Assembly: GCF_988243305.1 (NCBI RefSeq)
Contig: NZ_OZ547136.1
DNA length: 64,000 nucleotides
Direction: 5' to 3' (one strand)
In this document: positions 1-64,000 of the stretch, in pieces
Position numbering within the stretch: the stretch's first letter is position 1
Layout of the letters: every line of letters begins with the position of its first letter
Position numbers and translations under genes: made by a program
The notes under the pieces: model-generated
Told to the model about the DNA's origin: nothing
What the model saw: the letters and a program-made list of their open reading frames with translations, nothing else
Database searches by the model: none

Positions 1-2603
<2,603 letters not shown>

Positions 2604-2629
<26 letters not shown>

Positions 2630-3149
2630 TCAGCAACCCCGGTATCAGTTCATCCAGCGCGGCTGCTTTGTTCATGGCTTTGATGATATCCCGTTTCAGG
2701 AAATCAACATGTCGGTTTTCCAGTTCCGGAAAACGCCGCTGCACCGACAGGGGGATCCCGTCGAGAATACTGGCAATTTCACCTGCGATCCGCGACAGCA
2801 CGAAAGTACAGAATGCGGTTTCCACCACTTCAGCGGAGTCTCTGGCATTCTTCAGTTCCTGTGCGTCGGCCTGCGCACGCGTAAGTCGATGGCGTTCGTA
2901 CTCAATAGTCCCTGGCTGGAGATCTGCCTCGCTGGCCTGCCGCAGTTCTTCAACCTCCCGGCGCAGCTTTTCGTTCTCAATTTCAGCATCCCTTTCGGCA
3001 TACCATTTTATAACGGCAGCAGAGTCATAAAGCACCTCATTACCCTTGCCACCGCCTCGCAGAACGGGCATTCCCTGTTCCTGCCAGTTCTGAATGGTAC
3101 GGATACTCGCACCGAAAATGTCAGCCAGCTGCTTTTTGTTGACTTCCAT
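2604..3149 (-). CDS. nu1: Terminase small subunit Nu1
   Basis: 181-aa ORF MEVNKKQLADIFGASIRTIQNWQEQGMPVLRGGGKGNEVLYD..., matches lambda Nu1; overlaps start of A as in lambda. Confidence 0.95.
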
Positions 3150-3326
3150 TGTTCATTCCACGGACAAAAACAGAGAAAGGAAACGACAGAGGCCAAAAAG
3201 CTCGCTTTCAGCACCTGTCGTTTCCTTTCTTTTCAGGTGGTGTTTTAAATAAAAACATTAAGTTACGGCGAAGAAGAACGGAAACGCCTTAAACCGGAAA
3301 ATTTTCATAAATAGCGAAAACCCGCG

Positions 3327-3338
3327 AGGTCGCCGCCC
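3327..3338. other. cos: cosN cohesive-end site within cos region (~3150-3420)
   Basis: Plus strand reads aggtcgccgccc, the reverse complement of the lambda 12-nt cohesive end GGGCGGCGACCT, flanked by lambda-like left-end and right-end sequence. Confidence 0.85.
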
Positions 3339-3537
3339 CGTAACCTGTCGGATCGCCGGAAAGGACCCGCAAAATGATAATAATTATCATCTACATGTCA
3401 CAACGTGCATCTACGCCATCAAACCACGTCAAATAATCAATTATGACGCAGGTATCGTATTAATTGATCTGCATCAACTTAACGTAAAAACAACTTCAGA
3501 CAATACAAATCAGTGACACTGAATACAGGGCAACCTC

Positions 3538-3732
3538 ATGTCAACGAAGAACAGAACCCGCAGAACAACAACCCGCAACATCCGCTTTCCTAACCCAATG
3601 ATTGAACAAATTAACATCGCTCTTGATCAAAAAGGGTCTGGGAATTTCTCAGCCTGGGTCATTGAAGCCTGCCGTCGGAGACTAACGTCAGAAAAGAGAG
3701 CATATACATCAATCCAAAGTGATGATGAATAA
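3538..3732 (+). CDS. Small basic protein of unknown function (recalled as DUF3950/YlcI-like)
   Basis: 64-aa ORF MSTKNRTRRTTTRNIRFPNPMIEQINIALDQKGSGNF...; family assignment from memory only. Confidence 0.5.
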   Translation: MSTKNRTRRTTTRNIRFPNPMIEQINIALDQKGSGNFSAWVIEACRRRLTSEKRAYTSIQSDDE

Positions 3733-4094
3733 ACATCCCGGTTTCTTCCACCATCGCACCGGAAAAGCAACTATGAGGGTAACCCTGCGTCTGTCAGCAC
3801 AGTAAAACCCGGTGTGCATCGTTTTTGATTATTCCCGCACACTCACGCAGAAGGAATTCCCCGTCGGGCTACGGTCATGGTTAATGCGGGAATACGGCGA
3901 CGATACAGCGCAGCTAAAAGGGTAATGGACAGAAAGAGCGGTTTATTTCATTCCACAGGATTCTGAGTGTCCCCAACTTCCTCCAATAGTCTGAGCGTAC
4001 ACCTATATAGTTTTAATTTTCATCAATCCATTTAACTATCGTTTAATTGTTGTCACATAGGATTCCGCCGTTTTTAACAATGCAGGATAATAAG

Positions 4095-4388
4095 ATGAAA
4101 AAAATGTTGTTTTCTGCCGCTCTGGCAATGCTTATTACAGGATGTGCTCAACAGACGTTTACTGTTGGAAACAAACCGACAGCAGTAACACCAAAGGAAA
4201 CCATCACCCATCACTTCTTCGTTTCGGGAATTGGACAGGAGAAAACTGTTGATGCAGCCAAAATTTGTGGCGGCGCAGAAAATGTTGTTAAAACAGAAAC
4301 CCAGCAAACATTCGTAAATGGATTGCTCGGTTTTATTACTTTAGGCATTTATACTCCGCTGGAAGCGCGTGTGTATTGCTCACAATAA
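4095..4388 (+). CDS. bor: Bor lipoprotein (serum-resistance lipoprotein of lambdoid phages)
   Basis: 97-aa product from internal ATG with SD aggataataag: MKKMLFSAALAMLITGCAQQTFTV..., lipobox LITGC; matches lambda Bor. Confidence 0.9.
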   Translation: MKKMLFSAALAMLITGCAQQTFTVGNKPTAVTPKETITHHFFVSGIGQEKTVDAAKICGGAENVVKTETQQTFVNGLLGFITLGIYTPLEARVYCSQ

Positions 4389-4419
4389 TTGCATGAGTTG
4401 CCCATCGATATGGGCAGCT

Positions 4420-4881
4420 CTATCTGCACTGCTCATTAATATACTTCTGGGTTCCTTCCAGTTGTTTTTGCATAGTGATCAGCCTCTCTCTGAGGGTGAA
4501 ATAATCCCGTTCAGCGGTGTCTGCCAGTCGGGGGGAGGCTGCATTATCCACGCCGGAGGCGGTGGTGGCTTCACGCACTGACTGACAGACTGCTTTGATG
4601 TGCAACCGACGACGACCAGCGGCAACATCATCACGCAGAGCATCATTTTCAGCTTTCGCATTAGCTAACTCCTTCGTGTATTTTTCATCCAGTGCAGCAA
4701 CATCACGCTGGCGCATCTGCATGTCAGTAATTGCCGCGTTCGCCAGCTTCAGTTCTCTGGCATTTTTGTCGCGCTGGGCTTTGTAGGTAATGGCGTTATC
4801 ACGGTAATGATTAACAGCCCATGACAGGCAGACGATGATGCAGATAACCAGAGCGGAGATAATCGCGGTTACTCTGTTCAT
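4420..4881 (-). CDS. Rz: i-spanin Rz
   Basis: [50 protein letters not shown]... matches lambda Rz; start overlaps endolysin stop (ATGA). Confidence 0.9.
4479..4661 (-). CDS. Rz1: o-spanin Rz1 lipoprotein, embedded in +1 frame of Rz
   Basis: 60-aa [63 protein letters not shown], proline-rich lipoprotein nested in Rz as in lambda. Confidence 0.85.
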
Positions 4882-5375
4882 TGCTGACCCCACAAACAGA
4901 TTTCACGCTCAATCTCACGACGAGTCATGAGACCTTTCCATTGCTTACCGCCAGCATATGTCCAGCGACGTAGCTGATCACATGCGCCTTTGATATCGCC
5001 CTGGTTTATTTTGCGAAGAAGCGTCGATGTTCTGAAATTGCCAGCGCCCACGTTGTAAACGAACGAGTAAAGAGCGCCGCGCGTTGTTTCCGGTATATCA
5101 ACTTTGATGTACGGGTTAATTTGTCTGGCGACCGTGGCAAGGTCTTTATTCAGGAGGGCTTTGCATTCTGCTTTGGTATACGTTTTACCGAGCATGATGT
5201 CTTTTCCTGTATGCCCGTGACATACAGTCCATACACCAACAATATCTTTGTATGGTATGTAGCTGACACCTTCCAGACCATCGTTACCACTTGGGCCAGT
5301 AATTAACACTGATGCTATAGCAATTGCTCCGCCACCAATAGCAGCAGCAACGGCTTTTCGTAATGATGGAGGCAT
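4878..5375 (-). CDS. Endolysin (T4-lysozyme-like with N-terminal signal-anchor-release segment, phage 21 / DLP12 RrrD type)
   Basis: 165-aa [62 protein letters not shown]...; hydrophobic Gly/Ala-rich N-terminus then lysozyme-like domain. Confidence 0.85.
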
Positions 5376-5590
5376 TATTCACCTCTCGCAGCCTTGCGCT
5401 TATCTTCTTTAATCTTGAAATAAAGGTTTGTCAGGTACGTCAGCAGGCCAAATACCAGGCTACCCAGCACACCTATTGCTGCCCACTGTGAGGGCGTGAC
5501 TTTATCGAGCAGCTGTAAAAACCAGTAGCCAGCACTGCCTGCGGAGGTGCCGTAGGCAATGCCTGTTGAAATTTTGTCCATGGATTTCAT
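5375..5590 (-). CDS. Class II holin (pinholin, S21 type) with dual-start motif
   Basis: 71-aa product [71 protein letters not shown]; two TM segments, Met1/Met4 dual start; track ORF extends upstream from a non-ATG start. Confidence 0.85.
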
Positions 5591-5692
5591 AGCCTCACCT
5601 CCGCACGGAACGGATGGCATAGTTATTATGTGTAGGCTTTCAGACACATCAATCAGAGCCTTAATTGATATATATGCTGGAGACGATGCAAT

Positions 5693-5716
5693 ATAAAAAG
5701 CTCGCCATAGCGAGCT
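5693..5716 (-). terminator. Rho-independent terminator candidate between the TolA-like cargo genes and the holin gene
   Basis: Inverted repeat agctcgc/gcgagct with 4-nt loop, followed on minus strand by a T-run. Confidence 0.45.
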
Positions 5717-5841
5717 AATAAAATGTATTTCTCTGATATTATGTTTATTTGTATTAGCTCAGACTTGACATCACAGGTTTCGTATATAGAACATCATCAA
5801 ATCTGTCAGTTTGCTATGAATGAGATATAGTAATTGAAGAG

Positions 5842-6237
5842 CTAACCTCGCATGTCAAAGCCAGATTTCTGAAAATCTCTGTAGACTTCCGGATTGTTGA
5901 AGGCCGGAAATTTGGCTTTATGAGCTGCGGACTTTATCGCTTCGCAATAGGCTTTATCACCGTTACTGGTAGATATTTTTAACGCCGTGCCATCCTGAGA
6001 GAATTCCATATGCAACCTGCATTTTTTCCCTTTCCAGTTATGCGGCTCATCAAGTTTGGCATTAATTGCAGCTCTGATTCCCCGCGCTTGCGCCCCCCAT
6101 TCATCCTGATCATCCCAGCGTCCTGAACTGCAACTACCTGTAGCAGTAGTTTTGTGGCAATCTGAAGGGTGTAAAGGTGTGCATCCCGCAACAAAACCGA
6201 CCCAAAAAGTCAACATAACGATTTTCTTTAATCCCAC
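5842..6237 (-). CDS. Lipoprotein with TolA C-terminal (domain III)-like fold, diverged copy
   Basis: 131-aa ORF with lipobox FVAGC; C-terminal ...KGKKCRLHMEFSQDGTALKISTSNGDKAYCEAIKSAAHKAKFPAFNNPEVYRDFQKSGFDMRG aligns with the TolA C-terminal domain; non-ATG start with strong SD (gaggag). Confidence 0.65.
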   Translation of the reverse strand: MGLKKIVMLTFWVGFVAGCTPLHPSDCHKTTATGSCSSGRWDDQDEWGAQARGIRAAINAKLDEPHNWKGKKCRLHMEFSQDGTALKISTSNGDKAYCEAIKSAAHKAKFPAFNNPEVYRDFQKSGFDMRG

Positions 6238-6387
6238 TTCTTGCTCCTCAATCCATTAAAATCTCAGCAATAGTAGTTGTTACGTCCGCCACTGGCTCAG
6301 AGCTGACTATCCGCTAAATTTAGCTCAGTGCCGTAGCTGTGTCAGAACAAACCTAAGCCGAAACCGTTTATTACAAAACAATAAATA

Positions 6388-6816
6388 TCAGGGTTTAAAA
6401 TCCAGCACCCCATTTTGAAATACTTTATATACTTCCGGCGAAGGGGGGGCAGGTATATCAGCATTCTTTATCGCATTCATCGCTTCACGACATAAATCGA
6501 GGTCTCCACTTTCTCTTTTAACCTCCAGTAGAAGGCCATTCGGGGCCATATGCATTCTCAGTGTACACTCTTTTCCTGAATACTTACTCGCATCCCCGAA
6601 CTGTTTTTCGATGGCGCTCTTGATTTGATGGGCATACAGACGGATATTCTCACTAACATCAGAAGTACGTTCAGATGAACTCACATACTGTGTCTCTATT
6701 GCTTTATCGGAGTAATATGATGTACGGTCATGATAATTTGTCGATACAGCATCAGTGCACCCGATAATAATCCCACTAATAATCAACGTAAGAATTGATG
6801 CGCTACGAAAACCCAT
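6388..6816 (-). CDS. Lipoprotein with TolA C-terminal (domain III)-like domain
   Basis: 142-aa ORF with lipobox IIGC; C-terminal YAHQIKSAIEKQFGDASKYSGKECTLRMHMAPNGLLLEVKRESGDLDLCREAMNAIKNADIPAPPSPEVYKVFQNGVLDFKP closely parallels E. coli TolA C-terminus (recalled ...YAGQIKSAIESKFYDASSYAGKTCTLRIKLAPDGMLLDIKPEGGDPALCQAALAAAKLAKIPKPPSQAVYEVFKNAPLDFKP); SD gtgaggaaaa. Confidence 0.75.
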   Translation of the reverse strand: MGFRSASILTLIISGIIIGCTDAVSTNYHDRTSYYSDKAIETQYVSSSERTSDVSENIRLYAHQIKSAIEKQFGDASKYSGKECTLRMHMAPNGLLLEVKRESGDLDLCREAMNAIKNADIPAPPSPEVYKVFQNGVLDFKP

Positions 6817-6845
6817 TTTTCCTCACATATGTCATATAGTAAAGG

Positions 6846-6875
6846 ATTATATATACCGTTGTTTTGGACGCTCAA
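6846..6875 (-). promoter_or_regulatory. Candidate sigma70 promoter for the TolA-like cargo genes
   Basis: Minus strand TTGAGC, ~17-18 bp spacer, TATAAT-like hexamer ~30 bp upstream of the 6816 start codon. Confidence 0.3.
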
Positions 6876-7349
6876 ACAGCGAATCAGATCAAATAAAACG
6901 CACATTTGTTAACATTTACACAAAGTCTGCGTGGGATATTCTGAAAGAATATCCATAATGTGGAGAGAATCTATTGAAGTGCATGGTGCCGGGTGCCTCC
7001 CGGTGAATTCAGTACCAGCACCTGAATCCGCGATTATCCCATATACCTACTCGCTGATTGCCCCTCCGCACAGGGGGATTCACCATGCCAGTTTCTTTTA
7101 ACAAACTCCCCGCAAACCAGAGAACAGTCAACCGCCTGAATTGTGAAGTATTTAAAAATTTCTCCCGCTAACTGATACCCGGCTAACAGTCTGGCGTTTT
7201 CTTTTTCAGCAACGGGAAAGCAACAACCACCACACCCGCCACCAGCACACCGTCAGCCAGCACTGACATTATCCGGCTGCTGCAATGCCATTCACAAAAA
7301 CAGTAAGCAATCACTTTTTACCGTAACAGGTGATAATCCAGATATGTAT

Positions 7350-7703
7350 CTACCCCAGATGAGTAATCCGAAGTTCATCCATACCACAGGTCCTGGCTAT
7401 TCTGTTGTACTCCTGAACAAGAGCAAATAATTCTGAATTAGCAACCATGAACTCATCGCAAACCCTCTGTATAGCATCACTATTCAGAAGAATAACGTCT
7501 CTTCCCGAAAGACGATCAGGAGTACAGAACAAAACTGTCAAACGGCTGAAGGCCTTTGCTCGTGCTGCATTGACTATATCAATACGCTGCCTAAGGATGA
7601 AACACCCCGACGCCTCATCAATATTCACTCTACCCACACCATATGAATGATAAATATTTAATGCTGAAAAAACCATTAGACCGTATAACAAACACTCAAT
7701 CAA
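7350..7703 (-). CDS. Hypothetical protein in late-operon cargo locus; start uncertain (track start is non-ATG; ATG at ~7676)
   Basis: 117-aa ORF, no recognisable family, no clear SD. Confidence 0.3.
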   Translation of the reverse strand: MIECLLYGLMVFSALNIYHSYGVGRVNIDEASGCFILRQRIDIVNAARAKAFSRLTVLFCTPDRLSGRDVILLNSDAIQRVCDEFMVANSELFALVQEYNRIARTCGMDELRITHLG

Positions 7704-7813
7704 TACTTAACAGAACTTTTATTTTTGACAAACATATAATATTTTCAACAATATCCTGAGCCAGGTATATTCCAGTATAAGGCTCTGCCGGAAGGAATCT
7801 GGAAGAATGAATA

Positions 7814-7890
7814 TGGCGCGCTGTACTGGATTCGAACCAGTAACCGATTGCTTAGAAGGCAATTGCTCTGTCCGGCTGAGCTAACAACGC
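7814..7890 (-). tRNA. tRNA-Arg (anticodon UCU)
   Basis: Reverse complement gcgttgttagctcagccggacagagcaattgccttctaagcaatcggttactggttcgaatccagtacagcgcgcca folds as cloverleaf: 7-bp acceptor stem, anticodon loop cttctaa, T-loop ttcgaat, CCA end. Confidence 0.9.
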
Positions 7891-7994
7891 TGAATACCGA
7901 TAATGGACCGCTATCGGGGACCCGCCCCCCCCCGCACCAACAACCCTGTTATCGTGTCGTCTGCTCTTCCTGATAAGCTCATGGCGGTTTGTGA

Positions 7995-8070
7995 TGGTGG
8001 CCCTTGCTGGATTTGAACCAGCGACCTGGCGATTATGAGTCGCTCGCTCTCACCACTGAGCTAAAGGGCC
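7995..8070 (-). tRNA. tRNA with CAU anticodon (Ile2/lysidine type or Met), resembling phage ileZ
   Basis: Reverse complement ggccctttagctcagtggtgagagcgagcgactcataatcgccaggtcgctggttcaaatccagcaagggccacca; perfect 7-bp acceptor stem, anticodon loop ctcataa, CCA end. Confidence 0.9.
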
Positions 8071-8105
8071 GGGAGCAGAATAATAACGGTCCGTAATTAA
8101 TTCCG

Positions 8106-8133
8106 CAATAAAAAACCCGCTCGGCGGCGGGTT
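8106..8133 (-). terminator. tR'-like rho-independent terminator downstream of the late promoter
   Basis: Hairpin aacccgc/gcgggtt with 6-nt loop, followed on minus strand by TTTTTATT. Confidence 0.6.
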
Positions 8134-8180
8134 GTAGAAACTCTTCTAACGTCAGGCATAAAAAGCCCATCGTTATGATG

Positions 8181-8208
8181 AATTTACCACAGATTTCGGA
8201 AAAATCAA
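8181..8208 (-). promoter_or_regulatory. pR'-like late promoter candidate between Q and the terminator
   Basis: Minus strand TTGATT, 16 bp, TG-n-TAAATT (extended -10) in the 80-bp gap between Q stop and terminator hairpin; predicts a short ~60-nt leader RNA like lambda 6S. Confidence 0.4.
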
Positions 8209-8213
8209 CCTTG

Positions 8214-9035
8214 TTACCTAGTTACCTTTTTTAACTGCCGCTCAGCCCATCCTTCTTCAATATCAAACCGGGTCACCAGCGCATCATAGAATTTCTTAAC
8301 TGTTTTTTCCCATGACGCGCGTGTTATCTGGTTTGTCACCTCGCATATAGCATTAAATGCCTCCGTTGATGGTAGTCTTTCATAGCCACGACCACCACAA
8401 CGCTGGCAGTCTCTGATAACAGGCATACCACGTTTTACCGACTCTTCACGGTGAATGGCGACACCACGCCCACGGCAATCCTTACAGGCGGTGGAAACCT
8501 CACCCTTTCCGCCACACTCCGGACAGGCAACTTTTACCACCTCCCTGACTTTTTTCCATTCTTCCCAGTAAGACGGATACACACCTTTCGTACACTTTGC
8601 CCATACCGGCGGCTTACCATCCGGATACTGGACCTTGTTTGTAAAAACTACGCTTTCAATAAATTTTTCCCCATAGCAACAAGGGCACTGCTTTTTACTC
8701 GCTGCGCTGCGGGCATAATCCTCAAAAGCGTACGAAGCCATAATGCGCATCACTACCGGTTTTATTTCTGCCGGAAGTTTTCTCAACGCCGCCACACGAT
8801 CGCACCGACTGAGTGCATAATCTGCCAGTAATTCTGTTGCCCGCGCCCTGTCATTCATACTGATGCCCATTTTCCCCAGGAACGCAGAAAACCCCATCTC
8901 AGCCCGATTCTGTGTCATGCCCTGCGCGGCCATCACATCAGTGATACTCAGCGCATCTTTTGACGTTGAGGCCGATGCATCGGTCAGGCAAGGGGATTTT
9001 GGGGAGTAGTATTTCGGTAAATCTTCCAGTTTCAT
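8214..9035 (-). CDS. Late-gene antiterminator Q (Cys-rich, Qin QuuQ / phage 82 type)
   Basis: 273-aa ORF MKLEDLPKYYSPKSPCLTDAS...CPCCYGE...CPECGGKGEVSTACKDCRGRG...; position immediately upstream of pR'/tR' and lysis genes. Confidence 0.7.
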   Translation of the reverse strand: MKLEDLPKYYSPKSPCLTDASASTSKDALSITDVMAAQGMTQNRAEMGFSAFLGKMGISMNDRARATELLADYALSRCDRVAALRKLPAEIKPVVMRIMASYAFEDYARSAASKKQCPCCYGEKFIESVVFTNKVQYPDGKPPVWAKCTKGVYPSYWEEWKKVREVVKVACPECGGKGEVSTACKDCRGRGVAIHREESVKRGMPVIRDCQRCGGRGYERLPSTEAFNAICEVTNQITRASWEKTVKKFYDALVTRFDIEEGWAERQLKKVTR

Positions 9036-9409
9036 TTTTTGACCTGCTCTTCATGCATTATGGGGTAAATCTTCACCCCCAGACGTCCACCAGATACTGG
9101 CTGACCACGAACGATATTGATTTCATCAAACTGCTCATCGTCCATTAACACTCCCGCATGCGTCAGCGCATCCAGCGGTGCTTTCAGGATATTGTCCAGG
9201 TCGCGACGACGCTTATCCGGTGGCTCTGCAATCACCTTTATCGCCAGCCTTCCGGACAGGCTTAATTTCAGCCGCTGCTGGCGAACAATAAGCGCCACAG
9301 CCCGGCGATAACGCTTTCCCTCCTCCGAGATAAAATATGTGCTGCCACGGCGTCGCCAGTAAGTGTTCACCGTCGGCGGGTAAGGTAAAACCAAATCTAT
9401 GAGCATCAC
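9032..9409 (-). CDS. rusA: Holliday junction resolvase RusA
   Basis: 125-aa ORF ...LPYPPTVNTYWRRRG...DKRRRDLDNILKAPLDALTHAGVLMDDEQ... matches RusA motifs. Confidence 0.8.
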   Translation of the reverse strand: MMLIDLVLPYPPTVNTYWRRRGSTYFISEEGKRYRRAVALIVRQQRLKLSLSGRLAIKVIAEPPDKRRRDLDNILKAPLDALTHAGVLMDDEQFDEINIVRGQPVSGGRLGVKIYPIMHEEQVKK

Positions 9410-9418
9410 TCACCTCTT

Positions 9419-10468
9419 TTACCCAAGCACGCCAGTTGCAAAGGCGTGATCAAGAAAACGAAAAATTAAATCAACCTGAGAACCATGCTTTTCTTCGAAC
9501 GCCAGAGGATCCGCATGAAGCTCGTTGTGATGCTCCCGACACAGCGGTAGCGTGAAAATATCGTGAGATTTTGTCCCCATTCCGCCCTGACCATGACCAA
9601 TCAGGTGATGGGGATCGTCGGCTGGCTTACCACAATACGCACACGGCTGTGTCTTCACCCAGCGTGTGTATTTCTCGTTAACCCAGCGGCGACGTTTAGG
9701 TCGTTTCATGAAAGATTCCGGAGACTCAGGATCAACGGCAATGCTGACCACCGTCTTTTCCTGTGGTGGGTTCTGTTGCTGGTGGGCGTGAGGCAGCGGC
9801 GCAAGATTTTTTGTGCGCTGTTTCAGTATGCTGGTGGCGGTCTGCTCTCCCGGTACGATGTCGCTTTCACGGTACATTGAGCGGATTTTTTCCGCACGCA
9901 ACCCCAGCGAACGACGTAATACCGCTTCCGGTAGCGCGTCCGCCACCTGATTGCGGACCGCCCACCAGGATAATTCAGCCAGCGATAATTCCCGCTCCTG
10001 TGTGCCATTCATTGCGTGACGAATGACGTCAATCATCCATGCTGACAAGTTTTGGTGAGCAAGTTGCTCAAGTGATTCGGAGGTCTGGTCACGCAACTGG
10101 TTGTCGCAGTGCCAGCACAACACCATTGCGCCGGTACCATAACGGTGAATGACGGTTTCGCTGTGATGATAATCGCCGTGTGGCCACTGGCAGGATTTAA
10201 TATGGCGCAACAGCCAGTCAGACAATGCACCAGCACCACCAGCAGCACGAATCACCCGTGCGTTACTGAAAAACGGCAGCAATGTTTTGTCTTCCACCAG
10301 CGGCTGGCGAACGGCAGGAACGCCCCCGGACGGCAGATTACGCATGCTTTTCGGTTCCGGCTCCACCAGTACCCGGGTATTGTGGAATACCGGCATGGAT
10401 TCACGGCCCGGCTTAACGATCACCAGCCCGAGTTCCGGTACCAGAACAGGTCGAAGTAATACTCGCAC
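9419..10468 (-). CDS. DUF968 (YdfU-like) protein with C-terminal HNH-like Cys/His motif
   Basis: 349-aa ORF; C-terminal CAYCGKPADDPHHLIGHGQGGMGTKSHDIFTLPLCREHHNELH. Confidence 0.6.
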   Translation of the reverse strand: MRVLLRPVLVPELGLVIVKPGRESMPVFHNTRVLVEPEPKSMRNLPSGGVPAVRQPLVEDKTLLPFFSNARVIRAAGGAGALSDWLLRHIKSCQWPHGDYHHSETVIHRYGTGAMVLCWHCDNQLRDQTSESLEQLAHQNLSAWMIDVIRHAMNGTQERELSLAELSWWAVRNQVADALPEAVLRRSLGLRAEKIRSMYRESDIVPGEQTATSILKQRTKNLAPLPHAHQQQNPPQEKTVVSIAVDPESPESFMKRPKRRRWVNEKYTRWVKTQPCAYCGKPADDPHHLIGHGQGGMGTKSHDIFTLPLCREHHNELHADPLAFEEKHGSQVDLIFRFLDHAFATGVLG

Positions 10469-10469
10469 G

Positions 10470-10748
10470 TTACCTCCAGATGCGTTGCTGGAATGTGCGG
10501 GACGGACGCGGTGATCGTTCGGAGTAAGGAAGCCTGACGGAGATTATCCAGTGACGATAATCGAGGCTGAGGGCTTTCTTAATCTCGTATCCGTGTCTGC
10601 GGTAGCACTGAATTAGCCACTCGGCCTGTTCTTCAGTGCATGGGGGATGCTGGAACCAGTCAGATTTGAAAGTGCGGGAACGCCGCCCGTGCCTGCTGGC
10701 AAAGACGGCAGAATCATCAGAATTGTGTAATTTGGTATCGTGCGCCAT
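10470..10748 (-). CDS. Small nin-region protein (Rem-like); start assumed at internal Met
   Basis: MAHDTKLHNSDDSAVFASRHGRRSRTFKSDWFQHPPCTEEQAEWLIQCYRRHGYEIKKALSLDYRHWII...; family from memory. Confidence 0.4.
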   Translation of the reverse strand: MAHDTKLHNSDDSAVFASRHGRRSRTFKSDWFQHPPCTEEQAEWLIQCYRRHGYEIKKALSLDYRHWIISVRLPYSERSPRPSRTFQQRIWR

Positions 10749-10915
10749 CGGTTGTCTCTGCTGGCGCAGCAGGTGCCAGTTGTTCAGGCTGGCGTGCGAA
10801 TTGTAAACCAGAATGCCAGGAAAAAACAAAACCCGCCGAAGCGGGTTACGTGCGGGTGCGTTGAGGATGCCTGACACATCAGAGGTGGCGAGGGATTTCT
10901 CCCTCGCCGGGTCTC

Positions 10916-11071
10916 TTACTCCTCAGGTTCGTAAACTGTGAAGACAGCGACCTCCGTCTGGCCGGTTCGGATTCGTACCTCGCAGAGGTCTTTCCTCGTT
11001 ACCAGTGCCGTCACTATGACGGTTAAACAGATGACGATCAGGGCGATTAACATCGCCTTTTGCTGCTTCAT
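10916..11071 (-). CDS. hok: Hok/Gef family type I toxin (HokD/RelF-like)
   Basis: 51-aa product MKQQKAMLIALIVICLTVIVTALVTRKDLCEVRIRTGQTEVAVFTVYEPEE; single TM helix and conserved Cys; track ORF carries an in-frame 19-codon upstream extension. Confidence 0.9.
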   Translation of the reverse strand: MKQQKAMLIALIVICLTVIVTALVTRKDLCEVRIRTGQTEVAVFTVYEPEE

Positions 11072-11791
11072 AGCCTGCTTCTCCTTGCCTTTCGGCACGT
11101 AAGAGGCTAACCTAGATTTGCCGTTCATAGATTGAGCCTCAGATTAATGTTAAGCGTCTTGCAGGACGCGTAATGTTAACTGGGGCTTTTCTCTATCTGC
11201 CTTTGGTGTTCATGCCTGAGGCAGATAGCCTCAAGCACCCGCAGCAATTCTACTTAACTCCCGTCACCTCGCCAATATAAAATCAATCAGAAAGGCGATC
11301 CATAAGAACAACAGCAAGACAATAAATTGCCATTACAGCCGCAATAGCTAGCGCACATTTGAGAACCAGCACGACAACCTCCTGTATTGGACGTACACCA
11401 GTTCTGATAAATATGAGGCTGTCTCATCATTGATTCAATATAACTATTGGGTATAGTTTCTGTGATTTTGTTCTGTAGAAATGGAACACAACAACCAGTC
11501 ACCACCAGCACTTCTTTAAATACGCCAAGTCCGACGCAAGCTAACCTTCTAGTCCGCTTTGAGCGAGGAGCGGACCAAACCCGGCCAACTGACTCTTAAA
11601 GGGGCCGCAGGAATTTTTCGTCTGAACTTTCGAAGCTCCTCTCCCTGAAGACAGAAAACTTCTGTGTGCTGTGGGAATATTGAATCTTTGCATTAGATAT
11701 AAATAATTTTATCCCGCCTGAAGTTTACATTATTTTATTTATCTGTTTTTCTAAATCAGACTGCACTCCTTACTTAAATCAGGAGCCAGTC

Positions 11792-12991
11792 ATGCCATTT
11801 GTTATTTATGTGTTTACTATCAGTGCCTTTGCGCTCGGACTCGCGGAATTTGTCCCCATTGGGCTGACAGACGTTATGGCTCAGGGGTTGTGTGTGGGTG
11901 TGGAGCAGACCGGGGCAGCGGTTACAACCTATGCACTGGGGGCAACGTTCGCGGCACCCGTACTGTCTGCGCTGACAGCAAGCTGGAGCCGGAAAAATGT
12001 AATGCTTACAACTGCCGTTGTGTTTACTGCCGGTAGTCTGGCGGCCGCGTTTGCAGCCACATTACCTCAGCTCCTGTTAGCGCGGTTCATTGCTGGTCTG
12101 GGACACGGCCTGTTTCTGGCTGCGGCATCCAGTACCGCAGCTCGTCTTGCTGGACCGGGTAAAGCAGGCAGAGCGGTGGCTGTGGTATTTGGTGGCTTTA
12201 CTCTGGCGATGGCAATCGGCGTACCGCTGAGTACATGGTTGGGGGGGGTGGTCTCATGGCGTCCAGTTCTCGGCGCTATTGCCGCTTTTGGCGCGTTCGG
12301 ATTCCTTGGACTGTTGTTCGGTATGAAAGATCCCGTACGCAGCGTGCCCGGTGAACATAGTGACTCAGCAATGCAGAATATCGGCATGCTGTTTAACCGT
12401 AAGTTGCTGGCCGGCGCGCTGGTTACGGTGCTGGCGTATGCAGGCTCGTTTACGGCTTACACCTTTATCGCACCTATTCTGACGCAGGTGACAGGGGTTA
12501 CCGGAGCAAAGGTGAGTCTGTTTATGCTGGTTTACGGTATTACAGCTGCGGTAGGTAATATTCTTGGTGGGAAACTTACCGACAGCATGGGGGTTAATCG
12601 TGCCAATATACTCATCATTAGCGGCATTGTTGTTGTCGTGCTTGGTATGTGGCTGCTGTCATCCTCACCGGTGAGCATGGGCATTCTGGTTGCGCTGCTG
12701 GGTATGGTGACATTTGCCGCAGTGCCGGCACTGCAGGCCCGTCTGATTGGTGTCGCTGAGCAACATGCTCCTCATGCGCATGGTGTTGCTGCCGGCCTGA
12801 ATATTGCGGGCTTCAACTCAGGTATAGCGCTGGGATCAGTACTGGGCAGCATTACTATAAGCCACGCCGGTATCGTGTATACCGGTATCAGCGGTGCGAT
12901 TGTTTCTCTGCTCGGCCTGCTGTTGCTGCTTGCACAAATCCGTCGCAGCCACAGTCGTAAATTTCAACAGGTTAAAATCGTAGGCCAGTAA
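11792..12991 (+). CDS. MFS transporter (12-TM)
   Basis: 399-aa highly hydrophobic ORF MPFVIYVFTISAFALGLAEFVPIGLTDVMAQ... with MFS-like repeat organisation. Confidence 0.7.
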   Translation: MPFVIYVFTISAFALGLAEFVPIGLTDVMAQGLCVGVEQTGAAVTTYALGATFAAPVLSALTASWSRKNVMLTTAVVFTAGSLAAAFAATLPQLLLARFIAGLGHGLFLAAASSTAARLAGPGKAGRAVAVVFGGFTLAMAIGVPLSTWLGGVVSWRPVLGAIAAFGAFGFLGLLFGMKDPVRSVPGEHSDSAMQNIGMLFNRKLLAGALVTVLAYAGSFTAYTFIAPILTQVTGVTGAKVSLFMLVYGITAAVGNILGGKLTDSMGVNRANILIISGIVVVVLGMWLLSSSPVSMGILVALLGMVTFAAVPALQARLIGVAEQHAPHAHGVAAGLNIAGFNSGIALGSVLGSITISHAGIVYTGISGAIVSLLGLLLLLAQIRRSHSRKFQQVKIVGQ

Positions 12992-13002
12992 AGGGAGGTT
13001 AT

Positions 13003-13695
13003 ATGCTTACCCGTGAAAATATGCTTAATGGCACATTTGTCAGGGTGCATGAAGCGCTGCTCCCGGCGAATATGCTCTGGGACGCTGAAAAAATACGCGC
13101 ATCAATGAACTCTACTCTGGAGGAGCGCCCGACGGGTGCTCCTTTCTGGATATTTGCCTACGGGTCATTGATGTGGAATCCCGTGCTGGCAATTGAAGAA
13201 ATGCAACGGGCCCGTCTGAAAGGATGGCAGCGCAGTTTCTGCATTCGTTTGATATCCGGACGAGCGACTCCTGATGTCCCCGGCAGGATGTTATCGCTCG
13301 ACGAAGGTGGAATTACCGAAGGTATTGCGTTCAGACTGCCGGAATCGACTCTTATTAATGAGCTGGAAATTGTCTGGACGCGCGAGATGATAACCGGTCT
13401 TTACCGTCCGGTCTGGGCAGACGTTTCGCTAGGAAACGGTGAGGAAATTCAGGCGCTGGCTTTCGTATCAGACAGACTGCATCCGCATTATGAACAGGAC
13501 AATCTTACAGCGACCGTAGCGTTGAGCATCGCATCTGCCCGTGGAGACATTGGCACGAATGCAGATTATGTATGGAAACTGCAGGCCACTCTGGGTGCGT
13601 TGGGAATACGGGATGATTACGTGAGTGAACTGGCCCTTGCTCTGCATGAGGCTCCCTGTAACGATAAACTTCATCAGCGAGGCGCTTCACTATGA
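13003..13695 (+). CDS. ChaC-like gamma-glutamylcyclotransferase family protein
   Basis: 230-aa ORF with FWIFAYGSLMWNP motif and overall similarity to ChaC. Confidence 0.7.
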   Translation: MLTRENMLNGTFVRVHEALLPANMLWDAEKIRASMNSTLEERPTGAPFWIFAYGSLMWNPVLAIEEMQRARLKGWQRSFCIRLISGRATPDVPGRMLSLDEGGITEGIAFRLPESTLINELEIVWTREMITGLYRPVWADVSLGNGEEIQALAFVSDRLHPHYEQDNLTATVALSIASARGDIGTNADYVWKLQATLGALGIRDDYVSELALALHEAPCNDKLHQRGASL

Positions 13696-14573
13696 GCCAT
13701 CTGAGCCATCTGCGAACGTTTCTTGAGGCCTATCGCTCTGGCTCCTTTTCAAAGGCGGCAGAACTACTGGGCATCACTCAGCCCGCGGCGTCACAGCATA
13801 TCCAGTCTCTTGAGACTCTGGTTGGTAAGCGTCTGTTTATCAGGCAGGCCAGAGGCGTGACGGCAACCGAAGCTGCGGATGAGCTTGCCCGCTCAGTTTC
13901 ACCCTTCATTGATGGTCTGGAAGAAAAGCTGTCCTCTTTCCGGTCAGGCTCTGTACACGGGGGAACAATTAATCTGGCAGGACCGCCAGATTTTATTCAT
14001 TCCCGGCTTGGGACAGTAATGGCTCCACTAATGAAGGAGGGGTATCGCCTACGCTTTCATACCGGCAATAAGCAACGTATTTATTCCCTTTTGCATGACG
14101 GGAGCGCCGATCTCGCTGTTACCGCATCTATGCCTGATGACCGTCTGTACGGCTATGCACATCTACTGACTGAACGCATGCTCCTTGTTCATGCTCCCGC
14201 CATGTCAGAGATCATCGGATCAGAACCTGGTGCTGAAACGCTTGCCTCATTACCGCTGATTGCTTATGACGAAGAGTTGCCACTGATTAGAGCGCTCTGG
14301 GCCTCCATGTTTCAGAGAGCCCCTGAGATGCAGGCTACATTCACCATTCCGGATTTACGTATTATCCGCGACTTGGTCTGTGACGGCCACGGGTGGACAG
14401 TGCTGCCGGATTATCACTGTGACAATGACCTGAAAAGTGGTCGCCTGATTTCAGTGACACCTGCAGACCTCGCTCCGACTAATCATCTTTATCTGGTCTG
14501 GAACAAAAGGACGGCTAATAACAGCCGAACCGCCTATGTTCGGGATTACATTCTTAAAACGTTTCCGCGTTGA
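13692..14573 (+). CDS. LysR-family transcriptional regulator
   Basis: 293-aa ORF MSHLSHLRTFLEAYRSGSFSKAAELLGITQPAASQHIQSLE... (LysR HTH), overlaps ChaC-like stop by 4 nt. Confidence 0.85.
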   Translation: MSHLSHLRTFLEAYRSGSFSKAAELLGITQPAASQHIQSLETLVGKRLFIRQARGVTATEAADELARSVSPFIDGLEEKLSSFRSGSVHGGTINLAGPPDFIHSRLGTVMAPLMKEGYRLRFHTGNKQRIYSLLHDGSADLAVTASMPDDRLYGYAHLLTERMLLVHAPAMSEIIGSEPGAETLASLPLIAYDEELPLIRALWASMFQRAPEMQATFTIPDLRIIRDLVCDGHGWTVLPDYHCDNDLKSGRLISVTPADLAPTNHLYLVWNKRTANNSRTAYVRDYILKTFPR

Positions 14574-14625
14574 TGTTTGAAACGGATGATTGGCGATGTG
14601 TATCATAAGTTACGTATGTCCGCTT

Positions 14626-14641
14626 CTGGCACAAAGCAGAC
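14626..14641 (+). repeat. 16-17 bp direct repeat, copy 1 (ctggcacaaagcagac), flanking the membrane-protein/BCCT module
   Basis: Near-identical copy cttggcacaaagcggac at 18298-18314. Confidence 0.5.
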
Positions 14642-14703
14642 GCCCACTCTCACGCGAATGCTTTGCCCTTGACTTGCCAACAACCGTATCGCTTGCTCCG
14701 CAA

Positions 14704-15996
14704 CTATGGTTTTTTATTAGAACCTTCGCCACTAAATAAATTATAATAAATTGATTTTATTAGATATCTGTCAGAATCTATATGGTCAGCACGAGTAGCA
14801 TGCTCTAATGTTTCAAATGCTAGGGTTTGTGCGGCTTCAGCAAAAATTCCAGGCCAACCCTTACTCAGCATCGACAGTCCTTTAAGTACCCTTATCTGAA
14901 TTTCCCTCATACTGGCACCATCGCGCGCAACAGGTGAGAAAAAGTCTTCAAGTAGATCGTTATTCTGAAGTGGTGCAACATGTACAGAAGGATATTTCAC
15001 TTCTATTTCATCAGATTTATTCTGCGCGTAAGCGGAAAGTATACGTACACCTCTGCCAATGACATCAATGGCGGTTCCAGGATCGTTCACTGCGGGGGAA
15101 AGGGCTCGGCAGGCTATTTCGGCCATGACGCTAAGACAAAATCGGGGGTCCTGAGCAAATGAACGTACATCCGAGACAATAATCGTCTCAAGTAAATCGG
15201 TGCTGATTGATGACTCCTGGCCCTGACTCAGGTACAAAACTGGCGTGGACGGATGTATGAAACTGCCCGGCTGCGCCACGAGGTATACATGACGGGGATC
15301 ATTGGTCAGCAGCTTGCTGAGTTTCACCATATCAACATATTCAACATAGCCAATCTTTTTCGGATAAACTGCAACCGTTCCTTTCGGCTGTTCATTGTTC
15401 TCAAGCCATGGATATCCGCCGAGACAGGGATTTCTTGCTCTCGCAATAAATGTTTCGATGGCCGCCTGTTCTACTTTTGCCGTTGTCTCACCAACCCTCC
15501 CCAGAGAGGTCAAATGCTGTATCCAGCGAAGCAATGTGATGAGGATTAAGGCAATGACAACCAGTGTTACAATGAATAAAATGACTCTCCCCCTTTCTCC
15601 ATAAGCTCCCATATTGAGGGCAATAATCCCTACCAGACTGAAGAGAAAAGAACCGATGAAGGTGGCCAGTACATTTTGTGTGGTGACGTCTTCAACAACT
15701 AAACGAGTAGCTCTGGGAGTCACATTAGTAGTGGCTGAACCGTAGGCTGTGACCATGATGCTCAGCGAAAATGTGGTCACTGCCAGCATACTCGATGCCA
15801 GTATGTTCAGAATGTTATCGACTGCTTCCGCACCAACCTTCACGGAAACCGACTCAGGTATCATTGATTTAAAAAGAATTGATAAAAGGGCCGTTATTAT
15901 TGCGACAATTGCGAATAACGTTGCCCTGAACCATAGTTTTTTAAATGTCTGCTTCAGCATCCATTTCCAGCGTGAAATCATTCTGCATTCCCTCAT
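14704..15996 (-). CDS. Polytopic inner-membrane protein, family uncertain (possibly DUF2254-like)
   Basis: 430-aa ORF with N-terminal TM helices and a soluble C-terminal region; start codon uncertain. Confidence 0.5.
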   Translation of the reverse strand: MRECRMISRWKWMLKQTFKKLWFRATLFAIVAIITALLSILFKSMIPESVSVKVGAEAVDNILNILASSMLAVTTFSLSIMVTAYGSATTNVTPRATRLVVEDVTTQNVLATFIGSFLFSLVGIIALNMGAYGERGRVILFIVTLVVIALILITLLRWIQHLTSLGRVGETTAKVEQAAIETFIARARNPCLGGYPWLENNEQPKGTVAVYPKKIGYVEYVDMVKLSKLLTNDPRHVYLVAQPGSFIHPSTPVLYLSQGQESSISTDLLETIIVSDVRSFAQDPRFCLSVMAEIACRALSPAVNDPGTAIDVIGRGVRILSAYAQNKSDEIEVKYPSVHVAPLQNNDLLEDFFSPVARDGASMREIQIRVLKGLSMLSKGWPGIFAEAAQTLAFETLEHATRADHIDSDRYLIKSIYYNLFSGEGSNKKP

Positions 15997-16044
15997 ATTG
16001 CAGCCGGGATAAATAAATGCCGCCTCTGTGGCGGCATGTTGCTG

Positions 16045-18048
16045 TTAACGAACCAGATGCAGGAAGTGCAGGTGTTTTTCGTACTGGTCCAGTATGTCAT
16101 TAATCAGCTGTTCCTGATTCCAGCCCATTACATCATAATTTTGGCCGCCCTCTTTGAGATAGACTTCAGCGCGATAATATCGATGTTGTTCACTCTGCTG
16201 CTCATCATTATCCAGCGCAGCGAGCGCGAAGGTCGGTGAGTTATACCCGCGAAGCCTCACTTCATATATATAATTCAGCTCGTTGCCCAAATCGACTTCA
16301 AGGCGAATACGATCCTCGGCGGCGTCACTGATGTGGCTTATCGTTCCCTGCTTGTTAAGTTCCTCCTGAACCAGCGTCATGGCGGGTTGGATAATGTCGT
16401 CCATAAAACGTTTCACAAGAGAGCGCTTCGGCAAATACGCGATATTGCGTAACCTTCTCTGCCAGGGAATTGGGTTACGTGCAGCCGTAGGAGCAATAGT
16501 CGCCATGCTAAGGCTTTCACGCTTGGTCAAATCCCGACGCAGGGCTTTTAACAGTCCGTATATGGATATTAATAAGATAACTGAGAAGGGCAATGCACTC
16601 GCTATCGTTACGGTTTGCAACGCACTCAGCCCCCCTGCGATCAGCAGGGCAATAGCAACAACGCCCATGAGCGATGCCCAGAAAATTCGCTGCCAGACGG
16701 GCGTGTTTGCCACCCCACCTGATGCCAGAGTATCCACAACCATTGCCCCCGAATCAGCAGACGTTACAAAGAAGACGATGACCATCGCCATTGCAATGAA
16801 TGACAGCACGGAAGAGAACGGGAAATGCTCCAGGAAATTAAACAGGGCAAGCGCAACATCCTGCTGAACGGTATTGGCGAGGTCAGTGGCGCCCTGGTTC
16901 ATGATGAGATAGATGGCGCTGTTTCCAAACACCGTCATCCACATGAGCGTAAAGCCGGCGGGAACAAACAACACGCCAGTCACGAACTCACGAATTGTCC
17001 TGCCGCGGGAAACGCGTGCAATGAACATACCTACAAACGGCGACCATGAAAGCCACCATCCCCAGTATAATAATGTCCAGCCCCCCAGCCAGTTGCTCGA
17101 CTTGGGTTCATACGCGTAAAGGTTGAACGTTTTACTCACCAGTTCCGACAGATAACCACCCGTATTTTCCACAAATGACTTCAGCAGAAGCACAGTGGGA
17201 CCCAGGCACAAGACCAGCGCCAGGAGCAACACCGCCAGGCCCAGATTAAGCTCAGACAGGATGCGTATTCCCTTGTCCAGGCCGGACACCACCGAAATCG
17301 TCGCTAACCCCGTGATGACCACGATCAAAATGACCTGTACCGTTTCATTGATGGGCACGCCGAAAAGATGGTTCAAACCGGCATTCACCTGCAATACACC
17401 GTAACCCAGTGATGTTGCAACGCCAAAGACAGTGCCTATCACGGCGAAGATATCAACCGCGTGGCCTATAGGCCCGTAAATGCGATCGCCGATAATGGGA
17501 TAGAGCGCAGAACGCAGCGTTAAAGGCAGACCGTGACGGTAACTGAAAAAGGCCAGAATCAGCGCCACGATGGCATAAATTGCCCATGCGTGCAGACCCC
17601 AGTGGAAGAACGTCAGGCGCATGGCTTCCTTCGCTGCCGCAACGGTCTCTGGAGTGCCGACAGGTGGCGAAAGATAATGCATCACAGGTTCGGCAACGCC
17701 AAAGAACATCAGGCCGATCCCCATCCCTGCCGAAAAAAGCATCGCGAACCAGGAGTGGTAGCTGAAATCAGGCTGCGCATGGTCTGGGCCCAGCTTTATA
17801 TCACCGTAACGTGAGAGTCCAAGGAACGTGACGCTCAGTAAAATCAGGGCCACAGCAAGTATGTAGAACCAGCTGGCATTCGTGAAGATTTGTTGCTGAA
17901 GTAGTTTAAAATTTTTGTCGGCGACATCCGGGAATACGGCGGCAAAGGCGACAAGAAGGAAAATTAGCAAAGCAGATGTAAAGAATACCGCTTTGTTAAT
18001 CTGGCTTGTAGACTTCTTTGGGGTTGTATCATTTTCACTCATAATCAT
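16045..18048 (-). CDS. BCCT-family transporter (BetT-like choline/betaine transporter paralog)
   Basis: 667-aa ORF with BCCT hallmarks ...WTLLYWGWWLSWSPFVGMFIARVSRGRTIREF... and a BetT-like C-terminal cytoplasmic extension. Confidence 0.8.
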   Translation of the reverse strand: MIMSENDTTPKKSTSQINKAVFFTSALLIFLLVAFAAVFPDVADKNFKLLQQQIFTNASWFYILAVALILLSVTFLGLSRYGDIKLGPDHAQPDFSYHSWFAMLFSAGMGIGLMFFGVAEPVMHYLSPPVGTPETVAAAKEAMRLTFFHWGLHAWAIYAIVALILAFFSYRHGLPLTLRSALYPIIGDRIYGPIGHAVDIFAVIGTVFGVATSLGYGVLQVNAGLNHLFGVPINETVQVILIVVITGLATISVVSGLDKGIRILSELNLGLAVLLLALVLCLGPTVLLLKSFVENTGGYLSELVSKTFNLYAYEPKSSNWLGGWTLLYWGWWLSWSPFVGMFIARVSRGRTIREFVTGVLFVPAGFTLMWMTVFGNSAIYLIMNQGATDLANTVQQDVALALFNFLEHFPFSSVLSFIAMAMVIVFFVTSADSGAMVVDTLASGGVANTPVWQRIFWASLMGVVAIALLIAGGLSALQTVTIASALPFSVILLISIYGLLKALRRDLTKRESLSMATIAPTAARNPIPWQRRLRNIAYLPKRSLVKRFMDDIIQPAMTLVQEELNKQGTISHISDAAEDRIRLEVDLGNELNYIYEVRLRGYNSPTFALAALDNDEQQSEQHRYYRAEVYLKEGGQNYDVMGWNQEQLINDILDQYEKHLHFLHLVR

Positions 18049-18297
18049 TTATTCCATTAATTAAATCCGCACTGGATAGAAGGTACTACCTCTCACAGAG
18101 TAGCAAAGTTCAACTGGCTATGCGGGGTTAATCGGAATGCATGGTGGAATGAGTGCCGATACAAATCATCCTATATTCTAAGGAGTTTTAAGTTACTCAG
18201 CCTGCCAATTACTGGGGCATTTAATTTGTATGATCTGTATCAAAGCTGGGATATAAGTTAAGTGAAGTATATTAGGCACGAATTACCAGCGTCTGCT

Positions 18298-18314
18298 CTT
18301 GGCACAAAGCGGAC
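18298..18314 (+). repeat. 16-17 bp direct repeat, copy 2 (cttggcacaaagcggac)
   Basis: Matches 14626-14641. Confidence 0.5.
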
Positions 18315-18382
18315 AACCACGCTAGCTCTACCCTGTGCCACAAAATGTCAATTTGCATCTGAACTAATGCACTTTAATCTCG

Positions 18383-18805
18383 TCACTTCAATAAATACCG
18401 AACATCCCCCTGATAAAACGACAATATGCGCTGCATAACTTCGCTCTTCCGGCACTCGCGACAGATTATGTTTAGGCGACTGTCGTAGCGACGTATTTCT
18501 CCGTCAGGTAATGACCAGATAAGGTCCGGATCAACCACAACCGGTTTCTTCAGCTTTGCCCTCGATAATTTTTTGCGGGCATTTTGCCAGTCTTTACGAG
18601 CCTGTTCAGACGGGAATAACCCGTAGCCAGAATTGTATACATCGCCACTGGCAACCAGCTCTCTGGCCAGAACGCTCATCAGATATCTTGTTGCCCCAGT
18701 TTTAGCTTCCAGTTGTCGTAACGTCTCGCGCCCACTCTGGCGTACGAGTTCAAGAACCTGCCCTTTAATTTTTTCCCGCTCTTCTTGTGTAAAAACTTTT
18801 GCCAC
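18383..18805 (-). CDS. Hypothetical replication-module protein (lambda P position)
   Basis: 140-aa ORF MAKVFTQEEREKIKGQVLELVRQSGRETLRQLEAKTGATRYLM...; immediately downstream of the initiator gene. Confidence 0.4.
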   Translation of the reverse strand: MAKVFTQEEREKIKGQVLELVRQSGRETLRQLEAKTGATRYLMSVLARELVASGDVYNSGYGLFPSEQARKDWQNARKKLSRAKLKKPVVVDPDLIWSLPDGEIRRYDSRLNIICRECRKSEVMQRILSFYQGDVRYLLK

Positions 18806-18845
18806 AAGCCCTCCTGAAAATTACCTCATGACCAGAAATTAACAC

Positions 18846-19934
18846 TTACCCCCTGAAGCCCGGCGGAATTTCGTTATCCGGTTCAGAAATATGATTCACA
18901 CAACGCTGGTTGTTCGTGCCGCTTACCTGGAGCAACCAGGGGTTCTCAAAATTCCGGTCCGGTCCAAAAAACGTCGTCGCTCGCTGAACAAATTCCGTTC
19001 CCGTTTTCCCGGTAGCCGCCAAGTATCTTGCGTAACGCCTCACGCCATCCAGCATGGCCTCTGGTGGCACCCCCTCGCGTAATCTGGCCTTCCAGGCACT
19101 GAAAGCGGATTTCTTCGGGTTTGCCCCAGCACGCAACGGGTACTCCCGCCAGACCTGTTCGAACACATCCGGATAATCCACTCGTCCCACAGACTGCCCG
19201 GTGTTTTCCGGGACTACCCGATCGGCTTCCCGCTGAATGGCGGAATCGGCTTCAGGCTGCTGCAGTTGGTGTGATTGCTCCGCCCTTGCGGTCATCACCT
19301 GCTGCACAGCGCCCGAATCGGCTTTCAGCGCATACGCTGAATCGGCTTCCGGTGTCGTGCCTGCTGGCTGACCAAGATTGACGGTCTGAACATCCCCTGC
19401 CTGGTTCGTGGCGTTTTTTACGCCATGGACCATAGTGTTTTGATCTTCTTGATCTGTATCTTTATCTGTATCTTTATCTGTATCTTTATCTGTCGTGACT
19501 CGTCGTGACATGTGCGTGACATTTCGTGACGCGCCGTGACAATCGCCATTTTGTTCCCGCTTTCTTTCCCTCTCTCGCTGCGCCCTCTTGCGCTCTGCAG
19601 GAGATTTTGCGGTTTGCGAAATATTGCCGTTGTCCTCTTTAAGCACCTGGCGTTTTTCCCATCCAGTGATTAAATCACCATCAAGTACCCGCCCCTGCAT
19701 CGTCTGCAAAATTGAATCAATTACCTCTTCTGTCACGTCGAGCGCACTTGCCAAATCTTCTGTCGTGACATCAATGTGACCTCGCGTGACATTTCGTGAC
19801 GCGCTCACCAGGAGGTGGATATACACTGCCATCACTGTTGCAATTGGCTGCCCTGACACCCTGGCAATTGTTCGCCACTTAGGGTCATTTGGCATGTCAT
19901 GCCATAATCTGAGCCAGGCGTTAGCCATACTCAC
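18846..19934 (-). CDS. Replication initiator (O-like) containing the origin iterons
   Basis: 362-aa ORF; internal DKDT tandem repeat and two clusters of CGTGAC iterons inside the coding sequence, as in lambda O/ori. Confidence 0.6.
   Translation of the reverse strand: MSMANAWLRLWHDMPNDPKWRTIARVSGQPIATVMAVYIHLLVSASRNVTRGHIDVTTEDLASALDVTEEVIDSILQTMQGRVLDGDLITGWEKRQVLKEDNGNISQTAKSPAERKRAQRERERKREQNGDCHGASRNVTHMSRRVTTDKDTDKDTDKDTDQEDQNTMVHGVKNATNQAGDVQTVNLGQPAGTTPEADSAYALKADSGAVQQVMTARAEQSHQLQQPEADSAIQREADRVVPENTGQSVGRVDYPDVFEQVWREYPLRAGANPKKSAFSAWKARLREGVPPEAMLDGVRRYARYLAATGKTGTEFVQRATTFFGPDRNFENPWLLQVSGTNNQRCVNHISEPDNEIPPGFRG
19452..19540. repeat. Origin-like repeat cluster 1: ~3.5 tandem copies of a 12-bp unit (atctgtatcttt) followed by five CGTGAC iterons at 10-11 bp spacing
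   Basis: Read directly at 19441-19540. Confidence 0.7.
19764..19800. repeat. Origin-like repeat cluster 2: four (C)GTGAC iterons; shares an exact 21-bp block (gcgtgacatttcgtgacgcgc) with cluster 1
   Basis: Read directly at 19761-19810; an inverted copy gtcacg lies at ~19732. Confidence 0.65.
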
Positions 19935-19999
19935 CTCTTTTGATACCGAATCTTTTTACTCACAAATTGCCGGAAGTGATCCGGTATGAATATTGCGAG

Positions 20000-20425
20000 T
20001 CAATGCACAGCCACAATATTTCCTGCAGGGCCACCACGATTCATCTGGTTGAAACCAGCGATCGCCACTGCGACAAAATCATCAGCGTCTCTCACCAGTC
20101 GTTCCCGCGTCTCCACTAGTTCCCGAAAATAGGCTGAGCTATGGCTGCGCATTCGGGCCACCAGCAGAGGTGGCATTGCTTTTTCGATAGCTGGTAACAA
20201 CGCCTGAATTTTTTCAACTGCATCAGGGGTGTCTTTCTCTACCCAGCGGAAAATTTTCTGGGTATTGCGAGCCAGGGCTTCCGGATGGCTGTCGTCATAC
20301 AGTTCTGGGAACGTCATACCCAGTTCAAAATAAGCCCTGGTTATTTCAGCTGCCGGAACTTTTTCACCGTCCGGATGCGCCCAGGCATTCATCGCCATGC
20401 GGATGTGTTCATGCTTGATTTTCAT
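20000..20425 (-). CDS. YdaT-like protein (CII-position gene of rac-type immunity region)
   Basis: 141-aa ORF MKIKHEHIRMAMNAWAHPDGEKVPAAEITRAYFELGMTFPELYDD...; follows the cro-like gene. Confidence 0.5.
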   Translation of the reverse strand: MKIKHEHIRMAMNAWAHPDGEKVPAAEITRAYFELGMTFPELYDDSHPEALARNTQKIFRWVEKDTPDAVEKIQALLPAIEKAMPPLLVARMRSHSSAYFRELVETRERLVRDADDFVAVAIAGFNQMNRGGPAGNIVAVH

Positions 20426-20690
20426 GAATCAAGCTCCTAGAAAGTGGTTGTGTTAACATTTTGGTATCTTCCAGCTCGGGCCAAATATTCATCCAATCAA
20501 AAGGCCTTAGTTGCTGACGTGTAACTTCACCATTACTGGCTCGCTCAATAAGGACACATAACGATGCCCCTAACACTTGACCTTTACTCAATGCCTTTCT
20601 TAGATAACCGATGCTGGTACCACACTCGCATGCAAACATACGCTGTTCATCTGACGAAAGAGAATTGAGAAATATTCTTAATTCTTCCAT
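20409..20690 (-). CDS. Cro-like HTH regulator (YdaS family)
   Basis: 93-aa ORF with HTH ...CGTSIGYLRKALSKGQ...; divergent from repressor gene across operator region. Confidence 0.6.
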   Translation of the reverse strand: MEELRIFLNSLSSDEQRMFACECGTSIGYLRKALSKGQVLGASLCVLIERASNGEVTRQQLRPFDWMNIWPELEDTKMLTQPLSRSLIHENQA

Positions 20691-20718
20691 AGCTACTCCT
20701 TAGTAAACACAGCAAAGA

Positions 20719-20754
20719 ATACCCACAGGTAAACAAAAGTCAATACCCACAGGT
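20719..20754. promoter_or_regulatory. OR-like operator region: two direct copies of ATACCCACAGGT between cro-like and repressor genes
   Basis: Copies at ~20719-20730 and ~20743-20754, with inverted flanks aggtaaacaa / ttgtttacct. Confidence 0.55.
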
Positions 20755-20790
20755 TGTTTACCTTGCAGTAATCGCATCTATTATTTACCT

Positions 20791-21210
20791 ATGGACAAAT
20801 ATGAATTTAGACGACAGCAACTCATCAAAATTCGTGATGAGAAATGCGATGGTAAAGCGGTTAACGTGGCCAGAAAGATCGGGCGCGAGCCTTCTTATGT
20901 ATCAAGAATGTTGTACCCAGAGGGGAAAAAGGGAAAAAAACGGATCGCTGATGATATGGTGGAGATTATCGAAGAGTCCTTTGGGTTACCCCGGGGATGG
21001 ATGGATGGTATCGTTTCATCATCAACGAACACAGCCTCCAGTTATGAAACAAGGGTTCTAACGCCACGACAACGTATTTTTTTAGATCTCTTAGACGAAC
21101 TGCCAGAAAGTGAAGCGGATAACTTATTAAAAACTCTTGAAGAGAAAAAACAGTATTACAATATGATCTACGAAGAAATCCGTAAAAAGAAAGCACAAAA
21201 CGCATCATAG
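20791..21210 (+). CDS. Putative prophage repressor (HTH protein, cI position)
   Basis: 139-aa ORF MDKYEFRRQQLIKIRDEKCDGKAVNVARKIGREPSYVSRML...; divergent to cro-like gene, flanked by operator-like palindromes. Confidence 0.55.
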   Translation: MDKYEFRRQQLIKIRDEKCDGKAVNVARKIGREPSYVSRMLYPEGKKGKKRIADDMVEIIEESFGLPRGWMDGIVSSSTNTASSYETRVLTPRQRIFLDLLDELPESEADNLLKTLEEKKQYYNMIYEEIRKKKAQNAS

Positions 21211-21252
21211 CTCACCAAACAACTAGTCACCAGTTAAGACACCGCAAAAAGT

Positions 21253-21289
21253 TACCCATGGGTATTTACTTTTTAAATACCTATGGGTA
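21253..21289. promoter_or_regulatory. OL-like operators: palindromes TACCCATGGGTA and TACCTATGGGTA
   Basis: Two 12-bp (near-)palindromes 25 bp apart downstream of the repressor gene, sharing the TACCCA half-site with the OR region. Confidence 0.5.
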
Positions 21290-21475
21290 TCCTTCTTTTC
21301 ATACCAACCCACCCCGCCCCACAGAATGCAGGGCAATACTTCGAGTTACCAGGCAGTGGTCAGGGGTTAAGTAGCCAGCCCGAGGCGTAAGAACATGACG
21401 GCAGGGTTCAACTTTAATAACTATGCAGCAGGTTTTTGTTCCGCTACCCCGGCGTTAAGGGGAAATGAGGTCAGC

Positions 21476-21631
21476 ATGGATACTATCGATCTTGGCAACA
21501 GCGAATCTCTGGTATGTGGCGTGTTCCCCAACCAAGACGGTACGTTCACCGCGATGACGTATACCAAAAGCAAAACGTTTAAAACCGAAAATGGTGCCCG
21601 TCGCTGGCTGGAAAGAAACTCAGGTGAGTGA
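21476..21631 (+). CDS. Small early-left-operon protein (51 aa)
   Basis: ATG with SD aaggggaaatgagg; MDTIDLGNSESLVCGVFPNQDGTFTAMTYTKSKTFKTENGARRWLERNSGE. Confidence 0.45.
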   Translation: MDTIDLGNSESLVCGVFPNQDGTFTAMTYTKSKTFKTENGARRWLERNSGE

Positions 21632-21632
21632 T

Positions 21633-21761
21633 ATGGATTTCGACACAATCATGGAAAAGGCTTACGAAGAATACTTCGAAGGTCTTGCCGAAGGCGAAGA
21701 AGCTCTCAGCTTCAACGAATTTAAACAGGCGCTTTCCAGTTCGGCAAAATCTAACGGCTGA
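21633..21761 (+). CDS. Small early-left-operon protein (42 aa, acidic)
   Basis: MDFDTIMEKAYEEYFEGLAEGEEALSFNEFKQALSSSAKSNG; start 2 nt after preceding stop; too short for ORF track. Confidence 0.4.
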   Translation: MDFDTIMEKAYEEYFEGLAEGEEALSFNEFKQALSSSAKSNG

Positions 21762-21790
21762 TAAGCGAAACAGCACCGCGAGGAATCAGT

Positions 21791-22006
21791 ATGCAGAAAC
21801 GAGAACCCGTCATCATCGCGCCAGACTATACCGATGATGAACTTTATGAGTGGATGCACCAGAAAATTAATGCAGCGCAGGATCTGAAATGGGCCAATGA
21901 AGCTAGGGCTAAGCAGGCTGAAAATCTGTCCGCTCTGGAGCAGGATATCACCAATCTGGAAAAAGCAGCAGCATTAAGCATTGCCAGAATGATTACAGGT
22001 TGGTAA
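21791..22006 (+). CDS. Small early-left-operon protein (71 aa)
   Basis: ORF MQKREPVIIAPDYTDDELYEWMHQKINAAQDLKWANEARAKQAENLSALEQDITNLEKAAALSIARMITGW. Confidence 0.45.
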   Translation: MQKREPVIIAPDYTDDELYEWMHQKINAAQDLKWANEARAKQAENLSALEQDITNLEKAAALSIARMITGW

Positions 22007-22545
22007 TAAAGGAGTTCTCCACGGGTGAGGTGGAGTGCGTGTGCCGGACACGGGTGAGCATCCGGCACTGACAGTTTACTGAAAGGATATTTCCCTGAAA
22101 AGTCAGACCATAACGCGAAAGCGCACGGCGAGGTAGCTGGTTCATAGATAGCCTGTCGTTAAATTTTCGTCGACCGTGCGCTTCCGGTTGTGGCAATCCG
22201 CGAAATGGCGCGGCGGTAAGTATGGCGGGGTTATTCCTTCCCCCGTTGAGGACACCGGGTTGTCAGGTTGACCATACGCTTAAGTGACAACCCCGCTGCA
22301 ACGCCCTCTGTTATCAATTTTCTGGTGACGTTTGGCGGTATCAGTTTTACTCCGTGACTGCTCTGCCGCCCTTTTTAAAGTGAATTTTGTGATGTGGTGA
22401 ATGCGGCTGAGCGCACGCGGAACAGTTAAAACCAAAAACAGTGTTATGGGTGGATTCTCTGTATCCGGCGTTAATTGTTAACTGGTTAACGTCACCTGGA
22501 GGCACCAGGCACCGCATCACAAAATTCATTGTTGAGGACGCGATA

Positions 22546-22734
22546 ATGAAAACGTTATTACCAAACGTTAATACGTCTGAAGGTTGTTTTGAAATTGGTG
22601 TCACTATCAGTAACCCAGTATTTACTGAAGATGCCATTAACAAGAGAAAACAAGAACGGGAGCTATTAAATAAAATATGCATTGTTTCAATGCTGGCTCG
22701 TTTACGTCTGATGCCAAAAAGATGTGCACAATGA
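22546..22734 (+). CDS. ralR: RalR (Lar) restriction-alleviation protein / type I toxin
   Basis: 62-aa product MKTLLPNVNTSEGCFEIGVTISNPVFTEDAINKRKQERELLNKICIVSMLARLRLMPKRCAQ, recalled as rac RalR; track ORF has upstream extension. Confidence 0.8.
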   Translation: MKTLLPNVNTSEGCFEIGVTISNPVFTEDAINKRKQERELLNKICIVSMLARLRLMPKRCAQ

Positions 22735-22922
22735 ATTCAGCATTTGCGCTTGTTCTGACAGTTTTTCTTGTTTCCGGAGAGCCAGTTGATATTGCAGTCA
22801 GTGTTCACAGGACAATGCAGGAGTGTATGACTGCAGCAACCGAACAGAAAATTCCCGGTAACTGTTACCCGGTCGATAAAGTTATTCACCAGGATAATAT
22901 CGAAATCCCGGCAGGTCTTTAA
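22731..22922 (+). CDS. Small secreted or membrane protein (rac YdaC-like position)
   Basis: MNSAFALVLTVFLVSGEPVDIAVSVHRTMQECMTAATEQKIPGNCYPVDKVIHQDNIEIPAGL; ATGA overlap with ralR stop. Confidence 0.5.
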   Translation: MNSAFALVLTVFLVSGEPVDIAVSVHRTMQECMTAATEQKIPGNCYPVDKVIHQDNIEIPAGL

Positions 22923-23015
22923 AACAGTTCCGTAATAAATATCCGGTTTCATTCTTATATGCCAGCAATGGCAGGGATTTATTCATCCTTAAATCTGTCA
23001 TGAGGTTAAAATAAA

Positions 23016-25487
23016 ATGAGTAAAGTCTTTATTTGCGCCGCTATTCCTGACGAACTGGCAACAAGGGAAGAAGGCGCTGTGGCTGTAGCCACAGCCATTG
23101 AAGCTGGCGACGAACGCCGTGCTCGAGCAAAATTTCACTGGCAATTCCTGGAACATTATCCGGCTGCTCAGGACTGCGCTTATAAATTTATTGTCTGCGA
23201 GGATAAACCTGGCATACCCCGCCCAGCCCTCGATTCATGGGATGCTGAATATATGCAGGAAAACCGCTGGGATGAGGATTCTGCTTCTTTTGTTCCGGTT
23301 GAGACTGAATCCGATCCGATGAACGTCACTTTTGACAAGCTGGCCCCTGAAGTACAGAACGCTGTCATGGTTAAGTTCGACACATGTGAAAACATCACCG
23401 TTGATATGATTATTAGCGCGCAGGAATTGTTGCAGGAAGACATGGCAACATTCGACGGACATATCGTTGAAGCGTTGATGAAAATGCCAGAAGTTAACGC
23501 CATGTATCCGGAGCTTAAGTTGCACGCCATTGGGTGGGTTAAGCATAAATGTATTCCTAGTGCTAAATGGCCCGAAATTCAGGCAGAGATGCGCATCTGG
23601 AAAAAACGTCGCGAAGGTGAACGCAAGGAAACCGGAAAATACACGTCTGTTGTTGATCTCGCCCGCGCCAGAACCAATCAACAGTACACTGAAAATTCAA
23701 CAGGAAAAATCTGCCCGGTCATTGCTGCCATTCATCGCGAATACAAGCAGACATGGAAAACACTGGATGACGAACTGGCCTACGCTCTCTGGCCTGGTGA
23801 TGTGGGTGCCGGAAACATTGACGGCAGCATCCATCGCTGGGCAAAAAAAGAAGTTATCGACAACGACCGCGAAGACTGGAAGCGTATCTCGGCATCAATG
23901 CGCAAACAGCCTGATGCCCTTCGCTACGACCGCCAAACTATTTTTGGCCTTGTCCGTGAGCGTCCGATCGACATTCACAAAGATCCCGTAGCACTGAACA
24001 AATATATCTGCGAATACCTGACGACAAAGGGCGCGTTTGAGAATGAAGAAACAGACCTGGGCACTGTTGATGTTCTCCAGTCATCAGAAACACAAACTGA
24101 TGCAGTGGAAACTGAGGTATCTGATATCCCAAAAAATGAAACCGCGCCGGAAGCTGAACCATCTGTAGAGCGTGAGGGGCCGTTCTATTTCCTCTTCGCA
24201 GATAAGGACGGAGAAAAATACGGTCGCGCAAACAAACTTTCTGGTCTGGATAAGGCACTGGCTGCTGGCGCCACTGAAATCACAAAAGAAGAATATTTTG
24301 CCCGAAAAAATGGCACATACACGGGCTTACCGCAAAATGTAGATACCGCTGAAGATTCAGAACAACCAGAGCCGATAAAAGTTACCGCTGACGAAGTAAA
24401 CAAAATTATGCAGGCAGCCAATATCAGCCAGCCTGACGCCGATAAGTTGCTTGCTGCATCACGTGGTGAATTTGTTGAAGGGATTAGTGACCCGAATGAT
24501 CCGAAATGGGTTAAGGGGATCCAGACCCGCGATTCTGTGAACCAGAACCAGCATGAATCGGAACGGAACTACCAAAAAGCGGAACAAAACAGTCCAAATG
24601 CGTTACAAAACGAGCCAGAAACGAAACAGCCTGAACCAGTGGCGCAACAGGAAGTGGAAAAAGCCTGCACCGCCTGCGGTCAGACCGGCGGCGGCAACTG
24701 CCCTGATTGTGGCGCGGTGATGGGCGACGCAACATACCAAGAAACATTCGATGAAGAGTATCAGGTTGAAGTTCAGGAAGATGATCCGGAGGAAATGGAA
24801 GGCGCTGAACATCCACACAAGGAGAACACTGGCGGCAATCAGCATCACAATAGCGATAATGAAACTGGCGAGACGGCAGATCACCCAATTAAGGTGAACG
24901 GTCATCACGAAATCACATCCACCAGCAGGACGTGTGACCATCTAATGATCGACCTTGAAACCATGGGAAAAAATCCTGATGCCCCGATCATCTCAATAGG
25001 TGCAATATTTTTCGATCCGCAAACCGGAGATATGGGACCGGAATTTAGTAAGACTATCGATCTGGAAACTGCTGGCGGAGTCATTGATCGGGACACCATT
25101 AAATGGTGGCTTAAGCAATCACGCGAAGCGCAATCTGCCATTATGACCGATGAAATCCCGTTAGATGATGCACTGTTACAATTGCGGGAATTTATCGACG
25201 AAAACTCCGGTGAATTTTTTGTTCATGTCTGGGGAAATGGAGCCAACTTCGACAACACGATTTTGCGCCGTTCATACGAACGGCAGGGGATCCCCTGCCC
25301 GTGGCGTTACTACAACGATCGCGATGTACGCACAATCGTTGAGCTGGGGAAAGCCATAGACTTCGATGCCAGAACGGCTATTCCATTCGAAGGTGAGCGC
25401 CATAATGCACTTGATGACGCCCGTTACCAGGCAAAATACGTTTCAGTTATCTGGCAAAAACTGATCCCGAGTCAGGCTGATTCTTAA
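23016..25487 (+). CDS. Large early-operon protein with C-terminal DnaQ-like (DEDDh) 3'-5' exonuclease domain, in the recE position
   Basis: 823-aa ORF; C-terminal ~180 aa carry Exo motifs MIDLETMG (D-x-E), VWGNGANFDNTIL, HNALDDARYQAKY (H-x-A-L-x-D-A); central acidic linker with CxxC...CxxC; no recT-like gene follows. Confidence 0.6.
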   Translation: MSKVFICAAIPDELATREEGAVAVATAIEAGDERRARAKFHWQFLEHYPAAQDCAYKFIVCEDKPGIPRPALDSWDAEYMQENRWDEDSASFVPVETESDPMNVTFDKLAPEVQNAVMVKFDTCENITVDMIISAQELLQEDMATFDGHIVEALMKMPEVNAMYPELKLHAIGWVKHKCIPSAKWPEIQAEMRIWKKRREGERKETGKYTSVVDLARARTNQQYTENSTGKICPVIAAIHREYKQTWKTLDDELAYALWPGDVGAGNIDGSIHRWAKKEVIDNDREDWKRISASMRKQPDALRYDRQTIFGLVRERPIDIHKDPVALNKYICEYLTTKGAFENEETDLGTVDVLQSSETQTDAVETEVSDIPKNETAPEAEPSVEREGPFYFLFADKDGEKYGRANKLSGLDKALAAGATEITKEEYFARKNGTYTGLPQNVDTAEDSEQPEPIKVTADEVNKIMQAANISQPDADKLLAASRGEFVEGISDPNDPKWVKGIQTRDSVNQNQHESERNYQKAEQNSPNALQNEPETKQPEPVAQQEVEKACTACGQTGGGNCPDCGAVMGDATYQETFDEEYQVEVQEDDPEEMEGAEHPHKENTGGNQHHNSDNETGETADHPIKVNGHHEITSTSRTCDHLMIDLETMGKNPDAPIISIGAIFFDPQTGDMGPEFSKTIDLETAGGVIDRDTIKWWLKQSREAQSAIMTDEIPLDDALLQLREFIDENSGEFFVHVWGNGANFDNTILRRSYERQGIPCPWRYYNDRDVRTIVELGKAIDFDARTAIPFEGERHNALDDARYQAKYVSVIWQKLIPSQADS

Positions 25488-25559
25488 TGTTCAACTGTCG
25501 CCGGTTGTGACTGGTATTCTGCAACCGGCGCTCGTCTAATGTAAGAGATAAAGAAATCG

Positions 25560-25811
25560 ATGAGCGAAGTAATCATGATTGTCTCTCCCGGCAAATGGGT
25601 ATCCGAAGAGCAGTTAATTGCGCTGAAAGGAATAAAAAAAGGTACGTTAAAAAAGGCCCGGGAAAAATCGTTTATGGAAGGAAGGGAATATAAGCATGTC
25701 GCTCATGACGGTATGCCATGGGATAACAGCCCATGCTTTTACAACCTGGAAGAAATTGATCGCTGGATTGAGCGCCAGGCATCAGCGAGACCAAGACGTC
25801 ATCTTACTTGA
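25560..25811 (+). CDS. Excisionase-like protein (xis position); start may be an internal Met
   Basis: 83-aa ORF immediately upstream of integrase. Confidence 0.5.
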   Translation: MSEVIMIVSPGKWVSEEQLIALKGIKKGTLKKAREKSFMEGREYKHVAHDGMPWDNSPCFYNLEEIDRWIERQASARPRRHLT

Positions 25812-25845
25812 CTAAAAGCCACACTAACTAATGAGAGAAGTTGAA

Positions 25846-27126
25846 ATGAAATATCCGACAGGCGTGGAAAACCATGGAGGGAAATTACGTATCTGGTTTG
25901 TTTATAAAGGCGTAAGAGTCAGGGAAAATCTGGGGGTTCCTGACACAGCAAAAAACAGGCGCGTTGCAGGTGAACTACGCGCCTCTGTTTGTTACGCAAT
26001 AAAAACTGGTGTTTTCGACTATGCAAAACAGTTTCCCTCCTCACGCAATCTGGAAAAATTTGGTGAGGCCCGACAAGATTTAACCATAAAAGAACTGGCT
26101 GAAAAATTTCTGGCACTGAAAGAAACTGAAGTCGCAAAAACATCACTCAACACATACCGTGCCGTCATCAAAAATATCCTGAGCATAATCGGTGAAAAAA
26201 ATCTTGCCTCATCGATTAATAAAGAAAAATTACTGGAGGTTCGTAAAGAGCTACTGACTGGATACCAGATCCCCAAAAGTAACTATATTGTTACACAACC
26301 AGGGAGATCGGCTGTAACTGTAAATAATTACATGACAAATCTTAACGCCGTGTTCCAGTTTGGTGTTGATAACGGTTACCTGGCAGATAACCCGTTTAAG
26401 GGGATCTCGCCATTAAAGGAATCAAGAACCATTCCGGATCCTCTTTCGCGGGAGGAATTCATCCGTCTTATCGATGAGTGCAGAAATCAGCAAGCCAAAA
26501 ATTTATGGTGTGTTTCTGTTTATACTGGCGTTCGCCCTGGTGAGCTGTGTGCACTTGGATGGGAGGACATAGATCTGAAAAATGGAACAATGATGATCAG
26601 GAGAAATTTAGCAAAAGACCGTTTCACGGTACCAAAAACACAGGCGGGAACCAATCGGGTCATTCATCTTATTAAGCCAGCAATCGACGCTCTCCGGAGT
26701 CAGATGACATTAACGAGACTGAGCAAAGAGCATATCATTGATGTTCACCTCAGAGAGTATGGCAGAACAGAAAAACATAAATGCACCTTTGTTTTTCAAC
26801 CTGAAGTGTCAGCGAGAGTAAAAAATTATGGTGACCATTTTACCGTTGACTCAATAAGGCAGATGTGGGACGCAGCGATAAAACGTGCCGGACTCCGCCA
26901 TCGAAAATCATATCAGTCGAGACATACTTATGCCTGCTGGTCGCTGACTGCTGGTGCTAACCCGGCATTTATAGCAAACCAGATGGGCCATGCAGATGCG
27001 CAAATGGTATTTCAGGTATACGGAAAATGGATGTCTGAAAACAATAATGCACAGGTAGCTTTGTTAAATACACAGTTAAGCGAGTTTGCCCCAACCATGC
27101 CCCATAACGAAGCAATGAAAAATTAA
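25846..27126 (+). CDS. Tyrosine integrase (lambda family, rac IntR-like)
   Basis: MKYPTGVENHGGKLRIWFVYKGVRVRENLGVPDTAKNRRVAGELRASVCYAIKTGVFDYAK...; catalytic region with ...HTYACWSLTAGANPAFIANQMGHAD...VYGKWM; track ORF starts 5 codons earlier. Confidence 0.9.
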   Translation: MKYPTGVENHGGKLRIWFVYKGVRVRENLGVPDTAKNRRVAGELRASVCYAIKTGVFDYAKQFPSSRNLEKFGEARQDLTIKELAEKFLALKETEVAKTSLNTYRAVIKNILSIIGEKNLASSINKEKLLEVRKELLTGYQIPKSNYIVTQPGRSAVTVNNYMTNLNAVFQFGVDNGYLADNPFKGISPLKESRTIPDPLSREEFIRLIDECRNQQAKNLWCVSVYTGVRPGELCALGWEDIDLKNGTMMIRRNLAKDRFTVPKTQAGTNRVIHLIKPAIDALRSQMTLTRLSKEHIIDVHLREYGRTEKHKCTFVFQPEVSARVKNYGDHFTVDSIRQMWDAAIKRAGLRHRKSYQSRHTYACWSLTAGANPAFIANQMGHADAQMVFQVYGKWMSENNNAQVALLNTQLSEFAPTMPHNEAMKN

Positions 27127-27313
27127 TTTAATATTTATCAAATAGTTGACACGTATGACTCTTGAAATCCATAAATTCAAGCGCAGTGCCCAGCCATCCC
27201 GATACTGCTGCTTTCACCAAATCCTTAGTGCTTCTTTCGTGTTTTTCTATTGTCATAATGGTTATCTCTAAAAAAGAGGTAAGATGCGTACTACTTACTC
27301 GCCGTTATTGGTA

Positions 27314-28333
27314 TTATTCAGAAAAAGTGAGTAAGACTTTGCAGCAATGTTTTTGATCCTGTTCAAATAAACTAATGGCATCAGCAACATGCTGGAAATC
27401 AAACGTATGGGTAATTAATTTTTCTGGTTTAATTAACCCTTTACTTAACCAGTCGATAACGACCGGAAATTTATTTGCATTTAAGCGTGAAGAGAAAATA
27501 GAGAGTTCTTTTCCGGTAATTCCTTGCTGAATCACTTCAGACGGTTCACTGGAGAAGCCCATCAATACAATACGTGCCGCTGGAGAAGCCAGCGTTACGG
27601 CTTCTTTCAGGATTGAAGGATGACAAGCCGCATCGATAATTAATGTCGGCTTTATGCCTTTTTCAGCGAAAATCTCGCCAAGCGGTGTCTGGCTGTTATT
27701 AATCGCCCAGTCTGCCCCGCTCTCTTTCGCTTTTTCCAGTCGTTCATCAATGCGATCGGCAACAATCACATTCTTAACGTTATAGACGCCTTTTAATACC
27801 TGAACGATCGTCAGGCCGATTGGACCGGCACCGTAAACCAGAACGGTATCATTTTCAGTCGGTTGACCATGACCGGTAACGTTAGCCGCAATGGTAAAAG
27901 GTTCGATCATCACCGCATATTGATCGGCCACTGCTTCAGGAATTTTCCACGCATTTTTTGCCGGCACCACGGCATATTCACTGAAACCACCGTCAGCGTG
28001 CACACCTAATACAGCCAGTGTCGTACAAACGTTCGGTTTACCTATAGAGCACGGATAGCAATGCCCACAGCTGACCACCGGATCGACTGCAACACGTTCA
28101 CCGACTCTGGCGCTTTCCACGCCTTCACCCACTGCATCAATGACGCCAAAGAATTCATGACCAATGACGCGCGGATATTTCGCAAAAGGATTATGCCCAC
28201 GATAAATATGGCTATCTGAACCACAAATTCCGGCAAGTTTTACTTTTACTCGTACTTCACCCGCTGACGGGGTGGGTATTTCACGTTCGACAATCGCCAG
28301 TTGATTCGGTTTTTCAATTAATATGCTTTTCAT
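27314..28333 (-). CDS. rspB: Zinc-binding alcohol dehydrogenase family protein RspB
   Basis: MKSILIEKPNQLAIVEREIPTPSAGEVRVKVKLAGICGSDSHIYRGHNPFAKYPRVIGHEF...; recalled as E. coli RspB. Confidence 0.9.
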   Translation of the reverse strand: MKSILIEKPNQLAIVEREIPTPSAGEVRVKVKLAGICGSDSHIYRGHNPFAKYPRVIGHEFFGVIDAVGEGVESARVGERVAVDPVVSCGHCYPCSIGKPNVCTTLAVLGVHADGGFSEYAVVPAKNAWKIPEAVADQYAVMIEPFTIAANVTGHGQPTENDTVLVYGAGPIGLTIVQVLKGVYNVKNVIVADRIDERLEKAKESGADWAINNSQTPLGEIFAEKGIKPTLIIDAACHPSILKEAVTLASPAARIVLMGFSSEPSEVIQQGITGKELSIFSSRLNANKFPVVIDWLSKGLIKPEKLITHTFDFQHVADAISLFEQDQKHCCKVLLTFSE

Positions 28334-28344
28334 TATCTTACTCC

Positions 28345-29559
28345 TTACCAGTTCCACAGCGTGCCATCTTCCAGACGTGCGACTGGTAGATAAGCAGGTT
28401 CATAGGGATATTTCGCCGCCAGCTTTTCATCGAATTCGATGCCAAGACCCGGTTTGTTTCCCGGATGCATATAGCCGTTATCGAAAGTCCAGTTGTGCGG
28501 GAAGACTTCAAGCATTTGTTCGGAATAACCCATGTACTCCTGGACACCGAAATTGGGGACCCACAGATCAAAGTGCAGCGCCGCAGCCATGCAGACTGGT
28601 GACAAATCGGAAGGACCGTGTGAGCCAGTACGTACCTGATACAACGAAGCAAAATCGGCAATCCGGCGCATACCGGTAATGCCACCCGCGTGGGTCAGCG
28701 TAGTGCGGATATAATCGATAAGTTGCTCTTCAATCAGTTGCTTGCAGTCCCAGATGCTGTTGAAGACTTCACCCACCGCGATGGGTGTGACGGTATGTTG
28801 GCGAATGAGACGGAAGCATTCCTGGTTTTCCGCAGGCGTCGGGTCTTCCATCCAGAACATGCGATAATCTTCAATGCTTTTACCAAAGCGCGCCGCTTCA
28901 ATAGGCGTTAAGCGATGGTGCATGTCATGCAGCAAATGTTCATTAAAACCAAACTTGTTACGTACCGCGTCAAACAATTTCGGCATAAAATCGAGGTATT
29001 TCTCCGTCGACCACAGCTGCTCTTCCGGCCACTGTCCTTTAGTTGCGGGTTCATAAGCCAGACCTTTACCTTTCGACATGCCGTAGGTGGTTTTCATACC
29101 AGGGATTCCGCACTGCACGCGGATGGCTTTGAATCCCAGCTCCTGATGACGAGCATAATCATCCAGAGCTTCATCAATACTGTGACCGGTGGTATGGCAA
29201 TAAACCATCACCCCTTCACGAGACGCGCCGCCGAGTAACTGGTAAAGCGGCATGTTGGCAGCTTTGGCTTTAATATCCCACAGCGCCATATCAACCGCTG
29301 AAATGGCCGACATCGTAACCGGACCGCGACGCCAGTAAGCACCTTTATAGAAAAACTGCCAGATATCTTCGATACGGTGCGCATCGCGACCAATAAGCTG
29401 CGGACAAAGGTGATCCTGCAAATAAGAGGCCACGGAAAGCTCACGTCCATTGAGGGTGGCATCCCCAAGGCCCGTAATACCGTCCTCAGTGGTGATTTTT
29501 AATGTGACGAAATTACGCCCCGGACAGGTAACAAAAACTTCAGCCTTTACGATCTTCAT
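28345..29559 (-). CDS. rspA: Starvation-sensing protein RspA (enolase-superfamily dehydratase)
   Basis: [59 protein letters not shown]...; recalled as E. coli RspA. Confidence 0.9.
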
Positions 29560-29764
29560 GTTCGATTCCTTGCATCGCTTGTCATGATGCATGAAATCTA
29601 CGCAACTGAGCTACTACCATACAAGTATGAAGATCAAAAAAAGCCGGAGTGATCACAAAAAAAGGCGTATATTTGCGCCGTGAATGGTTGACAAAAGATG
29701 AAATAGAATACCTTTTGTCAGCTGACACTTCCTTGTATCTTATTGATAAAATGGATTTATGTCC

Positions 29765-30091
29765 TTACGCGCGCCCCCAGCCCGCAACAATGATCAACAT
29801 GCCGCAAAGCGCAATCAACGCCCCCGTCCAGTCATAAAGACTCAGTTTCACGCCATCCACAACGCGCAGCCACATCAACGCCGTGCAGACATAAACGCCA
29901 CCATAAGCCGCGTAAACACGCCCACTCGCCGCAGGATGCAACGTTAACAACCAGACAAACAGTGCCAGAGAAATCCCCGCCGGAAGTAACAGCCAGATAC
30001 TGGCGTTTCGTTTTAACCACAACCAGGGCAGAAAGCATCCAATAATTTCACACAGCGCAGTAGCAAAAAATAGTAACGTTGTTTTAATCAT
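29765..30091 (-). CDS. ynfA: UPF0060 inner-membrane protein YnfA
   Basis: [68 protein letters not shown]... Confidence 0.85.
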
Positions 30092-30225
30092 CTTTGTCAC
30101 TTATTGACATCATGTATAGTTATAGGACGACATAATATCATCAATATAAACATCCTCCTGGTACGTTTTGCGTTCGCAGTGGATGGTGTAGAATCACCTT
30201 TAATCATTCATACAGGGAATGAATT

Positions 30226-30567
30226 ATGAAAATTACTCTCAGCAAACGAATTGGCCTGCTCGCTTTTCTGCTGCCTTGCGCAATGGCATTGAGCACAACT
30301 GTTCATGCCGAAACTAACAAACTGGTGATTGAGTCTGGCGACAGTGCACAAAGCCGCCAGCACGCCGCTATGGAAAAAGAGCAATGGAATGACACGCGCA
30401 ATCTGCGCCAGAAAGTGAATAAACGCACTGAAAAAGAGTGGGATAAAGCCGACGCCGCTTTTGATAACCGCGATAAATGTGAGCAAAGCGCCAACATCAA
30501 TGCCTACTGGGAGCCAAATACTTTGCGCTGCCTGGACCGTCGAACTGGCCGCGTTATTACCCCCTAA
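30226..30567 (+). CDS. ynfB: Secreted protein YnfB (UPF0482)
   Basis: 113-aa ORF with signal peptide [28 protein letters not shown]. Confidence 0.85.
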
Positions 30568-30601
30568 CCTGTTATTGATTTAAGGAATGTAAGGACACGT
30601 T

Positions 30602-31162
30602 ATGCCAAGCGCCCACAGTGTTAAGCTACGCCCGCTGGAGCGTGAAGATTTACGCTATGTACATCAACTCGACAATAACGCCAGTGTGATGCGTTACTGG
30701 TTTGAGGAACCCTACGAAGCCTTTGTTGAACTCTCTGATCTGTACGATAAGCATATTCACGATCAGAGCGAACGGCGCTTTGTGGTGGAATGTGACGGCG
30801 AAAAAGCCGGTCTGGTGGAGCTGGTGGAAATTAACCATGTTCATCGCCGCGCAGAATTTCAGATAATTATCTCCCCGGAGTATCAGGGGAAAGGTCTGGC
30901 AACGCGTGCCGCAAAATTAGCAATGGACTATGGCTTCACCGTTCTCAATCTCTATAAGCTGTATCTGATCGTCGATAAAGAGAATGAAAAAGCGATTCAC
31001 ATTTACCGCAAGCTTGGCTTTACGGTTGAAGGTGAATTGATGCATGAGTTCTTTATTAATGGTCAATATCGTAATGCCATTCGCATGTGCATATTCCAGC
31101 ATCAGTATCTGGCAGAGCACAAAACACCGGGTCAGACTCTCCTGAAGCCGACCGCACAATAG
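30602..31162 (+). CDS. speG: Spermidine N1-acetyltransferase
   Basis: 186-aa [51 protein letters not shown]... Confidence 0.9.
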
Positions 31163-31164
31163 CA

Positions 31165-31875
31165 TTAATAATAATCGATAGTATTTTTGATGGTGTAAAC
31201 CCGTTCGACGGCGGGTTTTACTCCTTCATCAACAATGATTAGCTGACAGTCCACCGGATTGGCGTGACTGTCATATTCACAGCTCTGTTTTACATTACCA
31301 ACCCTTTGATTATTCAGTAAAGTAACCGCTGTGTAATCTAATTTTTTGATCGGATCCGTTGATGGCGTAGCGCTAACAGATAATGTTTTGTCGTTACTTT
31401 TCGTGGTTTTACCCAGCGGATAACCCTGATCATCATAGCGATATTCCATCTGCATCTGTTTGCTGCTGGCTTTAATCACAAAGCCATTATCATCGGTTTC
31501 CCAACTCACCCCAGCAGAAGGTAATTCTGCTAGCTGGCATTTTCCCTGCAAACGAACTCTTTTCTCCAGTGTCTGGGCATCACGGTAATAATTGGCGTCC
31601 AGTACCAGGGCAACCACGGTATTATTTTCCAGATCCAGTAATTCGAGTGAATCAAAACAGCCTTCTTCCGACAAAGTCCCCGAAACACGTTTCGTCACTT
31701 CACCTTGCTCATCCATTAATGTCTGAGTGAAATCTTTTACCGGACCACGCAGCGGATCAAAATCGAATTCATTAGAGAAACTGGCCATCTCAGGGGTAAA
31801 TGAAAGTGTTACCTCTGTGCGGTCACATCCTGTGAGGAATATCGCGAGTAAGCATGGCAGTAATTTGTATTTCAC
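31165..31875 (-). CDS. ynfC: Lipoprotein YnfC (UPF0257), GTG start
   Basis: (V)KYKLLPCLLAIFLTGC lipobox; 236-aa product from GTG. Confidence 0.8.
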   Translation of the reverse strand: MKYKLLPCLLAIFLTGCDRTEVTLSFTPEMASFSNEFDFDPLRGPVKDFTQTLMDEQGEVTKRVSGTLSEEGCFDSLELLDLENNTVVALVLDANYYRDAQTLEKRVRLQGKCQLAELPSAGVSWETDDNGFVIKASSKQMQMEYRYDDQGYPLGKTTKSNDKTLSVSATPSTDPIKKLDYTAVTLLNNQRVGNVKQSCEYDSHANPVDCQLIIVDEGVKPAVERVYTIKNTIDYY

Positions 31876-31982
31876 AACAGTCACCAGAGAGTAGAGATGA
31901 TTCTCAATCATAGTAGCAAATACAGTACTTTACACGTTAAATGCTATGCTTAAAGAAGTTATCTTCGCGTAAGGAGCTTATG

Positions 31983-32288
31983 ATGAAACTCTCAACCTGC
32001 TGTGCCGCGCTTCTGCTCGCCCTCGCCTCACCCGCGGTACTCGCCGCGCCGGGATCCTGTGAGCGCATACAGAGCGATATATCACAGCGCATTATCAATA
32101 ATGGCGTACCCGAAAGCAGCTTCACGTTAAGTATTGTACCCAATGACCAGGTTGATCAGCCTGATTCCCAGGTCGTCGGGCATTGCGCTAATGATACGCA
32201 TAAAATTCTCTACACCCGCACCACCAGCGGTAACGTCTCTGCTCCCGCGCAGTCTACCCAGGATGGCGCGCCTGCCGAACCGCAGTAA
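31983..32288 (+). CDS. ynfD: Secreted protein YnfD
   Basis: MKLSTCCAALLLALASPAVLAAPGSCERIQSDISQRIINNGVPESSFTL...; SD aaggag 6 nt upstream. Confidence 0.8.
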   Translation: MKLSTCCAALLLALASPAVLAAPGSCERIQSDISQRIINNGVPESSFTLSIVPNDQVDQPDSQVVGHCANDTHKILYTRTTSGNVSAPAQSTQDGAPAEPQ

Positions 32289-32486
32289 TACATTATCGAC
32301 TGCACGCCGGATACGACACATCCGGCGATTTGAACATACAACATAATCCCACCTTATTACTCATACCCTTCTATTGATATGGATTAATAATTCTTAACCC
32401 AAAATAGGTAGACTCCCTCTATTGTTAGCGCGCTAAATATTCAATATATAAACTTTTATATAACAATAAAGAACAGGGAGTGAGTT

Positions 32487-34913
32487 ATGTCCAAAAATGA
32501 ACAAATGGTGGGCATCAGCCGCAGAACACTCGTTAAATCTACCGCGATAGGTTCTCTGGCGCTGGCTGCAGGCGGTTTTTCTTTACCGTTCACCCTACGC
32601 AGTGCAGCGGCAGCGGTACAACAGGCCAGCGAAAAAGTGGTCTGGGGTGCCTGTTCCGTCAACTGTGGTAGCCGCTGTGCACTTCGTCTGCATGTTAAAG
32701 ATAATGAAGTGACCTGGGTGGAAACTGACAACACCGGCAGCGACGAGTATGGCAATCATCAAGTACGCGCCTGTTTGCGCGGTCGGTCCATCCGTCGACG
32801 TATTAATCATCCCGATCGCTTGAATTACCCAATGAAACGCGTGGGCAAACGCGGCGAAGGCAAATTCGAACGGATTAGCTGGGATGAAGCCCTGGATACT
32901 ATCGCCAGTAGCCTGAAAAAAACCGTCGAACAATATGGCAATGAGGCTGTATATATTCAGTACTCTTCAGGGATCGTTGGCGGCAATATGACCCGCTCTT
33001 CGCCATCCGCCTCGGCGGTCAAACGCCTGATGAACTGCTACGGCGGTTCACTCAACCAGTATGGCTCCTACAGCACCGCGCAAATTTCCTGTGCCATGCC
33101 CTACACCTACGGCAGTAATGATGGCAACAGCACCACGGATATTGAAAACAGCAAGCTGGTCGTGATGTTTGGTAACAACCCGGCAGAAACCCGCATGAGC
33201 GGCGGTGGCATCACTTATCTTCTTGAAAAAGCGCGCGAGAAATCGAACGCAAAAATGATTGTTATCGATCCGCGATATACCGATACAGCTGCTGGTCGTG
33301 AAGACGAATGGCTACCTATTCGCCCGGGCACCGATGCCGCGCTGGTTGCGGGTATTGCCTGGGTATTGATTAACGAAAATCTCGTTGATCAACCTTTTCT
33401 CGATAAATACTGCGTCGGCTATGACGAAAAAACCTTACCCGCAGATGCACCAAAAAATGGTCACTATAAAGCCTATATTCTTGGTGAAGGTGACGATAAA
33501 ACAGCGAAAACGCCGCAGTGGGCTTCGCAAATTACCGGTATCCCGGTGGACCGTATCATCAAACTGGCGCGTGAAATTGGCACAGCAAAACCCGCTTATA
33601 TCTGCCAGGGCTGGGGACCGCAACGCCAGGCAAACGGCGAGCTGACTGCACGTGCTATTGCGATGTTGCCTATTCTGACGGGCAATGTCGGCATCAGCGG
33701 CGGGAATAGTGGCGCGCGTGAATCGACCTATACCATTACCATAGAACGCCTACCGGTGCTGGATAATCCGGTCAAAACGTCAATCTCCTGCTTCAGCTGG
33801 ACAGATGCTATCGATCATGGCCCGCAAATGACGGCAATCCGCGACGGTGTCCGGGGCAAAGATAAACTGGATGTGCCCATTAAGTTCATCTGGAACTATG
33901 CGGGAAATACCCTCGTTAATCAGCATTCTGACATCAACAAAACGCATGAAATTCTGCAGGACGAATCGAAATGCGAAATGATTGTGGTCATCGAAAACTT
34001 TATGACCTCATCGGCAAAATATGCCGACATTCTGCTGCCAGACCTGATGACCGTTGAGCAGGAAGATATTATTCCTAACGACTACGCCGGTAACATGGGA
34101 TATCTCATTTTCCTTCAGCCAGTCACCAGCGAAAAATTCGAACGCAAACCGATTTACTGGATCCTGAGTGAAGTCGCGAAACGTCTTGGACCTGAAGTCT
34201 ATCAAAAGTTCACTGAAGGTCGCACTCAGGAACAATGGTTACAACATCTGTACGCCAAAATGCTTGCCAAAGATCCGGCGTTACCGTCTTACGACGAACT
34301 GAAAAAAATGGGTATCTATAAGCGTAAAGATCCCAATGGTCATTTTGTCGCCTACAAAGCATTTCGTGACGACCCCGAGGCAAATCCACTTAAAACGCCT
34401 TCCGGTAAGATTGAAATTTACTCCAGCAAGCTGGCGGAAATTGCCCGTACCTGGGAACTGGAAAAAGATGAAGTGATAAGCCCACTGCCGGTTTATGCCT
34501 CAACCTTTGAAGGCTGGGACTCCCCTGAACGTAGCACCTTCCCACTGCAACTGTTTGGTTTCCATTACAAATCCCGTACTCACTCGACCTACGGCAACAT
34601 TGATGTCCTGAAGGCAGCCTGCCGTCAGGAGGTGTGGATCAACCCTATAGATGCACAGAAACGTGGGATTGCCAACGGCGATATGGTGCGGGTGTTTAAC
34701 CATCGTGGCGAAGTTCGGCTACCAGCCAAAGTGACACCACGCATTCTCCCTGGGGTTAGCGCTATGGGCCAGGGAGCCTGGCACGAGGCCAATATGTCTG
34801 GCGATAAAATCGACCATGGCGGCTGTGTGAATACGCTAACCACTCTGCGCCCTTCACCACTGGCGAAGGGAAACCCGCAGCACACGAATCTGGTCGAGAT
34901 CGAAAAAATATAA
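32487..34913 (+). CDS. ynfE: Molybdopterin oxidoreductase catalytic subunit YnfE (DMSO-reductase family, putative selenate reductase), Tat signal
   Basis: 808-aa ORF with twin-arginine signal SRRTLVKSTAIGSLALAAGG and Fe-S Cys motif CSVNCGSRC. Confidence 0.9.
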   Translation: MSKNEQMVGISRRTLVKSTAIGSLALAAGGFSLPFTLRSAAAAVQQASEKVVWGACSVNCGSRCALRLHVKDNEVTWVETDNTGSDEYGNHQVRACLRGRSIRRRINHPDRLNYPMKRVGKRGEGKFERISWDEALDTIASSLKKTVEQYGNEAVYIQYSSGIVGGNMTRSSPSASAVKRLMNCYGGSLNQYGSYSTAQISCAMPYTYGSNDGNSTTDIENSKLVVMFGNNPAETRMSGGGITYLLEKAREKSNAKMIVIDPRYTDTAAGREDEWLPIRPGTDAALVAGIAWVLINENLVDQPFLDKYCVGYDEKTLPADAPKNGHYKAYILGEGDDKTAKTPQWASQITGIPVDRIIKLAREIGTAKPAYICQGWGPQRQANGELTARAIAMLPILTGNVGISGGNSGARESTYTITIERLPVLDNPVKTSISCFSWTDAIDHGPQMTAIRDGVRGKDKLDVPIKFIWNYAGNTLVNQHSDINKTHEILQDESKCEMIVVIENFMTSSAKYADILLPDLMTVEQEDIIPNDYAGNMGYLIFLQPVTSEKFERKPIYWILSEVAKRLGPEVYQKFTEGRTQEQWLQHLYAKMLAKDPALPSYDELKKMGIYKRKDPNGHFVAYKAFRDDPEANPLKTPSGKIEIYSSKLAEIARTWELEKDEVISPLPVYASTFEGWDSPERSTFPLQLFGFHYKSRTHSTYGNIDVLKAACRQEVWINPIDAQKRGIANGDMVRVFNHRGEVRLPAKVTPRILPGVSAMGQGAWHEANMSGDKIDHGGCVNTLTTLRPSPLAKGNPQHTNLVEIEKI

Positions 34914-34970
34914 CCCACTACAACCATAAATTCTGGCATGACATTTTGTTTGAAAAGCAATAAGTGAGTA

Positions 34971-37397
34971 ATGATGAAAATCCATACCACAGAGGCGCTC
35001 ATGAAGGCTGAAATCAGCCGTAGAAGTCTGATGAAAACCTCCGCACTTGGCAGTCTTGCGCTGGCAAGCAGTGCTTTCACTCTGCCATTTTCCCAAATGG
35101 TCCGAGCGGCAGAGGCACCGGTAGAAGAGAAAGCGGTCTGGAGTTCCTGCACCGTTAACTGCGGGAGCCGCTGTCTGTTACGTTTGCATGTGAAAGATGA
35201 CACCGTGTACTGGGTGGAGTCTGATACGACAGGTGACGACGTCTACGGTAATCATCAGGTTCGGGCATGTTTACGCGGGCGCTCTATCCGCCGACGGATG
35301 AATCATCCTGACAGGTTGAAATATCCCATGAAGCGCGTCGGCAAGCGCGGTGAAGGTAAATTTGAACGGATAAGTTGGGATGAAGCCCTGGATACCATCA
35401 GTGATAATCTTCGGCGGATCCTTGAAGATTACGGCAATGAGGCTGTACATGTCCTGTACGGAACAGGCGTAGATGGCGGAAACATCACCAACTCGAACGT
35501 CCCGTACCGTCTGATGAACTCTTGCGGTGGTTTTCTCAGTCGCTATGGCAGCTACAGTACCGCTCAAATCAGTGCCGCAATGAGTTATATGTTCGGTGCC
35601 AATGATGGCAACAGCCCGGATGATATAGCCAATACGAAACTGGTCGTTATGTTCGGAAATAACCCGGCAGAAACCCGGATGAGCGGCGGTGGTGTCACTT
35701 ACTACGTCGAGCAAGCCCGAGAACGTTCAAACGCACGCATGATCGTCATCGATCCACGTTATAACGACACTGCTGCCGGGCGTGAAGATGAATGGCTGCC
35801 AATTCGCCCAGGCACCGATGGCGCACTGGCCTGTGCGATTGCCTGGGTACTGATTACTGAAAACATGGTCGATCAGCCATTTCTCGACAAATATTGTGTT
35901 GGTTACGATGAAAAAACGCTGCCCGCCAACGCACCACGTAACGCGCATTATAAAGCCTATATTCTGGGCGAAGGGCCTGACGGCATAGCTAAAACGCCGG
36001 AATGGGCAGCAAAAATCACCAGCATCCCGGCAGAAAAAATTATCCATTTGGCACGAGAGATCGGTTCAGCAAAACCTGCTTATATTTGTCAGGGTTGGGG
36101 GCCACAACGACACTCCAACGGCGAACAAACGTCCCGCGCTATTGCCATGCTTTCCGTTCTCACCGGTAACGTCGGCATAAACGGCGGCAACTCAGGTGTA
36201 CGCGAAGGTAGCTGGGATCTGGGGGTAGAATGGTTCCCGATGCTCGAGAATCCTGTTAAAACGCAGATTTCCGTCTTTACATGGACAGATGCCATCGACC
36301 ATGGTACGGAAATGACCGCGACCCGTGATGGTGTTCGTGGAAAAGAAAAACTGGATGTCCCCATCAAGTTTTTATGGTGCTACGCCAGTAACACATTGAT
36401 CAATCAACATGGCGACATCAATCACACCCATGAGGTGCTTCAGGATGACAGCAAGTGCGAGATGATTGTTGGCATTGACCACTTCATGACTGCCTCGGCT
36501 AAGTATTGCGATATCCTGTTGCCCGACCTGATGCCAACAGAGCAAGAAGACCTTATCTCTCACGAATCTGCCGGGAATATGGGCTATGTGATCCTCGCCC
36601 AACCCGCAACCTCAGCAAAATTTGAACGCAAACCCATCTACTGGATGCTGAGTGAAGTCGCCAAACGCTTAGGACCAGACGTTTATCAAACCTTTACTGA
36701 AGGCCGCAGTCAGCACGAATGGATCAAATATCTCCATGCGAAAACGAAGGAACGTAACCCTGAGATGCCCGACTACGAGGAGATGAAAACGACCGGGATC
36801 TTTAAGAAAAAATGCCCGGAAGAACACTACGTCGCTTTCCGCGCATTCCGTGAAGATCCACAGGCAAACCCGTTGAAAACACCTTCGGGGAAAATCGAAA
36901 TTTATTCTGAACGACTGGCGACGATTGCGGATACCTGGGAATTGAAAAAAGATGAAATTATTCATCCCCTTCCTGCGTATACCCCAGGTTTTGATGGCTG
37001 GGACGATCCCCTGCGGAAAACCTATCCACTGCAGCTAACGGGCTTCCACTACAAAGCGCGTACCCACTCCAGCTACGGCAATATTGATGTGTTACAGCAG
37101 GCCTGCCCACAAGAGGTGTGGATCAACCCTATTGATGCTCAGGCACGCGGTATCCGTCATGGCGATACCGTGCGGGTATTTAACAATAATGGAGAAATGC
37201 TGATTGCCGCAAAAGTGACTCCGCGTATTCTGCCTGGCGTTACCGCCATCGGGCAAGGTGCGTGGCTTAAAGCGGATATGTTTGGTGACCGGGTCGATCA
37301 CGGCGGCAGTATTAATATTCTGACCTCTCACCGCCCTTCACCGCTGGCAAAGGGAAACCCGTCGCACAGCAATCTTGTCCAGATCGAAAAGGTTTAA
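34971..37397 (+). CDS. ynfF: Molybdopterin oxidoreductase catalytic subunit YnfF (paralog of YnfE/DmsA)
   Basis: 808-aa ORF with Tat signal SRRSLMKTSALGSLALASSAF and CTVNCGSRC. Confidence 0.9.
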   Translation: MMKIHTTEALMKAEISRRSLMKTSALGSLALASSAFTLPFSQMVRAAEAPVEEKAVWSSCTVNCGSRCLLRLHVKDDTVYWVESDTTGDDVYGNHQVRACLRGRSIRRRMNHPDRLKYPMKRVGKRGEGKFERISWDEALDTISDNLRRILEDYGNEAVHVLYGTGVDGGNITNSNVPYRLMNSCGGFLSRYGSYSTAQISAAMSYMFGANDGNSPDDIANTKLVVMFGNNPAETRMSGGGVTYYVEQARERSNARMIVIDPRYNDTAAGREDEWLPIRPGTDGALACAIAWVLITENMVDQPFLDKYCVGYDEKTLPANAPRNAHYKAYILGEGPDGIAKTPEWAAKITSIPAEKIIHLAREIGSAKPAYICQGWGPQRHSNGEQTSRAIAMLSVLTGNVGINGGNSGVREGSWDLGVEWFPMLENPVKTQISVFTWTDAIDHGTEMTATRDGVRGKEKLDVPIKFLWCYASNTLINQHGDINHTHEVLQDDSKCEMIVGIDHFMTASAKYCDILLPDLMPTEQEDLISHESAGNMGYVILAQPATSAKFERKPIYWMLSEVAKRLGPDVYQTFTEGRSQHEWIKYLHAKTKERNPEMPDYEEMKTTGIFKKKCPEEHYVAFRAFREDPQANPLKTPSGKIEIYSERLATIADTWELKKDEIIHPLPAYTPGFDGWDDPLRKTYPLQLTGFHYKARTHSSYGNIDVLQQACPQEVWINPIDAQARGIRHGDTVRVFNNNGEMLIAAKVTPRILPGVTAIGQGAWLKADMFGDRVDHGGSINILTSHRPSPLAKGNPSHSNLVQIEKV

Positions 37398-37407
37398 GGA
37401 GTAGCCC

Positions 37408-38025
37408 ATGACCACACAATATGGATTTTTTATCGATTCCAGCCGCTGTACTGGCTGTAAAACCTGCGAACTGGCGTGCAAAGATTTTAAAGATCTTGGC
37501 CCGGAAGTCAGTTTCCGCCGTATTTATGAATATGCTGGCGGCGACTGGCAGGAAGATAATGGCGTCTGGCACCAGAACGTGTTCGCTTATTATCTCTCCA
37601 TCTCCTGTAACCATTGCGATGACCCCGCATGTACAAAAGTCTGCCCCAGCGGCGCAATGCATAAGCGTGAAGATGGCTTTGTGGTGGTTGATGAAGATGT
37701 TTGTATCGGCTGCCGCTACTGCCACATGGCTTGTCCGTACGGCGCGCCACAGTACAATGCTGAAAAAGGGCACATGACGAAGTGCGATGGTTGTTATTCG
37801 CGCGTCGCCGAGGGGAAACAACCCATATGTGTCGAATCCTGCCCGCTGCGTGCACTTGAGTTCGGTCCAATTGAAGAGCTGCGCCAGAAGCACGGCACTC
37901 TGGCTGCCGTCGCGCCACTACCGCGCGCGCATTTCACAAAACCCAATATCGTTATCAAACCTAACGCCAACAGCCGCCCGACCGGCGATACCACTGGTTA
38001 TCTGGCTAATCCGGAGGAAGTGTAA
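37408..38025 (+). CDS. ynfG: 4Fe-4S ferredoxin-type subunit YnfG (DmsB-like)
   Basis: 205-aa ORF with multiple CxxCxxCxxxCP ferredoxin motifs. Confidence 0.9.
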   Translation: MTTQYGFFIDSSRCTGCKTCELACKDFKDLGPEVSFRRIYEYAGGDWQEDNGVWHQNVFAYYLSISCNHCDDPACTKVCPSGAMHKREDGFVVVDEDVCIGCRYCHMACPYGAPQYNAEKGHMTKCDGCYSRVAEGKQPICVESCPLRALEFGPIEELRQKHGTLAAVAPLPRAHFTKPNIVIKPNANSRPTGDTTGYLANPEEV

Positions 38026-38026
38026 A

Positions 38027-38881
38027 ATGGGAAATGGATGGCATGAATGGCCACTGGTTATCTTTACCGTATTGGGTCAATGCGTAGTAGGCGCGCTGAT
38101 TGTTAGCGGAATTGGCTGGTTCGCCGCCAATAATGACGCAGACCGTCAGCGTATTGTCCGTGGCATGTTTTTCCTCTGGCTGTTGATGGGCATCGGGTTT
38201 ATTGCCTCTGTCATGCACCTGGGATCGCCACTGCGAGCGTTTAACTCGCTGAATCGAATCGGAGCTTCTGGTCTGAGTAACGAGATTGCTGCCGGTTCAA
38301 TATTTTTTGCCGTTGGCGGATTATGGTGGCTGGTGGCGGTCATCGGTAAAATGCCGCAAGCGTTGGGGAAACTCTGGTTACTTGTCAGCATGGCGCTCGG
38401 CGTCATTTTCGTCTGGATGATGACCGGCGTGTATCAAATCGACACCGTGCCAACCTGGCATAACGGTTACACTACGCTGGCTTTCTTCCTGACAGTATTG
38501 TTGAGCGGTCCAATACTTGCTGCCGCAATTCTGCGGGCAGCCCGCATTACATTTAATACCACACCCTTTGCCATCATTAGCGTTCTGGCGCTGATCGCTT
38601 GTGCCGGGGTGATTGTGCTGCAAGGTTTGTCTCTGGCGTCTATTCACTCATCCGTACAACAAGCCAGCGCACTGGTACCAGATTACGCCTCCTTACAGGT
38701 CTGGCGTGTGGTATTGTTATGCACAGGTCTAGGATGCTGGCTTTGTCCGCTCATTCGTCGCCGTGAACCTCACGTTGCCGGACTTGTTCTGGGGCTAATC
38801 CTCATACTTGGCGGTGAGATGATCGGGCGTGTGCTCTTTTATGGCCTGCACATGACGGTAGGAATGGCTATTGCAGGTTAA
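38027..38881 (+). CDS. ynfH: Membrane anchor subunit YnfH (DmsC-like)
   Basis: MGNGWHEWPLVIFTVLGQCVVGALIVSGIGWF...; 284-aa polytopic protein; track ORF extends upstream in same frame. Confidence 0.85.
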   Translation: MGNGWHEWPLVIFTVLGQCVVGALIVSGIGWFAANNDADRQRIVRGMFFLWLLMGIGFIASVMHLGSPLRAFNSLNRIGASGLSNEIAAGSIFFAVGGLWWLVAVIGKMPQALGKLWLLVSMALGVIFVWMMTGVYQIDTVPTWHNGYTTLAFFLTVLLSGPILAAAILRAARITFNTTPFAIISVLALIACAGVIVLQGLSLASIHSSVQQASALVPDYASLQVWRVVLLCTGLGCWLCPLIRRREPHVAGLVLGLILILGGEMIGRVLFYGLHMTVGMAIAG

Positions 38882-38923
38882 CAAATTGGTGCGGGGCAAC
38901 CCGCACATTTCAGGATGTTAGGA

Positions 38924-39538
38924 ATGACCCATTTTTCACAGCAAGATAATTTTTCTGTCGCGGCGCGCGTGTTGGGCGCGCTGTTTTATTACGCTCCAGA
39001 GAGTGCGGAAGCCGCACCTCTGGTTGCGGTACTCACCCGTGACGGCTGGGAAACTCAGTGGCCTCTACCCGAAGCGTCATTAGCGCCGCTGGTGACGGCT
39101 TTTCAGGCACAGAGTGAAGAGACTCGCGCCCAGGCCTGGCAGCGTTTGTTTGTCGGCCCGTGGGCACTGCCGTCACCGCCGTGGGGGTCGGTCTGGCTGG
39201 ATCGCGAATCTGTGCTGTTTGGCGATTCAACATTGGCACTTCGTCAGTGGATGCGCGAGAAAGGCATTCAGTTTGAAATGAAGCAAAACGAACCGGAAGA
39301 TCATTTTGGTTCACTGCTGTTGATGGCTGCGTGGTTGGCGGAGAATGGTCGCCAGACAGAATGCGAAGAATTGCTGGCATGGCACCTTTTTCCGTGGTCA
39401 ATACGTTTTCTTGACGTTTTTATCGAAAAAGCAGAACACCCTTTCTACCGTGCACTGGGTGAACTGGCTCGCTTAACGCTGGCGCAATGGCAATCACAAC
39501 TGTTAATTCCTGTCGCGGTTAAACCACTCTTTCGATAG
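38924..39538 (+). CDS. dmsD: Tat proofreading chaperone DmsD
   Basis: MTHFSQQDNFSVAARVLGALFYYAPESAEAAPLVAVL... Confidence 0.9.
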   Translation: MTHFSQQDNFSVAARVLGALFYYAPESAEAAPLVAVLTRDGWETQWPLPEASLAPLVTAFQAQSEETRAQAWQRLFVGPWALPSPPWGSVWLDRESVLFGDSTLALRQWMREKGIQFEMKQNEPEDHFGSLLLMAAWLAENGRQTECEELLAWHLFPWSIRFLDVFIEKAEHPFYRALGELARLTLAQWQSQLLIPVAVKPLFR

Positions 39539-39731
39539 GATCACCGTAATATTGCCGGATGGTGGCGATTACGCGCAATTCGGCAATAATAGGTTACAGT
39601 GTCACGTTTTTTATCTCTTAAAGCACGCACTGCTTTTGCGTCTGGCCTCTTTTGCCGCAAAATAGTCGCCCGTGTTTCATTGCCCATTTCTGCTCATGCA
39701 TCATCTACACATCTATCCGGATCTGCGCACT

Positions 39732-40988
39732 ATGTTCCGCCGTCTGCTTATCGCAACAGTCGTCGGTATTCTCGCGGCCTTTGCCGTTGCCGGGTTTCGT
39801 CATACGATGCTGCTACTGGAGTGGTTGTTCCTCAATAATGACTCGGGCAGTCTGGTCAATGCAGCGACAAATCTTTCCCCGTGGCGACGGCTGCTAACTC
39901 CGGCGCTCGGCGGACTGGCGGCGGGTTTGTTGCTGATGGGCTGGCAGAAATTTACCCAGCAACGCCCTCATGCGCCGACCGATTACATGGAAGCGTTGCA
40001 AACCGATGGGCAGTTTGATTACGCAGCAAGCCTGGTTAAATCGCTTGCCTCTCTGCTGGTAGTAACCAGCGGCAGTGCAATTGGTCGCGAAGGTGCGATG
40101 ATTCTTTTAGCTGCCCTTGCCGCCTCCTGTTTTGCCCAACGTTTTACGCCACGCCAGGAGTGGAAATTATGGATCGCCTGTGGAGCTGCGGCGGGAATGG
40201 CTGCGGCCTATCGCGCCCCGCTTGCTGGCAGTTTATTTATAGCCGAAGTGCTGTTTGGCACTATGATGTTGGCCTCTCTCGGCCCGGTGATTATTTCCGC
40301 CGTCGTGGCGTTGCTGGTTAGCAATCTGATTAATCATAGCGACGCGTTACTCTACAGCGTACAACTCTCAGTGACGATTCAGGCTCGTGACTATGCGCTG
40401 ATTATCAGTACAGGTGTGCTGGCAGGTCTGGGCGGACCACTGTTGTTAACGTTAATGAACGCCTGTCATCGTGGATTTGTAAGTCTCAAACTTGCGCCGC
40501 CCTGGCAACTGGCACTGGGCGGGTTGATCGTGGGTCTGCTTTCCCTGTTCACACCTGCAGTGTGGGGCAACGGCTATAGCACCGTACAATCCTTTTTAAC
40601 CGCCCCGCCACTGTTAATGATCATTGCCGGGATCTTCCTCTGTAAACTGTTTGCCGTGCTGGCGAGTAGTGGTTCTGGCGCGCCCGGTGGTGTCTTTACA
40701 CCGACGCTATTTATCGGTCTTGCCATTGGCATGTTGTATGGTCGTAGCCTGGGATTATGGTTCCCTGATGGCGAAGAAATTACGCTTTTACTCGGATTGA
40801 CCGGGATGGCGACACTGTTGGCGGCAACCACGCACGCGCCGATTATGTCGACGTTGATGATATGTGAAATGACCGGGGAGTATCAGCTACTCCCCGGTTT
40901 ATTGATTGCCTGCGTAATTGCGTCGGTAATTTCGCGGACGTTACACCGTGACTCTATCTACCGCCAGCACACTGCGAAGCATAGCTAA
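39732..40988 (+). CDS. clcB: Voltage-gated ClC-type chloride channel ClcB
   Basis: [42 protein letters not shown]...; track ORF has 20-codon upstream extension. Confidence 0.9.
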
Positions 40989-41636
40989 GCGGATGTATTG
41001 CCCCAGTTCACGCTGTTCGGCGCGCGGCAGATAAGGCAGTTCACCAATGAGCGGTGCCGGAAGTTTTTTACCGAGCACATCAATGATTTCCGCATAATGC
41101 GCCAGTCCTGGATTGATTCGGTTAGCCACCCAGCCAATGAGCGGTAGCCCGTCGTTGGCGATCGCCTGAGCTGTTAGCAGTGCATGGTTAATGCAACCTT
41201 CCTGAATACCGACAACCATCAACACCGGCAGTTGTTCCTGCACCACCCATTCAGAGAGCGGACGCAAATCATTCATCAGACTGCGCCAGCCGCCAGTCCC
41301 TTCTACCACCACATGATCGACTTTATCGGTCAGGTTTGCCAGGCCGTTTGAAATGAGGGTGTAATTGATTGGGCAACTGTGCGCCACGCTACTTTCTTCT
41401 TCGCTTAACGCGATAGGATTAACTGCTTCATAAGGCAGTTCGATGGTTGAAACACTCTGCAACACCAGGGCATCTTTATTACGCAGCCCTTCGGGTGTCT
41501 CTTTGCTCCCCTTCGCTACGGGTTTATATCCCGCAACCGTTTTTCCCTGGGAGGCTAACGCTTGTAGCAATGCGCGGGAAACCACCGTTTTCCCTACAGA
41601 AGTGTCTGTACCGGTAATAAAGAAACGCTTCAGCAT
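40941..41636 (-). CDS. bioD2: Dethiobiotin synthetase paralog BioD2 (YnfK)
   Basis: [43 protein letters not shown]... (P-loop). Confidence 0.9.
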
Positions 41637-41760
41637 CACTAACTCCACCGTTATGCTTCACAAATATAAACCAGGAAAATAATTAACCTTGAAAGTCTAA
41701 GTTATGCTTTCCTGGCCCAAATTGAGATAGCGCAAATTTTGGTAGAACAGTTAAAAAATG

Positions 41761-42981
41761 TTAACCCTGCAACAGACGAATCAACAAAGAACCGTTATAC
41801 ATCGCGTCTTTTACTAGCGCAGCCCCTGCCATCGTACCCTGGTTAGAAAATTGAGTACTCTCAACGCTAATGTGCTGACTATACGCAGGAAGGGCCTGCT
41901 GACGGATGCTGTCCGAGATGACCGGGAAGAGGATATCTGCCGCTTTACTTAACGGTGAGCCAATCAGTATTTTTTGTGGGTTAAATAAATTCACCATGAT
42001 GGCAAGAATGCGCCCGACATGCGCGCCCACCCCGGTAATGATGTCTTTTGCCAGCAGATCGCCGCGCAATGCCGCCTGACACAATGAATCCACGGTTAAC
42101 GGCTGTCCATGTAACATCGAGCTCATGGATTGATTAAGACGCAGCTGCGCCAGCTCAAGAATACTGTCCACACTGGCGATGGTTTCGAGGCAGCCGTGAT
42201 TCCCGCAATAACAGCGTTTCCCATACGGGTCGACCTGCGTGTGACCTATTTCCACGAGGCTACTGCTGCCTGCGTGTAGCAGATGACCATCGGTAATGAC
42301 GCCCGCCCCCACGTTGTGATCGATAACCACCTGAATCACATCGCGCGCCCCGCGTGAGGCACCAAACAAGGCCTCAGCCATCGTCCATGCGCTGATATCA
42401 TGCTGAATATAAACCGGTACGCCGGTATGCTGCTCCAGCGCCTCGCCGAGCGGCATCTCTTTTACATCCTCGTAGAACGGCATGCGATGTACAATACCAT
42501 TTTCCGTATCAATAATTCCCGGCAAGGTAATGGCAATCGAAGTCAGACGCTCAAGTTTTTTCTGGTGGCGGATAAAAAACTGATCGATATGGGAAATGAT
42601 ACGATCCAGCAATGGCGAGTCATCTTTTAACGCCAGTTCCTGCGACTCCTCCACTACCAGTTTGCTGCTCAGATCGCGCAAAGCAAGGAAAATCTCCCCG
42701 CGACTAATGCGCAGAGAAAGATAGTGCCAGGCTTCAGTTTCAACCACCAGCCCCACTGCCGGACGGCCACGGTTCCCCGCTTCTTTGATTTCCAGCTCTT
42801 GCACCAGGTGTGCTTCGAGCATCTCACGGACAATTTTAGTGATACTGGCAGGAGCCAGCTGCGCCAGACGGGAAAGATCGATACGCGAGACTGGACCAAG
42901 CTGATCAATCAGGCGATAAACCGCGCCCGCGTTGGTCTGCTTTATTTGATCAATGTGCCCAGGCTGATTTTCAGCAACCAC
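41761..42981 (-). CDS. mlc: ROK-family global regulator Mlc (DgsA)
   Basis: 406-aa ORF MVAENQPGHIDQIKQTNAGAVYRLIDQLGPVSRIDLSRLAQ... Confidence 0.9.
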   Translation of the reverse strand: MVAENQPGHIDQIKQTNAGAVYRLIDQLGPVSRIDLSRLAQLAPASITKIVREMLEAHLVQELEIKEAGNRGRPAVGLVVETEAWHYLSLRISRGEIFLALRDLSSKLVVEESQELALKDDSPLLDRIISHIDQFFIRHQKKLERLTSIAITLPGIIDTENGIVHRMPFYEDVKEMPLGEALEQHTGVPVYIQHDISAWTMAEALFGASRGARDVIQVVIDHNVGAGVITDGHLLHAGSSSLVEIGHTQVDPYGKRCYCGNHGCLETIASVDSILELAQLRLNQSMSSMLHGQPLTVDSLCQAALRGDLLAKDIITGVGAHVGRILAIMVNLFNPQKILIGSPLSKAADILFPVISDSIRQQALPAYSQHISVESTQFSNQGTMAGAALVKDAMYNGSLLIRLLQG

Positions 42982-43115
42982 CGCATACTCCCTATATTTT
43001 CGCGCTCCGAAATAATCTGTAGGCTATGGTGAAGCACTTCAATACGTGTCGTCAAATTTTTACTTAGGCATGTGATTAACAGCACATTTTTCGGGCTTTT
43101 TCGCTGAAATTTCCC

Positions 43116-44009
43116 TCACCTGAGAGCATTCAGCAGATGAATACGAAAGTTACGCGCAGCCGGACTTTGTTCATGGTGTTTCGGCCAGACCAACCACATT
43201 TCAGAAACCGCATCCTCTTCAGCAATCGGCACCCAGCGCATTTCGTTGAGCTGAACACGTTTAAATGACGCAGGCAAAATTGAAACACCCAGACCAGCGG
43301 AAACCAGACCGATGATGGTCATTGCCTCACCCACCTCCTGAGTGATGACGGGCGTCAAATTGTAACGTCGCATCAGCCCGAGAATATCGTCATACAGCCC
43401 TGTCCCTACGTGCGGATCAAAAAAGACAAAGGGTTCTTTCGCCAGTTCAGCCAGCGTTACACTCGGATTATTTGCCAGGGGATGATCGTGCGGGATCATC
43501 GCCATAAGCGGTTCATGGACGATGACTGCGTGTTCAAGCGTCTCCGGTAACGCTGTGTTACGCAGCAATCCCATATCCAGCGTTCCTTCAATGAGCGGAG
43601 CGATTTGCTCGCGAGTGTTCATTTCGCGGGTTTGTAAATGGACATCGGGATAATCACGGCGAAACAGCGATAACGTATCGGACACCGCCCGAATAAAAGG
43701 AGCGGACGAAGTAAAACCAATGCGCAACTCCCCCGCTTCACCCTGATGCAGTCTTTCAGCGCGAGCGGCAGCGTCATCCACCATAGACAGGATTTGCCGA
43801 CTATCTGCAAGAAACTGTTTTCCTGCTGCCGTCAGCAATACACTGCGATTAGTTCGTGCCAGCAGTCGGGCACCAATTTGTTGCTCCAGCGCCTGAATCT
43901 GCTGACTTAGCGGCGGTTGCGAAATATTCAGGCGGGCAGCGGCGCGCCCGAAATGCAGCTCTTCTGCAACAGCAACAAAGTAACGCAGATGACGAAGTTC
44001 AATATTCAT
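43116..44009 (-). CDS. ynfL: LysR-family transcriptional regulator YnfL
   Basis: 297-aa ORF MNIELRHLRYFVAVAEELHFGRAAARLNISQPPLSQQIQALE...; divergent to ynfM. Confidence 0.85.
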   Translation of the reverse strand: MNIELRHLRYFVAVAEELHFGRAAARLNISQPPLSQQIQALEQQIGARLLARTNRSVLLTAAGKQFLADSRQILSMVDDAAARAERLHQGEAGELRIGFTSSAPFIRAVSDTLSLFRRDYPDVHLQTREMNTREQIAPLIEGTLDMGLLRNTALPETLEHAVIVHEPLMAMIPHDHPLANNPSVTLAELAKEPFVFFDPHVGTGLYDDILGLMRRYNLTPVITQEVGEAMTIIGLVSAGLGVSILPASFKRVQLNEMRWVPIAEEDAVSEMWLVWPKHHEQSPAARNFRIHLLNALR

Positions 44010-44115
44010 ATTTAAAACATCTTATTTGAGATTATTAATATATTAGACAGAACAATTCGATTTTCCTAATCTATTCATAAGCCTGATCCACAGGCATATT
44101 TAGCAAGGATTTCAA

Positions 44116-45369
44116 GTGAGCCGTACTACAACTGTTGATGGCGCTCCGGCAAGCGACACTGACAAGCAAAGCATTTCTCAGCCAAATCAATTTATTAAAC
44201 GCGGTACGCCGCAATTTATGCGCGTCACCCTGGCGCTGTTCTCTGCCGGACTGGCAACCTTCGCACTTCTCTATTGTGTGCAACCTATCCTTCCGGTGCT
44301 TTCGCAGGAGTTTGGCTTAACGCCCGCGAACAGTAGTATTTCACTGTCCATTTCCACGGCGATGTTGGCTATCGGTTTGCTGTTTACTGGCCCGTTATCC
44401 GATGCCATTGGTCGCAAACCAGTGATGGTCACGGCGCTACTGTTGGCCTCCATTTGTACGTTACTTTCGACAATGATGACCAGCTGGCACGGCATTTTGA
44501 TTATGCGCGCCTTGATTGGGCTTTCGTTAAGTGGCGTAGCAGCTGTTGGCATGACTTATCTTAGCGAGGAAATCCACCCCAGTTTCGTGGCCTTTTCGAT
44601 GGGATTGTATATCAGCGGCAACTCAATTGGCGGCATGAGCGGACGCTTAATTAGCGGTGTCTTCACGGACTTTTTCAACTGGCGAATTGCGCTGGCGGCA
44701 ATCGGTTGTTTCGCGCTGGCCTCGGCGTTAATGTTCTGGAAAATCCTCCCTGAATCACGCCATTTTCGCCCGACTTCGCTGCGACCTAAGACGTTGTTTA
44801 TCAACTTTCGTCTGCACTGGCGTGACCGGGGATTACCGTTATTGTTCGCAGAAGGCTTTTTGCTGATGGGGTCGTTCGTCACGCTGTTTAATTACATCGG
44901 CTATCGGTTGATGCTCTCCCCCTGGCATGTCAGCCAGGCCGTGGTTGGCTTATTATCGCTGGCTTATTTGACCGGTACATGGAGCTCACCCAAAGCCGGA
45001 ACCATGACCACCCGCTATGGGCGCGGTCCGGTGATGTTGTTTTCGACGGGGGTTATGCTGTTTGGTTTACTGATGACCTTATTTAGCTCGCTGTGGCTGA
45101 TCTTTGCCGGAATGTTACTCTTCTCAGCCGGATTCTTCGCAGCCCACTCAGTAGCCAGCAGCTGGATCGGCCCCCGCGCAAAACGCGCTAAAGGCCAGGC
45201 CTCCTCGCTGTATCTGTTCAGTTACTATCTGGGGTCGAGTATTGCCGGGACGCTGGGTGGTGTTTTCTGGCATAACTATGGCTGGAACGGCGTCGGCACA
45301 TTTATTGCTCTGATGCTGGTCATTGCTCTGCTGGTCGGGACGCGTTTGCATCGTCGTCTGCACGCCTGA
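44116..45369 (+). CDS. ynfM: MFS transporter YnfM
   Basis: 417-aa hydrophobic ORF; divergent from ynfL. Confidence 0.85.
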   Translation: MSRTTTVDGAPASDTDKQSISQPNQFIKRGTPQFMRVTLALFSAGLATFALLYCVQPILPVLSQEFGLTPANSSISLSISTAMLAIGLLFTGPLSDAIGRKPVMVTALLLASICTLLSTMMTSWHGILIMRALIGLSLSGVAAVGMTYLSEEIHPSFVAFSMGLYISGNSIGGMSGRLISGVFTDFFNWRIALAAIGCFALASALMFWKILPESRHFRPTSLRPKTLFINFRLHWRDRGLPLLFAEGFLLMGSFVTLFNYIGYRLMLSPWHVSQAVVGLLSLAYLTGTWSSPKAGTMTTRYGRGPVMLFSTGVMLFGLLMTLFSSLWLIFAGMLLFSAGFFAAHSVASSWIGPRAKRAKGQASSLYLFSYYLGSSIAGTLGGVFWHNYGWNGVGTFIALMLVIALLVGTRLHRRLHA

Positions 45370-45792
45370 AAAATAAGTCCGGACTGCGGTAAATACCCAT
45401 CCGGACTTATTGCCTGCTCAAACCAACGTTAATAGCCATCCTAAAATAGACGAAGCGCCAGCCAATTCCCGCAGCGCATCTAGTGTCATCAGGATTATAA
45501 GTACCCAAATAAACGGATTCATTTTGCTGTGTGTCATTTATTACTGATGCGCAGTTATTCTACCGCTTTGTAAGTAGTAAAATAGTTAACCCGATCAAGA
45601 CTACTATTATTGGTAGCTAAATTTCCCTTAAGTCACAATACGTTATTATCAACGCTGTAATTTATTCAGCGTTTGTACATATCGTTACACGCTGAAACCA
45701 ACCACTCACGGAAGTCTGCCATTCCCAGGGATATAGTTATTTCAACGGCCCCGCAGTGGGGTTAAATGAAAAAACAAATTGAGGGTATGACA

Positions 45793-46101
45793 ATGAAAAA
45801 AGTATTAGCTCTGGTTGTTGCCGCTGCTATGGGTCTGTCTTCTGCTGCCTTTGCTGCAGAGACTGCGACCACACCTGCTCCGACTGCGACGACCACCAAA
45901 GCAGCGCCGGCGAAAACCACACATCATAAAAAACAGCATAAAGCAGCACCTGCCCAGAAAGCGCAGGCGGCTAAAAAGCATCATAAAAATGCCAAAGCTG
46001 AACAGAAAGCTCCTGAACAAAAAGCGCAGGCAGCGAAGAAACACGCCAAGAAACACAGCCATCAGCAACCGGCAAAACCTGCTGCACAACCCGCAGCGTA
46101 A
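45793..46101 (+). CDS. asr: Acid shock protein Asr
   Basis: [66 protein letters not shown]...; low-complexity Lys/Ala/His-rich periplasmic protein. Confidence 0.9.
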
Positions 46102-46193
46102 GTTATCAATAGTAATGCTGGCGCGCCCCCTCGCGCCTGAAAATTACGGTGCTAAGCGGATAACGTTTAGCACCGCCTTTAGCGGAGGGTAGT

Positions 46194-46277
46194 ATGGTGG
46201 GCCGTTATCGCTTTGAGTTCATTCTTATCATCCTTATTTTATGCGCACTGATTGCCGCCCGTTTTTATCTTTCCTGA
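46194..46277 (+). CDS. ydgU: Small membrane protein YdgU
   Basis: M(V)GRYRFEFILIILILCALIAARFYLS; too short for ORF track; coordinates +/-2. Confidence 0.6.
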   Translation: MVGRYRFEFILIILILCALIAARFYLS

Positions 46278-46376
46278 TCGTAGTTATCTGATTTTACTCC
46301 CACTTTCATCCCGTCCCGTCTATAGTATTTATGAGGGTTTGCTTTTAATAATCATAATTACCCACCAGAGTGTGAT

Positions 46377-47198
46377 ATGCGTACAACCATTGCTGTAGTG
46401 TTGGGTGCAATTAGTTTGACGTCTGCTTTTGTGTTTGCAGATAAACCAGACGTTGCCAAATCGGCAAACGATGAGGTCAGCACCCTGTTTTTTGGTCATG
46501 ATGATCGTGTGCCAGTGAATGACACGACCCAATCACCGTGGGATGCGGTTGGCCAACTGGAAACGGCCAGCGGCAATTTATGTACGGCGACGCTGATTGC
46601 ACCCAATCTGGCATTAACGGCAGGACACTGTTTATTGACGCCGCCAAAGGGTAAAGCCGATAAAGCGGTAGCGCTGCGTTTCGTGTCAAATAAAGGTCTT
46701 TGGCGCTATGAGATCCACGACATAGAAGGCCGCGTTGATCCGACACTGGGAAAGCGGTTAAAAGCAGATGGGGATGGTTGGATTGTTCCTCCCGCAGCTG
46801 CGCCGTGGGACTTCGGTTTGATTGTGCTACGTAATCCCCCTTCTGGCATTACACCGTTGCCGTTATTTGAGGGAGATAAAGCCGCGCTTACCGCCGCATT
46901 AAAATCGGCTGGCCGTAAAGTGACTCAGGCAGGATACCCTGAAGATCATCTCGATACGTTGTACAGTCATCAAAACTGTGAAGTGACTGGCTGGGCGCAA
47001 ACGTCGGTGATGTCACATCAGTGCGATACCTTGCCGGGTGACAGCGGTTCGCCTCTGATGTTGCATACCAATGACGGCTGGCAATTAATTGGGGTGCAAA
47101 GTTCGGCTCCTGCCGCGAAAGATCGCTGGCGCGCCGATAACCGGGCCATTTCTGTTACCGGTTTTCGCGACAAGCTGGATCAACTGTCGCAAAAATAA
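46377..47198 (+). CDS. ydgD: Secreted trypsin-like serine protease family protein YdgD
   Basis: 273-aa ORF with signal peptide and catalytic-triad motifs (LTAGHC, DFGLIVL, GDSGSPL). Confidence 0.85.
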
Positions 47199-47236
47199 TG
47201 TTCAAACGCTGCCCGACAGTGCGGGCAGCGTGTTCA

Positions 47237-47566
47237 TCAGGCAAGTTTCACCATGATCATTCCAGCCAACAGCAAGACCAGGCCAATCCAGCCTTTACGA
47301 TTTAACCGTTGACCAAACAAGATCCAACCTGCGGCTAACGTGGCGGCAATACCAAACCCGCCCCACAATGCATAAGCGACAGACAAGTCGATCCCTTTAA
47401 CGGCCTGAGAAAGCGCACTAAAGGCAGCCAGCACCGCCGCCAGGGAGAGCAAGCCAAATATTTTGCGACGAAAGCCGTCAGAAAATTTCAAAAAAACGTT
47501 AGCAACGATTTCCAGCACGATTGCCAATGCCAGCCAGGCGGCGTGAACCCATTCAAACTGCGCCAT
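47237..47566 (-). CDS. mdtI: SMR-family spermidine exporter subunit MdtI
   Basis: 109-aa [41 protein letters not shown]... Confidence 0.9.
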
Positions 47567-47918
47567 GGTTCACCTCCAGTTCAGGTTTACGCGCTTTACG
47601 GGTACCTGATTTGATCAATACAATCCCGGCCACCAGGGTGGTTAACCCGGCAATTTTCATCAGCGATAAACTTTCGTCGAATAACAAAACGCTAAACAAG
47701 GTAATAAATAAAATACCGATACCTTCCCACAGCGCATAAGCCACGCCTAAGGCGATTTTTTTAACGGCGAAAGAGAGAAATATATACGACAGAGAAATCA
47801 TCACCAGCATTAAAATAAAGCCGCCATTTCCCTCACTGACGCTCGCCCATTTCATTGACAGCGTACCGGTAATTTCCGTAGCAATAGCCAGGCCTAATAA
47901 AATCCAATAAATATACAT
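47553..47918 (-). CDS. mdtJ: SMR-family spermidine exporter subunit MdtJ
   Basis: 121-aa [43 protein letters not shown]... Confidence 0.9.
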
Positions 47919-48329
47919 TGTCCTTCTCCTGCAAGAGAATTATTTTAATTTTCGCTTATTTCAGCGAAACCAAAGTAAAGTGGTCAAGCCCCGCGCATAG
48001 CGCAAGCTTAGGCAGAAGAAAGGACTAAAGCGCGTTGCGCCAGTGCTGCTCACCTACGAGCAAGATAGTGGATGAGGTACGAAGATGGGTAAATGTAGAA
48101 AATAACGTCCTGAACAAATTGTCCATAATATTACAATTATCCGCAGTGTTGCTTCTCGTCATCGCGGATGATAATTGTCCTCGGTAGTTGAACACGCCTG
48201 ATTTGTATCATAGCTTAAGAATTAACTCAAAATATTTTCACTTCTTTACCTGAGCAGTTTGATTTTCGTTATGATGACGGAGCGAAAAAGACATTATTAT
48301 TAGCAAAGGAAGAAAAAACGGGGACAAGC

Positions 48330-48494
48330 ATGGCAAAGCCGATCATCACGCTCAATGGCCTAAAAATCGTCATTATGTTGGGAATGCTGGTCATTATTCT
48401 CTGCGGTATCCGTTTTGCCGCCGAGATCATCGTGCCGTTTATTCTCGCATTATTTATTGCTGTTATATATAACTTATTTCACATAACACGTTGA
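48330..48494 (+). pseudogene. tqsA: tqsA (AI-2 transporter) 5' fragment, truncated by island insertion after codon ~46
   Basis: [46 protein letters not shown] then island sequence (YNLFHITR*); remainder of tqsA resumes at ~63787. Confidence 0.85.
48458..48466 (+). repeat. attL core (TGCTGTTAT)
   Basis: Identical 9-mer at 63787-63795; sequence to the left is tqsA, to the right is island. Confidence 0.7.
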
Positions 48495-48538
48495 TTTAAT
48501 TAAATAATTTTCACCGCAAAAAGTGCCAAAAATCGCAA

Positions 48539-48597
48539 AATGACTACACCAGTGACTACACCGTTCGGTGCACTGTATGAAACAACGTGGAACAAAT
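48539..48597 (+). repeat. Arm-type direct repeat block, left end: tandem (A/G)TGACTACACC x2 followed by GAACAA-type repeats
   Basis: atGACTACACCaGTGACTACACCgttcggtgcac...gaaacaacgtggaacaa; homologous block at 63636-63708. Confidence 0.6.
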
Positions 48598-48827
48598 AGA
48601 CACAAGAAATATACAGGCGGATCATCTTTCCAGGGGGAAGCGCACCAATTCATGAGGGGCGTTAATGTCGATATGGGGATCCCCACCTACCGGAATTTTT
48701 TTCCGGTTAAACGTTAATCAGGCTGGTGGGCTTTACCTGTTCGGTAGGTGTTATGATTATCGTAATACCTTTCCCCCAATGGGGTAAAAGCATCAACCGT
48801 AACGAAAGTCGTTATGGTTGCCACTGA

Positions 48828-48899
48828 TACCCCAAATTTGGGTATCACGAGTAAGACCCAAAATCTGGGTGTTACTCTTACTACCCAAACTACGGGTAG
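48828..48899. repeat. Three consecutive inverted repeats with TACCC/GGGTA arms, plus a 20-bp perfect palindrome gagttgcagatctgcaactc at ~48919-48938
   Basis: taccccaaatttgggta, acccaaaatctgggt, ctacccaaactacgggtag read directly; function unknown. Confidence 0.5.
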
Positions 48900-49231
48900 T
48901 TTCCGTAGTTTCATGGTCGAGTTGCAGATCTGCAACTCCCCCATTAACCACAGGCGAATTTCCGCCTTCGGTCATTCCTTAATCATCTGCGTAATCATAA
49001 TGATTATTCAGCAAGCGCAATTTTGCACTTTGCTTAAAGTTCAGCGAGTTACCGCGCCGACTTCCTCAAATTGAGGTTTCCGAAAATATCAGCGGGTTAG
49101 CGATTAAGCTGATCATTAATTAAACTGCGAAAATTTCGTAGTTTGTGACTGTCTTTCAGGCAGCTTGTTAACAGTCCTCAGAAGCGAGGGATGTAGCCAC
49201 CCATTTTTGGTCCGTCGGGAATATCAACCAG

Positions 49232-49513
49232 TTACCGCCGCAACCGCTCCGGCTTCTTCCAGTGGTACGTTATTTTCTCCTTCTCCCGATACATCTCCAC
49301 GCGGCGACGGTAGGCCAGCAACTCAAGAACTCTGGTTCGTATGTTGCGCATATCCACGCCATTAAGTTCTATACCATCACGGCGCATCACCTCAGCAACA
49401 ACACGCGCATAGTTTTCGGCTGTCACGCTGTCCGGCTGCGTGGCCTGTTCGTCAGCCTGCTGGCTGATTCCGGCAACGCGGCGGATTAATCCCGTTATTT
49501 CGGCTTCTGTCAT
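49232..49513 (-). CDS. Hypothetical protein downstream of terminase
   Basis: 93-aa ORF MTEAEITGLIRRVAGISQQADEQATQPDSVTAENYARVVAEVMRRDGIEL... Confidence 0.4.
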   Translation of the reverse strand: MTEAEITGLIRRVAGISQQADEQATQPDSVTAENYARVVAEVMRRDGIELNGVDMRNIRTRVLELLAYRRRVEMYREKEKITYHWKKPERLRR

Positions 49514-49526
49514 GCTGCTGACCTCA

Positions 49527-51188
49527 TTACACCCCGCTAAATTCTTCCAGTTTCTGGCGGTGGCTGTCGCTTATATCAAAAGCAAAATCCTCATGCTCTG
49601 CCTGGAATGTACCAAACGCCATCAGCGCCGCCACGCTCGGGTCTATCTTGTTCGGTGATTTTTTCTTGTTCGGCTTGATATTGGCGTTCGCGTCACTCTG
49701 CATCACGACGTTACTCATCGACCAGGACAACACCGGATCGCCACGATGCACAATCACCCTGCGGTTAACAAAAACTTCGAACGATTTCGCCGCCGGACTG
49801 AATCTGAGGTAGGTTTGCGGGAACGGCTCCACCTCAAAACCTGCCCCCTGTAATTGCGTTCTGAGATGCGTGGCGTTCCACGTATCAAAGCCCACCAGCC
49901 TGATATTAAATTTCTCCGCGTCCTGCATGATGTCATCTCTGATCCGGTCGTAATCAATGCAGTCGCCAGGCGTTGTGCGTATCCAGCCTGCTTTAGCCCA
50001 CTGACGATAGATGGCGCGGTTTTTATTGGCGGGGTTCTGTAGCTGAAATTCCGGCAGATAGTGACGGGAAACCAGCATAATGGTTTTACCGACCGGAAAG
50101 GCATAGCACACGCTGGAAATATCGCTGGTTGATGATAAGTCCAGCCCCGCGTAACACTCCTGGCCGTGTAAATCTTCCTCCGTGAACGTTCCGGCACACT
50201 CAGCCCATGCGCCGTTACCCATCCACGGGGTAGCCCCCAGGCACCAGATATTAAATCGCTTTGTCATCATCTCCACCCACTGCGACGGAATACCCCGCGC
50301 TTTCTGGATGGTTGAGGCCAGTTTTTCACGATCCACGGAAACATCAATATTAGGGTTCGCCTTTATCCACATCGCCGGATCATCAACCTCGTTTTCGTCG
50401 TCCAGTTCGTAAATCAGTACAAAAATTGAATCGTTGACCTCTTCGCCGTCCAGGATCTGGCAGCAATAATCATAGTGCTGCTTACAGGCTGAAACGACGT
50501 TACTGCCTGATGTGGTAATAGCAAATAACAGCCCTTCGGGACGTGCGCCCATCCCCAGCTCAAGCGCGGAATAAACGCCGTTATCGGGGTGCAAGTGGTA
50601 TTCGTCCACGATGGAAAGGCTGGGGTTTGTTCCCTCGATGGTTGCCGCTTTTGCTGCCAGCGGCTTTAACAGGCTGTTGCTTTTCGGGTGTATCACCTTA
50701 TGCGCCTGAATATTCACCCGCCTGCGTAACGGTCGGGATAAAAGGCACATCTGACGCGCATCATCAAAGACGATCCGCGCCTGGTCACGGCTCACCGCTG
50801 CGGTGTAAATATCCTGCTGACCGTTCTCCATAATCAGAAACCAGTTAGCCAGAATCGCGGCGGTCGTGGATTTCGCATTTTTGCGCGGCACTTCGATAAA
50901 GGCGCTCGTGTATTTGCGCCGTCCGGTGGCCTTAACCTTAAAGCCGAGGATGCACGCAAAGGCGAACTGCTGCCACGGCTCCAGCTCAATGGGTCTGCCA
51001 CGCATCGGCCCTTTTACGTGCGGGCACACCCTGGAAAAGGCAATAAACCGCTCCACAACCTCACGATCGAACGTGTAAAGGGGGCTTTCAAGGTCCGAAA
51101 AGTACCGTTTAACGGCCTGTTTCAGCCGTTTACAGGCCGGAATTTTGCCCGTTTTTACGTCTTCTGCGTACTTATTCCAGGCGGTCAA
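49527..51188 (-). CDS. Terminase large subunit
   Basis: 553-aa ORF with ATPase Walker A-like region ...VPRKNAKSTTAAILANW... and C-terminal nuclease region; typical TerL size. Confidence 0.85.
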   Translation of the reverse strand: MTAWNKYAEDVKTGKIPACKRLKQAVKRYFSDLESPLYTFDREVVERFIAFSRVCPHVKGPMRGRPIELEPWQQFAFACILGFKVKATGRRKYTSAFIEVPRKNAKSTTAAILANWFLIMENGQQDIYTAAVSRDQARIVFDDARQMCLLSRPLRRRVNIQAHKVIHPKSNSLLKPLAAKAATIEGTNPSLSIVDEYHLHPDNGVYSALELGMGARPEGLLFAITTSGSNVVSACKQHYDYCCQILDGEEVNDSIFVLIYELDDENEVDDPAMWIKANPNIDVSVDREKLASTIQKARGIPSQWVEMMTKRFNIWCLGATPWMGNGAWAECAGTFTEEDLHGQECYAGLDLSSTSDISSVCYAFPVGKTIMLVSRHYLPEFQLQNPANKNRAIYRQWAKAGWIRTTPGDCIDYDRIRDDIMQDAEKFNIRLVGFDTWNATHLRTQLQGAGFEVEPFPQTYLRFSPAAKSFEVFVNRRVIVHRGDPVLSWSMSNVVMQSDANANIKPNKKKSPNKIDPSVAALMAFGTFQAEHEDFAFDISDSHRQKLEEFSGV

Positions 51189-51528
51189 GCTCGTCCTCTT
51201 CTTCTGTTTCCGGTGGATTTTTACGGCGGCTTATCGGGTCAAAACCGAGCAAGGAGGCCATTTTTATCATCACCCTTTCAGCGTCGGATTTTGCGCTTAA
51301 TGCGGGGTTTCTGCTCTCGCCGCCCTGACTGTTAACAATGCTGAACCCGCGCGCCGCAAGGTCTGCAACGGCTTTCCGGTAAATGGAGTAGTTGACACAA
51401 TACAGTTCCAGATTGCTCCAGTCGGCGGGGGTCAGGTCTCCCCGTTCCGCAAGCTGCCGCGATTTTTCCCGCCACTGCTTCACGGCGATGTCATCCAGGT
51501 AGGCGGGGGCTTTCGGTGGTCTTGCCAT
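51172..51528 (-). CDS. Terminase small subunit (P27-family-like)
   Basis: 118-aa ORF immediately upstream of and overlapping TerL. Confidence 0.55.
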   Translation of the reverse strand: MARPPKAPAYLDDIAVKQWREKSRQLAERGDLTPADWSNLELYCVNYSIYRKAVADLAARGFSIVNSQGGESRNPALSAKSDAERVMIKMASLLGFDPISRRKNPPETEEEDELDRLE

Positions 51529-51651
51529 ACTTATTTTTTCGCCAGATTATTTTTCAAAAAATTCCCGTGCATAAAAATTTGAGGAGGCGTTCGGTGCCCG
51601 GCGGGGTCGGGTTTGTCCTGAAAACGCCCCCCACCCCGTCATACAGCCTCA

Positions 51652-51834
51652 TCAGCGATTGCGGAAACATTCCATAACCTCGCGGTCACGGTCGGTTAAT
51701 CGCTTCGCTGTGATGCGTTCTGCGCGTCCTGACGCTTTATCTTTATGCCCTGTTTCCTGTGTCTTCCATGCGTCACGCTGCCTTATAAGTCCACGGATAA
51801 GGCGGTTTTGTTCCCGCTCATTCATCAGCGTCAT
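51652..51834 (-). CDS. Small hypothetical protein between HNH and TerS (start assumed at internal Met)
   Basis: MTLMNEREQNRLIRGLIRQRDAWKTQETGHKDKASGRAERITAKRLTDRDREVMECFRNR; fills otherwise empty 290-bp gap. Confidence 0.3.
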   Translation of the reverse strand: MTLMNEREQNRLIRGLIRQRDAWKTQETGHKDKASGRAERITAKRLTDRDREVMECFRNR

Positions 51835-52258
51835 ACATCCAGTTATTGCGGTTAGCGGACCGTTCTTCCTCTTCACGAAATCCACCTGCGGCACGCTTGC
51901 TTTTTGTTGCCGGATCAAGCCATTTCGTTTTCTGGTTATGACACGCCTGACACAATGGCTGATGGTTCCATTCGGGCCAGAAGAGAACATCATCGCCGCC
52001 ATCGATGGGGATAATGTGATCCACCACCACGGCGGGCGTATATATCCCCTTCTCAAGGCATCGCACGCATAACGGGTTTTTACTCAGATACATGGCGCGG
52101 TATTTGTCCCACTGTCTGGAGTACCCACGCGCGCGGCGGTGTCCTCGTCTGGCATCCTCTGCACGCCATGCCGCCCGCCTGTGCTCCTCACACTTACCGG
52201 ACTTAACGCGCCTGTTACAGCCTGGTTCTGTACATCGTCTTAATGGTTGCCACGGCAT
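51818..52258 (-). CDS. HNH endonuclease (terminase-associated)
   Basis: 146-aa ORF with Cys-rich N-terminus and HNH motif ...VVDHIIPIDGGDDVLFWPEWNHQPLCQACHNQKT. Confidence 0.8.
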   Translation of the reverse strand: MPWQPLRRCTEPGCNRRVKSGKCEEHRRAAWRAEDARRGHRRARGYSRQWDKYRAMYLSKNPLCVRCLEKGIYTPAVVVDHIIPIDGGDDVLFWPEWNHQPLCQACHNQKTKWLDPATKSKRAAGGFREEEERSANRNNWMYDADE

Positions 52259-52554
52259 CAGTACACCCCCACATCACGGTAAGCCGTCCAGAGTGCGCCT
52301 ATCGTCATGGGTACGCGCGTTTTTGCGTTATCCGCGACAATCTGGCGATTTTCATACAGGTGAGCGATAAACATCATGCAGCCAATCTTTATGGCTGGCG
52401 TGAACTCCAGCCCGTCATCAAAGCGCCTGCCTATGTGTATCTGGCACGCCTCAAGCGATGCGGCAATGTATCCGCTGATTAACTGGTCTTCATCGTCGCC
52501 ATCGATGCGGCAATGGAGTTTCACTTCTTCCAGGGTGATAAGTTCTTCTGTCAT
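52258..52554 (-). CDS. Head-tail connector protein (gp6-like)
   Basis: 98-aa ORF MTEELITLEEVKLHCRIDGDDEDQLISGYIAASLEACQIHIGRRF... Confidence 0.55.
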   Translation of the reverse strand: MTEELITLEEVKLHCRIDGDDEDQLISGYIAASLEACQIHIGRRFDDGLEFTPAIKIGCMMFIAHLYENRQIVADNAKTRVPMTIGALWTAYRDVGVY

Positions 52555-52889
52555 TTTTCCGCGCCCTCACGACAAAGAATTTCAAGGCGTGTCCTGGCGG
52601 CATCCGGCAACGGTTGCCCGATGATATTCAGTACACGCCCCGCCAGCGGCCCTGTATTGACCTTTATCCGACTGGTGGCGTTGATGTCCTTCCGGTAGCG
52701 TATCCATATCCTTACCGTTCCAGTCGCCAGCTCTGCACCTGATGAAATGGCCTCCTTGCTGCTGATCATGTTCACGCTTGCCCAGAGTGTGTGACCGTCC
52801 ACCCACGTTTCGAGTATTTCGCCGGTTATATCCCTGGTCTGTTTCAGGGTCTGAATCGTTACCCTGTCACGCAGTCGCCCTATGTTCAT
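52551..52889 (-). CDS. Head closure / head-tail adaptor protein
   Basis: MNIGRLRDRVTIQTLKQTRDITGEILETWVDGHTLWASVNMISSKEAISSG...; start placed at Met overlapping portal stop. Confidence 0.55.
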   Translation of the reverse strand: MNIGRLRDRVTIQTLKQTRDITGEILETWVDGHTLWASVNMISSKEAISSGAELATGTVRIWIRYRKDINATSRIKVNTGPLAGRVLNIIGQPLPDAARTRLEILCREGAEK

Positions 52890-54097
52890 TCCGGTTTTTC
52901 TCCCTCGCTGATTTTTACTTCCTGTTTCCATGCCTGGCTGAACTCATCACCACCATCACGCGGGGACAGCCCTTCACGTTCGCGGGCTTCGTTCGGGCAC
53001 ATAACGCCGGATTTGATGCCGCGTTCATAGGTGGCAAAGCGTTCGCCAGGTGTGGCCCGTAACAGGTCCGCGCTGTCAAACTCCACCTGATACCGGATAC
53101 CAGGTACAGGCGAGGCCACCAGCAGGGCGTTTTTTATCTGCTGCTCAAAGTTCGCCAGCCACGGGCGCATCGTCATGGTGAGAAATGCGCGGCTTGCCTC
53201 GCTGAAGTTGCTGTAGGTGCTGTTGCTGTATTCCTGCAAAAAAATCGGCGAGACGTTGAACATTCGGGCGATGTCTTCAATGGTGAAGCGACGGGAGGCC
53301 AGCCATTCGGCATCCTGATTACTCATGCCCAGCTGCTGATAGCTCATCCCCCCTTCAAGGATGGGCGTTTTTCCGGCGTTTCTGGCCCCTTTGTAGCGTT
53401 CCAGTGCGGCTAATGCCTGTTTGCCCTTCACGCCGTCCAGCCATTCGCCTGACGTGATAACCCCTGCCGCCATCATGCCATCACGCATCACGCTCGCGCC
53501 GTGGCGTTGTTGGGCCAGCCCAAGCCCCAGCGATTCGCGGCAGATGGTTACAGGTGAGCGCCCCATAAAACCGTCATCCGTGGAGTAACGAAGGTGGAGA
53601 ACCTCCCACGGTAAATAGTTGCGGGTGTTTCCGGTGTAGGCGTCAGTGATGCAGTAGCGCCAGTTATGATCACCTGTCTGCTCCACGTTCACCGACTGCG
53701 GCGGGTAAGGATGTAAAGCCACCGGAAAACCATCACGCCCCCACTGAATCACCGCATAAGCATTACCGTTTAACAGGCAGTGGCGGATCATCATTCGCTT
53801 AAACTGGTAGGGAGTCTGCCACGCGTTCGGGCGCTCGTTGAGGATGTGATCGACCGGATGAGAATCAAGCCACTCGCGGGCCTCCTTCCCCTTCTCATTG
53901 CGTACCAGGTACAGGTAACACGGCATGGTAGCCACCGCCTCAGAGATGACCGTCACGGCGTTCATGACGGCGGGCAGTGATTCCGCTGTCCCCGATGATA
54001 CGTACTCACCCGCCCCCGTGTTCGATGTGCCAGCCAGCGCCATAAACTCATCAAGCGTCATGCTGCGCTGCTCTTTTTTTCTTCTGAAAGGCCACAT
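52886..54097 (-). CDS. Portal protein (HK97 family)
   Basis: 403-aa ORF of typical portal size in a terminase/portal/protease/capsid cluster. Confidence 0.8.
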   Translation of the reverse strand: MWPFRRKKEQRSMTLDEFMALAGTSNTGAGEYVSSGTAESLPAVMNAVTVISEAVATMPCYLYLVRNEKGKEAREWLDSHPVDHILNERPNAWQTPYQFKRMMIRHCLLNGNAYAVIQWGRDGFPVALHPYPPQSVNVEQTGDHNWRYCITDAYTGNTRNYLPWEVLHLRYSTDDGFMGRSPVTICRESLGLGLAQQRHGASVMRDGMMAAGVITSGEWLDGVKGKQALAALERYKGARNAGKTPILEGGMSYQQLGMSNQDAEWLASRRFTIEDIARMFNVSPIFLQEYSNSTYSNFSEASRAFLTMTMRPWLANFEQQIKNALLVASPVPGIRYQVEFDSADLLRATPGERFATYERGIKSGVMCPNEAREREGLSPRDGGDEFSQAWKQEVKISEGEKPE

Positions 54098-54098
54098 A

Positions 54099-54671
54099 TC
54101 ACACCCCCGCTAAATCCACCCACCAGCGGCGATTATCCGCACGCGGCATTTTTTCGGGGTGCTGCTCATACAGGGAACGGCGGGCCAGCTCCACGCCGGA
54201 ATCGGGGTAAGCCGGTACCGATGTAACGGTAATTTCGTACAGTTCCGCCACCAGCACGGTGCGCACGCATGGATCTGTTGTGGTATCCCATACATCCTTA
54301 CGGGAGCGAAAGCCAAAGCTCATCCCCGAGATGTCCCCACGCTTAACCAGTTCGATAACGTCGCGCCCTGTACTGGTATCCGGTGGGGTCAGTTCAAAGC
54401 GTAACCCTGTTTCGTCCTCTTCCAGTTTCAGCGTGCCGGAACGGGTGCGCCCCAGTAACATGCTGTGGTCATGCTCATACAGGCCGCGAACGTCATTACC
54501 CGCCGCAAGCCACTCAGTAAACGCCCCCCGCTGGAATTTTTCGTAAAACTCCCCCCATAGCAGTTCTGAAAGCTTATCCCAGCGAACAACGTAGCCCGTC
54601 AGCGTACCGGCTCCGCTGGTAGTGATTTCCGATGACCGGATTTCCATACTCTTCATAATTTTTTCACCCAT
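54099..54671 (-). CDS. Prohead maturation protease (HK97 family)
   Basis: 190-aa ORF between capsid and portal genes. Confidence 0.7.
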   Translation of the reverse strand: MGEKIMKSMEIRSSEITTSGAGTLTGYVVRWDKLSELLWGEFYEKFQRGAFTEWLAAGNDVRGLYEHDHSMLLGRTRSGTLKLEEDETGLRFELTPPDTSTGRDVIELVKRGDISGMSFGFRSRKDVWDTTTDPCVRTVLVAELYEITVTSVPAYPDSGVELARRSLYEQHPEKMPRADNRRWWVDLAGV

Positions 54672-54710
54672 AAAACACTAAAGGGGCTTTTAAGCCCCTT
54701 CTGTATGCTG

Positions 54711-55868
54711 TTAATCGTCGTCCTGTGGCAGTTCCAGAATCTTGATCGCGTTCGAATCCACCACGCCACCGCCTAAATATTTCTGCGTGAAAATTTTGAT
54801 GAAGCCCGGCTCTGTGAGGTTGTCCGGTCTGGTGCGAACACCTGTTTCGTGATCAACAATGTAGTAACCGCGTTTGAAGTCACCCAGGGCAATAACGTTA
54901 TCCGGCATAAACTCCAGATATTCGACCGGAAGGCCCAGTAACGTATCAGGATCACCCGCCTGTAAACGGTCGCGCCAGATGTAATCACCGTTCGCGTTCT
55001 TCACCTTCTGAAGTTTTGCCGCCGTCGTGGAGTTAACCACCCAGACCGCGTTTTTGCGGTATTTTTTACGTAATGCAAATTTCAGGTCGATCAGCGGGTC
55101 CGCAGATGTCCACGCCAGAGATTCGGAAGGTTTAATTACCTGCAACGTACCAAAATCACGCTCTTTGTCGTTCTTCTCTGCACGGGGTACGGATAAAAAA
55201 CCTTTTGCTTTTTTGTCACCGTCGCCCACAACCAGATCGCTTTCTTCGGTTTCCGTGAAGGTGTCGCCAATCTCGCCCGTCAGCCATGAAAGGATGTCCA
55301 CATCGGAAAAATCCACGATTTCCTGTGTGGTGCGCGGGTACGCATAGACCGGATACAGCTTAATGCTCACCTCGTTAATCTGCGGGGTGCTGGTCTGTTC
55401 GCGTGTCTTACCCTCTTCACCGTGGTTAACGGTCGCACCGCCAGCGGAAACAAGCTGCTTAAACTCGTTGCTGCTGATTTTCTTCACGGTACAGATGCGG
55501 CGCATGGTGGACTCATCCGCCAGCATTCGCATGATTTCGGTGTTCAGTTCGGGGATAACGGTATAACCACCATCAGCGGGAACGCCTGTACTTAATGCGC
55601 GGGTTTCACCTGTCAGAATGTAGTTGCGTAGTTCTGCGGGGTCAGTGGTCTGGCTGCTTTTACCTGGCTTGCTGCGCTCTTCGTCTGCAATGGCTTCAAG
55701 GCGGGAAATGTCTTTATCGAGGGATTCAGCTTTAGCGCGTAATTCGTCAAATTTTGCGCCCTCAGCATCGTTAAGACTGCGGTTTTCTTTTTCCGCGTTC
55801 TCCAGCATGTCGCGCATCTGATTTTTAATGGCGGTTTTCTGCTGGCGTAATTCGATTATTCTCGGCAT
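54711..55868 (-). CDS. Major capsid protein (HK97 fold) with N-terminal coiled-coil delta/scaffold region
   Basis: MPRIIELRQQKTAIKNQMRDMLENAEKENRSLNDAEGAKFDELRAKAESLDKDISRLEAIADEE... then capsid domain; track ORF starts 15 codons upstream at a TTG. Confidence 0.8.
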   Translation of the reverse strand: MPRIIELRQQKTAIKNQMRDMLENAEKENRSLNDAEGAKFDELRAKAESLDKDISRLEAIADEERSKPGKSSQTTDPAELRNYILTGETRALSTGVPADGGYTVIPELNTEIMRMLADESTMRRICTVKKISSNEFKQLVSAGGATVNHGEEGKTREQTSTPQINEVSIKLYPVYAYPRTTQEIVDFSDVDILSWLTGEIGDTFTETEESDLVVGDGDKKAKGFLSVPRAEKNDKERDFGTLQVIKPSESLAWTSADPLIDLKFALRKKYRKNAVWVVNSTTAAKLQKVKNANGDYIWRDRLQAGDPDTLLGLPVEYLEFMPDNVIALGDFKRGYYIVDHETGVRTRPDNLTEPGFIKIFTQKYLGGGVVDSNAIKILELPQDDD

Positions 55869-56120
55869 AAAAAAAAGTCCTGGGGTTAAGTAAGGAACTC
55901 CAGGACGCGGCAAACACTCAACCGTTTTTCATAAGGAAATCAGCAATCGCACCGATCGTTTTCCCGCCTGGTAATGAATATTGGCGAGCACATTAACAGG
56001 CGGGAAAGTGGCCCCAGCGTCCTGGCACCACGGGCGAGAATAATCATGATTCAGTTCGGGTAAAATATGCCGATCCGCTCAGTGAACAACGTGGAACAAC
56101 CACGAACAAATAATTTACAA

Positions 56121-56150
56121 AAAATAACAAAAAGCCGGATTGCTCCGGCT
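56121..56150 (-). terminator. Rho-independent terminator
   Basis: Hairpin agccgga-ttgc-tccggct followed on minus strand by TTTTGTTATTTT. Confidence 0.6.
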
Positions 56151-56169
56151 GTATGTGCTGTATGGGTGC

Positions 56170-56394
56170 TCAGTCTCTGATCCCTTTCAGAAATTCTATC
56201 AATGCATCTGTCTGTTCAGGATTTACTGCCAGCATTTCACCGGATAGCGCGCAACGAACAAAACCATGATGATCCTTTTCAATCAGTGCGCCCGTCTCCA
56301 GGAATGCGCGGTAATCATTGATGCTCATCGTCTCCATGTTGTCAGCATGGTATTTATCACGCTGTTTTAATATCTCATCAAATTTCATCGGCAT
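56170..56394 (-). CDS. Small hypothetical protein (start at internal ATG)
   Basis: MPMKFDEILKQRDKYHADNMETMSINDYRAFLETGALIEKDHHGFVRCALSGEMLAVNPEQTDALIEFLKGIRD. Confidence 0.45.
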   Translation of the reverse strand: MPMKFDEILKQRDKYHADNMETMSINDYRAFLETGALIEKDHHGFVRCALSGEMLAVNPEQTDALIEFLKGIRD

Positions 56395-56489
56395 TGTTTT
56401 TTCCTCTGTTGTGTCTGTTTGTTTCAGATAGTAACTATGCCTGACCGTGACGAAAACCCGGTAATGCGCCATACCGTTTCAACTGGTGC

Positions 56490-56513
56490 AAAAAAAGCCG
56501 GATTTCTCCGGCT
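56490..56513 (-). terminator. Rho-independent terminator
   Basis: Hairpin agccgga-tttc-tccggct preceded on plus strand by AAAAAA (T-run on minus). Confidence 0.6.
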
Positions 56514-56563
56514 GTGTGATTAGCTGTCCTGGTAATTGCGCCATATTTCATCACCAGCACCAT

Positions 56564-56791
56564 CTATCCCCATTTCGGCATAAGTGCGATCGACTGCCTT
56601 TTCAGGTCTCCGTAATTATCCGGTGGCTCCGGTGGCCTCTGTGCCTTCCTGGAACATTCCAGCCGTCGCATCGTGATGTGATGCCGTTCCTTGTCTGTCT
56701 CCACCAGCAGCATGACTTCACCCCATCGCGCCGACGCCCTCCGGTAAAATCCTTTAGCCTCGAGTTCCTCCGCTATGCGGTCATGTACCAT
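56564..56791 (-). CDS. PerC-family-like transcriptional regulator (start uncertain)
   Basis: ...AEELEAKGFYRRASARWGEVMLLVETDKERHHITMRRLECSRKAQ... resembles PerC; track ORF overlaps the SSB gene so a downstream start is assumed. Confidence 0.4.
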   Translation of the reverse strand: MVHDRIAEELEAKGFYRRASARWGEVMLLVETDKERHHITMRRLECSRKAQRPPEPPDNYGDLKRQSIALMPKWG

Positions 56792-56801
56792 CCTCACCCC
56801 C

Positions 56802-57212
56802 TCAGAACGGAATACCGTCACCGTAAGGGTCATCGCCTCCCGCTGGTGGCTGATTACCCTGTGTGCCTGTGGTTTTGCGTCTGTTCCCGCCAGGACGTGC
56901 CGCACGGGCACTGATTACGCTGTCTGCAATAACCTGCCAGCCCTGCCGCGTTTCTCCGTTCTGTCCGGTCCACTGGCTTACCTGCATCGTGCCGGATACG
57001 CTGGCAACATCGCCTTTTTGATGTTTAGCCAGGAAGTCGGCCTGTTTGCCAAATGCGATGACCGATAACCATAACGTCGCCTGTCCGTCCTGTGCCTGGC
57101 TGCATGGCAAAGATACCGCCATACGCGCCAGCGTCATCGGTGTGCCCTTGCTGGTCTGTTTTACCTGCGGGTCGTCCACCAGCCGCCCGTAAGCGGCTAT
57201 CTGTGCCGTCAT
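56802..57212 (-). CDS. Single-stranded DNA-binding protein (phage type)
   Basis: 136-aa ORF with OB-fold-like N-terminus, Gly/Gln/Pro-rich linker and acidic C-terminal tail DDPYGDGIPF. Confidence 0.7.
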   Translation of the reverse strand: MTAQIAAYGRLVDDPQVKQTSKGTPMTLARMAVSLPCSQAQDGQATLWLSVIAFGKQADFLAKHQKGDVASVSGTMQVSQWTGQNGETRQGWQVIADSVISARAARPGGNRRKTTGTQGNQPPAGGDDPYGDGIPF

Positions 57213-57409
57213 AATTCCACCTCTCCGGTTTTAACGTTGATGGTTGTTACCTGTTCCGCTTCGGCAATCTCCCGTTCTGTCAGCGTGGCAAAGTTTGCCG
57301 CCGCCGTGGTCATGAATGCGCTTATCAGGTCGGGATGTTCCTTCGCGTATCCTTCCCGCGTGTGGCGGTCTATCGTTCTGATTGCCACCTTTAAAGCGTG
57401 CTCAGTCAT
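57209..57409 (-). CDS. Small hypothetical protein (start at internal ATG to avoid the iteron region)
   Basis: MTEHALKVAIRTIDRHTREGYAKEHPDLISAFMTTAAANFATLTEREIAEAEQ... Confidence 0.35.
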   Translation of the reverse strand: MTEHALKVAIRTIDRHTREGYAKEHPDLISAFMTTAAANFATLTEREIAEAEQVTTINVKTGEVEL

Positions 57410-57469
57410 GTCTAACGCTTTATATTTTGGCTCTGTTCTGTCTCTGCGTTTTTGGGTCATTTCTCGCAA

Positions 57470-57665
57470 CCTCTCACTTTTTCGCCTCACTTTTTCAAGC
57501 GTCTCACTTCGTCGCAGTTGGGATTTTCGGTTTTTCTATGTGTGTGTTTCATAAGTATTTTTTTACCCCTCACTTTTGAGGATGTATACAGGTCGAAAAG
57601 TGAGGGAGAGCGGGCTAATTTTGGCCCTCTTTCTATCCCCCTCGCTTTTGCTCCTCACTTTTATA
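57470..57665. repeat. Island replication origin candidate: six or more CTCACTTTT iterons (one inverted) with an AT-rich stretch, directly downstream of the helicase gene
   Basis: cctctcactttttcgcctcactttttcaagcgtctcacttc...cccctcacttttgagg...cgaaaagtgaggg...ctcgcttttgctcctcactttta. Confidence 0.7.
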
Positions 57666-59061
57666 GCGGCGCTACATCATCCCCATCGATACGAATAACC
57701 CCATCTTTTTCCAGCTTGTACAGCCAGCGCCGGAAGTTTTTCATTTCATACCCCAGTTTTTTCATGTCATCACGTAACAGCGGGATCGTGCACTTGTCGC
57801 CGTTCTGTGTGCGTGAACGGATGCACCCCCATAGCGCGGTATGGTTTTCCGTCTTGTTCCCTGCCTCCTCGATGCGCTCCAGTTCAACAGGAGGGCGCGG
57901 ATCATCCACCACTACCAGCGACGTGATTAATTCACCGTCAGCGTCGGTAAAAAGCTCCACCACGCGTAAGTCATATGCGGCTTCTTTGAGTTCCTCCGCG
58001 TCCTTCATTTTGGTGCATGAGATAACCAGCGCTTCGCTTCCTGCGTCCTCCCTGCGTATCCGGTATTCAGCATCCAGCGAAGCACGAAATGCACTGGAAC
58101 CGCGCGCGCCTTTCGTCTCATCCTTGCCGGAATGGTGAACCACCAGCACCGTGGCCCCTGTGCGTCGTTTCAGTTCGTCACAACCACGGATAAACGCCCC
58201 CATATCACGGGAATCATTTTCATCATTCCCACCAAAGCAACGCGCCAGCGTATCCAGAATAATCATGCGTACAGGTTTACCCGTTTCCCGCTCCACCTGA
58301 CGGGCAGCGATAACCATTTCATCAACATCAAGCGGGGCAGCCGGAAAGATGGGGCGGTTTACCAGATACAGATTTTTCACCTGCTCATCGTGCACAACCT
58401 CCCAGGCTTTTACACGACGCGGAACACCTATACCGCCTTCACCAACCACATAGAGAACCGCACCATGTGCAACCCTGCGGCCTCCCCACTGGCGACCAGT
58501 GGCAACATGGCACGCCCACGATCCGGCAAGGAATGATTTATAGGACCCGCTAGCCCCGTATATGCTGCATAGCGATACCGCCGGAATAATCCCCTTAACC
58601 ACGTAATCCAGTTGCGTGTCGTATCCGGTAGATCCAACGCTCATCGGTAGCGTGGTTTTTCGCTGGTGGTTTTTTTCTTCCACCGGCTCTTTCCCGCGCA
58701 CCCGTTCCAGGTATTCGCGCCAGTTCTCCCGCATATGGCTGTGCATCCCTTCGGGGTAATAATTCGCATCAGTTACACCCGCCGCCGCCAGCTTGTGCGC
58801 AATGGCATTAATATTTGATGGCCTGATGTGGCCTGCCTTGTACAGCCGGACACAATAGCGCCCCTCGTCGATGATTCTCAGGTCTGCCAGTTCATCCAGT
58901 TGATCATCAGCCAGCACAACGGGAGGCACATTATCGCCAGCCAGTCGCCCGTCCTGTTCCTGCCACTGTTTCGCATGTGCCCAGGCATCACTACCCGCAA
59001 AAATAATGACTTCGGTCATCTTGTCGTAAGGCTGTTTTTTTAAGTTCGGTGCGCTTTTCAT
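57661..59061 (-). CDS. Replication initiator / helicase-like RecA-fold ATPase (RepA/DnaB-like)
   Basis: 466-aa ORF with Walker A GASGSYKS and RecA-like C-terminal domain; followed by iterons. Confidence 0.65.
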   Translation of the reverse strand: MKSAPNLKKQPYDKMTEVIIFAGSDAWAHAKQWQEQDGRLAGDNVPPVVLADDQLDELADLRIIDEGRYCVRLYKAGHIRPSNINAIAHKLAAAGVTDANYYPEGMHSHMRENWREYLERVRGKEPVEEKNHQRKTTLPMSVGSTGYDTQLDYVVKGIIPAVSLCSIYGASGSYKSFLAGSWACHVATGRQWGGRRVAHGAVLYVVGEGGIGVPRRVKAWEVVHDEQVKNLYLVNRPIFPAAPLDVDEMVIAARQVERETGKPVRMIILDTLARCFGGNDENDSRDMGAFIRGCDELKRRTGATVLVVHHSGKDETKGARGSSAFRASLDAEYRIRREDAGSEALVISCTKMKDAEELKEAAYDLRVVELFTDADGELITSLVVVDDPRPPVELERIEEAGNKTENHTALWGCIRSRTQNGDKCTIPLLRDDMKKLGYEMKNFRRWLYKLEKDGVIRIDGDDVAPL

Positions 59062-59357
59062 TTCTTGCCCCTGAATCCGTTAATCATGGTTTTCAGCTTC
59101 TGGATGTTTGCCCGTGCCCTGGCGTTGCTGGTGGGCACGTTATGCGGCGCGGTCTGTACCAGAGAAAAATCACGCCGGAACTGATAAACAGGCATCACGC
59201 AATCATATTCGTAACCTTCACGGCGGTAGGTTACGCGCCGTTCTTCCACGCCCTTAATCATTACCGTGCCGCCGTACTGGTCGCGGTAAATATCACCGCG
59301 CGTAAATTTAGGGTGAGTGTTGCCACTGGCAGTTAAGCCAGAATATTTAAGTTTCAT
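59058..59357 (-). CDS. Hypothetical protein
   Basis: 99-aa ORF translationally coupled to helicase gene. Confidence 0.4.
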   Translation of the reverse strand: MKLKYSGLTASGNTHPKFTRGDIYRDQYGGTVMIKGVEERRVTYRREGYEYDCVMPVYQFRRDFSLVQTAPHNVPTSNARARANIQKLKTMINGFRGKK

Positions 59358-59362
59358 TATTT

Positions 59363-59596
59363 TTATTCTCCGGTGTGCTGTTCTTTATATCTGTCGTGCA
59401 ATAGATCTATTTCTTGCAGTTCCATTATTACAGGCTCAAGAAGCGTTATTAATGCCGTGGCAATTCTTGATTTTTGTTTGTCGCGTTCATTGTCGCCAAG
59501 TGTTTCAAGCCATATGCGCAATATTTCCAGCATGTTTTCACTGTGAGAAAGTGCAAGAAATACGCGGTCTATTGTTTCGTGGTAAATATCACGCAT
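59363..59596 (-). CDS. Hypothetical protein
   Basis: 77-aa ORF in same-strand small-gene array. Confidence 0.4.
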   Translation of the reverse strand: MRDIYHETIDRVFLALSHSENMLEILRIWLETLGDNERDKQKSRIATALITLLEPVIMELQEIDLLHDRYKEQHTGE

Positions 59597-59597
59597 A

Positions 59598-59819
59598 TTA
59601 ATCCCCGTCCGTCGTTTTTCTTAAAATAACCTCTGTCACGAAATCAGCATAATCGGCGGCGATATTCAGTACATCAAGCCCCGTTGATTTATATTCTCTC
59701 GTGGAAAGTAAGAAAAAAGCCGCTCTAATAAGTTCTGGCATTGACGAAAGCGCATCAGCCGCATCATCAGGAACGCCGGAAAATTCCTGTTTCAGGGAAT
59801 TAAAACGATCATCACGCAT
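59598..59819 (-). CDS. Hypothetical protein
   Basis: 73-aa ORF in same-strand small-gene array. Confidence 0.4.
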   Translation of the reverse strand: MRDDRFNSLKQEFSGVPDDAADALSSMPELIRAAFFLLSTREYKSTGLDVLNIAADYADFVTEVILRKTTDGD

Positions 59820-60034
59820 AACCCCCCCCCATTTTCACAATCAGCAACAAGAATATTTTTAGCGTCATTCAGCGACCGCGTTGCGATGTATCGGATACAT
59901 TCCAGGGCGAACTGTGTCCGGTCTTTCTGTTCTTCTCCCTGCGCAAGCTCTGCAGTGCATTCAATATCGATAAGCGCGTGCATCAGCGTAGTGAGCGCGG
60001 CGGCTGCTGCGTCCGGTGTGGTTTTATTGCACAT
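59792..60034 (-). CDS. Hypothetical protein (start at internal Met)
   Basis: MCNKTTPDAAAAALTTLMHALIDIECTAELAQGEEQKDRTQFALECIRYIATRSLNDAKNILVADCENGGG... Confidence 0.35.
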   Translation of the reverse strand: MCNKTTPDAAAAALTTLMHALIDIECTAELAQGEEQKDRTQFALECIRYIATRSLNDAKNILVADCENGGGLCVMIVLIP

Positions 60035-60314
60035 GGCACACCTCCTGACGAATACGGGCGGCGAATACAGCAACACAACCGGACGGGCAACGGCTACGCG
60101 CTTCGCGTTCCGTCCAGGCGGTTACGTGGATGATTTGAGATTCTCCGGCACTTAGTGCCAGAAAACGCCACACAAAGGCCGTTTGTGTGTGTATAAGGCG
60201 TGGTATATGATTTACGGCAACCATAACGGCTCCTAGTTTACGTTGTTGGTTAGACGCCCCGTATGTGTTCCCAGCACTGCGGGGCGTTGATTTTTGTGTA
60301 ATGGCAAGTACAAT

Positions 60315-60358
60315 GGTAATTACCATGTAGGTATAGTAATGAAGGGTAATTACCATGT
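60315..60358. promoter_or_regulatory. Two copies of operator-like palindrome GGTAATTACCATGT, the second overlapping the RHH gene start codon
   Basis: caatGGTAATTACCATGTaggtatagtaatgaaggGGTAATTACCATGtca. Confidence 0.6.
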
Positions 60359-60528
60359 CAACACCATTAGAAAAACGTTCGCCTCCATACCAAATGCGAT
60401 TACCGGAAGACTTCAGAGCGCAGCTAGAAGAAGCAGCTAAGGCCGATGGCGACACATCTTTAGCCACTTGGATTAAACGCGTTCTCCGCAAAGAATTACA
60501 GCAACGCGGCATAGAGCCAAAAGGTTGA
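60355..60528 (+). CDS. Ribbon-helix-helix (Arc/CopG-like) DNA-binding protein
   Basis: 57-aa product MSTPLEKRSPPYQMRLPEDFRAQLEEAAKADGDTSLATWIKRVLRKELQQRGIEPKG; RHH-like beta-strand (MRLPEDF) then helices; too short for ORF track. Confidence 0.55.
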   Translation: MSTPLEKRSPPYQMRLPEDFRAQLEEAAKADGDTSLATWIKRVLRKELQQRGIEPKG

Positions 60529-60549
60529 ATTTCAGAAGGAGATAAAATA

Positions 60550-60702
60550 ATGAACTGGCTGTTACATACCCTCCCAGGTCGCATTCTCATTGCACTAATT
60601 ATTTTATGGATTTTGTACCAATTCGGTTTTTTCGATTCGCTTTGGAAGCCTGACTGTTCCGTTAACCCTGGCGATGTACTGAAAGGCTGTAAAAATGGCT
60701 GA
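60550..60702 (+). CDS. Small membrane protein (50 aa)
   Basis: MNWLLHTLPGRILIALIILWILYQFGFFDSLWKPDCSVNPGDVLKGCKNG; SD aggagat; followed by hairpin ccctctt/aagaggg terminator. Confidence 0.45.
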   Translation: MNWLLHTLPGRILIALIILWILYQFGFFDSLWKPDCSVNPGDVLKGCKNG

Positions 60703-61057
60703 TCAGGGTTACTCCCTGTAATGCCTTTAACTGGCCCTCTTAAAGAGGGTTGGTTATCTTCGCAGCTCTCTACGTTTTTCGTCGGAACCTCTGAACCTAA
60801 GCAGTGTTGATGTTCAGGAGAACCCGAATACTGTTCGTGTTCGTTGCTCGCCAATTCTCGCGTTTCGCGATAATCAAAATGATTCAATGGGTTGAGATGT
60901 CCGTACGTTAAACGTACGCGGTTAATTTGTACATGCGAATTTCGTCGGCTCAAATTCTGCGCAACCCTGCTTGAGTTATGCAAATAGCACGCGGCTAACT
61001 CACAAGGATTTGAGCGCCCCCAAACGGGGGAGCGCAAAATTTTAGGCATAAGACGCA

Positions 61058-61771
61058 TCAGCGAATCTCCAACACTGACGATGAAGTGATCAGGCTGGCG
61101 AACGCATCCATACGGCGGGCAACCTCACGCACCGCATCGCCTGGACTCATGTCATTACGCACCGCCTCATTAAAGGCCGCCTGTTCGATTTTCTGCATCA
61201 CTACCAACAGCCCCAATTGCTGTTCGTCTGCGGTACCGCGTTCACCATCAGACAAACCAGCCACGCGGTTTTCAGCGCGGGCCAGATTGATGTAATGGTG
61301 CCGTTGTGCGCCCAGAGCTTTTAATCTGTCGCGGCTTTCGTGATAGCCAGGCAGGTACTCACGGCGGATAGGTTCTGCGGCGCGGCGCTTAGTGAATGCC
61401 TTCGTAACATCCAGTTTGAACTGGTTAATACGCTCAGGATCACGCCCTCGGGTGATACGCAGCAGATAGTCGAGCTGCGGCTCATTCAGCAGATAACTAA
61501 TCTCAGGACGCCCACGCTTTCGGCCGGATTTTCCCGATTTCAAATCGGTTAATTCCTTGAGTGACTGACGAGGCAGTGATCCCAGCTCGCGCAATCTGCT
61601 CTGGTGCGATTTAATCGTCGCGCTTAAGCTTTCATGTTGTATTCCGGCTCGCTCTGAAATAACGCGGGAATCGATACGCGGCTCCGATTTGTGATTAATT
61701 AAAATATCGCTCTGGCTGGCTTCAGGGCGAACGAATCCCCGCCCACGTTCTGGCGTATATTCAATCTTCAT
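61058..61771 (-). CDS. Phage regulatory protein (Rha-family-like), assignment tentative
   Basis: 237-aa ORF; N-terminal ...ILINHKSEPRIDSRVISERAGIQHESLSATIKSHQSRL... resembles Rha-type regulators. Confidence 0.4.
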   Translation of the reverse strand: MKIEYTPERGRGFVRPEASQSDILINHKSEPRIDSRVISERAGIQHESLSATIKSHQSRLRELGSLPRQSLKELTDLKSGKSGRKRGRPEISYLLNEPQLDYLLRITRGRDPERINQFKLDVTKAFTKRRAAEPIRREYLPGYHESRDRLKALGAQRHHYINLARAENRVAGLSDGERGTADEQQLGLLVVMQKIEQAAFNEAVRNDMSPGDAVREVARRMDAFASLITSSSVLEIR

Positions 61772-61828
61772 GGTTATAGCTCTGTGTTCAGATGATTGAT
61801 GTGTGGCGGCTGCGTGCCGCCAGCGTGA

Positions 61829-62017
61829 TTAATGAACTGCCTTGCAGCTATCCTTCCAGGCCAGAACCTCGGATAAAGACCAGCCAACGGAACGACCGCC
61901 AAGTTTACGACGTGATGGGAATTGTCCGGCCTTTTCCAGGCGGTAGCGACACGTACGGCTAAGGCCGGTTAGTTTTTCGCATTCTTTTTCACGTATAAAC
62001 CGATCAGTGCTTAACAC
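61829..62017 (-). CDS. alpA: AlpA-family transcriptional regulator / excisionase
   Basis: 62-aa ORF ...EKLTGLSRTCRYRLEKAGQFPSRRKLGGRSVGWSLSEVLAW... (AlpA HTH pattern). Confidence 0.7.
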   Translation of the reverse strand: MLSTDRFIREKECEKLTGLSRTCRYRLEKAGQFPSRRKLGGRSVGWSLSEVLAWKDSCKAVH

Positions 62018-62290
62018 TATTGCCCCCTTTCGTTTCTTAAAGAGTCATCAGGTGTCTTATTGTGTCGTATTGTTCCCGCTAGAGTGATAAATGGCAAATA
62101 CTGAGGATGTATGATTTACAGAAAATGAAACAGTAAGAATAAAATCTTTTAAATTCATGTTAATACAAAGGCATAAAATATTGTTTCATGCCTTTTTTCT
62201 CGCTCTTTAAAGAGTGATTCGCTAGTGTATAAAAAACCAGTAACGCATTAAAAATCAGCTACTTATAAATCCGTACGCTTTTTCGCCTCT

Positions 62291-62340
62291 TGTTCGTAGT
62301 TGTTCCACATTGTTGCTCATTGTTGCACGTTGTATCTGTT
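62291..62340. repeat. Five tandem 10-bp repeats TGTTnnnnnT (GAACAA-type on minus strand) between int and alpA
   Basis: tgttcgtagt tgttccacat tgttgctcat tgttgcacgt tgtatctgtt read directly. Confidence 0.55.
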
Positions 62341-62381
62341 CGCATATACAGTATGCGCATACTGAAAAAACACGAAAAAAA

Positions 62382-63599
62382 TTATTTTCTTCTGGCTACT
62401 GGTAGCGTGGTTACGTTTTCATGTGTTCCCGCCAGTATCCCTAACCGCTCCGTCCACATATCCAGCGCATTGCGTTTAGCATCCAGATAACGGGAATGAT
62501 TATAAACTCGCTGCATTCCTGGCATCTGGTGGCCTGTAAGCTGCTCCACGACATGCGGATCAACGCCTAAATCGTTCAGCATGGTTGTAAAGGTGCGCCG
62601 GATGTCATGCAGTGACCAGTGAGGATGATTAAGCCTCCTGTGCGCTAATCTTCCATACTGCGATACGCTGGCCTCCTGTTTCACTTCCCCCAGCAATAAG
62701 CCCGTGTGCCTGTTCTGCTCCACCAGCTGCGTGACGAACGGCAGGATCGCTTCCGGTATGGGCCGGAATATTGCGACCTTCGTTTTGCTGTGCTCCTTCG
62801 GAACGGTCCATAGCATTTCCGTAAAATCCCACTCCCCGATCTCCGATAACCTCAGTTCTACCGTTCTGGCTCCGAAGACAATCAGGAGGCGGATTAACGC
62901 GACGTAGTAAGGGGAGAATATTTTTTTGTCCAGTGCCTGCAATAATTCGCCAAGTTCTTTGTTACTTAAGACACGTTCGCTTATATCCGGTTTTTTCCCA
63001 ACGTCCGCCACGTTCAGATCGTCCAGAACGTTGCTGATTGCATAGCGCCGCCTACGGCAGAACTTAAGCGCCTGTTTGCACGCCTGTAGCACGAATCCGG
63101 CAGTAACAGGCGTTCGCTTTGCCACCTGGTCAAAACAGGCCAGCCAGTGCCGTAGCTCGCATTTATCCAGCGGCATAGCACCAATCTGCTGTATTACGTG
63201 ATTATTAAGTCGCCTTTTCAGGGCGATATAATCCACGCGGTTTTCCTTTACGTAATACTCAAGCCAGTAGGTGAGCGCATCGCCAACCGTTACGGGCTTT
63301 AACGCTTCCTGTACGGTGTAATTCATCTCATGACGTGGATTTTTCCCCTCAGCCAGCCATGTGCGACACTGTGCGGCTTTTTCCCTGGCTGCTTTCAGGC
63401 TCAGATCAGGATAACTTCCCAGCTTAATGCGTTCGGGTCGTGTCTCCCTTCCCGTTCCGGCCCTGTATGTGAAATACCAGGTCAATTTCCCTGATGTTAA
63501 ATATTTCACGCTCAGGTTTCCGCCATCACTATAAAACGTGTTTTTCTCCGCTGGCTTACCATGAAGTTTCCTTAGCAAGGTATCGCTCAGTTTGTTCAT
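62382..63599 (-). CDS. int: Tyrosine integrase (P4-like, PICI-type)
   Basis: MNKLSDTLLRKLHGKPAEKNTFYSDGGNLSVKYLTSGKLTWYFTYRAG...; C-terminal ...HDIRRTFTTMLNDLGVDPHVVEQLTGHQMPGMQRVYNHSRY; track ORF starts 4 codons earlier at GTG. Confidence 0.9.
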   Translation of the reverse strand: MNKLSDTLLRKLHGKPAEKNTFYSDGGNLSVKYLTSGKLTWYFTYRAGTGRETRPERIKLGSYPDLSLKAAREKAAQCRTWLAEGKNPRHEMNYTVQEALKPVTVGDALTYWLEYYVKENRVDYIALKRRLNNHVIQQIGAMPLDKCELRHWLACFDQVAKRTPVTAGFVLQACKQALKFCRRRRYAISNVLDDLNVADVGKKPDISERVLSNKELGELLQALDKKIFSPYYVALIRLLIVFGARTVELRLSEIGEWDFTEMLWTVPKEHSKTKVAIFRPIPEAILPFVTQLVEQNRHTGLLLGEVKQEASVSQYGRLAHRRLNHPHWSLHDIRRTFTTMLNDLGVDPHVVEQLTGHQMPGMQRVYNHSRYLDAKRNALDMWTERLGILAGTHENVTTLPVARRK

Positions 63600-63635
63600 T
63601 GCTCTGCTCACGTTTTACCCCCTCTTTACGAAAAA

Positions 63636-63708
63636 GTGACTACACCAGTGACTACACCGATCGTTGCACAAAGGGCTACAACGTGAAACAAGCTGGAACA
63701 AGGAAAAT
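63636..63708 (+). repeat. Arm-type direct repeat block, right end (GTGACTACACC x2 plus GAAACAA/GGAACAA)
   Basis: gtGACTACACCaGTGACTACACCgatcgttgcac...gtgaaacaagctggaacaa; matches left block at 48539-48597. Confidence 0.6.
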
Positions 63709-63786
63709 CACAAATCTGTTGATAATCAAAAACATAATGCACAGCCTGAAACATTATGAAACAGCAAAAAACACTAAATGATAAAA

Positions 63787-63795
63787 TGCTGTTAT
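63787..63795 (+). repeat. attR core (TGCTGTTAT)
   Basis: Identical to 48458-48466; tqsA sequence resumes here. Confidence 0.7.
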
Positions 63796-64000
63796 TCTTA
63801 ACCCGCTGGTGCAACACATGGTCCGCTGGCGAGTGCCGCGTGTACTGGCGGTGTCGATTTTGATGACCATCATCGTGATGGCGATGGTGTTGCTGTTAGC
63901 TTATCTGGGTTCCGCACTCAACGAGTTGACGCGGACGTTACCGCAATATCGCAACTCTATTATGACGCCGCTGCAAGCGCTTGAACCGTTGTTGCAACGC
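63787..64000 (+). pseudogene. tqsA: tqsA 3' portion (continues beyond window end), separated from its 5' end by the island
   Basis: In-frame [69 protein letters not shown], contiguous with the 48330-48466 fragment once the island is removed. Confidence 0.85.

Follow-up and report, generated by a model that had tools for sequence, protein, structure and literature searches.

Direct repeats around a DUF2254-BCCT gene pair in a Qin-like prophage as probable recombination sites of exchangeable phage cassettes

In an E. coli Qin-like lambdoid prophage, two near-identical short sequences enclose a gene for a membrane protein and a gene for a BCCT transporter. Do these repeats mark the scar of a recombination event, do they belong to a target site, or do they serve as a shared regulatory site, as the original prediction variously suggested? 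We addressed this question for the whole stretch of 64,000 nucleotides that was analysed (the window), which is this prophage. With a probability of roughly 0.7, judged from sequence comparison, both repeats are recombination sites of type B, which mark off exchangeable cassettes in the variable loci of temperate phages; the joints would arise by site-specific recombination between sites of the same spacer, with a 200-aa enzyme as the candidate.

The repeats and the layout of the variable locus

The two strings described originally, CTGGCACAAAGCAGAC and CTTGGCACAAAGCGGAC, were found at 14626-14641 and 18298-18314, and only the DUF2254 gene and the BCCT/BetT-type transporter gene lie between them, as had been claimed. 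The distances to these genes had also been given roughly correctly: 62 nt separate the left copy from the DUF2254 stop (about 80 bp claimed), and the right copy begins 243 nt upstream of the BCCT start (about 270 bp claimed). The reported near-identity over 16-17 bp was real and too short, since the true extent is a 24-nt site within a 33-nt similarity; 14618-14650 and 18291-18323 were alignable over 33 nt at 79% identity (repeat comparison, direct-repeat family). The left copy is an imperfect palindrome, GTCCGCTT-CTGGCACA-AAGCAGAC, and so is the right copy, GTCTGCT-CTTGGCACA-AAGCGGAC, which is why the pair at 14618 and 18291 also scores as an inverted repeat.

Both copies are genuine, and the count of two had overlooked a third, at the outer edge of the adjacent MFS/ChaC/LysR block (Table 1). 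A chance match, raised beforehand as one way in which the observation could fail, draws some support from the 16-mer, which at three mismatches had four matches against 0.64 expected, a number reached by 1 of 100 shuffles. The full 24-nt pattern GTCYGCT-N10-AGCRGAC in contrast had three exact matches in the 64-kb window (11552, 14618 and 18291) against an expectation of 0.00 from 100 dinucleotide-preserving shuffles of the window, and the 24-nt sequence stands at module boundaries in hundreds of loci. Together these results refute the chance alignment, and we give it practically no credence.

Table 1. Coordinates of the sites, cassettes and flanking genes in the window.
Feature	Coordinates	Strand	Remarks
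hokD toxin gene and sok antisense RNA	10916..11240	-	Backbone flank; annotation of identical record
Third site, A-type	11552..11575	-	Minus strand GTCCGCTCC-TCGCTC-AAAGCGGAC; separates hokD/sok-side backbone from cassette 1
Cassette 1	11576..14617	+	MFS, ChaC, LysR; edges A(-) and B(+), the canonical geometry
MFS transporter	11792-12991		Cassette 1
ChaC-like gamma-glutamylcyclotransferase	13003-13695		Cassette 1
LysR regulator	13692-14573		Cassette 1
Left copy, B-type	14618..14641	+	GTCCGCTTC-TGGCAC-AAAGCAGAC; joins cassette 1 (LysR side) to DUF2254-BCCT cassette
DUF2254-BCCT cargo	14642..18290	-	Pfam and NCBIfam matches
DUF2254 membrane protein	14704-15996	-	
BCCT/BetT-subfamily transporter	16045-18048	-	
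BCCT upstream region	18049-18290		Within DUF2254-BCCT cargo
Right copy, B-type	18291..18314	+	GTCTGCTCT-TGGCAC-AAAGCGGAC; joins BCCT cassette to prophage backbone (DUF977 side)
DUF977 gene, replication module	18383..18805	-	Backbone flank of variable locus

The sites divide a variable locus, situated between hokD and the replication genes, into an MFS/ChaC/LysR cassette and a DUF2254/BCCT cassette, in the order backbone, A(-), [MFS, ChaC, LysR], B(+), [DUF2254, BCCT], B(+), backbone. On the hokD side the Rfam sok match (11066-11240) scored 111.7 bits. Other Qin-like prophages have equal backbone half-sites with other cargo between them, namely AbiH plus a 463-aa protein, a 340-aa protein or one of four further blocks, and the cargo at this place is often made up of anti-phage genes. 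Different cargo between shared backbone half-sites was found in prophages L011, L012 and L013 and in the window, so that cargo varies at a fixed place as it does at the P2 Z/fun locus. The hokD-side half-site 'accttctaGTCCGCTTTGAGCGA' recurs with other cargo in L012, and on the opposite side a B site adjoins DUF977 in 38 loci.

A family of sites at the edges of unrelated cargo

The full site consists of inverted arms, (AAY)GTCCGCTyy and AAAGCGGAC(Rtt), separated by an asymmetric 6-nt spacer. Two classes share the arms GTCCGCT/AGCGGAC: the spacer TGGCAC defines class B, to which both copies around the gene pair belong, and TCGCTC defines class A. In Alpha- and Betaproteobacteria the sites have inverted arms of 12-13 nt and a 6-nt spacer (12-13 + 6 + 12-13 in the fullest copies), and exact 21-base matches to the B-site pattern, with three positions free, occurred in Alpha-, Beta- and Gammaproteobacteria. 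Among the exact TGGCACAAAGCRGAC stretches found in IMG/VR, 66 of 120 have the upstream arm.

A search for the motif elsewhere, proposed with the original prediction, found it widespread, edging dozens of unrelated cargo blocks on phages, plasmids and chromosomes of many genera. That it might be a common genomic repeat unrelated to this module had been named as an argument against any significance, and this was half borne out: the motif is common, but its commonness marks a cassette boundary and therefore speaks against chance. Its copies are arranged by rule. Most long gaps between sites run from A(-) to B(+) (56/76), and 11/76 are direct B to B gaps like that of the BCCT cassette; the short gaps, 15 in number, are without exception B-to-A junctions of 12-18 nt. 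Inter-cassette junctions measure about 66 nt and contain a partly conserved linker, ..ACTGAGCTRAAG. Most cassettes possess an A site and the BCCT cassette does not, a fact that counts against the reading we prefer.

Could the motif instead serve as the operator through which a regulator controls the BCCT module, or as a hairpin in the RNA or a terminator that insulates it? One copy does lie upstream of the BCCT start, a 94% version of the block in O104:H4 has a TetR gene just past its degenerate left copy, and perfect versions of the site fold into an 8-bp hairpin. A motif at the edges of so many unrelated blocks is, however, not specific to the BCCT module. Arm positions 3 and 20 did not covary (Fisher p = 0.70 for B and 1.0 for A; 126 site contexts), the window copies folded no better than shuffles (z = 0.11 and -0.83), and the sites have no T-run, terminator call or Rfam match. 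We judge both roles very unlikely, and the originally suggested shared regulatory site is rejected because the motif bounds dozens of unrelated blocks across many genera.

Several narrower readings were dropped as well. A TetR operator fails on the same lack of specificity to the BCCT module, and a sigma-54 promoter, suggested by TGGCAC, was discounted since inspection by eye showed no suitably spaced TTGC. A scan for promoters and terminators returned nothing at the sites, and the only Rfam matches nearby were hok/sok. The arms, which are mismatched (C.A in the left copy and T.G in the right), were considered as hybrids of two perfect palindromes, a reading abandoned because of the missing covariation at positions 3 and 20. 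The 66-nt B-linker-A junction was more stably folded than its shuffles (z of about -3) but formed two separate small hairpins; for this reason, and because the arms do not covary, we do not claim an attC-like single-stranded substrate.

The gene pair as a discrete unit and the origin of its joints

Occupied versions of the junction, for which a search had also been proposed, were found at 99.8% identity to window 14616-18315 in the chromosome NZ_AP023286.1 and in IncY, IncF and IncHI qnrS1 plasmids hosted by E. coli, Shigella, Klebsiella and Enterobacter. Homology between the window and these copies always ends inside the two sites. The block has at least five different left and at least three different right neighbours, and every joint falls inside a site. 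The inner arm of the left copy, AAAGCAGACgcccactct, is constant with the BCCT cassette and its outer arm varies with five left neighbours. At the right copy accagcGTCTGCTCT moves with the cassette and AAAGCGGACaaccacgc is constant beside DUF977 in many prophages with other cargo. Each arm of a site thus segregates with the flank on its own side. Plasmid L005 matches L006 except that it lacks the stretch between two B sites, and the crossover is located within TTGGCACA. Since the repeats appear to be recombination sites edging swappable phage cargo, the transporter gene pair is best read as one mobile cassette that also travels on qnrS1 resistance plasmids. The empty counterpart, with the LysR cassette joined directly to DUF977, was sought as originally proposed and was absent (0/5426 complete E. 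coli genomes), a point against the favoured explanation.

The recombination reading of the original prediction is backed by the end of homology at the repeats, the segregation of the arms and the precise plasmid deletion inside TTGGCACA, and we infer site-specific recombination at the joints. Conservative recombination of this kind would join two sites of equal spacer. The B site at the end of cassette 1 would take up a circle that carries DUF2254, BCCT and a single B site, and the two direct B copies could re-excise this circle; B x B excision predicts the circle junction ...accagcGTCTGCTCTTGGCACAAAGCAGACgcccac... and the empty site ...gttacgtatGTCCGCTTCTGGCACAAAGCGGACaaccacgc....

The same joints might come about passively, through general or phage homologous recombination (Red, RecET, RecA) between conserved linkers, in which case no dedicated recombinase would take part. 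They fall in the invariant site centre, where identity is longest, and recombination over short homology would give an equal picture; the inter-cassette junctions, with their length of about 66 nt and their partly conserved linker, could suffice as homology for phage recombinases, and the window has no dedicated recombinase of its own. A single site, however, supplies only about 24-32 nt of identity. Passive homology also leaves unexplained the dyad symmetry of the arms on either side of an asymmetric 6-nt spacer, the discrete spacer classes on shared arms, the exact 21-base matches to the B pattern in three proteobacterial classes and the constant linkage of the sites to a tyrosine recombinase gene, and we consider it unlikely. 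Far less room is left for terminal inverted repeats of a non-autonomous transposon (MITE-like, or a mobile insertion cassette) with a transposase in trans. Most cassettes do lie between 24-nt imperfect inverted repeats, A(-)..B(+), alike at 21/24 positions, but the copies around the BCCT genes are direct. No junction that was read had the target-site duplication of an insertion sequence or MITE, the inter-cassette linkers are conserved, unlike random target DNA, and arm segregation with the flanks is not expected from transposition. The sole associated enzyme, moreover, is a tyrosine recombinase.

This enzyme is a conserved protein of 200 aa that comprises only the PF00589 catalytic domain; its R, HxxR, H and Y positions align with XerD, and it matches the XerD, XerC and XerA models weakly. 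Every homologue examined (55-100% identity; from E. coli, Proteus, Rahnella, Amphritea, marine contigs and a Hyphomicrobiales MAG) has sites with the same arms on both sides, and across E. coli genomes the homology of the integrase unit stops within both spacers. Among 5426 E. coli genomes about 770 have the gene, but only 4 of 120 site-bearing loci of other species contain it; this distribution and the degenerate inner arms of the integrase-adjacent sites count against the favoured explanation. So does the result that no integrase or dedicated recombinase gene was found in the 64-kb window, and the 200-aa protein would therefore act in trans. It is a candidate for the strand exchange, put forward less firmly than site-specific recombination itself.

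Relation to known systems and implications

The site family is already known in the form of the P2 Z/fun-locus repeats. In P2-EC67 (AJ512685) the annotated 'left inverted repeat' has a B site at its inner end (92-115), and the annotated 'right inverted repeat' starts with an A site (1255-1278); in P2 (L136) B and A sites at 1408-1431 and 3006-3029 surround Z/fun. The window copies fit the pattern of these repeats exactly. According to PMC8987985, Nilsson 2004 (Nilsson, Karlsson and Haggard-Ljungquist, Mol Biol Evol) reported that inverted repeats enable site-specific exchange of fun; cargo exchange between phages and bacteria by way of such repeats is the idea common to both systems. The window locus differs in belonging to a lambdoid prophage, between replication genes and hokD, and in carrying a transporter pair where P2 has an exclusion gene. 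The P2 repeats are inverted, as are the sites around cassette 1, 11552(-) and 14618(+), whereas the two copies around the BCCT cargo are both B(+) and hence direct.

Integrons offer a further parallel. They too consist of arrays of promoter-poor cargo units between imperfectly palindromic sites, with cassettes that are predicted here to move as circles, a tyrosine recombinase and cargo that is often anti-phage defence. The logos of the window-type sites, however, lack the RYYYAAC/GTTRRRY boxes of attC, the core site is of a duplex type of 24-32 nt as opposed to a folded strand of 57-141 nt, and its arms do not covary. The 200-aa recombinase gene lies inside arrays between two sites and not at a fixed attI/Pc platform, and the arrays occupy phage, ICE and plasmid backbones.

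Inverted arms, a short asymmetric spacer and site-bounded modules are shared with Cre/lox, FLP/FRT, Xer/dif and the pdif modules of Acinetobacter plasmids. The layout, the crossover in TTGGCACA and the arm segregation correspond to a lox/FRT-like core site, with arms and a 6-8-nt asymmetric spacer where strands would be exchanged, and several spacer classes on common arms recall the heterospecific lox variants with which cassettes are exchanged. In sequence the sites are unrelated to dif and lox, and a choice of partner dependent on the spacer is inferred here; by eye we take the arms GTCCGCT/AGCGGAC to be unlike E. coli dif, so that with Xer/dif the layout alone is shared. The PeSL elements, reportedly described by Arbiol et al. 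in 2010 as mobile regulatory cassettes of T4-type phages, and the lambdoid 'moron' concept likewise have short repeats flanking novel ORFs in hyperplastic phage regions, with modular shuffling proposed. A PeSL, however, is a promoter with a stem-loop that moves by homologous recombination, whereas the scan gave neither promoters nor terminators at the sites here, which are linked to a gene for a tyrosine recombinase.

The full-text literature searched, a scope outside which Nilsson 2004 and Odegrip 2006 fall, gave no description of the recombinase-site pair. The A/B arrangement rules, the exact sites in Alpha-, Beta- and Gammaproteobacteria and the site-flanked 200-aa recombinase gene are apparently new with respect to that literature, the text of Nilsson 2004 excepted. 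The short site, the rules of copy arrangement and the candidate recombinase bear on the question of how cargo is gained and lost at phage variable loci. Rousset et al. 2022 speculated about cos ends for such loci and called for experiments, and a 2026 preprint on P2/P4 hotspot dynamics says nothing of any repeats. With a defined site, arrangement rules and a candidate recombinase, the question can be reduced to a simple plasmid assay.

For the window, the DUF2254 and BCCT genes are accessory prophage cargo outside the core chromosome, and the block beside qnrS1 on widespread resistance plasmids would be a phage-type cassette that has retained its sites. More tentatively, and with somewhat less than even confidence, the sites may belong to an integron-like yet distinct cassette-exchange system across Alpha-, Beta- and Gammaproteobacteria, in which a 200-aa tyrosine recombinase would act on one arm pair and join only partners of the same spacer (classes TGGCAC, TCGCTC, TGACCC, CGGGGGT and others). 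If this is true, cargo between two spacer classes would be swappable with neither inversion nor loss, which would amount to a naturally occurring recombinase-mediated cassette exchange. Such swapping would span phages, ICEs, plasmids and chromosomes, and it would provide the missing mechanism by which defence hotspots turn over in P2-like and lambdoid phages.

Sites bounding the DUF2254-BCCT genes in the prophage

The window matches E. coli NZ_LR882990.1 at 100% identity, and the matching stretch there is a Qin-like lambdoid prophage lying between ydfJ and rspB. Within it, the repeats have hokD/sok on one side and the replication genes (replisome organizer, DUF977) on the other. Because the early rightward genes (cro-like regulator, ydaT, replisome organizer and DUF977) are all on the minus strand of the window, early transcription would come into the repeat locus from the right.

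The two repeated strings of the original prediction were confirmed at 14626-14641 and 18298-18314, and they enclose exactly two genes, as it had claimed. The similarity of the two copies is longer than first noted (33 nt, 79% identity). The pattern GTCYGCT-N10-AGCRGAC had three exact matches in the window against 0.00 expected from shuffles. We assigned these sites to two classes, with the arms (GTCCGCT/AGCGGAC) in common and the centre not, this being TGGCAC in B and TCGCTC in A. The window order is backbone, A(-) at 11552, [MFS, ChaC, LysR], B(+) at 14618, [DUF2254, BCCT], B(+) at 18291, backbone. The backbone segment directly past the right copy resembles a linker plus an inverted half-site that has decayed, and may be the relic of a junction.

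Sites and neighboring features of the window
Feature	Position	Strand	Description
Left copy	14618-14641	+	GTCCGCTTCTGGCACAAAGCAGAC; 24-nt imperfect palindrome, class B
Right copy	18291-18314	+	GTCTGCTCTTGGCACAAAGCGGAC; 24-nt imperfect palindrome, class B
Third site	11552-11575	-	Pattern match, class A
DUF2254 membrane protein	14704-15996	-	Between the two copies
BCCT transporter, BetT subfamily	16045-18048	-	Between the two copies
Possible fourth site	6284-6307		GTCCGCCACTGGCTCAGAGCTGAC; degenerate, two arm mismatches; TGGCTC as an A/B-intermediate spacer; flanked by two TolA-like genes in the lysis region of the prophage
Backbone past right copy	18315-18345		AACCACGCTAGCTCTACC, then CCTGTGCCACAAAATG
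sok antitoxin RNA	11066-11240		Adjoins hokD; Rfam match, 111.7 bits
isrK-like Rfam match	10826-10907		Just downstream; sub-threshold, 27.8 bits vs gathering score 50

A travelling cassette and its alternatives

Occupied versions of the junction were sought in other genomes and found. Copies of window 14616-18315 with 99.8% identity were found in two settings, the chromosome of an E. coli from a pig in Vietnam and the region around qnrS1 on plasmids (IncY, IncF and IncHI) of E. coli, Shigella sonnei, Shigella flexneri, Klebsiella and Enterobacter; in all cases block homology ends at the two repeats. Taking all loci together, five different neighbors adjoin the block on its left and three on its right. 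At every junction the block-facing arm is constant (AAAGCAGACgcccactct left, accagcGTCTGCTCT right) and the neighbor-facing arm differs with each neighbor. Diverged copies (89-94% identity) are present in O104:H4 and ST131-type islands and in Klebsiella, Raoultella and Citrobacter plasmids, with decayed site versions kept wherever the ends were read. These comparisons show the DUF2254-BCCT block to be a discrete, travelling unit. On the Enterobacter plasmid L006 the order across 2249-9699 is A, a 269-aa gene, B, a small integrase plus a 476-aa gene, B, DUF2254-BCCT, B, relB.

In Qin-like prophages of strains FY10, ECC-1470 and 29A20CPO013 the half-sites of the backbone are the same (accttctaGTCCGCTTTGAGCGA toward hokD, TGGCACAAAGCGGACaaccacgc toward DUF977) and the cargo between them differs: AbiH plus a 463-aa protein, a 340-aa protein, or four other blocks, one with a 200-aa integrase. 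Anti-phage defense models were matched by 5 of 10 sampled cargo proteins (two retron-type reverse transcriptases, a TIR protein, PDC-S06 and PDC-S15), which makes the transporter cargo here atypical for the system.

A regulatory site, which the original prediction had offered as one explanation, proved wrong: the motif surrounds 59 distinct cargo segments encoding 86 protein clusters, and this also rules out a module-specific operator. Arm covariation was absent (Fisher p = 0.70 for B, 1.0 for A), the two window copies folded no better than shuffles, and the sites carried no T-run, terminator call or Rfam match. Target-site duplications were looked for at the junctions read and none was found. 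The recombination reading held, and the two copies delimit a mobile cassette within a variable locus of the phage.

Arrangement, crossover and precedent

An IMG/VR scan for TGGCACAAAGCRGAC gave at least 120 stretches with an exact match, and the upstream arm was present at 66 of the 120 exact matches listed. Among the loci covered by the gap count, long inter-site gaps were A(-)..B(+) in 56 of 76, direct B..B (the arrangement around the BCCT cassette) in 11, and direct A..A in 5. All short gaps (15/15) were B then inverted A, 12-18 nt apart, a pair forming a junction of ~66 nt with a partly conserved linker. The observed pattern is the one expected if circles, each with cargo and a junction, integrated through exchange between two A sites or between two B sites; the BCCT unit would act as a circle having just one B site. 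By these arrangement rules the window reads as an A(-)..B(+) cassette (MFS, ChaC, LysR) followed by the B..B BCCT cassette.

Plasmid L005 of S. sonnei differs from L006 only in lacking the stretch from one B site to another, which holds the integrase and the 476-aa gene. The L005 joint takes its left arm from one site and its right arm from the other, the switch falling within TTGGCACA. The S. sonnei plasmids have lost the integrase segment through precise site-to-site deletion.

A 32-nt probe matched P2-like phages among isolated phages, one match being in GenBank AJ512685 (P2-EC67 Z-region) under the feature 'left inverted repeat'. A B site forms the inner end of this repeat, and the 'right inverted repeat' begins with an A site. 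In P2, B and A sites surround Z/fun, between genes G and FI; at the same place phage 899 carries two cassettes together with a 66-nt junction. Since the sites coincide with the annotated P2-EC67 and P2 Z/fun repeats, their kind was already known, and the window copies belong to a site family that was originally noticed at Z/fun of P2. The arrangement rules, taxonomic breadth and recombinase link are not described in the accessible literature, outside which lies the study of the Z/fun inverted repeats (Nilsson 2004).

Candidate recombinase and distribution

The 200-aa integrase found in some arrays consists of a PF00589 catalytic domain only, with weak similarity to XerD, XerC and XerA and with the R, HxxR, H and Y positions aligned. 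The family is >80% identical across many Gammaproteobacteria. In every copy examined (E. coli, Proteus, Rahnella, marine contigs) a B-type site starts ~18 nt past the stop codon and an A-type site lies ~40-60 nt upstream of the start, with the arms that normally face cargo pointing outward. Homologues of 55-62% identity (Hyphomicrobiales MAG, Amphritea) are flanked by same-arm sites with other spacers. The integrase unit occurs in ~770 of 5426 E. coli genomes, where homology stops inside both spacers; the gene is absent from the window. Its position makes this integrase a candidate enzyme for the sites. Directly before its start codon is a 12-bp inverted repeat (ACTCAAATCTCC...GGAGATTTGAGT, e.g. 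L006 ~3902-3940), conserved between E. coli and Rahnella copies, which might serve to control the recombinase.

A scan for GTCCGCTNNTGGCACANAGCGGAC with one genome per species gave at least 120 stretches. The matches listed included Enterobacterales (Pantoea, Erwinia, Mixta, Rahnella, Enterobacter, Citrobacter, Kosakonia), other Gammaproteobacteria (Pseudidiomarina, Neptuniibacter, Amphritea), Betaproteobacteria (Nitrosospira, another MAG) and Alphaproteobacteria (many Hyphomicrobiales MAGs, Microvirga, Bradyrhizobium, Rhizobium, Rhodospirillum, Methyloceanibacter). Those Alpha- and Betaproteobacterial loci that were read contain arrays of direct repeats, at intervals ranging from a few hundred bp up to a few thousand; the full site form there is (G)AATGTCCGCTTT-TGGCAC-AAAGCGGACATT(C), and the same arms occur with further spacer classes. 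Hyphomicrobiales, Nitrosospira, Betaproteobacteria and Rhodospirillum MAGs (L193, L172, L188, L182, L149) have integron-like arrays of same-orientation sites, and also clusters of 2-3 sites ~20 nt apart with common arms and different spacers (TGGCAC, CGGGGGT, TGACCC).

In Proteus (L137-L141) and marine Gammaproteobacteria (L142-L146) the integrase and sites lie in chromosomal or ICE-like variable regions, beside TIR, SIR2 and SMC-type genes and ars/cop metal-resistance blocks; phages are therefore not the only setting of the system. The conserved segment beside qnrS1/ISKpn19 on many resistance plasmids (L004-L006) is a piece of phage-type cassette array.

Follow-up and report, generated by a model that had tools for sequence, protein, structure and literature searches.

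The question raised by this locus is whether a prophage initiator gene also carries the replication origin at which its own product acts. In phage λ the origin lies inside the initiator gene O (PMC5043065, PMC7466680), and in phage SPP1 oriL lies inside gene 38 (PMC5737612); both of these positions have been defined experimentally. The window studied here, a 64,000-nucleotide stretch of contig NZ_OZ547136.1 (RefSeq assembly GCF_988243305.1), includes a gene in which short DNA repeats are embedded in the coding sequence. A preliminary description, made from the letters of the sequence, had proposed that they form an origin of iterons within an initiator gene, analogous to that of λ but with a different iteron sequence. 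Sequence and comparative evidence support that proposal, and we consider it quite likely (with a probability of about 0.8) that vegetative replication of a Qin-like lambdoid prophage starts in this region, at an origin lying inside the prophage's own initiator gene.

Prophage setting of the initiator gene

The genes of this region lie in the order cI/DicA-like repressor, YdaS/Cro-like gene, YdaT/CII-like gene, 360-amino-acid initiator and DUF977/Ren-like gene (Table 1). As in λ, the origin would be transcribed within an early rightward operon in which cro- and cII-like genes precede it. The candidate pR-like promoter would drive the cro-like, cII-like and initiator genes, and hence the origin, but its assignment is weak, since pR-like consensus sites are no commoner here than in shuffled sequence. 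The initiator open reading frame can be extended mechanically to a GTG at position 19934; however, the ATG at 19928 is the likelier start codon, and a Shine-Dalgarno-like AGAGG can be read 5 nt upstream of it. The DUF977/Ren-like gene occupies the slot that in relatives holds a helicase loader.

Table 1. Positions of the genes, repeats and protein regions discussed in the text (numbered from the first nucleotide of the window)
Feature	Position	Strand	Description and source
cI/DicA-like repressor gene	20791-21210	+	
Candidate pR-like promoter	20716..20743	-	Consensus scan, 9/12 positions
YdaS/Cro-like gene	20409-20690	-	
YdaT/CII-like gene	20000-20425	-	
Initiator gene (replisome-organiser-type)	18846..19928	-	360 aa from ATG at 19928; ORF list and PHROGs
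N-terminal helical, wing-containing domain (aa 1-95), presumed iteron-binding	19644..19928	-	AlphaFold, sub-threshold PF09681
Iteron cluster 1	19764..19800	-	Four GTCAC(G) units, 10-11 bp apart; encodes aa 43-55 (ASRNVTRGHIDVT)
Single inverted iteron	19732..19737	+	GTCACG on the + strand, between the clusters
Iteron cluster 2	19494..19540	-	Five GTCACG units, 10-11 bp apart; adjoins AT-rich array
12-mer tandem array	19447..19493	.	TRF period 12, 3.9 copies, 97% matches, unit TCTTTATCTGTA
Palindrome	19402..19432	.	TGGTTCGTGGCGT-TTTTT-ACGCCATGGACCA; just past AT-rich array
C-terminal tail resembling host DnaT tail	18849..18923	-	Ends …VNHISEPDNEIPPGFRG; phmmer vs PDB
DUF977/Ren-like gene	18383..18805	-	PF06163 E=2e-28; phrog_142 'Ren-like exclusion protein'

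A stretch 99.6% identical to this one is present in a complete E. coli genome, where it belongs to a Qin-like cryptic prophage in the ydfJ-rspB interval; that prophage holds dicB, ydfB-D, hokD, essD and rrrD and few structural genes. The prophage in the window is likewise cryptic, with few structural genes, and in this strain its origin may remain silent. The 3-kb module is found over at least 80% of its length in 477 of 5,426 complete E. coli genomes, and the same initiator gene is carried by complete phages (Tritos, Evi and several vB_Eco phages) at 97-98% nucleotide identity. In Tritos the initiator gene (97.8% identical) is the sole recognisable replication gene.

Repeats within the coding sequence

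Both iteron clusters are built of one hexamer, which reads CGTGAC on the plus strand and GTCACG in the orientation of the gene. In cluster 2 CGTGAC starts at positions 19494, 19504, 19515, 19525 and 19535 (spacing 10/11/10/10), which are the five regularly spaced iterons that had been described. The second group of four was also found; it consists of three exact copies of CGTGAC, at 19764, 19785 and 19795, and one TGTGAC variant at 19775, and the GTGAC pentamer is present in all four units (at 19765, 19776, 19786 and 19796). In the orientation of the gene, the start of cluster 2 lies 260 bp past the start of cluster 1, and the 21-bp block said to be common to the two clusters, GCGTGACATTTCGTGACGCGC, is indeed exact at both 19514-19534 and 19784-19804. 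The single inverted copy between the clusters is an addition to the earlier list. Nine of the window's 36 CGTGAC matches are concentrated in 307 bp (the Poisson probability of at least eight on one strand in that length is about 1e-14), and a CGTGAC scan of the whole window revealed no further cluster elsewhere. The tandem 12-mers are present as well, and in the minus-strand reading frame they encode DKDT three times plus an additional D, as the preliminary description had stated in outline.

A spacing of 10-11 bp places neighbouring hexamers in different reading frames. In cluster 1 the units lie in frames 3/1/2/1 and in cluster 2 in frames 2/3/1/3/1, and all three frames are used. The same GTCAC(G) unit is read as Ser-Arg (G-TCA-CG), as Val-Thr (GTC-ACG) and as Gly-His or Cys-His (GT-CAC), and a peptide repeat therefore cannot be the source of the units. 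Their synonymous sites are also unusually constant. At conserved residues, conservation of the third codon position is 0.93 within the hexamers (n=14) and 0.57 outside them (n=67; Mann-Whitney p=1.2e-7) among 21 genes of the GTCACG class, which share descent, so that the counts are not independent, although the inside and outside sites are taken from the same sequences. These genes have protein identities of 61-87% and come from about 15 genera, including Escherichia, Aeromonas, Pseudomonas, Serratia, Bordetella and Chromobacterium; in all of them the units of cluster 1 are 100% conserved, synonymous sites included. The inverted copy keeps its GTGAC core in the aligned homologues, with a conservation of 0.90 at the third position of Val65. 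In E. albertii and Morganella, cluster 1 has two extra units in the form of an in-frame 21-bp insertion, which adds seven residues to the protein; iteron number thus shifts there in 21-bp steps, two units corresponding to seven codons. On these sequence comparisons the hexamers are a DNA-level signal, with a peptide repeat ruled out for them, and the case that had been set against the original proposal, namely that the repeats are only a coding-sequence peptide repeat, fails where the hexamers are concerned. According to the AlphaFold model, the protein segments specified by the iterons and the 12-mers are a loop and the beginning of a disordered linker, where protein constraint should be weakest.

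The 12-mer array differs from the hexamers in character. Its GC content of 0.32 is the minimum of the open reading frame, whose least stable 40-mer also lies within it (dG -42.4, compared with a mean of -57.1 kcal/mol and sd of 4.0), and its instability stands at the 99.7th percentile of the window. The array directly adjoins cluster 2. An AT- and purine-rich stretch (of GATAAA or GAAGA type) follows cluster 2 in every relative examined, and it is present even in those whose genes have 60-69% GC. Between 1 and 5 DKDT copies are present in a set of 80 near-identical loci (E. coli-type, from IMG/VR, and so informative for 12-mer copy number but not for divergence); the array is therefore slippage-prone and its precise length is not fixed. 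The 12-mers are best read as an AT-rich unwinding element rather than as further iterons, and we propose the array as the DNA unwinding element of the origin. It is thus itself the candidate for the adjacent AT-rich element that the preliminary description had suggested looking for. A DnaA-trio-like reading of the 12-mers, which contain GAT, was dropped because their strand polarity appears to differ from that of the DnaA-trio motif.

Just past the AT-rich array lies a palindrome (Table 1). A palindrome with a stem of at least 6 bp no more than 90 nt past the AT block occurs in 26 of 59 loci of the family, where shuffled sequences predict 7.3 and control segments give 7-8 by the same criterion. 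Shigella phage 75/02 Stx has the corresponding palindrome with both members of the loop-closing pair altered (GGCGA...TCGCC), changes that replace two amino acids in the protein.

Relatives and their iteron classes

At least 2,391 public proteins share the N-terminal domain of the initiator. Relatives are distributed over Gamma-, Beta- and Alphaproteobacteria, and a scan restricted to one genome per species yielded 63 loci. Searches by tblastn detected N-terminal domains about 70% identical to that of the window in pAEv1818, a phage of Aeromonas, and in phages of Pseudomonas, among them phi1. Both pAEv1818 and phi1 have the two clusters and the inverted copy at equal positions in the gene, with the clusters 260 and 259 bp apart, respectively; their hexamers are identical at each base, whereas adjacent third-codon positions vary freely. 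Besides these Aeromonas and Pseudomonas phages, 20 other genomes have cluster 2 at the equivalent gene position.

The N-terminal domain and its iterons are found fused to three different C-terminal domains; the types include the window's own, the DnaT C-terminal-like ssDNA-binding domain PF17948 (frequent in proteins of Enterobacter, Klebsiella, Pseudomonas and E. coli) and others. The next gene varies too: pAEv1818 has a DnaC-like gene there, phi1 one for a primase-helicase and Ralstonia phage Firinga one for DnaB; a Pfam scan downstream of the initiator in ten sampled genomic relatives found the λ P family (PF06992) in six and an IstB/DnaC-like protein in one. The reverse combination is seen in Shigella phage 75/02 Stx, where a C-terminal domain 63% identical to that of the window follows an unrelated N-terminal domain; the N-terminal half of that gene has repeats of its own, AAGGGGCT, which form two groups separated by about 250 bp and adjoin a 6-bp tandem repeat. 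To judge from these combinations, the N-terminal domain and the iterons move together as a portable module.

In more distant relatives, at 33-58% protein identity, the layout persists with other hexamers. Two clusters of units spaced by 10 bp lie at about nt 120-160 and 340-430 of the gene, and the unit is CGAACGC, GCAACG or GTGACG, having been switched in all copies of both clusters; the ending ACG is common to all of the iteron classes. When the residues encoded by the iterons are masked, 51 of 59 loci have the same class as their nearest protein neighbour, where 18 would be expected, an agreement that we do not count as proof since common descent alone predicts the same. When plasmids were searched by tblastn, 11 records were returned; most are prophages that lie in large replicons or wrongly labelled chromosomes, and they provide no evidence that plasmids use the replicon.

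The initiator and its proposed origin

The initiator is a member of phrog_3729, 'replication initiation protein' (E=3e-254), and it is labelled 'phage replisome organizer' by RefSeq in near-identical genomes. PHROGs is alone in assigning it, as Pfam, NCBIfam and PDB sequence searches yielded no confident initiator family. Pfam gave no match at its default threshold, and the λ O family (PF04492, Phage_rep_O) did not match even at E values up to 10. We therefore rejected the gene product as a λ O homolog; the 'O-like' label of the preliminary description is apt for its position and role but not for its ancestry, and the open reading frame is on the minus strand. PF09681 (Phage_rep_org_N) aligns with the N-terminal 126 amino acids below its cut-off (E=0.01; 16.2 bits, cut-off 23.3), and the alignment runs end to end, over 119 of 121 model positions. 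This sub-threshold similarity suggests that the initiator may be a relative of the SPP1 G38P-type replisome organisers. The AlphaFold model has a helical domain with a β-hairpin at amino acids 1-95 (pLDDT above 90 over most of 11-90), a basic helix at 110-130, a long disordered linker at 139-251 and a helical C-terminal domain at 252-335, which is followed by a disordered tail. A Foldseek search of the PDB with this model found nothing significant (E of 1 or more); its top matches are all winged-helix regulators, but at such values they are a weak hint only, and the family assignment of the DNA-binding domain is correspondingly weak.

The last 22-25 residues of the initiator are nearly identical to the tail of E. 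coli DnaT, and a phmmer search of the PDB matches DnaT entries 6aep, 2ru8 and 9zbt in the tail only (E=0.002-0.06). Against the NCBIfam DnaT equivalog NF002770 the initiator reaches 19.3 bits, where the cut-off is 201, and the alignment is limited to model positions 156-179. An identification of the initiator as DnaT (primosomal protein I) was rejected, since the full-length model is unmatched and the similarity is confined to the tail; the annotation 'Primosomal protein I' given to some phage homologs thus overstates the relationship. Many relatives of the initiator, unlike the protein encoded in the window, hold a whole PF17948 domain. The preliminary description had also suggested a search for a helicase-loader partner, and none turned up: no λ P-, DnaC- or DnaB-like sequence is present anywhere in the window, and the gene immediately downstream of the initiator is DUF977, not a P-type loader. 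A scan of 18.3-21.3 kb for DnaA boxes with at most one mismatch was negative, and a DnaA-assisted model was dropped for that reason.

The C-terminal domain of DnaT forms filaments on ssDNA and marks the site of helicase loading (PMC13377028). The DnaT-like tail here, together with the whole DnaT-like domains in relatives, hints that components of the host primosome are involved. It is conceivable, although we regard it as doubtful, that the initiator loads DnaB at its own origin by imitating or recruiting the host restart primosome (DnaT/PriB/PriA, then DnaB-DnaC), with no phage loader of the λ P or DnaC type. The initiator would then be an origin-targeted DnaT that is positioned through iteron binding, and its DnaT-like part might either grip the melted purine-rich strand or join filaments of host DnaT.

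The origin reading as a whole is supported by the use of three frames by the iterons, their synonymous conservation, their co-travel with the N-terminal domain and the retention of the layout with other hexamers. Its mechanism, from iteron binding through looping and melting to helicase recruitment, is one that we infer, and may be pictured as follows. Transcription from the early rightward promoter would yield the initiator, whose winged-helix-like N-terminal domain would bind the GTCAC(G) units. The units are one helical turn apart, which would set the bound proteins on one face of the DNA and allow an oligomeric complex to form on each cluster; at a separation of 260 bp, or about 25 helical turns, the two clusters could be bridged by looping. 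Strain, negative supercoiling and transcription through the site would together melt the adjoining 12-mer array, which is rich in AT and purines. Recruitment of the host helicase machinery would then fall to the C-terminal part of the initiator; no phage loader is encoded, and DnaT/PriB or DnaB-DnaC may be the point of contact, to judge from the DnaT-like tail. This last step is the weakest of the proposed mechanism.

Three other explanations of the repeats deserve attention. The arrays might be initiator sites that serve mainly for control, through autoregulation, or through the control of copy number by the 'handcuffing' of one cluster to the other, as in iteron plasmids, while replication truly starts elsewhere. 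Additional iteron sets serve for control in such plasmids (reviewed in PMC5043065), and the presence here of two separate clusters and one inverted copy, with cluster 1 lying 230 bp from any AT-rich stretch, would suit such a role. We nonetheless think it improbable as an account of the whole region, as in every relative examined cluster 2 borders the gene's least stable DNA and no CGTGAC cluster occurs elsewhere in the window; moreover, control is compatible with origin function and could be the task of cluster 1 only. A much smaller chance attaches to the idea that the repeats are a by-product of coding that does nothing at the DNA level, either as a peptide repeat or through a recent internal duplication. 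The 12-mers are in frame, encode DKDT and are free to vary between 1 and 5 copies, and the clusters have in common not only the 21-bp block but also similar peptides (SRNVT...VTT). However, such a by-product would not be expected to place its hexamers in all three frames, to hold their synonymous sites at 0.93 against 0.57 outside, or to keep one layout across Escherichia, Pseudomonas and Bordetella and, after a change of hexamer, in remote relatives too; at most the 12-mer array, as a peptide linker, might be explained in this way.

It is just as improbable that the arrays serve some other protein as a packaging or centromere-like site, the candidate binder being the neighboring helix-turn-helix protein DUF977. 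The parC centromere of plasmid R1 consists of two sets of five 11-bp repeats, an arrangement that the two clusters here, each with about five direct repeats of 10-11 bp, do resemble, and a small DNA-binding-like protein is encoded next door. On the other hand, neither the list of open reading frames nor the RefSeq annotation of the region includes a partition ATPase, actin-like gene or adaptor, in relatives that share these iterons different genes lie downstream and DUF977 is missing, and the iterons track the N-terminal domain of the initiator rather than its neighbors.

Taken as an origin, the locus resembles and departs from several known systems. λ and the Stx phages 933W and P27, which have six-iteron origins, likewise have the origin in the middle of the initiator gene (PMC5043065, PMC7466680), and there too the iteron array adjoins an AT-rich tract of about 40 bp. 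A change in iteron number adds residues to the protein in both groups, 13 amino acids in the Stx phages and seven in the E. albertii and Morganella relatives here. The comparison with λ that the preliminary description had drawn therefore applies to the embedding in the initiator gene but does not extend to the repeats themselves: the λ origin is a single cluster of four 19-bp inverted repeats that bind dimers (PMC5043065), whereas here there are two clusters, 260 bp apart, of 10-11-bp direct repeats with a 5-6-bp core. λ also has a P gene, and the window has none, although many relatives pair the initiator with a λ P-family protein.

In SPP1 the origin likewise lies in a replisome-organiser gene and has repeat boxes bound by the organiser and an adjoining AT-rich unwinding element (binding in our case is presumed), and neither G38P nor the initiator here has an AAA+ domain (PMC5737612). 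SPP1 differs in encoding both a loader (G39P) and a helicase (G40P), neither of which is encoded in the window, and its host range and iteron sequences are unrelated to those described here. Iteron plasmids of the P1, F, R6K and pPS10 type also have direct repeats in one orientation, presumably bound by monomers, beside an AT-rich region (PMC5043065), but those repeats are about 17-22 bp long and lie outside the rep coding sequence, whereas here they are of 10-11 bp and inside the gene, with no DnaA box close by.

Origins of this general kind, with iterons and an unwinding element within the initiator gene, are thus already known, but the initiator family is large and apparently uncharacterised. 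A search of the openly accessible literature, which covered oriJ/Rac, DnaT-like initiators, GTCACG iterons and the 'Eru' replication types of Stx phages, yielded no account of this origin or of its iterons. Its unusual traits are the short 10-11-bp units, the two clusters, the initiator-only module and the mimic of the DnaT tail. The last two together offer a testable way into the recruitment of DnaB without a dedicated phage loader. The predicted minimal replicons could be of use in the building of vectors, and the GTCACG, CGAACGC, GCAACG and GTGACG specificity classes could be used for typing the replication and incompatibility modules of temperate phages, including Stx-phage relatives. The locus would also provide a natural example of a protein-binding code laid over coding sequence in three frames.

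Iteron units and other repeats in the initiator gene

Every iteron class among the family loci L088-L149 ends in ACG (GTC-ACG, CGA-ACG, GCA-ACG, and GTG-ACG). Because this ending is common to all of the classes, the sequences suggest that each iteron unit combines a constant contact with a variable triplet that would determine specificity. The window initiator gene also contains a third repeat, GAAGCCGAT(T/C), which Shigella phage 75/02 Stx has as well. The window copies are in frame and encode (E/K)AD(S/R) within the disordered linker of the initiator, and one of the phage copies is out of frame; the repeat may matter either at the protein level, as a peptide motif, or at the DNA level, as a site. 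The AT-rich array (the 12-mer tandem repeat adjoining iteron cluster 2) has a pair of GATC (Dam) sites at its far edge, and GATC is present at the same AT-rich edge in the Aeromonas, Serratia, Superficieibacter, and Morganella relatives. By analogy with oriC, this pair could indicate a link to methylation or SeqA.

Features of the window, Shigella phage 75/02 Stx (L002), and Pseudomonas phage phi1 (L004)
Feature	Sequence	Coordinates	Strand	Remarks
DUF2254 protein	window	14704-15996		ORF; cargo block
BCCT transporter	window	16045-18048		ORF; cargo block
DUF977/Ren-like gene	window	18383-18805	-	occupies helicase loader slot of relatives
DnaT-like initiator tail, coding region	window	18849-18923	-	
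GAAGCCGAT(T/C) repeat	window	19219-19349	-	four copies; spacing 24/72/24 bp
Two GATC (Dam) sites	window	19442-19445 and 19451-19454		9 bp apart
Candidate origin	L002	4580-4660 and 4880-4910		in half encoding the different N-terminal domain
Initiator ORF	L004	2968-3900		310 aa; both iteron clusters inside

Initiator domains and relatives

The last 22-25 residues of the initiator, VNHISEPDNEIPPGFRG, nearly match the C-terminal tail of host DnaT, and in many initiator relatives the window-type C-terminal domain is replaced by PF17948, the complete DnaT-like ssDNA-binding domain. The 75/02 Stx initiator has the same C-terminal domain as that of the window and a different N-terminal domain; its candidate origin consists of AAGGGGCT repeats in two inverted groups ∼250 bp apart, together with six tandem repeats of TCCTGT. 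The phi1 initiator ORF is not annotated in its GenBank record (KT887557), where the label "replication protein P" is carried by the next gene, which encodes a 609-aa primase-helicase.

Neighboring genes and probable contaminant contigs

In 6 of 10 sampled relatives a λ P family helicase loader lies in the slot that the DUF977/Ren-like gene occupies here, and a tblastn search of the whole 64 kb window for sequences resembling P, DnaC, DnaB, or a primase-helicase gave no match. Immediately after the DUF977 gene, and still inside the Qin-like prophage, is a block of non-phage cargo (about 13500-18050). In addition to the two tabulated ORFs, a LysR regulator, a gamma-glutamylcyclotransferase, and an MFS transporter are assigned to it from the RefSeq annotation of a genome that is 99.6% identical to the window over a 3-kb stretch. 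MAG contigs binned as Collinsella sp. (Actinomycetota; L087 and L142) match the E. coli prophage module at 100% identity, most likely through binning contamination.

Follow-up and report, generated by a model that had tools for sequence, protein, structure and literature searches.

DicA of the K-12 Qin prophage represses dicBp, has no cleavage site, and, together with DicC, makes up a bistable switch; Rem antagonizes it, and it is reported to be noncleavable and under antirepressor control (PMC10448788). The short repressors of the Gifsy prophages are likewise not cleaved but are removed by antirepressors that are under LexA control (PMC3121763). PaaR2 is a leaderless, short CI analogue that works with YdaS and YdaT, with operators at PR/PRM and PL (PMC8630535). 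Our literature searches found no experimental characterization of the operators of lambdoid phage mEp043 (NC_019706), and searches on the operator strings, the accessions, and mEp043 immunity returned nothing relevant.

The 64,000-nucleotide stretch of DNA analyzed here (the window) carries a defective, lambda-like lambdoid prophage at the Qin site in E. coli, which has lost its head and tail genes and contains cargo and IS insertions. Positions 20690-21300 very likely constitute the immunity switch of this prophage. A sequence-only reading had previously proposed a divergent cro-like/repressor immunity region here, and comparison with related loci bears this out; that the prophage is defective had not been recognized. 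The region comprises a Cro-like gene on the minus strand, three putative OR operators, a 139-aa repressor gene on the plus strand, and two putative OL operators. One arm holds the Cro-like gene, the CII-like YdaT gene, and replication genes, and the divergent arm holds the 139-aa gene and the early-left operon.

20000..20425, minus strand: CII-like/YdaT-family gene, 141 aa, second in the rightward (PR) operon; Pfam YdaT_toxin, 39.6 bits (cutoff, 21)
20409..20690, minus strand: Cro-like gene, 93 aa, YdaS-like HTH; PHROG 35, 1e-22; AGGAG Shine-Dalgarno sequence at 20700-20696
20716..20743, minus strand: predicted PR-like promoter; -35 TTGACT (20743-20738), 16-nt spacer, -10 TATTCT (20721-20716); 9/12 in consensus scan
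20720..20731: putative operator O1, TACCCACAGGTA; exact motif over the PR spacer and -10, at about -72 from the repressor ATG, a site kept in nine relatives
20744..20755: putative operator O2, TACCCACAGGTT; one mismatch, left half-site conserved and right half weak; abuts the PR -35
20757..20784, plus strand: predicted PRM-like promoter; -35 TTTACC, 16-nt spacer, -10 TATTAT; 9/12 in consensus scan
20759..20770: putative operator O3, TACCTTGCAGTA; one mismatch; overlaps the PRM -35 and spacer
20791..21210, plus strand: predicted repressor gene, 139 aa; HTH (residues 1-75), disordered linker (76-87), two-helix DicA-type C-terminal domain (88-139)
21253..21264: putative distal OL operator, TACCCATGGGTA; exact motif directly upstream of the PL -35
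21253..21299, plus strand: terminator-like hairpin (16 pairs) of the two OL sites and their inner flanks, then TCCTTCTTTT
21265..21293, plus strand: predicted PL (dicBp-equivalent) promoter, identified by eye; -35 TTTACT (21265-21270), 17-nt spacer, -10 TATCCT (21288-21293)
21278..21289: putative proximal OL operator, TACCTATGGGTA; exact motif over the PL spacer and -10, with the geometry of O1 at PR
21476-21631, plus strand: ydfA, ORF; RefSeq annotation of a 99.9%-identical genome
21633-21761, plus strand: ydfB, ORF; RefSeq annotation
21791-22006, plus strand: ydfC, ORF; RefSeq annotation
22320-22371, plus strand: DicF sRNA; Rfam DicF, 76.7 bits
22546-22734, plus strand: dicB, ORF; RefSeq annotation
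22731-22922, plus strand: ydfD, ORF; RefSeq annotation

The early-left genes had been noted downstream of OL without their identity, which is ydfA-ydfB-ydfC-dicF-dicB-ydfD (gene names from the RefSeq annotation of the 99.9%-identical genome). This operon spans 21476..22922 on the plus strand, and dicF, dicB, and ydfD are intact; all three are toxic upon overexpression (PMC10448788). The repressor gene lies directly upstream of ydfABC-dicF-dicB, the position expected of a DicA-family gene, from which it would repress the operon.

A perfect 13-nt direct repeat, AATACCCACAGGT, occurs at 20718-20730 and 20742-20754, offset by 24 bp, and two palindromes, TACCCATGGGTA (21253-21264) and TACCTATGGGTA (21278-21289), lie 43 and 68 nt past the stop codon of the 139-aa ORF, confirming the OL-like palindromes described earlier downstream of the repressor gene. 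The two direct OR repeats of the earlier description are also present, but OR consists of three sites, and the third (TACCTTGCAGTA, 20759-20770), whose position is kept in relatives, had been overlooked. The “inverted flanks” reported around the repeats exist and are two half-sites, the right one of O1 and the left one of O3 (AGGTAAACAA / TTGTTTACCT). Exact TACC-N4-GGTA motifs (TACCNNNNGGTA) number three in the 64-kb window, all inside 570 bp around the repressor gene, compared with 0.44 expected from shuffling the window; three were reached in 1 of 100 shuffles. The total with one mismatch (19 versus 13.7 expected) is not significant alone; one-mismatch sites at 20744 and 20759 adjoin exact sites and complete OR. 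As in a lambdoid switch, this tripartite OR (20720, 20744, and 20759) overlaps two back-to-back predicted promoters, PR and PRM, and a second operator set lies at the early-left promoter, 3' of the repressor gene on the same strand, with its pair (21253 and 21278) bracketing the predicted PL -35.

For comparison, we used ten related loci that share the repressor N-terminal domain, drawn from E. coli, Salmonella, Serratia, Yersinia, Pantoea, phage mEp043, and metagenomes. The motif recurs at the same positions in these ten independent loci and is missing in phage Tritos, which argues for the proposed TACC-N4-GGTA operator family. OR sites are found at about -72/-47/-32 from the ATG in 9 of the 10 loci, and an operator pair 25 to 26 bp apart precedes the early-left genes in nine (the tenth is a 1-kb contig that does not reach OL). 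At the O2 position, relatives retain the left half CAATACC and have a degenerate right half; at the O3 position, an exact or near-exact site is found at -32. Nearly all exact matches in the related loci are operator sites (4 of 4 in the 6.7-kb Salmonella locus, with ∼0.1 expected), and across relatives TACC and GGTA never change, and the four bases between them vary within the pattern YRYR. Tritos served as a negative control: it shares the backbone and the C-terminal domain, has a different N-terminal domain, and contains no TACC-N4-GGTA. A wider palindrome, TACCTG-N10-CAGGTA, found upstream of OL in mEp043 and Pantoea, is absent from the window. A possible fourth operator spanning the start codon (TACCTATGGACA, 20786-20797) has similarity to the left portion of the proximal OL site and is kept in the closest E. 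coli relative; we did not count it because it is changed in Salmonella and missing in distant relatives.

The predicted promoters have counterparts in the relatives as well. At PR, a TTGnnn hexamer abutting O2 and a -10 beginning in the last two bases of O1 are recurrent. The repressor ATG lies 6 nt past the PRM -10 without a Shine-Dalgarno sequence, and we therefore predict a leaderless repressor mRNA; a -10-like hexamer exactly 6 nt 5' of the ATG is also present in the mEp043, Salmonella, Serratia, Yersinia, and metagenome loci, and lambda cI and paaR2 are documented cases of leaderless translation starts (PMC8630535). PL, with a predicted start near 21300, matches the sigma-70 consensus at 8 of 12 positions, which is below the scan threshold, and was not called by the scan. 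Its positional equivalents are the annotated putative PL of mEp043 (TAGACA/TATATT) and TTGACx/TATATT in other relatives. Sequence common to other immunity types starts at about 21300-21306.

By its domain homologies, the 139-aa repressor is a chimera of an S24-CI-type DNA-binding domain and a DicA-type C-terminal domain. This chimeric origin had been missed. Its residues 1-75 share 65 to 80% identity with the DNA-binding domain of self-cleaving S24 CI repressors, and over residues 1-76/86 the identity to 221- to 242-aa proteins with PF00717 is 65 to 83%. As the earlier description of a short protein lacking a LexA-like autocleavage domain implied, a Pfam search of the 139-aa protein found no Peptidase_S24 (PF00717), for which mEp043 cI scores 1.4e-17. 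The sequence contains no Ala-Gly or Cys-Gly dipeptide and stops 52 residues past the linker, so that both features of S24 self-cleavage, the C-terminal domain with its Ser/Lys dyad and the linker cleavage site, are missing. The C-terminal domain aligns with that of DicA by BLASTP (33% identity and 61% positives over 46 aa; E value, 1e-7) and has the DicA-type helical pattern (L-S/T-P...LL.LF..LPESE..., then a long helix). The protein matches PHROG 5736 (“transcriptional regulator”), as do DicA residues 83-130 (5e-9). The protein is not a full-length member of the DicA family, which includes an HTH_3 domain: NCBIfam NF007257 (DicA) scores 23.9 bits against a cutoff of 101, with the alignment limited to residues 86-136 (profile 81-131), and the N-terminal domain matches no Pfam HTH family, including HTH_3 (1.3e-16 in DicA). 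Pfam and PADLOC assigned the repressor to no family.

An AF2 model of the repressor (mean pLDDT, 82; linker, <50) shows an N-terminal HTH and C-terminal helices at 92-103 and 106-138. The structure closest to it is that of the repressor in the Rep-Ant complex 5d50 (1.2 to 1.7 Å, 72 aligned columns), a match in which only the domain-level superposition is good and the Foldseek E values are weak (2e-3). Sequence searches of solved structures gave chance-level matches only (best, ADAR1 Z-alpha; E value, 0.08). Both folded domains are under purifying selection and the linker is nearly neutral, with dN/dS values of 0.015 to 0.045 for the N-terminal domain, ∼0.09 for the C-terminal domain, and 0.3 to 0.9 for the linker.

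The Cro-like protein scores 25.8 bits against Pfam YdaS_toxin, below the cutoff of 30, and is 29% identical to K-12 YdaS. It is 70% identical to mEp043 Cro and 52 to 69% identical to the Cro of every motif-sharing locus. The CII-like gene matches PHROG 163, “CII-like transcriptional activator” (9e-46), and the YdaS-like and YdaT-like genes are divergent from the repressor gene, as in a RacR module. The Cro-like protein and the repressor co-vary jointly with the operator motif, and therefore comparison alone cannot assign the sites to one of the two proteins.

Other readings of the region are less probable. If the OL palindromes were primarily an intrinsic terminator of the repressor transcript, stopping PRM read-through into the toxic dicB operon, and not operators, the scan call of a 16-pair stem (21253-21289) followed by TCCTTCTTTT and the RNA fold of -22.9 kcal/mol (z = -6.0) would be explained. 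However, a pair of similar palindromes spaced by 25 bp will always fold, and the hairpin therefore adds no separate support. No other terminator occurs between the stop codon (21210) and PL, where the mEp043 and Pantoea loci have a canonical one upstream of OL; against this, the T-rich tail is not conserved, as relatives have a -10 TATATT there, and nine relatives have the site pair, in each case at the early-left promoter and at distances from the repressor gene of up to 1.9 kb. In an E. coli variant, the inner bases of both OL sites are changed yet mutually complementary, although with YRYR inner bases we estimate that full intersite complementarity arises by chance in ∼1/16 loci. We therefore regard a primary terminator role as rather unlikely. 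Termination of the repressor transcript at the OL hairpin is a possible secondary hypothesis; at most, the operators have probably acquired it as an extra function in this E. coli lineage.

It is improbable that the sites serve mainly the Cro-like (YdaS-type) protein and that the 139-aa protein is an auxiliary regulator or a partner resembling an antitoxin, which is how the RacR antitoxin/YdaS-YdaT toxin view sees such loci. Covariation with the motif is as tight for the Cro homologue as for the repressor N-terminal domain, but lambdoid switches share operators between both proteins, so this observation is compatible with the immunity switch. In a Klebsiella remnant from which cro is gone, the upstream site and the OL pair remain beside the repressor gene, and genuine S24 CI repressors, among them the cI of the viable phage mEp043, have this N-terminal domain for DNA binding. 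The Pfam family names YdaS and YdaT “toxin” fit a toxin-antitoxin view, yet a reinterpretation treats these proteins as analogues of Cro and CII (PMC8630535), and the 139-aa protein has no similarity to RacR. Least probable is that the region is a functionless, decayed remnant whose motif cluster was inherited from a formerly active phage. The loss of head and tail genes, the cargo and IS insertions, and the weak consensus match of PL point in this direction, as do frameshifted repressor alleles in some strains; the repressor gene is therefore not indispensable in every background. Set against these are the dN/dS values of 0.015 to 0.09 across both folded domains, an identical protein (“hypothetical protein” in RefSeq) on at least 1,000 contigs, and the complete module in 821 of 5,426 complete E. 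coli genomes (∼15%, including the uropathogen reference strain CFT073) at two or more chromosomal sites. In addition, the intact dicB, dicF, and ydfD genes, toxic if overexpressed, need repression (PMC10448788).

Based on the site geometry and the domain homologies, we infer how the immunity switch might operate. The 139-aa protein would most likely dimerize via its helical C-terminal domain and place its HTH on 12-bp TACC-YRYR-GGTA operators. Occupancy of O1 and O2 would bracket the PR -35 and cover the -10, switching off the Cro-like, CII-like, and replication genes. O2 lies beside the -35 of the repressor's own promoter, with its center at about -41.5 relative to the predicted PRM start; lambda CI activates PRM from this position, and the 139-aa protein might do likewise, while occupancy of O3, which overlaps PRM, would cap synthesis of the repressor at high concentration from its predicted leaderless mRNA. 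The OL pair, arranged as at OR, would block the ydfABC-dicF-dicB-ydfD promoter and keep two division inhibitors, DicB and DicF, and a lysis protein, YdfD, from being expressed. The Cro-like protein co-varies with the operators and probably competes for the same sites, which would give a bistable switch. Derepression could occur via an antirepressor, repressor instability, or stochastic switching, as reported for DicA.

The earlier suggestion that induction may bypass RecA cleavage fits the domain comparison: because the full-length relatives have an S24 domain where this protein has a DicA-type C-terminal domain, RecA-mediated cleavage of the 139-aa repressor is unlikely. The antirepressor search suggested at that time yielded none in the window, where homologues of Rem and GftA were sought. 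The cognate Rem of the DicA family is absent (tblastn; best E value, 0.43), as are homologues of Gifsy-2 DinI, GftA, and IrsA and thus a Gifsy-type operon. No convincing LexA box was found in the window; the CTGT-N8-ACAG matches sit inside genes or have G+C-rich centers. We rejected a 92-aa ORF in the position of Rem (10470-10749) as an antirepressor, as it belongs to PHROG 1212, a nin-region gene of phages of many immunity types that adjoins rem wherever rem is present. A trans-acting antirepressor elsewhere in the genome is possible. Rem homologues are present in DicA-type phages of the phage collection and never accompany the Tritos/window type of C-terminal domain; therefore, this subtype may answer to a different antirepressor or to a protease, not to Rem. 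Tritos has an ImmA/IrrE-like metalloprotease gene where rem sits in Qin.

In a tentative reading, one DNA-binding domain and its operator set would exist in two interchangeable forms, fused to S24 or to a DicA-type C-terminal domain, with the DicA-type domain found on at least three unrelated DNA-binding domains (the 139-aa type, the Tritos type, and DicA). The C-terminal domain could then be a portable “induction module” that rewires prophage induction and leaves immunity unchanged. If so, an uncleavable repressor would provide SOS-proof immunity against mEp043-type phages, and a coresident S24-type prophage of the same immunity could stay repressed after DNA damage. In carrier strains, the 139-aa repressor, not DicA, would silence dicB, dicF, and ydfD; with this repressor in the place of DicA, results on K-12 DicA, Rem, and dicBF induction are therefore not directly transferable. 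The predicted consensus TACC-YRYR-GGTA and the promoter map provide a testable regulon for the immunity group, mEp043 included.

Among known systems, the DicA-DicC-dicBp switch of K-12 Qin shares the chromosomal site (ydfJ to rspB), the controlled operon ydfABC-dicF-dicB-ydfD, and a layout in which the cro-like and repressor genes diverge and each of the two promoters has operators. DicA is also short (135 versus 139 aa), lacks a cleavage domain, and has a homologous C-terminal domain (33% identity). It differs in its DNA-binding domain (Pfam HTH_3, P22 C2-like), which is unrelated at the family level to that of the 139-aa protein, in its operators, in its Cro (DicC versus a YdaS-like protein here), and in the antirepressor gene rem, which is absent from the window prophage. 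The cI-cro region of mEp043 resembles the window in the N-terminal domain (65 to 83%, together with the S24 relatives), the identical helix segment REPSYVSRML, the 70%-identical Cro, the TACC-N4-GGTA spacing at OR and PL, and the predicted leaderless start. Other S24 “LexA family” relatives of this N-terminal domain occur in prophages of Salmonella, Pantoea, Klebsiella, and Edwardsiella. Unlike the 139-aa protein with its 52-aa DicA-type domain, mEp043-type repressors have 221 to 242 aa with Peptidase_S24 (PF00717) and are presumably SOS cleavable.

The Gifsy-1/-2/-3 repressors GfoR, GtgR, and GfhR are similar in length (∼136 to 139 aa), in lacking a cleavage domain, and in their lambdoid context. 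A motif that opens the C-terminal domain (RVLDEKEETLLSLFNQLPEAE versus RVLTPRQRIFLDLLDELPESE) matches GtgR over only 21 residues (E value, 0.001 for a single comparison), and the dinI-antirepressor-irsA operon of the Gifsy modules has no counterpart in the window. PaaR2-YdaS-YdaT (CP-933P) and RacR-YdaS-YdaT (Rac) likewise place a short CI analogue divergent from a YdaS-like Cro and a YdaT-like CII in a cryptic prophage. The operator consensus of PaaR2, which is set beside the 139-aa protein by description, is different (GTTTAGTAA); RacR and the 139-aa protein gave no significant BLASTP alignment (best E value, 2.3); and, unlike these modules, the window has no toxin-antitoxin genes after the repressor gene. 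The CI of Tritos and vB_EcoS-673R7-type phages also has 139 aa, with a 72%-identical C-terminal domain, and Tritos shares the YdaT-like gene, replication genes, dicB operon, and a right-hand module boundary just past PL; it differs in an HTH_3-type N-terminal domain and GTAC-N5-GTAC-like operators. The type of switch is therefore ordinary, and this particular version is without prior study. The class of short DicA/Gifsy-type repressors was already known, and the 139-aa protein extends it and overturns nothing; the chimera provides a clean natural case of domains swapped between phage repressors of the SOS-cleavable and the antirepressor type.

The window is Escherichia coli chromosome carrying a defective lambdoid prophage at 1300-27100, placed between ydfJ and rspB by the annotation of a 99.9%-identical genome; comparison with K-12 puts Qin at the same ydfJ-rspB site. 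The prophage retains a lysis cassette, an antiterminator, rusA, hokD/sok, replication genes, an integrase, and an excisionase, with no head genes found and a tail represented by tail-fibre fragments only. Its 139-aa repressor gene occupies exactly the place that dicA has in K-12, and the genes beyond it, which the sequence-only reading had called simply early-left, can be named as the dicBF operon (ydfA, ydfB, ydfC, DicF, dicB, and ydfD).

Gene order around the immunity region (window coordinates)
DUF977 gene, then the replication initiator gene: first in order
20000-20425, minus strand: CII-like gene of the YdaT family
20409-20690, minus strand: Cro-like gene
100 bp between the Cro-like and 139-aa genes: intergenic region
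20791-21210, plus strand: 139-aa repressor gene
265 bp from the repressor gene to the annotated ydfA start (21476): gap
After the gap: ydfA, ydfB, ydfC, DicF sRNA (22320-22371, Rfam 76.7 bits), dicB, ydfD
Beyond ydfD: exonuclease gene, xis, int

Elsewhere in the prophage, a 6-kb cargo block (11792-18048), flanked by hokD on one side and by DUF977 and the replication genes on the other, encodes an MFS transporter, a gamma-glutamylcyclotransferase, a LysR regulator, a DUF2254 protein, and a BCCT (BetT-like) transporter; in CFT073, small phage ORFs occupy the corresponding stretch of the prophage. Further RNA genes (6927-7117, 7814-8070, and 10916-11240) comprise an STnc100 sRNA, a tRNA-Arg(UCU), a CAU-anticodon tRNA (Met according to ARAGORN, Ile in the RefSeq annotation), and the hokD/sok toxin-antisense pair. 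The replication-initiator gene (18846-19934) encodes a DKDT-DKDT-DKDT repeat, a short tandem DNA repeat at 19430-19480 that might, by analogy with lambda O, mark origin iterons.

We confirmed the direct repeat reported between the Cro-like and repressor genes, a perfect duplication of AATACCCACAGGT at 20718 and 20742, as well as the palindromes described 3' of the repressor gene, TACCCATGGGTA at 21253 and TACCTATGGGTA at 21278. Exact TACCNNNNGGTA occurs three times in the 64-kb window (0.44 expected), always at the immunity region, and allowing one mismatch adds sites at 20744 and 20759, both within OR. Both OR sites of the earlier reading thus stand, but its list was incomplete, having left out the site at 20759 (TACCTTGCAGTA), which is the third predicted OR operator.

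To test whether these sites form an operator family, we fetched ten loci chosen by similarity to the N-terminal domain of the repressor, four encoding repressors with a self-cleaving Peptidase_S24 domain (Salmonella L004, Pantoea L006, phage mEp043 L008, and Klebsiella L017) and six encoding short repressors (Serratia L014, Yersinia L015, metagenome L016, Salmonella L020, E. coli L021, and metagenome L022). The motif recurs at three positions, about -72, -47, and -32 relative to the start codon, in nine of the ten, the exception being L017, a remnant without cro that keeps a single exact site at -46, still beside the repressor gene. A pair of OL sites 25-26 bp apart precedes the early-left genes in 9/10 loci, from 43 to 1918 bp past the repressor gene; the exception here is the 1-kb contig L022, on which no pair was seen. 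Nearly all exact matches in the related loci are OR or OL sites, including all four in the 6.7 kb of L004 (∼0.1 expected). The outer T-A-C-C and G-G-T-A are constant in 29 or 30 of 30 strong sites, and the inner four bases vary as Y-R-Y-R; among the closest relatives the inner bases and spacers drift while the outer bases stay fixed. At O2 the left half (CAATACC) alone is always kept, a pattern that fits a weak site filled cooperatively. Phage Tritos served as a negative control, having the backbone and repressor C-terminal domain of the window with a different N-terminal domain: the TACC-N4-GGTA motif is absent, and a GTAC-N5-GTAC-like repeat occupies the corresponding places. The Cro-like protein covaries with the motif (70% identity to mEp043 Cro, 52-69% to those of other loci), and the CII-like gene does not. 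This phylogenetic footprinting is strong evidence that the TACC-N4-GGTA sites form an operator family.

The window Cro-like protein ends in 17 extra residues (TKMLTQPLSRSLIHENQA, 20409-20460, at the 3' end of the gene) that are missing from mEp043-type Cro proteins. This extension overlaps the start of the YdaT-like gene, and the immunity module probably has its left recombination junction here. A wider palindrome with operator-like half-sites at longer spacing, TTACCTG-N10-CAGGTAA, precedes the OL pair by ∼20 bp in mEp043 (L008 4053-4074) and the Pantoea prophage (L006 3757-3778), with one further copy in phage 673R7 (L010 7808-7829); it was not found in the window. In the Salmonella relative L004 (3733-4298), the S24-type cI and OL are separated by an inserted ParE-toxin/antitoxin pair, which occupies the slot of rexAB in lambda and of paaA2-parE2 in CP-933P (PMC8630535).

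The operators overlap or abut predicted promoters.

Predicted promoters and operator positions relative to their starts
PRM-like, plus strand: -35 TTTACC 20757-20762, 16 nt, -10 TATTAT 20779-20784; start 20791 (scan, 9/12). O3 at -32 to -21, over the -35 and spacer; O2 at -47 to -36, centre -41.5
PR-like, minus strand: -35 TTGACT 20743-20738, 16 nt, -10 TATTCT 20721-20716; start ∼20709 (scan, 9/12). O1 at -22 to -11; O2 at -46 to -35
PL (dicBp-like), plus strand: -35 TTTACT 21265-21270, 17 nt, -10 TATCCT 21288-21293; start ∼21300 (by eye, 8/12). OL proximal at -22 to -11; OL distal at -47 to -36

Given these positions, PR and PL share a two-operator architecture bracketing the -35. The promoter scan gave no call for PL, which matches at 8/12; its position corresponds to that of the annotated putative PL in mEp043 and of better TTGACx/TATATT matches in other relatives. 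The weaker window hexamers (TTTACT/TATCCT) may reflect attenuation in a cryptic prophage. Sequence common to prophages of other immunity types starts only just past PL, at ∼21300-21306, so that the operators and PL belong to the exchangeable immunity module. O1 and O2 are 24 bp apart in the window, L006, L020, and L021, and 25 bp apart in most more distant relatives (L004, L008, L014, L015, and L016 compared); the one base fewer gives PR a spacer of 16 rather than 17 nt. A leaderless repressor mRNA is predicted, because the ATG (20791) lies six bases past the PRM -10 with no Shine-Dalgarno sequence and the same spacing of a -10-like hexamer recurs in mEp043 and the Salmonella, Serratia, Yersinia, and metagenome loci. 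Lambda cI and paaR2 of CP-933P are documented examples of leaderless starts (PMC8630535).

A Pfam search assigned the 139-aa protein to no family. Its first 75-85 residues share 65-83% identity with the N-terminal domains of many 221- to 242-aa Peptidase_S24 prophage repressors from Salmonella, Edwardsiella, Yersinia, Klebsiella, Pantoea, and Citrobacter, and the cI of the viable lambdoid phage mEp043 is among these relatives (65% over 86 aa). The AlphaFold2 model (alignment of 29 sequences; mean pLDDT, 82) has N-terminal helices at 3-18, 23-30, 34-41, and 54-63, a basic loop (42-53), a disordered linker (77-87), and C-terminal helices at 92-103 and 106-138. The helix-turn-helix spans residues 23-41, of which 34-41 include SYVSRML, invariant or near-invariant in the family. 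The top Foldseek match in the PDB was 5d50, the repressor of the Rep-Ant complex of a Salmonella temperate phage (1.2-1.7 Å over 72 aligned columns, 26% identity), followed by XRE-family proteins such as controller proteins and HigA; with weak E values (2e-3), this result supports the modeled fold and not a family assignment.

Four lines of evidence establish homology between the C-terminal domain and that of DicA. BLASTP against DicA gave 33% identity and 61% positives over 46 aa (E 1e-7); PHROG 5736, the family of the repressor, is matched by DicA residues 83-130 (5e-9); the NCBIfam DicA model aligns to residues 86-136 alone (23.9 bits, against a cutoff of 101); and the C-terminal domain of Tritos CI is 72% identical. 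The start of the domain also resembles GtgR, the Gifsy-2 short repressor; RacR showed no similarity to the repressor. When the gene is compared with its E. coli and Salmonella orthologues, dN/dS comes to 0.015-0.045 in the N-terminal domain, ∼0.09 in the C-terminal one, and 0.3-0.9 in the linker, which indicates selection on both domains and a nearly unconstrained linker. Taken with the homologies, these values show the protein to be a functional chimera, in which a DNA-binding domain of the mEp043 type is joined to a C-terminal domain of the DicA type. Several database proteins of 135-136 aa (P0012, P0015-P0018, and P0110) begin at the ATG at 20801, in the overlapping +1 frame, and return to the repressor frame at an A/G tract (GGGGAAAAAGGGAAAAAAACGG, 20919-20942). 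They are frameshift alleles of the gene in other E. coli strains, and this homopolymer tract may be a mutational hot spot.

These selection data oppose the view that the immunity region is a dead remnant, as do the intact toxic genes downstream and the abundance of the module, present in 821 of 5426 complete E. coli genomes at no fewer than two insertion sites. A second role for the OL sites, as a terminator, is plausible: with their inner flanks they fold into a 16-pair hairpin ahead of a T-rich run (-22.9 kcal/mol, z = -6), and in the window lineage there is no other terminator between the repressor gene and the dicBF promoter. It cannot replace the operator reading, since relatives keep the site pair even at a distance from the repressor gene but do not keep the T-rich tail. 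That Cro is the main user of the sites is not exclusive of repressor-operated control.

Under repressor-operated control, dimeric repressor on O1 and O2 would shut off PR and on the OL pair would shut off the dicBF promoter. O2 occupancy would perhaps stimulate PRM, O3 would limit it, and Cro would compete with the repressor for the same sites. The sequence-only reading was right that the repressor lacks an obvious LexA-like autocleavage domain: the S24 domain and the Ala-Gly site are both absent, making RecA-stimulated self-cleavage very unlikely. No homologue of Rem, GftA, DinI, or IrsA and no convincing LexA box were found in the window. Across the phage collection, Rem homologues occur in DicA-type phages and in none of the Tritos/673R7-type phages that have the C-terminal subtype of the window repressor. 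Induction could involve a trans-acting or unknown antirepressor, protein instability, or, in a decayed prophage, a locked repressor. In Qin, rem lies between hokD and a YbcN-like gene. At that position Tritos (L018 3335-5091, record 36334-38090) has a 204-aa ORF and an ImmA/IrrE-type metalloprotease with an XRE HTH, candidates for an alternative antirepressor function because Tritos CI shares the C-terminal domain; the window has neither gene.

We judge the immunity-switch finding to be correct and tidy. Searches of the available literature on operator strings, accession numbers, and mEp043 immunity found nothing. The class itself is already known, namely, short noncleavable lambdoid repressors of the DicA/Gifsy type in a CI/Cro-like switch over dicBF. 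DicA is reported to repress dicBp and to be countered by the antirepressor Rem, and its system is reported to switch stochastically, independently of RecA and with a requirement for DicC, and to be induced by urea and heat (PMC10448788). The Gifsy short repressors escape cleavage, and small antirepressors under LexA control displace them (PMC3121763). What is new within this class is the chimeric repressor, annotated as a "hypothetical protein," and a predicted immunity specificity, TACC-YRYR-GGTA, previously uncharacterised and common to the window and mEp043.

Follow-up and report, generated by a model that had tools for sequence, protein, structure and literature searches.

In the interval at 22007-22922, a Qin-like (PPompW-type) lambdoid prophage carries the distal half of its dicBF operon; taken jointly with the processing scheme known from K-12 and with a predicted cut in the leader of dicB, this reading has in our estimate a probability of about 0.96. 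An earlier note had described the same DNA as an intact ralR restriction-alleviation gene followed by a ydaC-like gene. Judged from its sequence, the supposed ralR locus is instead the well-studied and already known cell-division-inhibitor operon that encodes DicF, DicB and YdfD. Within this operon, a structured RNA module that is conserved and unannotated lies on each side of DicF, and both the recurrent 5' domain of the DicF precursor and the covariation-supported, STnc100-related leader of dicB go beyond the literature that we examined. Rfam has no entry for either module as such, and the phage and genome records inspected do not annotate them. Coordinates refer to the window, that is the whole 64,000-nt stretch of DNA analysed (Table 1).

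Table 1. Genes and RNA features of the dicBF interval and its surroundings, in window coordinates
Feature	Coordinates	Strand	Basis
ydfA (DUF1391), first gene of the operon	21476..21631	+	Pfam PF07151, 96.2 bits; position as K-12 ydfA
ydfB	21633..21761	+	Named ydfB in the H1 record; equivalent K-12 position
ydfC; the spacer is its 3' UTR	21791..22006	+	ORF; ydfC annotation under megablast matches
Short G+C hairpin just past the ydfC stop, GTGCCGGA / TCCGGCAC	22041..22068	+	Inverted repeat I6, 8 nt, 100% complementary
Long imperfect helix; putative RNase III site for the 5' end of the 190-nt precursor (~22183-22187)	22108..22192	+	Repeat I2, fold
Conserved 5' domain of the 190-nt pre-DicF	22187..22310	+	Recurrence, covariation in 78 copies
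DicF sRNA, 53 nt (22320-22372), with terminator hairpin and T-run	22320..22376	+	Rfam RF00039
STnc100-like structured leader of dicB	22379..22530	+	Rfam RF02076 (sub-threshold), covariation, fold
dicB, 62 aa, MinC-dependent cell-division inhibitor	22546..22734	+	Pfam PF05358, NCBIfam NF049927
ydfD, 63 aa, DUF1482, annotated 'lysis protein'	22731..22922	+	Pfam PF07358
Exonuclease gene, 823 aa, followed by xis and int	23016..25487	+	Pfam PF16473, H1 annotation

Gene content of the locus

The genes are arranged as ydfA-ydfB-ydfC, a long untranslated spacer with DicF, and then dicB-ydfD, and the integration site of the prophage adjoins ompW. Both the K-12 gene order and the order in a 100%-identical record (H1, strain 203740) agree with this arrangement, which supports the identification as dicBF. 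In H1, the ydfA product is a "DUF1391 family protein", and the counterpart of the gene downstream of ydfD is an 'exonuclease', followed by excisionase, integrase and ompW; Pfam and NCBIfam searches with the ydfB product gave no match. The 1-kb region is widespread: of 5426 complete E. coli genomes, 4736 (~87%) contain it, always annotated as ydfC/dicB/ydfD.

Profile searches identify the products of the two small distal genes. The first matches two DicB families over residues 1-62 (PF05358, 131.6 bits with a cutoff of 27; NF049927, 127.2 bits with a cutoff of 100), is identical to K-12 DicB at 61 of 62 positions, and is preceded by a Shine-Dalgarno sequence, GAGGA, at 22535-22539. The second matches PF07358 with 92 bits (cutoff 25) and shares 62 of 63 residues with K-12 YdfD. 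The ATGA coupling that had been described for these two genes is present, as an overlap at 22731-22734. Further downstream, residues 642-813 of the 823-aa product match an Rv2179c-like 3'-5' exonuclease family (225 bits), and the gene is the intact counterpart of the K-12 pseudogene ydfE.

The closest known system is the dicBF operon of K-12 Qin (Kim), ydfABC-dicF-dicB-ydfD(E), with the same genes in the same order, an identical DicF and a spacer that is ~98% identical and fully so from 22241 to 22512. This near-identity makes processing and function transferable from the K-12 literature. The prophage studied here looks more complete, with an intact exonuclease gene, xis, int and ompW, whereas K-12 has an IS2-disrupted ydfE and intQ pseudogenes. 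The two also differ on the repressor side, where the present prophage encodes a 139-aa protein with similarity to DicA in its C-terminal part only, together with YdaT-like and regulator genes in place of the dicC-ydfX-ydfW of K-12 Qin.

DicF and the structured modules on either side of it

Between the ydfC stop and the ATG at 22546, the spacer (22007-22545) comprises 539 nt without an ORF of 60 aa or more. The description of this stretch as ORF-free in the earlier note is true of long ORFs only, since small mechanical ORFs of 25-31 aa occur in it and an in-frame extension of dicB with a GTG start begins at 22441. Coding potential was rejected because the ORFs reach just 25-31 aa and because indels among homologues, in the variable regions, are not multiples of three. 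The spacer is strongly folded: its minimum free energy (MFE) is -212.7 kcal/mol compared to -177.9 ± 6.3 for shuffled sequences (z = -5.5), and none of 100 shuffles was as good. The hairpins that the earlier note had pointed out are thus borne out, and the palindrome singled out with them, GTTAACTGGTTAAC, lies at 22477-22490. The short hairpin next to the ydfC stop appears in both the MFE and the centroid fold.

The spacer had also been suspected to carry a terminator or a small RNA, a guess that was right for the wrong reason: it contains DicF together with an intrinsic terminator. The Rfam model RF00039 scores 76.7 bits (gathering threshold 48, E = 3.6e-15) over positions 1-52 of 52, and the sequence is identical to K-12 dicF (b1574). 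Its terminator consists of a hairpin at 22334-22370 (-15.9 kcal/mol) followed by TTTTT, and the sRNA lies where it would be expected, in the ydfC 3' UTR of a dicBF-type operon and 5' of dicB. In K-12, the operon is transcribed from a repressor-controlled promoter 5' of ydfA and most RNAs end at the DicF terminator, giving a terminated transcript of 1146 nt and a read-through transcript of 1608 nt, with no internal promoter found (PMC10448788). RNase III yields a 190-nt DicF species and RNase E a 53-nt species (PMC10448788), while a 72-nt DicF is cut by RNase III from the read-through RNA (PMC5069750, PMC9438474). Transcripts other than read-through mRNA, the absence of which was to speak against a small RNA, have thus been published for K-12 in the form of these three species. 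The K-12 DicF, identical in sequence to the one here, is Hfq-dependent and represses ftsZ and metabolic mRNAs (PMC10448788, PMC5069750, PMC9438474).

Upstream of DicF lies a long helix built around the inverted repeat I2 (22116-22128 / 22174-22186); the fold of 22100-22200 has -37.4 kcal/mol (z = -2.86). The RNase III-dependent end reported for K-12 (PMC10448788), combined with counting back from the terminator, would place the 5' end of the 190-nt species in the 3' arm of I2. The helix is optional, as the segment bounded by the direct repeats 22114-22130 and 22199-22215 is missing from loci L017 and L042. It is followed by the 5' domain, which is composed of stem-loops SL-A (22198-22213), SL-B (22226-22245) and SL-C (22257-22265/22285-22293) and has no match to any Rfam family. 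This domain recurs in Stx2c phages, cdtI, Ayreon, 2H10 and the ban leaders of P1 and P7, and it always precedes a variable linker and an intrinsic terminator, with 3' ends that differ between copies. In an alignment of 78 distinct copies (A5), its 25 pairs are 95.5% paired and 8 of them show compensatory changes, compared to 3.0 ± 1.2 in shuffles. A possible pseudoknot helix (22220-22225/22272-22277, GTATGG/CCATAC) draws on a single compensatory event that is restricted to P1-type sequences, which have GCATGG/CCATGC. The GenBank record of P1 has a feature named 'dicF-like region'.

The second module is the leader that fills most of the distance between DicF and dicB, ending 5 nt 5' of the dicB Shine-Dalgarno sequence. 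It is closed by a 21-bp helix, P1 (22379-22399 / 22510-22530), which encloses P2 (22403-22418), P3 (22419-22421/22464-22466) with a variable insert, P4 (22467-22493), whose apex is the palindromic motif, and P5 (22495-22509). The dicB coding sequence begins 54 nt past the leader core motif. Searched with the STnc100 model RF02076, the region 22369-22578 scores 38.8 bits over model positions 1-206, which is below the threshold of 47, with E = 8.3e-7 in an 801-nt search. Sister leaders score 32.9-43.8 bits, and five independent leaders were matched in all. RNAalifold, applied to 34 leader copies, found P1-P5 independently and in agreement with the layout of the Rfam STnc100 consensus. On these grounds the dicB leader is likely homologous to STnc100, at scores that do not reach formal membership of the family. 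A terminator hairpin of its own is absent from the dicB leader, where the model's 3' portion falls on the ribosome-binding site and coding start of dicB and forms low-quality pairs.

Covariation indicates that the leader is under structural constraint. In the alignment of 34 distinct copies (A3), the 40 pairs are 97.5% paired and 14 of them are compensatory, compared to 4.2 ± 1.5 in shuffled alignments (reached in 0 of 500) and to 1-4 in slid-partner controls that preserve relatedness. The compensatory changes come from several independent lineages (L032, L035, L040 and P7-type), and the fold itself has a z-score of -5.03. Many phages have this fold in front of dicB, kilR, terB/tciA or rha-type genes, and its distance to the start codon stays fixed at 54-66 nt across these unrelated genes. 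The DicF seed (22324-22332) and the leader core (22488-22496) are complementary as a perfect 9-mer. This pairing was set aside as a signal, because chance alone would give ~0.6 such matches in 540 nt and because the leader 9-mer is conserved whichever sRNA sits 5' of it.

Related systems and proposed processing

The KilS-kilR locus of Rac shares the cassette: an sRNA with a DicF-like terminator hairpin (39-41 bits with the Rfam DicF model, sub-threshold), the same structured leader of ~150 nt, and a small cell-division inhibitor gene 59 nt past the conserved core. KilS is a northern-verified 'kilR 5' UTR' sRNA, reported as possibly having its own promoter (PMC8175672). The two loci differ in the seed region of the sRNA and in their cargo, KilR acting on FtsZ and DicB through MinC. 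STnc100 (RF02076) and PasD, which have been linked to each other by structure (Zhu, Shabalina & Storz 2026), have the same multi-branch fold as the dicB leader, with a closing helix, P2, a variable hairpin, P4 and a P5 of the form CCNGG-AGGCA-CCNGG, and share with it the invariant core TCACCNGGAGGCAC..G.CACC. A bona fide STnc100 copy (114 bits) is present in the window at 6927-7117(-). STnc100 is a free-standing sRNA, whereas the dicB copy has no terminator of its own and is joined to the ribosome-binding site of dicB, and the closing helix of the dicB leader, at 21 bp, has the size of an RNase III substrate compared to ~8 bp in STnc100. The literature examined makes no mention of DicF or dicB in connection with STnc100.

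In the lambda N leader and at the T7 early sites R1-R5, RNase III cuts a long hairpin just 5' of the ribosome-binding site and thereby separates functional RNAs. The dicB leader likewise places a long hairpin directly before the ribosome-binding site in an early phage operon and has no sequence relationship to these sites; its helix encloses a conserved four-hairpin core, whereas they have a simple loop.

The RNase III and RNase E processing sites of the literature map onto the two long helices, I2 and P1; the transcription and processing data are those of K-12, and the sites are placed here by sequence identity. In the scheme established for K-12, RNase III cuts a long helix 5' of DicF to give the 190-nt precursor, which RNase E trims to the 53-nt Hfq-dependent DicF. 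RNA that reads through to dicB-ydfD is cut by RNase III 3' of DicF, giving the 72-nt species. This downstream cut probably falls within the P1 closing helix, in which case DicF would be separated from a dicB-ydfD mRNA with a short 5' UTR of ~26 nt, and processing may also free a core of ~128 nt with the STnc100 fold. Consistent with such a site, the 3' end of the 72-nt DicF maps to ~22391, inside the 5' arm of P1, given that the 72- and 190-nt sizes are gel estimates and mapped ends are accurate to a few nucleotides. An rnc-dependent site has been listed in the K-12 dicF-dicB intergenic region at 1,649,470 (Gordon et al., PMC5371410 Table S1); it corresponds to window position 22408, ~17 nt off the predicted cut, and rests on only 26 reads. 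A second RNase III cut in the 3' arm of P1, an excised core RNA and any effect on dicB expression are inferred.

Alternative readings and significance

In the reading of the earlier note, a RalR DNase toxin and a YdaC-like protein would be accompanied by a RalA-like antisense antitoxin in the spacer or on the opposite strand, as in the type I toxin-antitoxin system of Rac. Its appeal lies in a superficial likeness: a pair of small genes, coupled by ATGA, sits in the early-left operon of a lambdoid prophage near exonuclease, xis and int, a neighbourhood similar to that in Rac. RalR/RalA shares with dicBF the common setting of small early-left lambdoid genes near recombination and integration genes, whereas regulation is by a processed sense-strand sRNA here and by a cis-antisense antitoxin there. 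Both proteins match DicB and DUF1482 at full length; BLASTP with RalR gave at best E = 3 over 3 residues for the 62-aa protein, and the 63-aa protein has no similarity to YdaC/RcbA, with no RcbA alignment at E ≤ 100. The RalA model (RF02694) reached 225.1 bits on its genuine K-12 Rac target, used as a positive control, yet gave no hit at its gathering threshold in the 64-kb window and none at E ≤ 10 in 21900-22700; the comparison with Rac that the note had suggested thus goes against it, and the RalR reading, to which we give virtually no credence, is refuted by these sequence tests. Promoter-like sites are at chance level (4 compared to 4.2 ± 2.3 in shuffles), none of them on the plus strand within the spacer, which counts against an antisense antitoxin and equally against an independent spacer promoter for dicB or a start site for another antisense transcript. 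One earlier study suggested a promoter 5' of dicB (noted in PMC10448788), and a lone weak minus-strand site (22481-22454, 9/12 matches) could serve an antisense transcript, but primer extension and northern blots in K-12 revealed no additional promoter (PMC10448788), and we consider initiation within the spacer quite unlikely.

That the spacer is mainly an antitermination region, in which a put-like cis-acting RNA or the nut site of an N-like protein would enable read-through past the DicF terminator into dicB, we hold to be very unlikely. Its position is analogous to that of the lambda PL-operon terminators, an intrinsic terminator invariably follows the 5' domain closely, even where the domain opens the ban operon transcript of phage P1, and the MFE structure of the 190-nt RNA has GGCGCGGCGG (22208-22217) paired to the terminator's 3' arm. 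This antiterminator pairing was nevertheless dropped as a candidate, because the 190-nt fold is barely better than shuffles (z = -1.68) and because the pairing cannot form in phage P1, which keeps the domain and has a different terminator sequence. Contrary to the suggestion of nut-like elements, a regular-expression search of 21211-22546 for boxA (CGCTCTTA / GCTCTTTA) with up to one mismatch found none, a result that leaves room for a divergent nut, boxB having no usable consensus; moreover, the published account of DicF, termination plus processing, needs no antitermination (PMC10448788). Considerably more probable, if still short of an even chance, is that the spacer outside DicF has no function beyond its RNase III and RNase E helices and owes its spread to recent common descent and to mosaic exchange between prophages of the lambdoid and P1-like kinds. 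Identity exceeds 90% for most copies, some phages do without the I2 helix, related sequences can exceed a shuffle control without real structure, and the pseudoknot has the narrow basis given above. Against this stand the compensatory leader pairs from several lineages, in excess of controls that preserve relatedness, the maintenance of the leader fold at a set distance from unrelated genes, and its detection by the covariance model of a free-standing sRNA family.

The competing proposal, that the two parts of the spacer other than DicF are portable modules of RNA, each functional in its own right, is one that we put forward tentatively, at somewhat less than even odds. The 5' domain could be a common scaffold to which phage-specific 3' ends, each with its seed and terminator, are attached; DicF, the Stx2c-phage variant and the P1 ban-leader variant could then form an sRNA family of one scaffold and many seeds, and the role of the scaffold might be to guide trimming by RNase E or to shield the precursor. 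The STnc100-fold leader could be a plug-in 5' UTR placed at a fixed distance before toxic or host-manipulating cargo (dicB, kilR, terB/tciA, ash-rha), and in its lambdoid versions the closing helix could have been lengthened into an RNase III substrate. Cleavage would then resolve the read-through RNA into an sRNA, an STnc100/PasD-like core of ~128 nt and a cargo mRNA with a short leader.

The practical value of the dicBF identification is the correction of a label: the locus encodes DicB, YdfD and DicF, not RalR, YdaC and RalA, and is a copy of a locus that ranks among the bacterial sRNA loci known for longest. The module proposal would join DicF, KilS and STnc100/PasD, which have been treated separately, into one modular architecture, and could matter for work on prophage sRNAs. 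The RNase III cuts on either side of DicF, long known, would also gain a structural setting. Finally, the proposal suggests, in a form that can be tested, that prophages may gate toxic division inhibitors behind a terminator and a processed leader.

Identity of the operon and of its spacer

The locus is the dicBF operon, with representatives of the DicF, DicB and YdfD families, rather than a RalR/RalA module. CDS 22546-22734, which the earlier note had called an intact RalR, encodes a 62-aa protein that is a full-length DicB match (Pfam PF05358, 131.6 bits; NCBIfam NF049927, 127.2 bits, cutoff 100) identical to K-12 DicB at 61 of 62 residues, while its similarity to K-12 RalR is limited to a 3-residue match with E = 3. 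The 63-aa product of 22731-22922, previously described as YdaC-like, is YdfD (DUF1482, 92 bits; 62/63 identical to K-12 YdfD) and gives no alignment with YdaC/RcbA of Rac. A covariance model of RalA, the antisense antitoxin that is paired with ralR in Rac, finds no match in the window; on Rac itself it reaches 225 bits. The RalR/RalA framework is ruled out by this absence and by the DicB and YdfD identities.

The architecture that had been read from the DNA holds. From the upstream stop at 22006 to the ATG at 22546, 539 nt contain no ORF of at least 60 aa; the two downstream genes overlap by ATGA (22731-22734); the HpaI-type palindrome GTTAACTGGTTAAC is present (22477-22490); and the spacer folds at -212.7 kcal/mol compared with -177.9 +/- 6.3 in shuffles (z = -5.5). 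Because the spacer contains DicF and its intrinsic terminator, the guess of a terminator or small RNA was right; the nut alternative has no support, with no boxA-like sequence (up to one mismatch) across the operon leader and spacer. Matches to a promoter consensus are no more frequent than chance predicts (4 seen, 4.2 +/- 2.3 expected). Relative to the K-12 ydfC-dicB spacer there are a few substitutions and a single-nucleotide indel, and 22241-22512, which takes in the whole of DicF (K-12 dicF b1574), is identical.

The dicBF operon as such is already known. Megablast with 21950-22950 finds it in 4736 of 5426 complete E. coli genomes (median 2 copies, maximum 10), and the matches are annotated ydfC/dicB/ydfD in every case. 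An 82-85% identical E. coli-type spacer also occurs in PP818812.1, 'Actinobacillus phage vB_Apl-pPE4', an unexpected host assignment. Upstream lie ydfA (DUF1391), ydfB and ydfC; downstream, in a 100% identical strain, follow an exonuclease gene, xis and int, with ompW adjoining, and phage records name the element PPompW. K-12 has only the IS2-interrupted pseudogene ydfE, whereas its counterpart here is intact; the N-terminal ~640 residues of this exonuclease have no Pfam match. The immunity region (20000-21210) also differs from that of K-12 Qin: a 139-aa protein similar to DicA in its C-terminal part only (23.9 bits) faces a 93-aa regulator and a YdaT-family protein, and repressor specificity is probably different from Qin. 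The palindrome before ydfA, terminator-like in our scan, could be the operator of a dicB-type promoter or a terminator.

Features of the operon and elsewhere in the window
Feature	Position	Strand	Remarks
STnc100 sRNA, bona fide	6927-7117	-	114 bits; fold common with dicB leader
sok antitoxin RNA	11066-11240	-	Rfam 111.7 bits; hok/sok (hokD-type) type I toxin-antitoxin, same prophage
Near-perfect palindrome	21253-21289	+	16-bp stem, TACCCATGGGTATTTAC...GTAAATACCTATGGGTA-like; between repressor-like gene 20791-21210 and ydfA
Long imperfect helix	22116-22128 / 22174-22186	+	3' arm holds putative 5' end of 190-nt RNA
DicF sRNA	22320-22371	+	Rfam 76.7 bits, gathering threshold 48, E = 3.6e-15, full length
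Intrinsic terminator	22334-22370	+	DicF hairpin, then TTTTT
21-bp helix	22379-22399 / 22510-22530	+	5' arm holds putative 3' end of 72-nt DicF
Exonuclease gene, 823 aa	23016-25487	+	C-terminal Rv2179c-like 3'-5' exonuclease domain

Predicted processing sites in the spacer

In K-12, whose locus is near-identical, the operon is driven by dicBp. DicA represses this promoter, and repression is lifted by the antirepressor Rem or stress, or stochastically; no internal promoter was found; 1146-nt transcripts stop at DicF and 1608-nt read-through transcripts take in dicB-ydfD (PMC10448788). DicF derives from this polycistronic RNA: RNase III cleavage gives a 190-nt species its 5' end, and RNase E does so for a 53-nt species; with Hfq it represses ftsZ, xylR, pykA and manX, and DicB inhibits division via MinC and blocks ManYZ-using phages (PMC10448788). 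A 72-nt DicF results from RNase III processing of read-through RNA (PMC5069750, PMC9438474).

Counted back from the terminator, 190 nt would place the precursor 5' end at ~22183-22187; counted forward from 22320, 72 nt would end at ~22391. A staggered RNase III cut in the opposite arm of the 21-bp helix would fall near 22519-22520 and leave a dicB mRNA with a ~26-nt leader (Shine-Dalgarno sequence, SD, 22535-22539), and cuts in both arms would release a ~128-nt core. The rnc-dependent site of the K-12 dicF-dicB intergenic region (1,649,470, 26 reads; PMC5371410 Table S1) corresponds to 22408, which is consistent with the predicted cut but imprecise. Separately, 17-nt direct repeats (22114-22130, 22199-22215) flank the helix in which RNase III would generate the 190-nt precursor. 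Precisely the stretch that they enclose is missing from two viral loci (L017, L042), so repeat-mediated indels seem to account for gain or loss of the helix.

Conserved structures on either side of DicF

The 190-nt precursor carries a conserved module in its 5' part. Matched by no Rfam family, 22187-22310 recurs in Stx2c phages, cdtI, Ayreon and 2H10 at ~89% identity, and its counterpart (77-82%) opens the ban-operon transcript of phages P1/P7, at whose start the P1 record marks a 'dicF-like region'. Scanning with its invariant loop yielded 78 distinct copies, and in every one a variable linker leads to an intrinsic terminator whose sequence differs between copies. Three hairpins and a candidate pseudoknot helix are 95.5% paired, with compensatory changes in 8 pairs vs 3.0 +/- 1.2 in shuffles; a single such event supports the pseudoknot (GTATGG/CCATAC; P1-type GCATGG/CCATGC). 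An antiterminator role was dropped on the fold of the 190-nt RNA and the comparison with P1. In four viral contigs (L131 3582-3826, -; L217 7952-8196, +; L225 4220-4464, +; L236 7472-7716, +) the terminator hairpin after a pre-DicF-type 5' domain encloses AGGAG...ATG, burying ribosome-binding site and start codon in its stem.

Between dicF and dicB lies a conserved structured leader that is related to STnc100, a prophage sRNA family (Rfam RF02076). A permissive Rfam scan matches 22369-22578 to the full-length family at 38.8 bits (E = 8.3e-7), below the gathering score of 47, and the same element scores a sub-threshold 32.9-43.8 bits directly upstream of several other genes; it precedes kilR in K-12 Rac, Rac-SA53 and Shigella Stx phage 75/02, and terB/tciA in phages P7 and P1. 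A search of viral contigs for the invariant core TCACCNGGAGGCACNNGNCACC returned two types of copy: 75 distinct ones with no adjoining CDS (sRNA type) and 34 distinct leader-type ones, with SD and start codon 54-66 nt after the core, before genes for DicB-family proteins (+54), KilR (+59), TerB (+62), Ash-Rha proteins (+62/63) and some small uncharacterised proteins. Across the 34 leaders, RNAalifold predicts helices P1-P5, with 97.5% of cells paired and compensatory changes in 14 of 40 pairs, against 4.2 +/- 1.5 in column shuffles (0/500 reach 14) and 1-4 in slid-partner controls. Hairpin P4 has the HpaI-type motif at its apex. The closing helix measures 21 bp in lambdoid leaders, but ~9 bp in phages P1/P7 and ~8 bp in STnc100 proper.

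The bona fide STnc100 of the window follows a Q-like gene (8214-9035, -) and two tRNA genes (7817-7890, 7998-8070, -), and a TolA-C-terminal-domain gene (PF06519, 6388-6816, -) comes ~110 nt after it. Rac has, in place of DicF, the northern-verified sRNA KilS (PMC8175672; 6906-7003, -, of the K-12 Rac locus L003), whose 3' hairpin is a sub-threshold DicF match (39.1 bits); an rnc-dependent site (1,418,510, 41 reads) lies 8 nt upstream of its 5' end (Gordon 2017, PMC5371410 Table S1). The DicF 5' seed GGTGACGTT (22324-22332) perfectly complements AACGTCACC (22488-22496) in the conserved leader/STnc100 core, a 9-mer kept in 29/34 leaders. Because ~0.6 such pairs are expected by chance per 540 nt, the match is not evidence of interaction; it raises the idea of a DicF-STnc100 sponge.

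In Zhu, Shabalina & Storz (2026) STnc100 is linked to PasD, and neither DicF nor dicB is named. Some of the sequence similarity may have been described before. The structural conservation of both modules is well supported, and the functions proposed for them are inference. Our tentative reading, at a probability of about 0.35, is that DicF sits between two portable structured RNA modules, one a precursor scaffold and the other an RNase III-processed leader of STnc100 fold that would serve toxic cargo genes.
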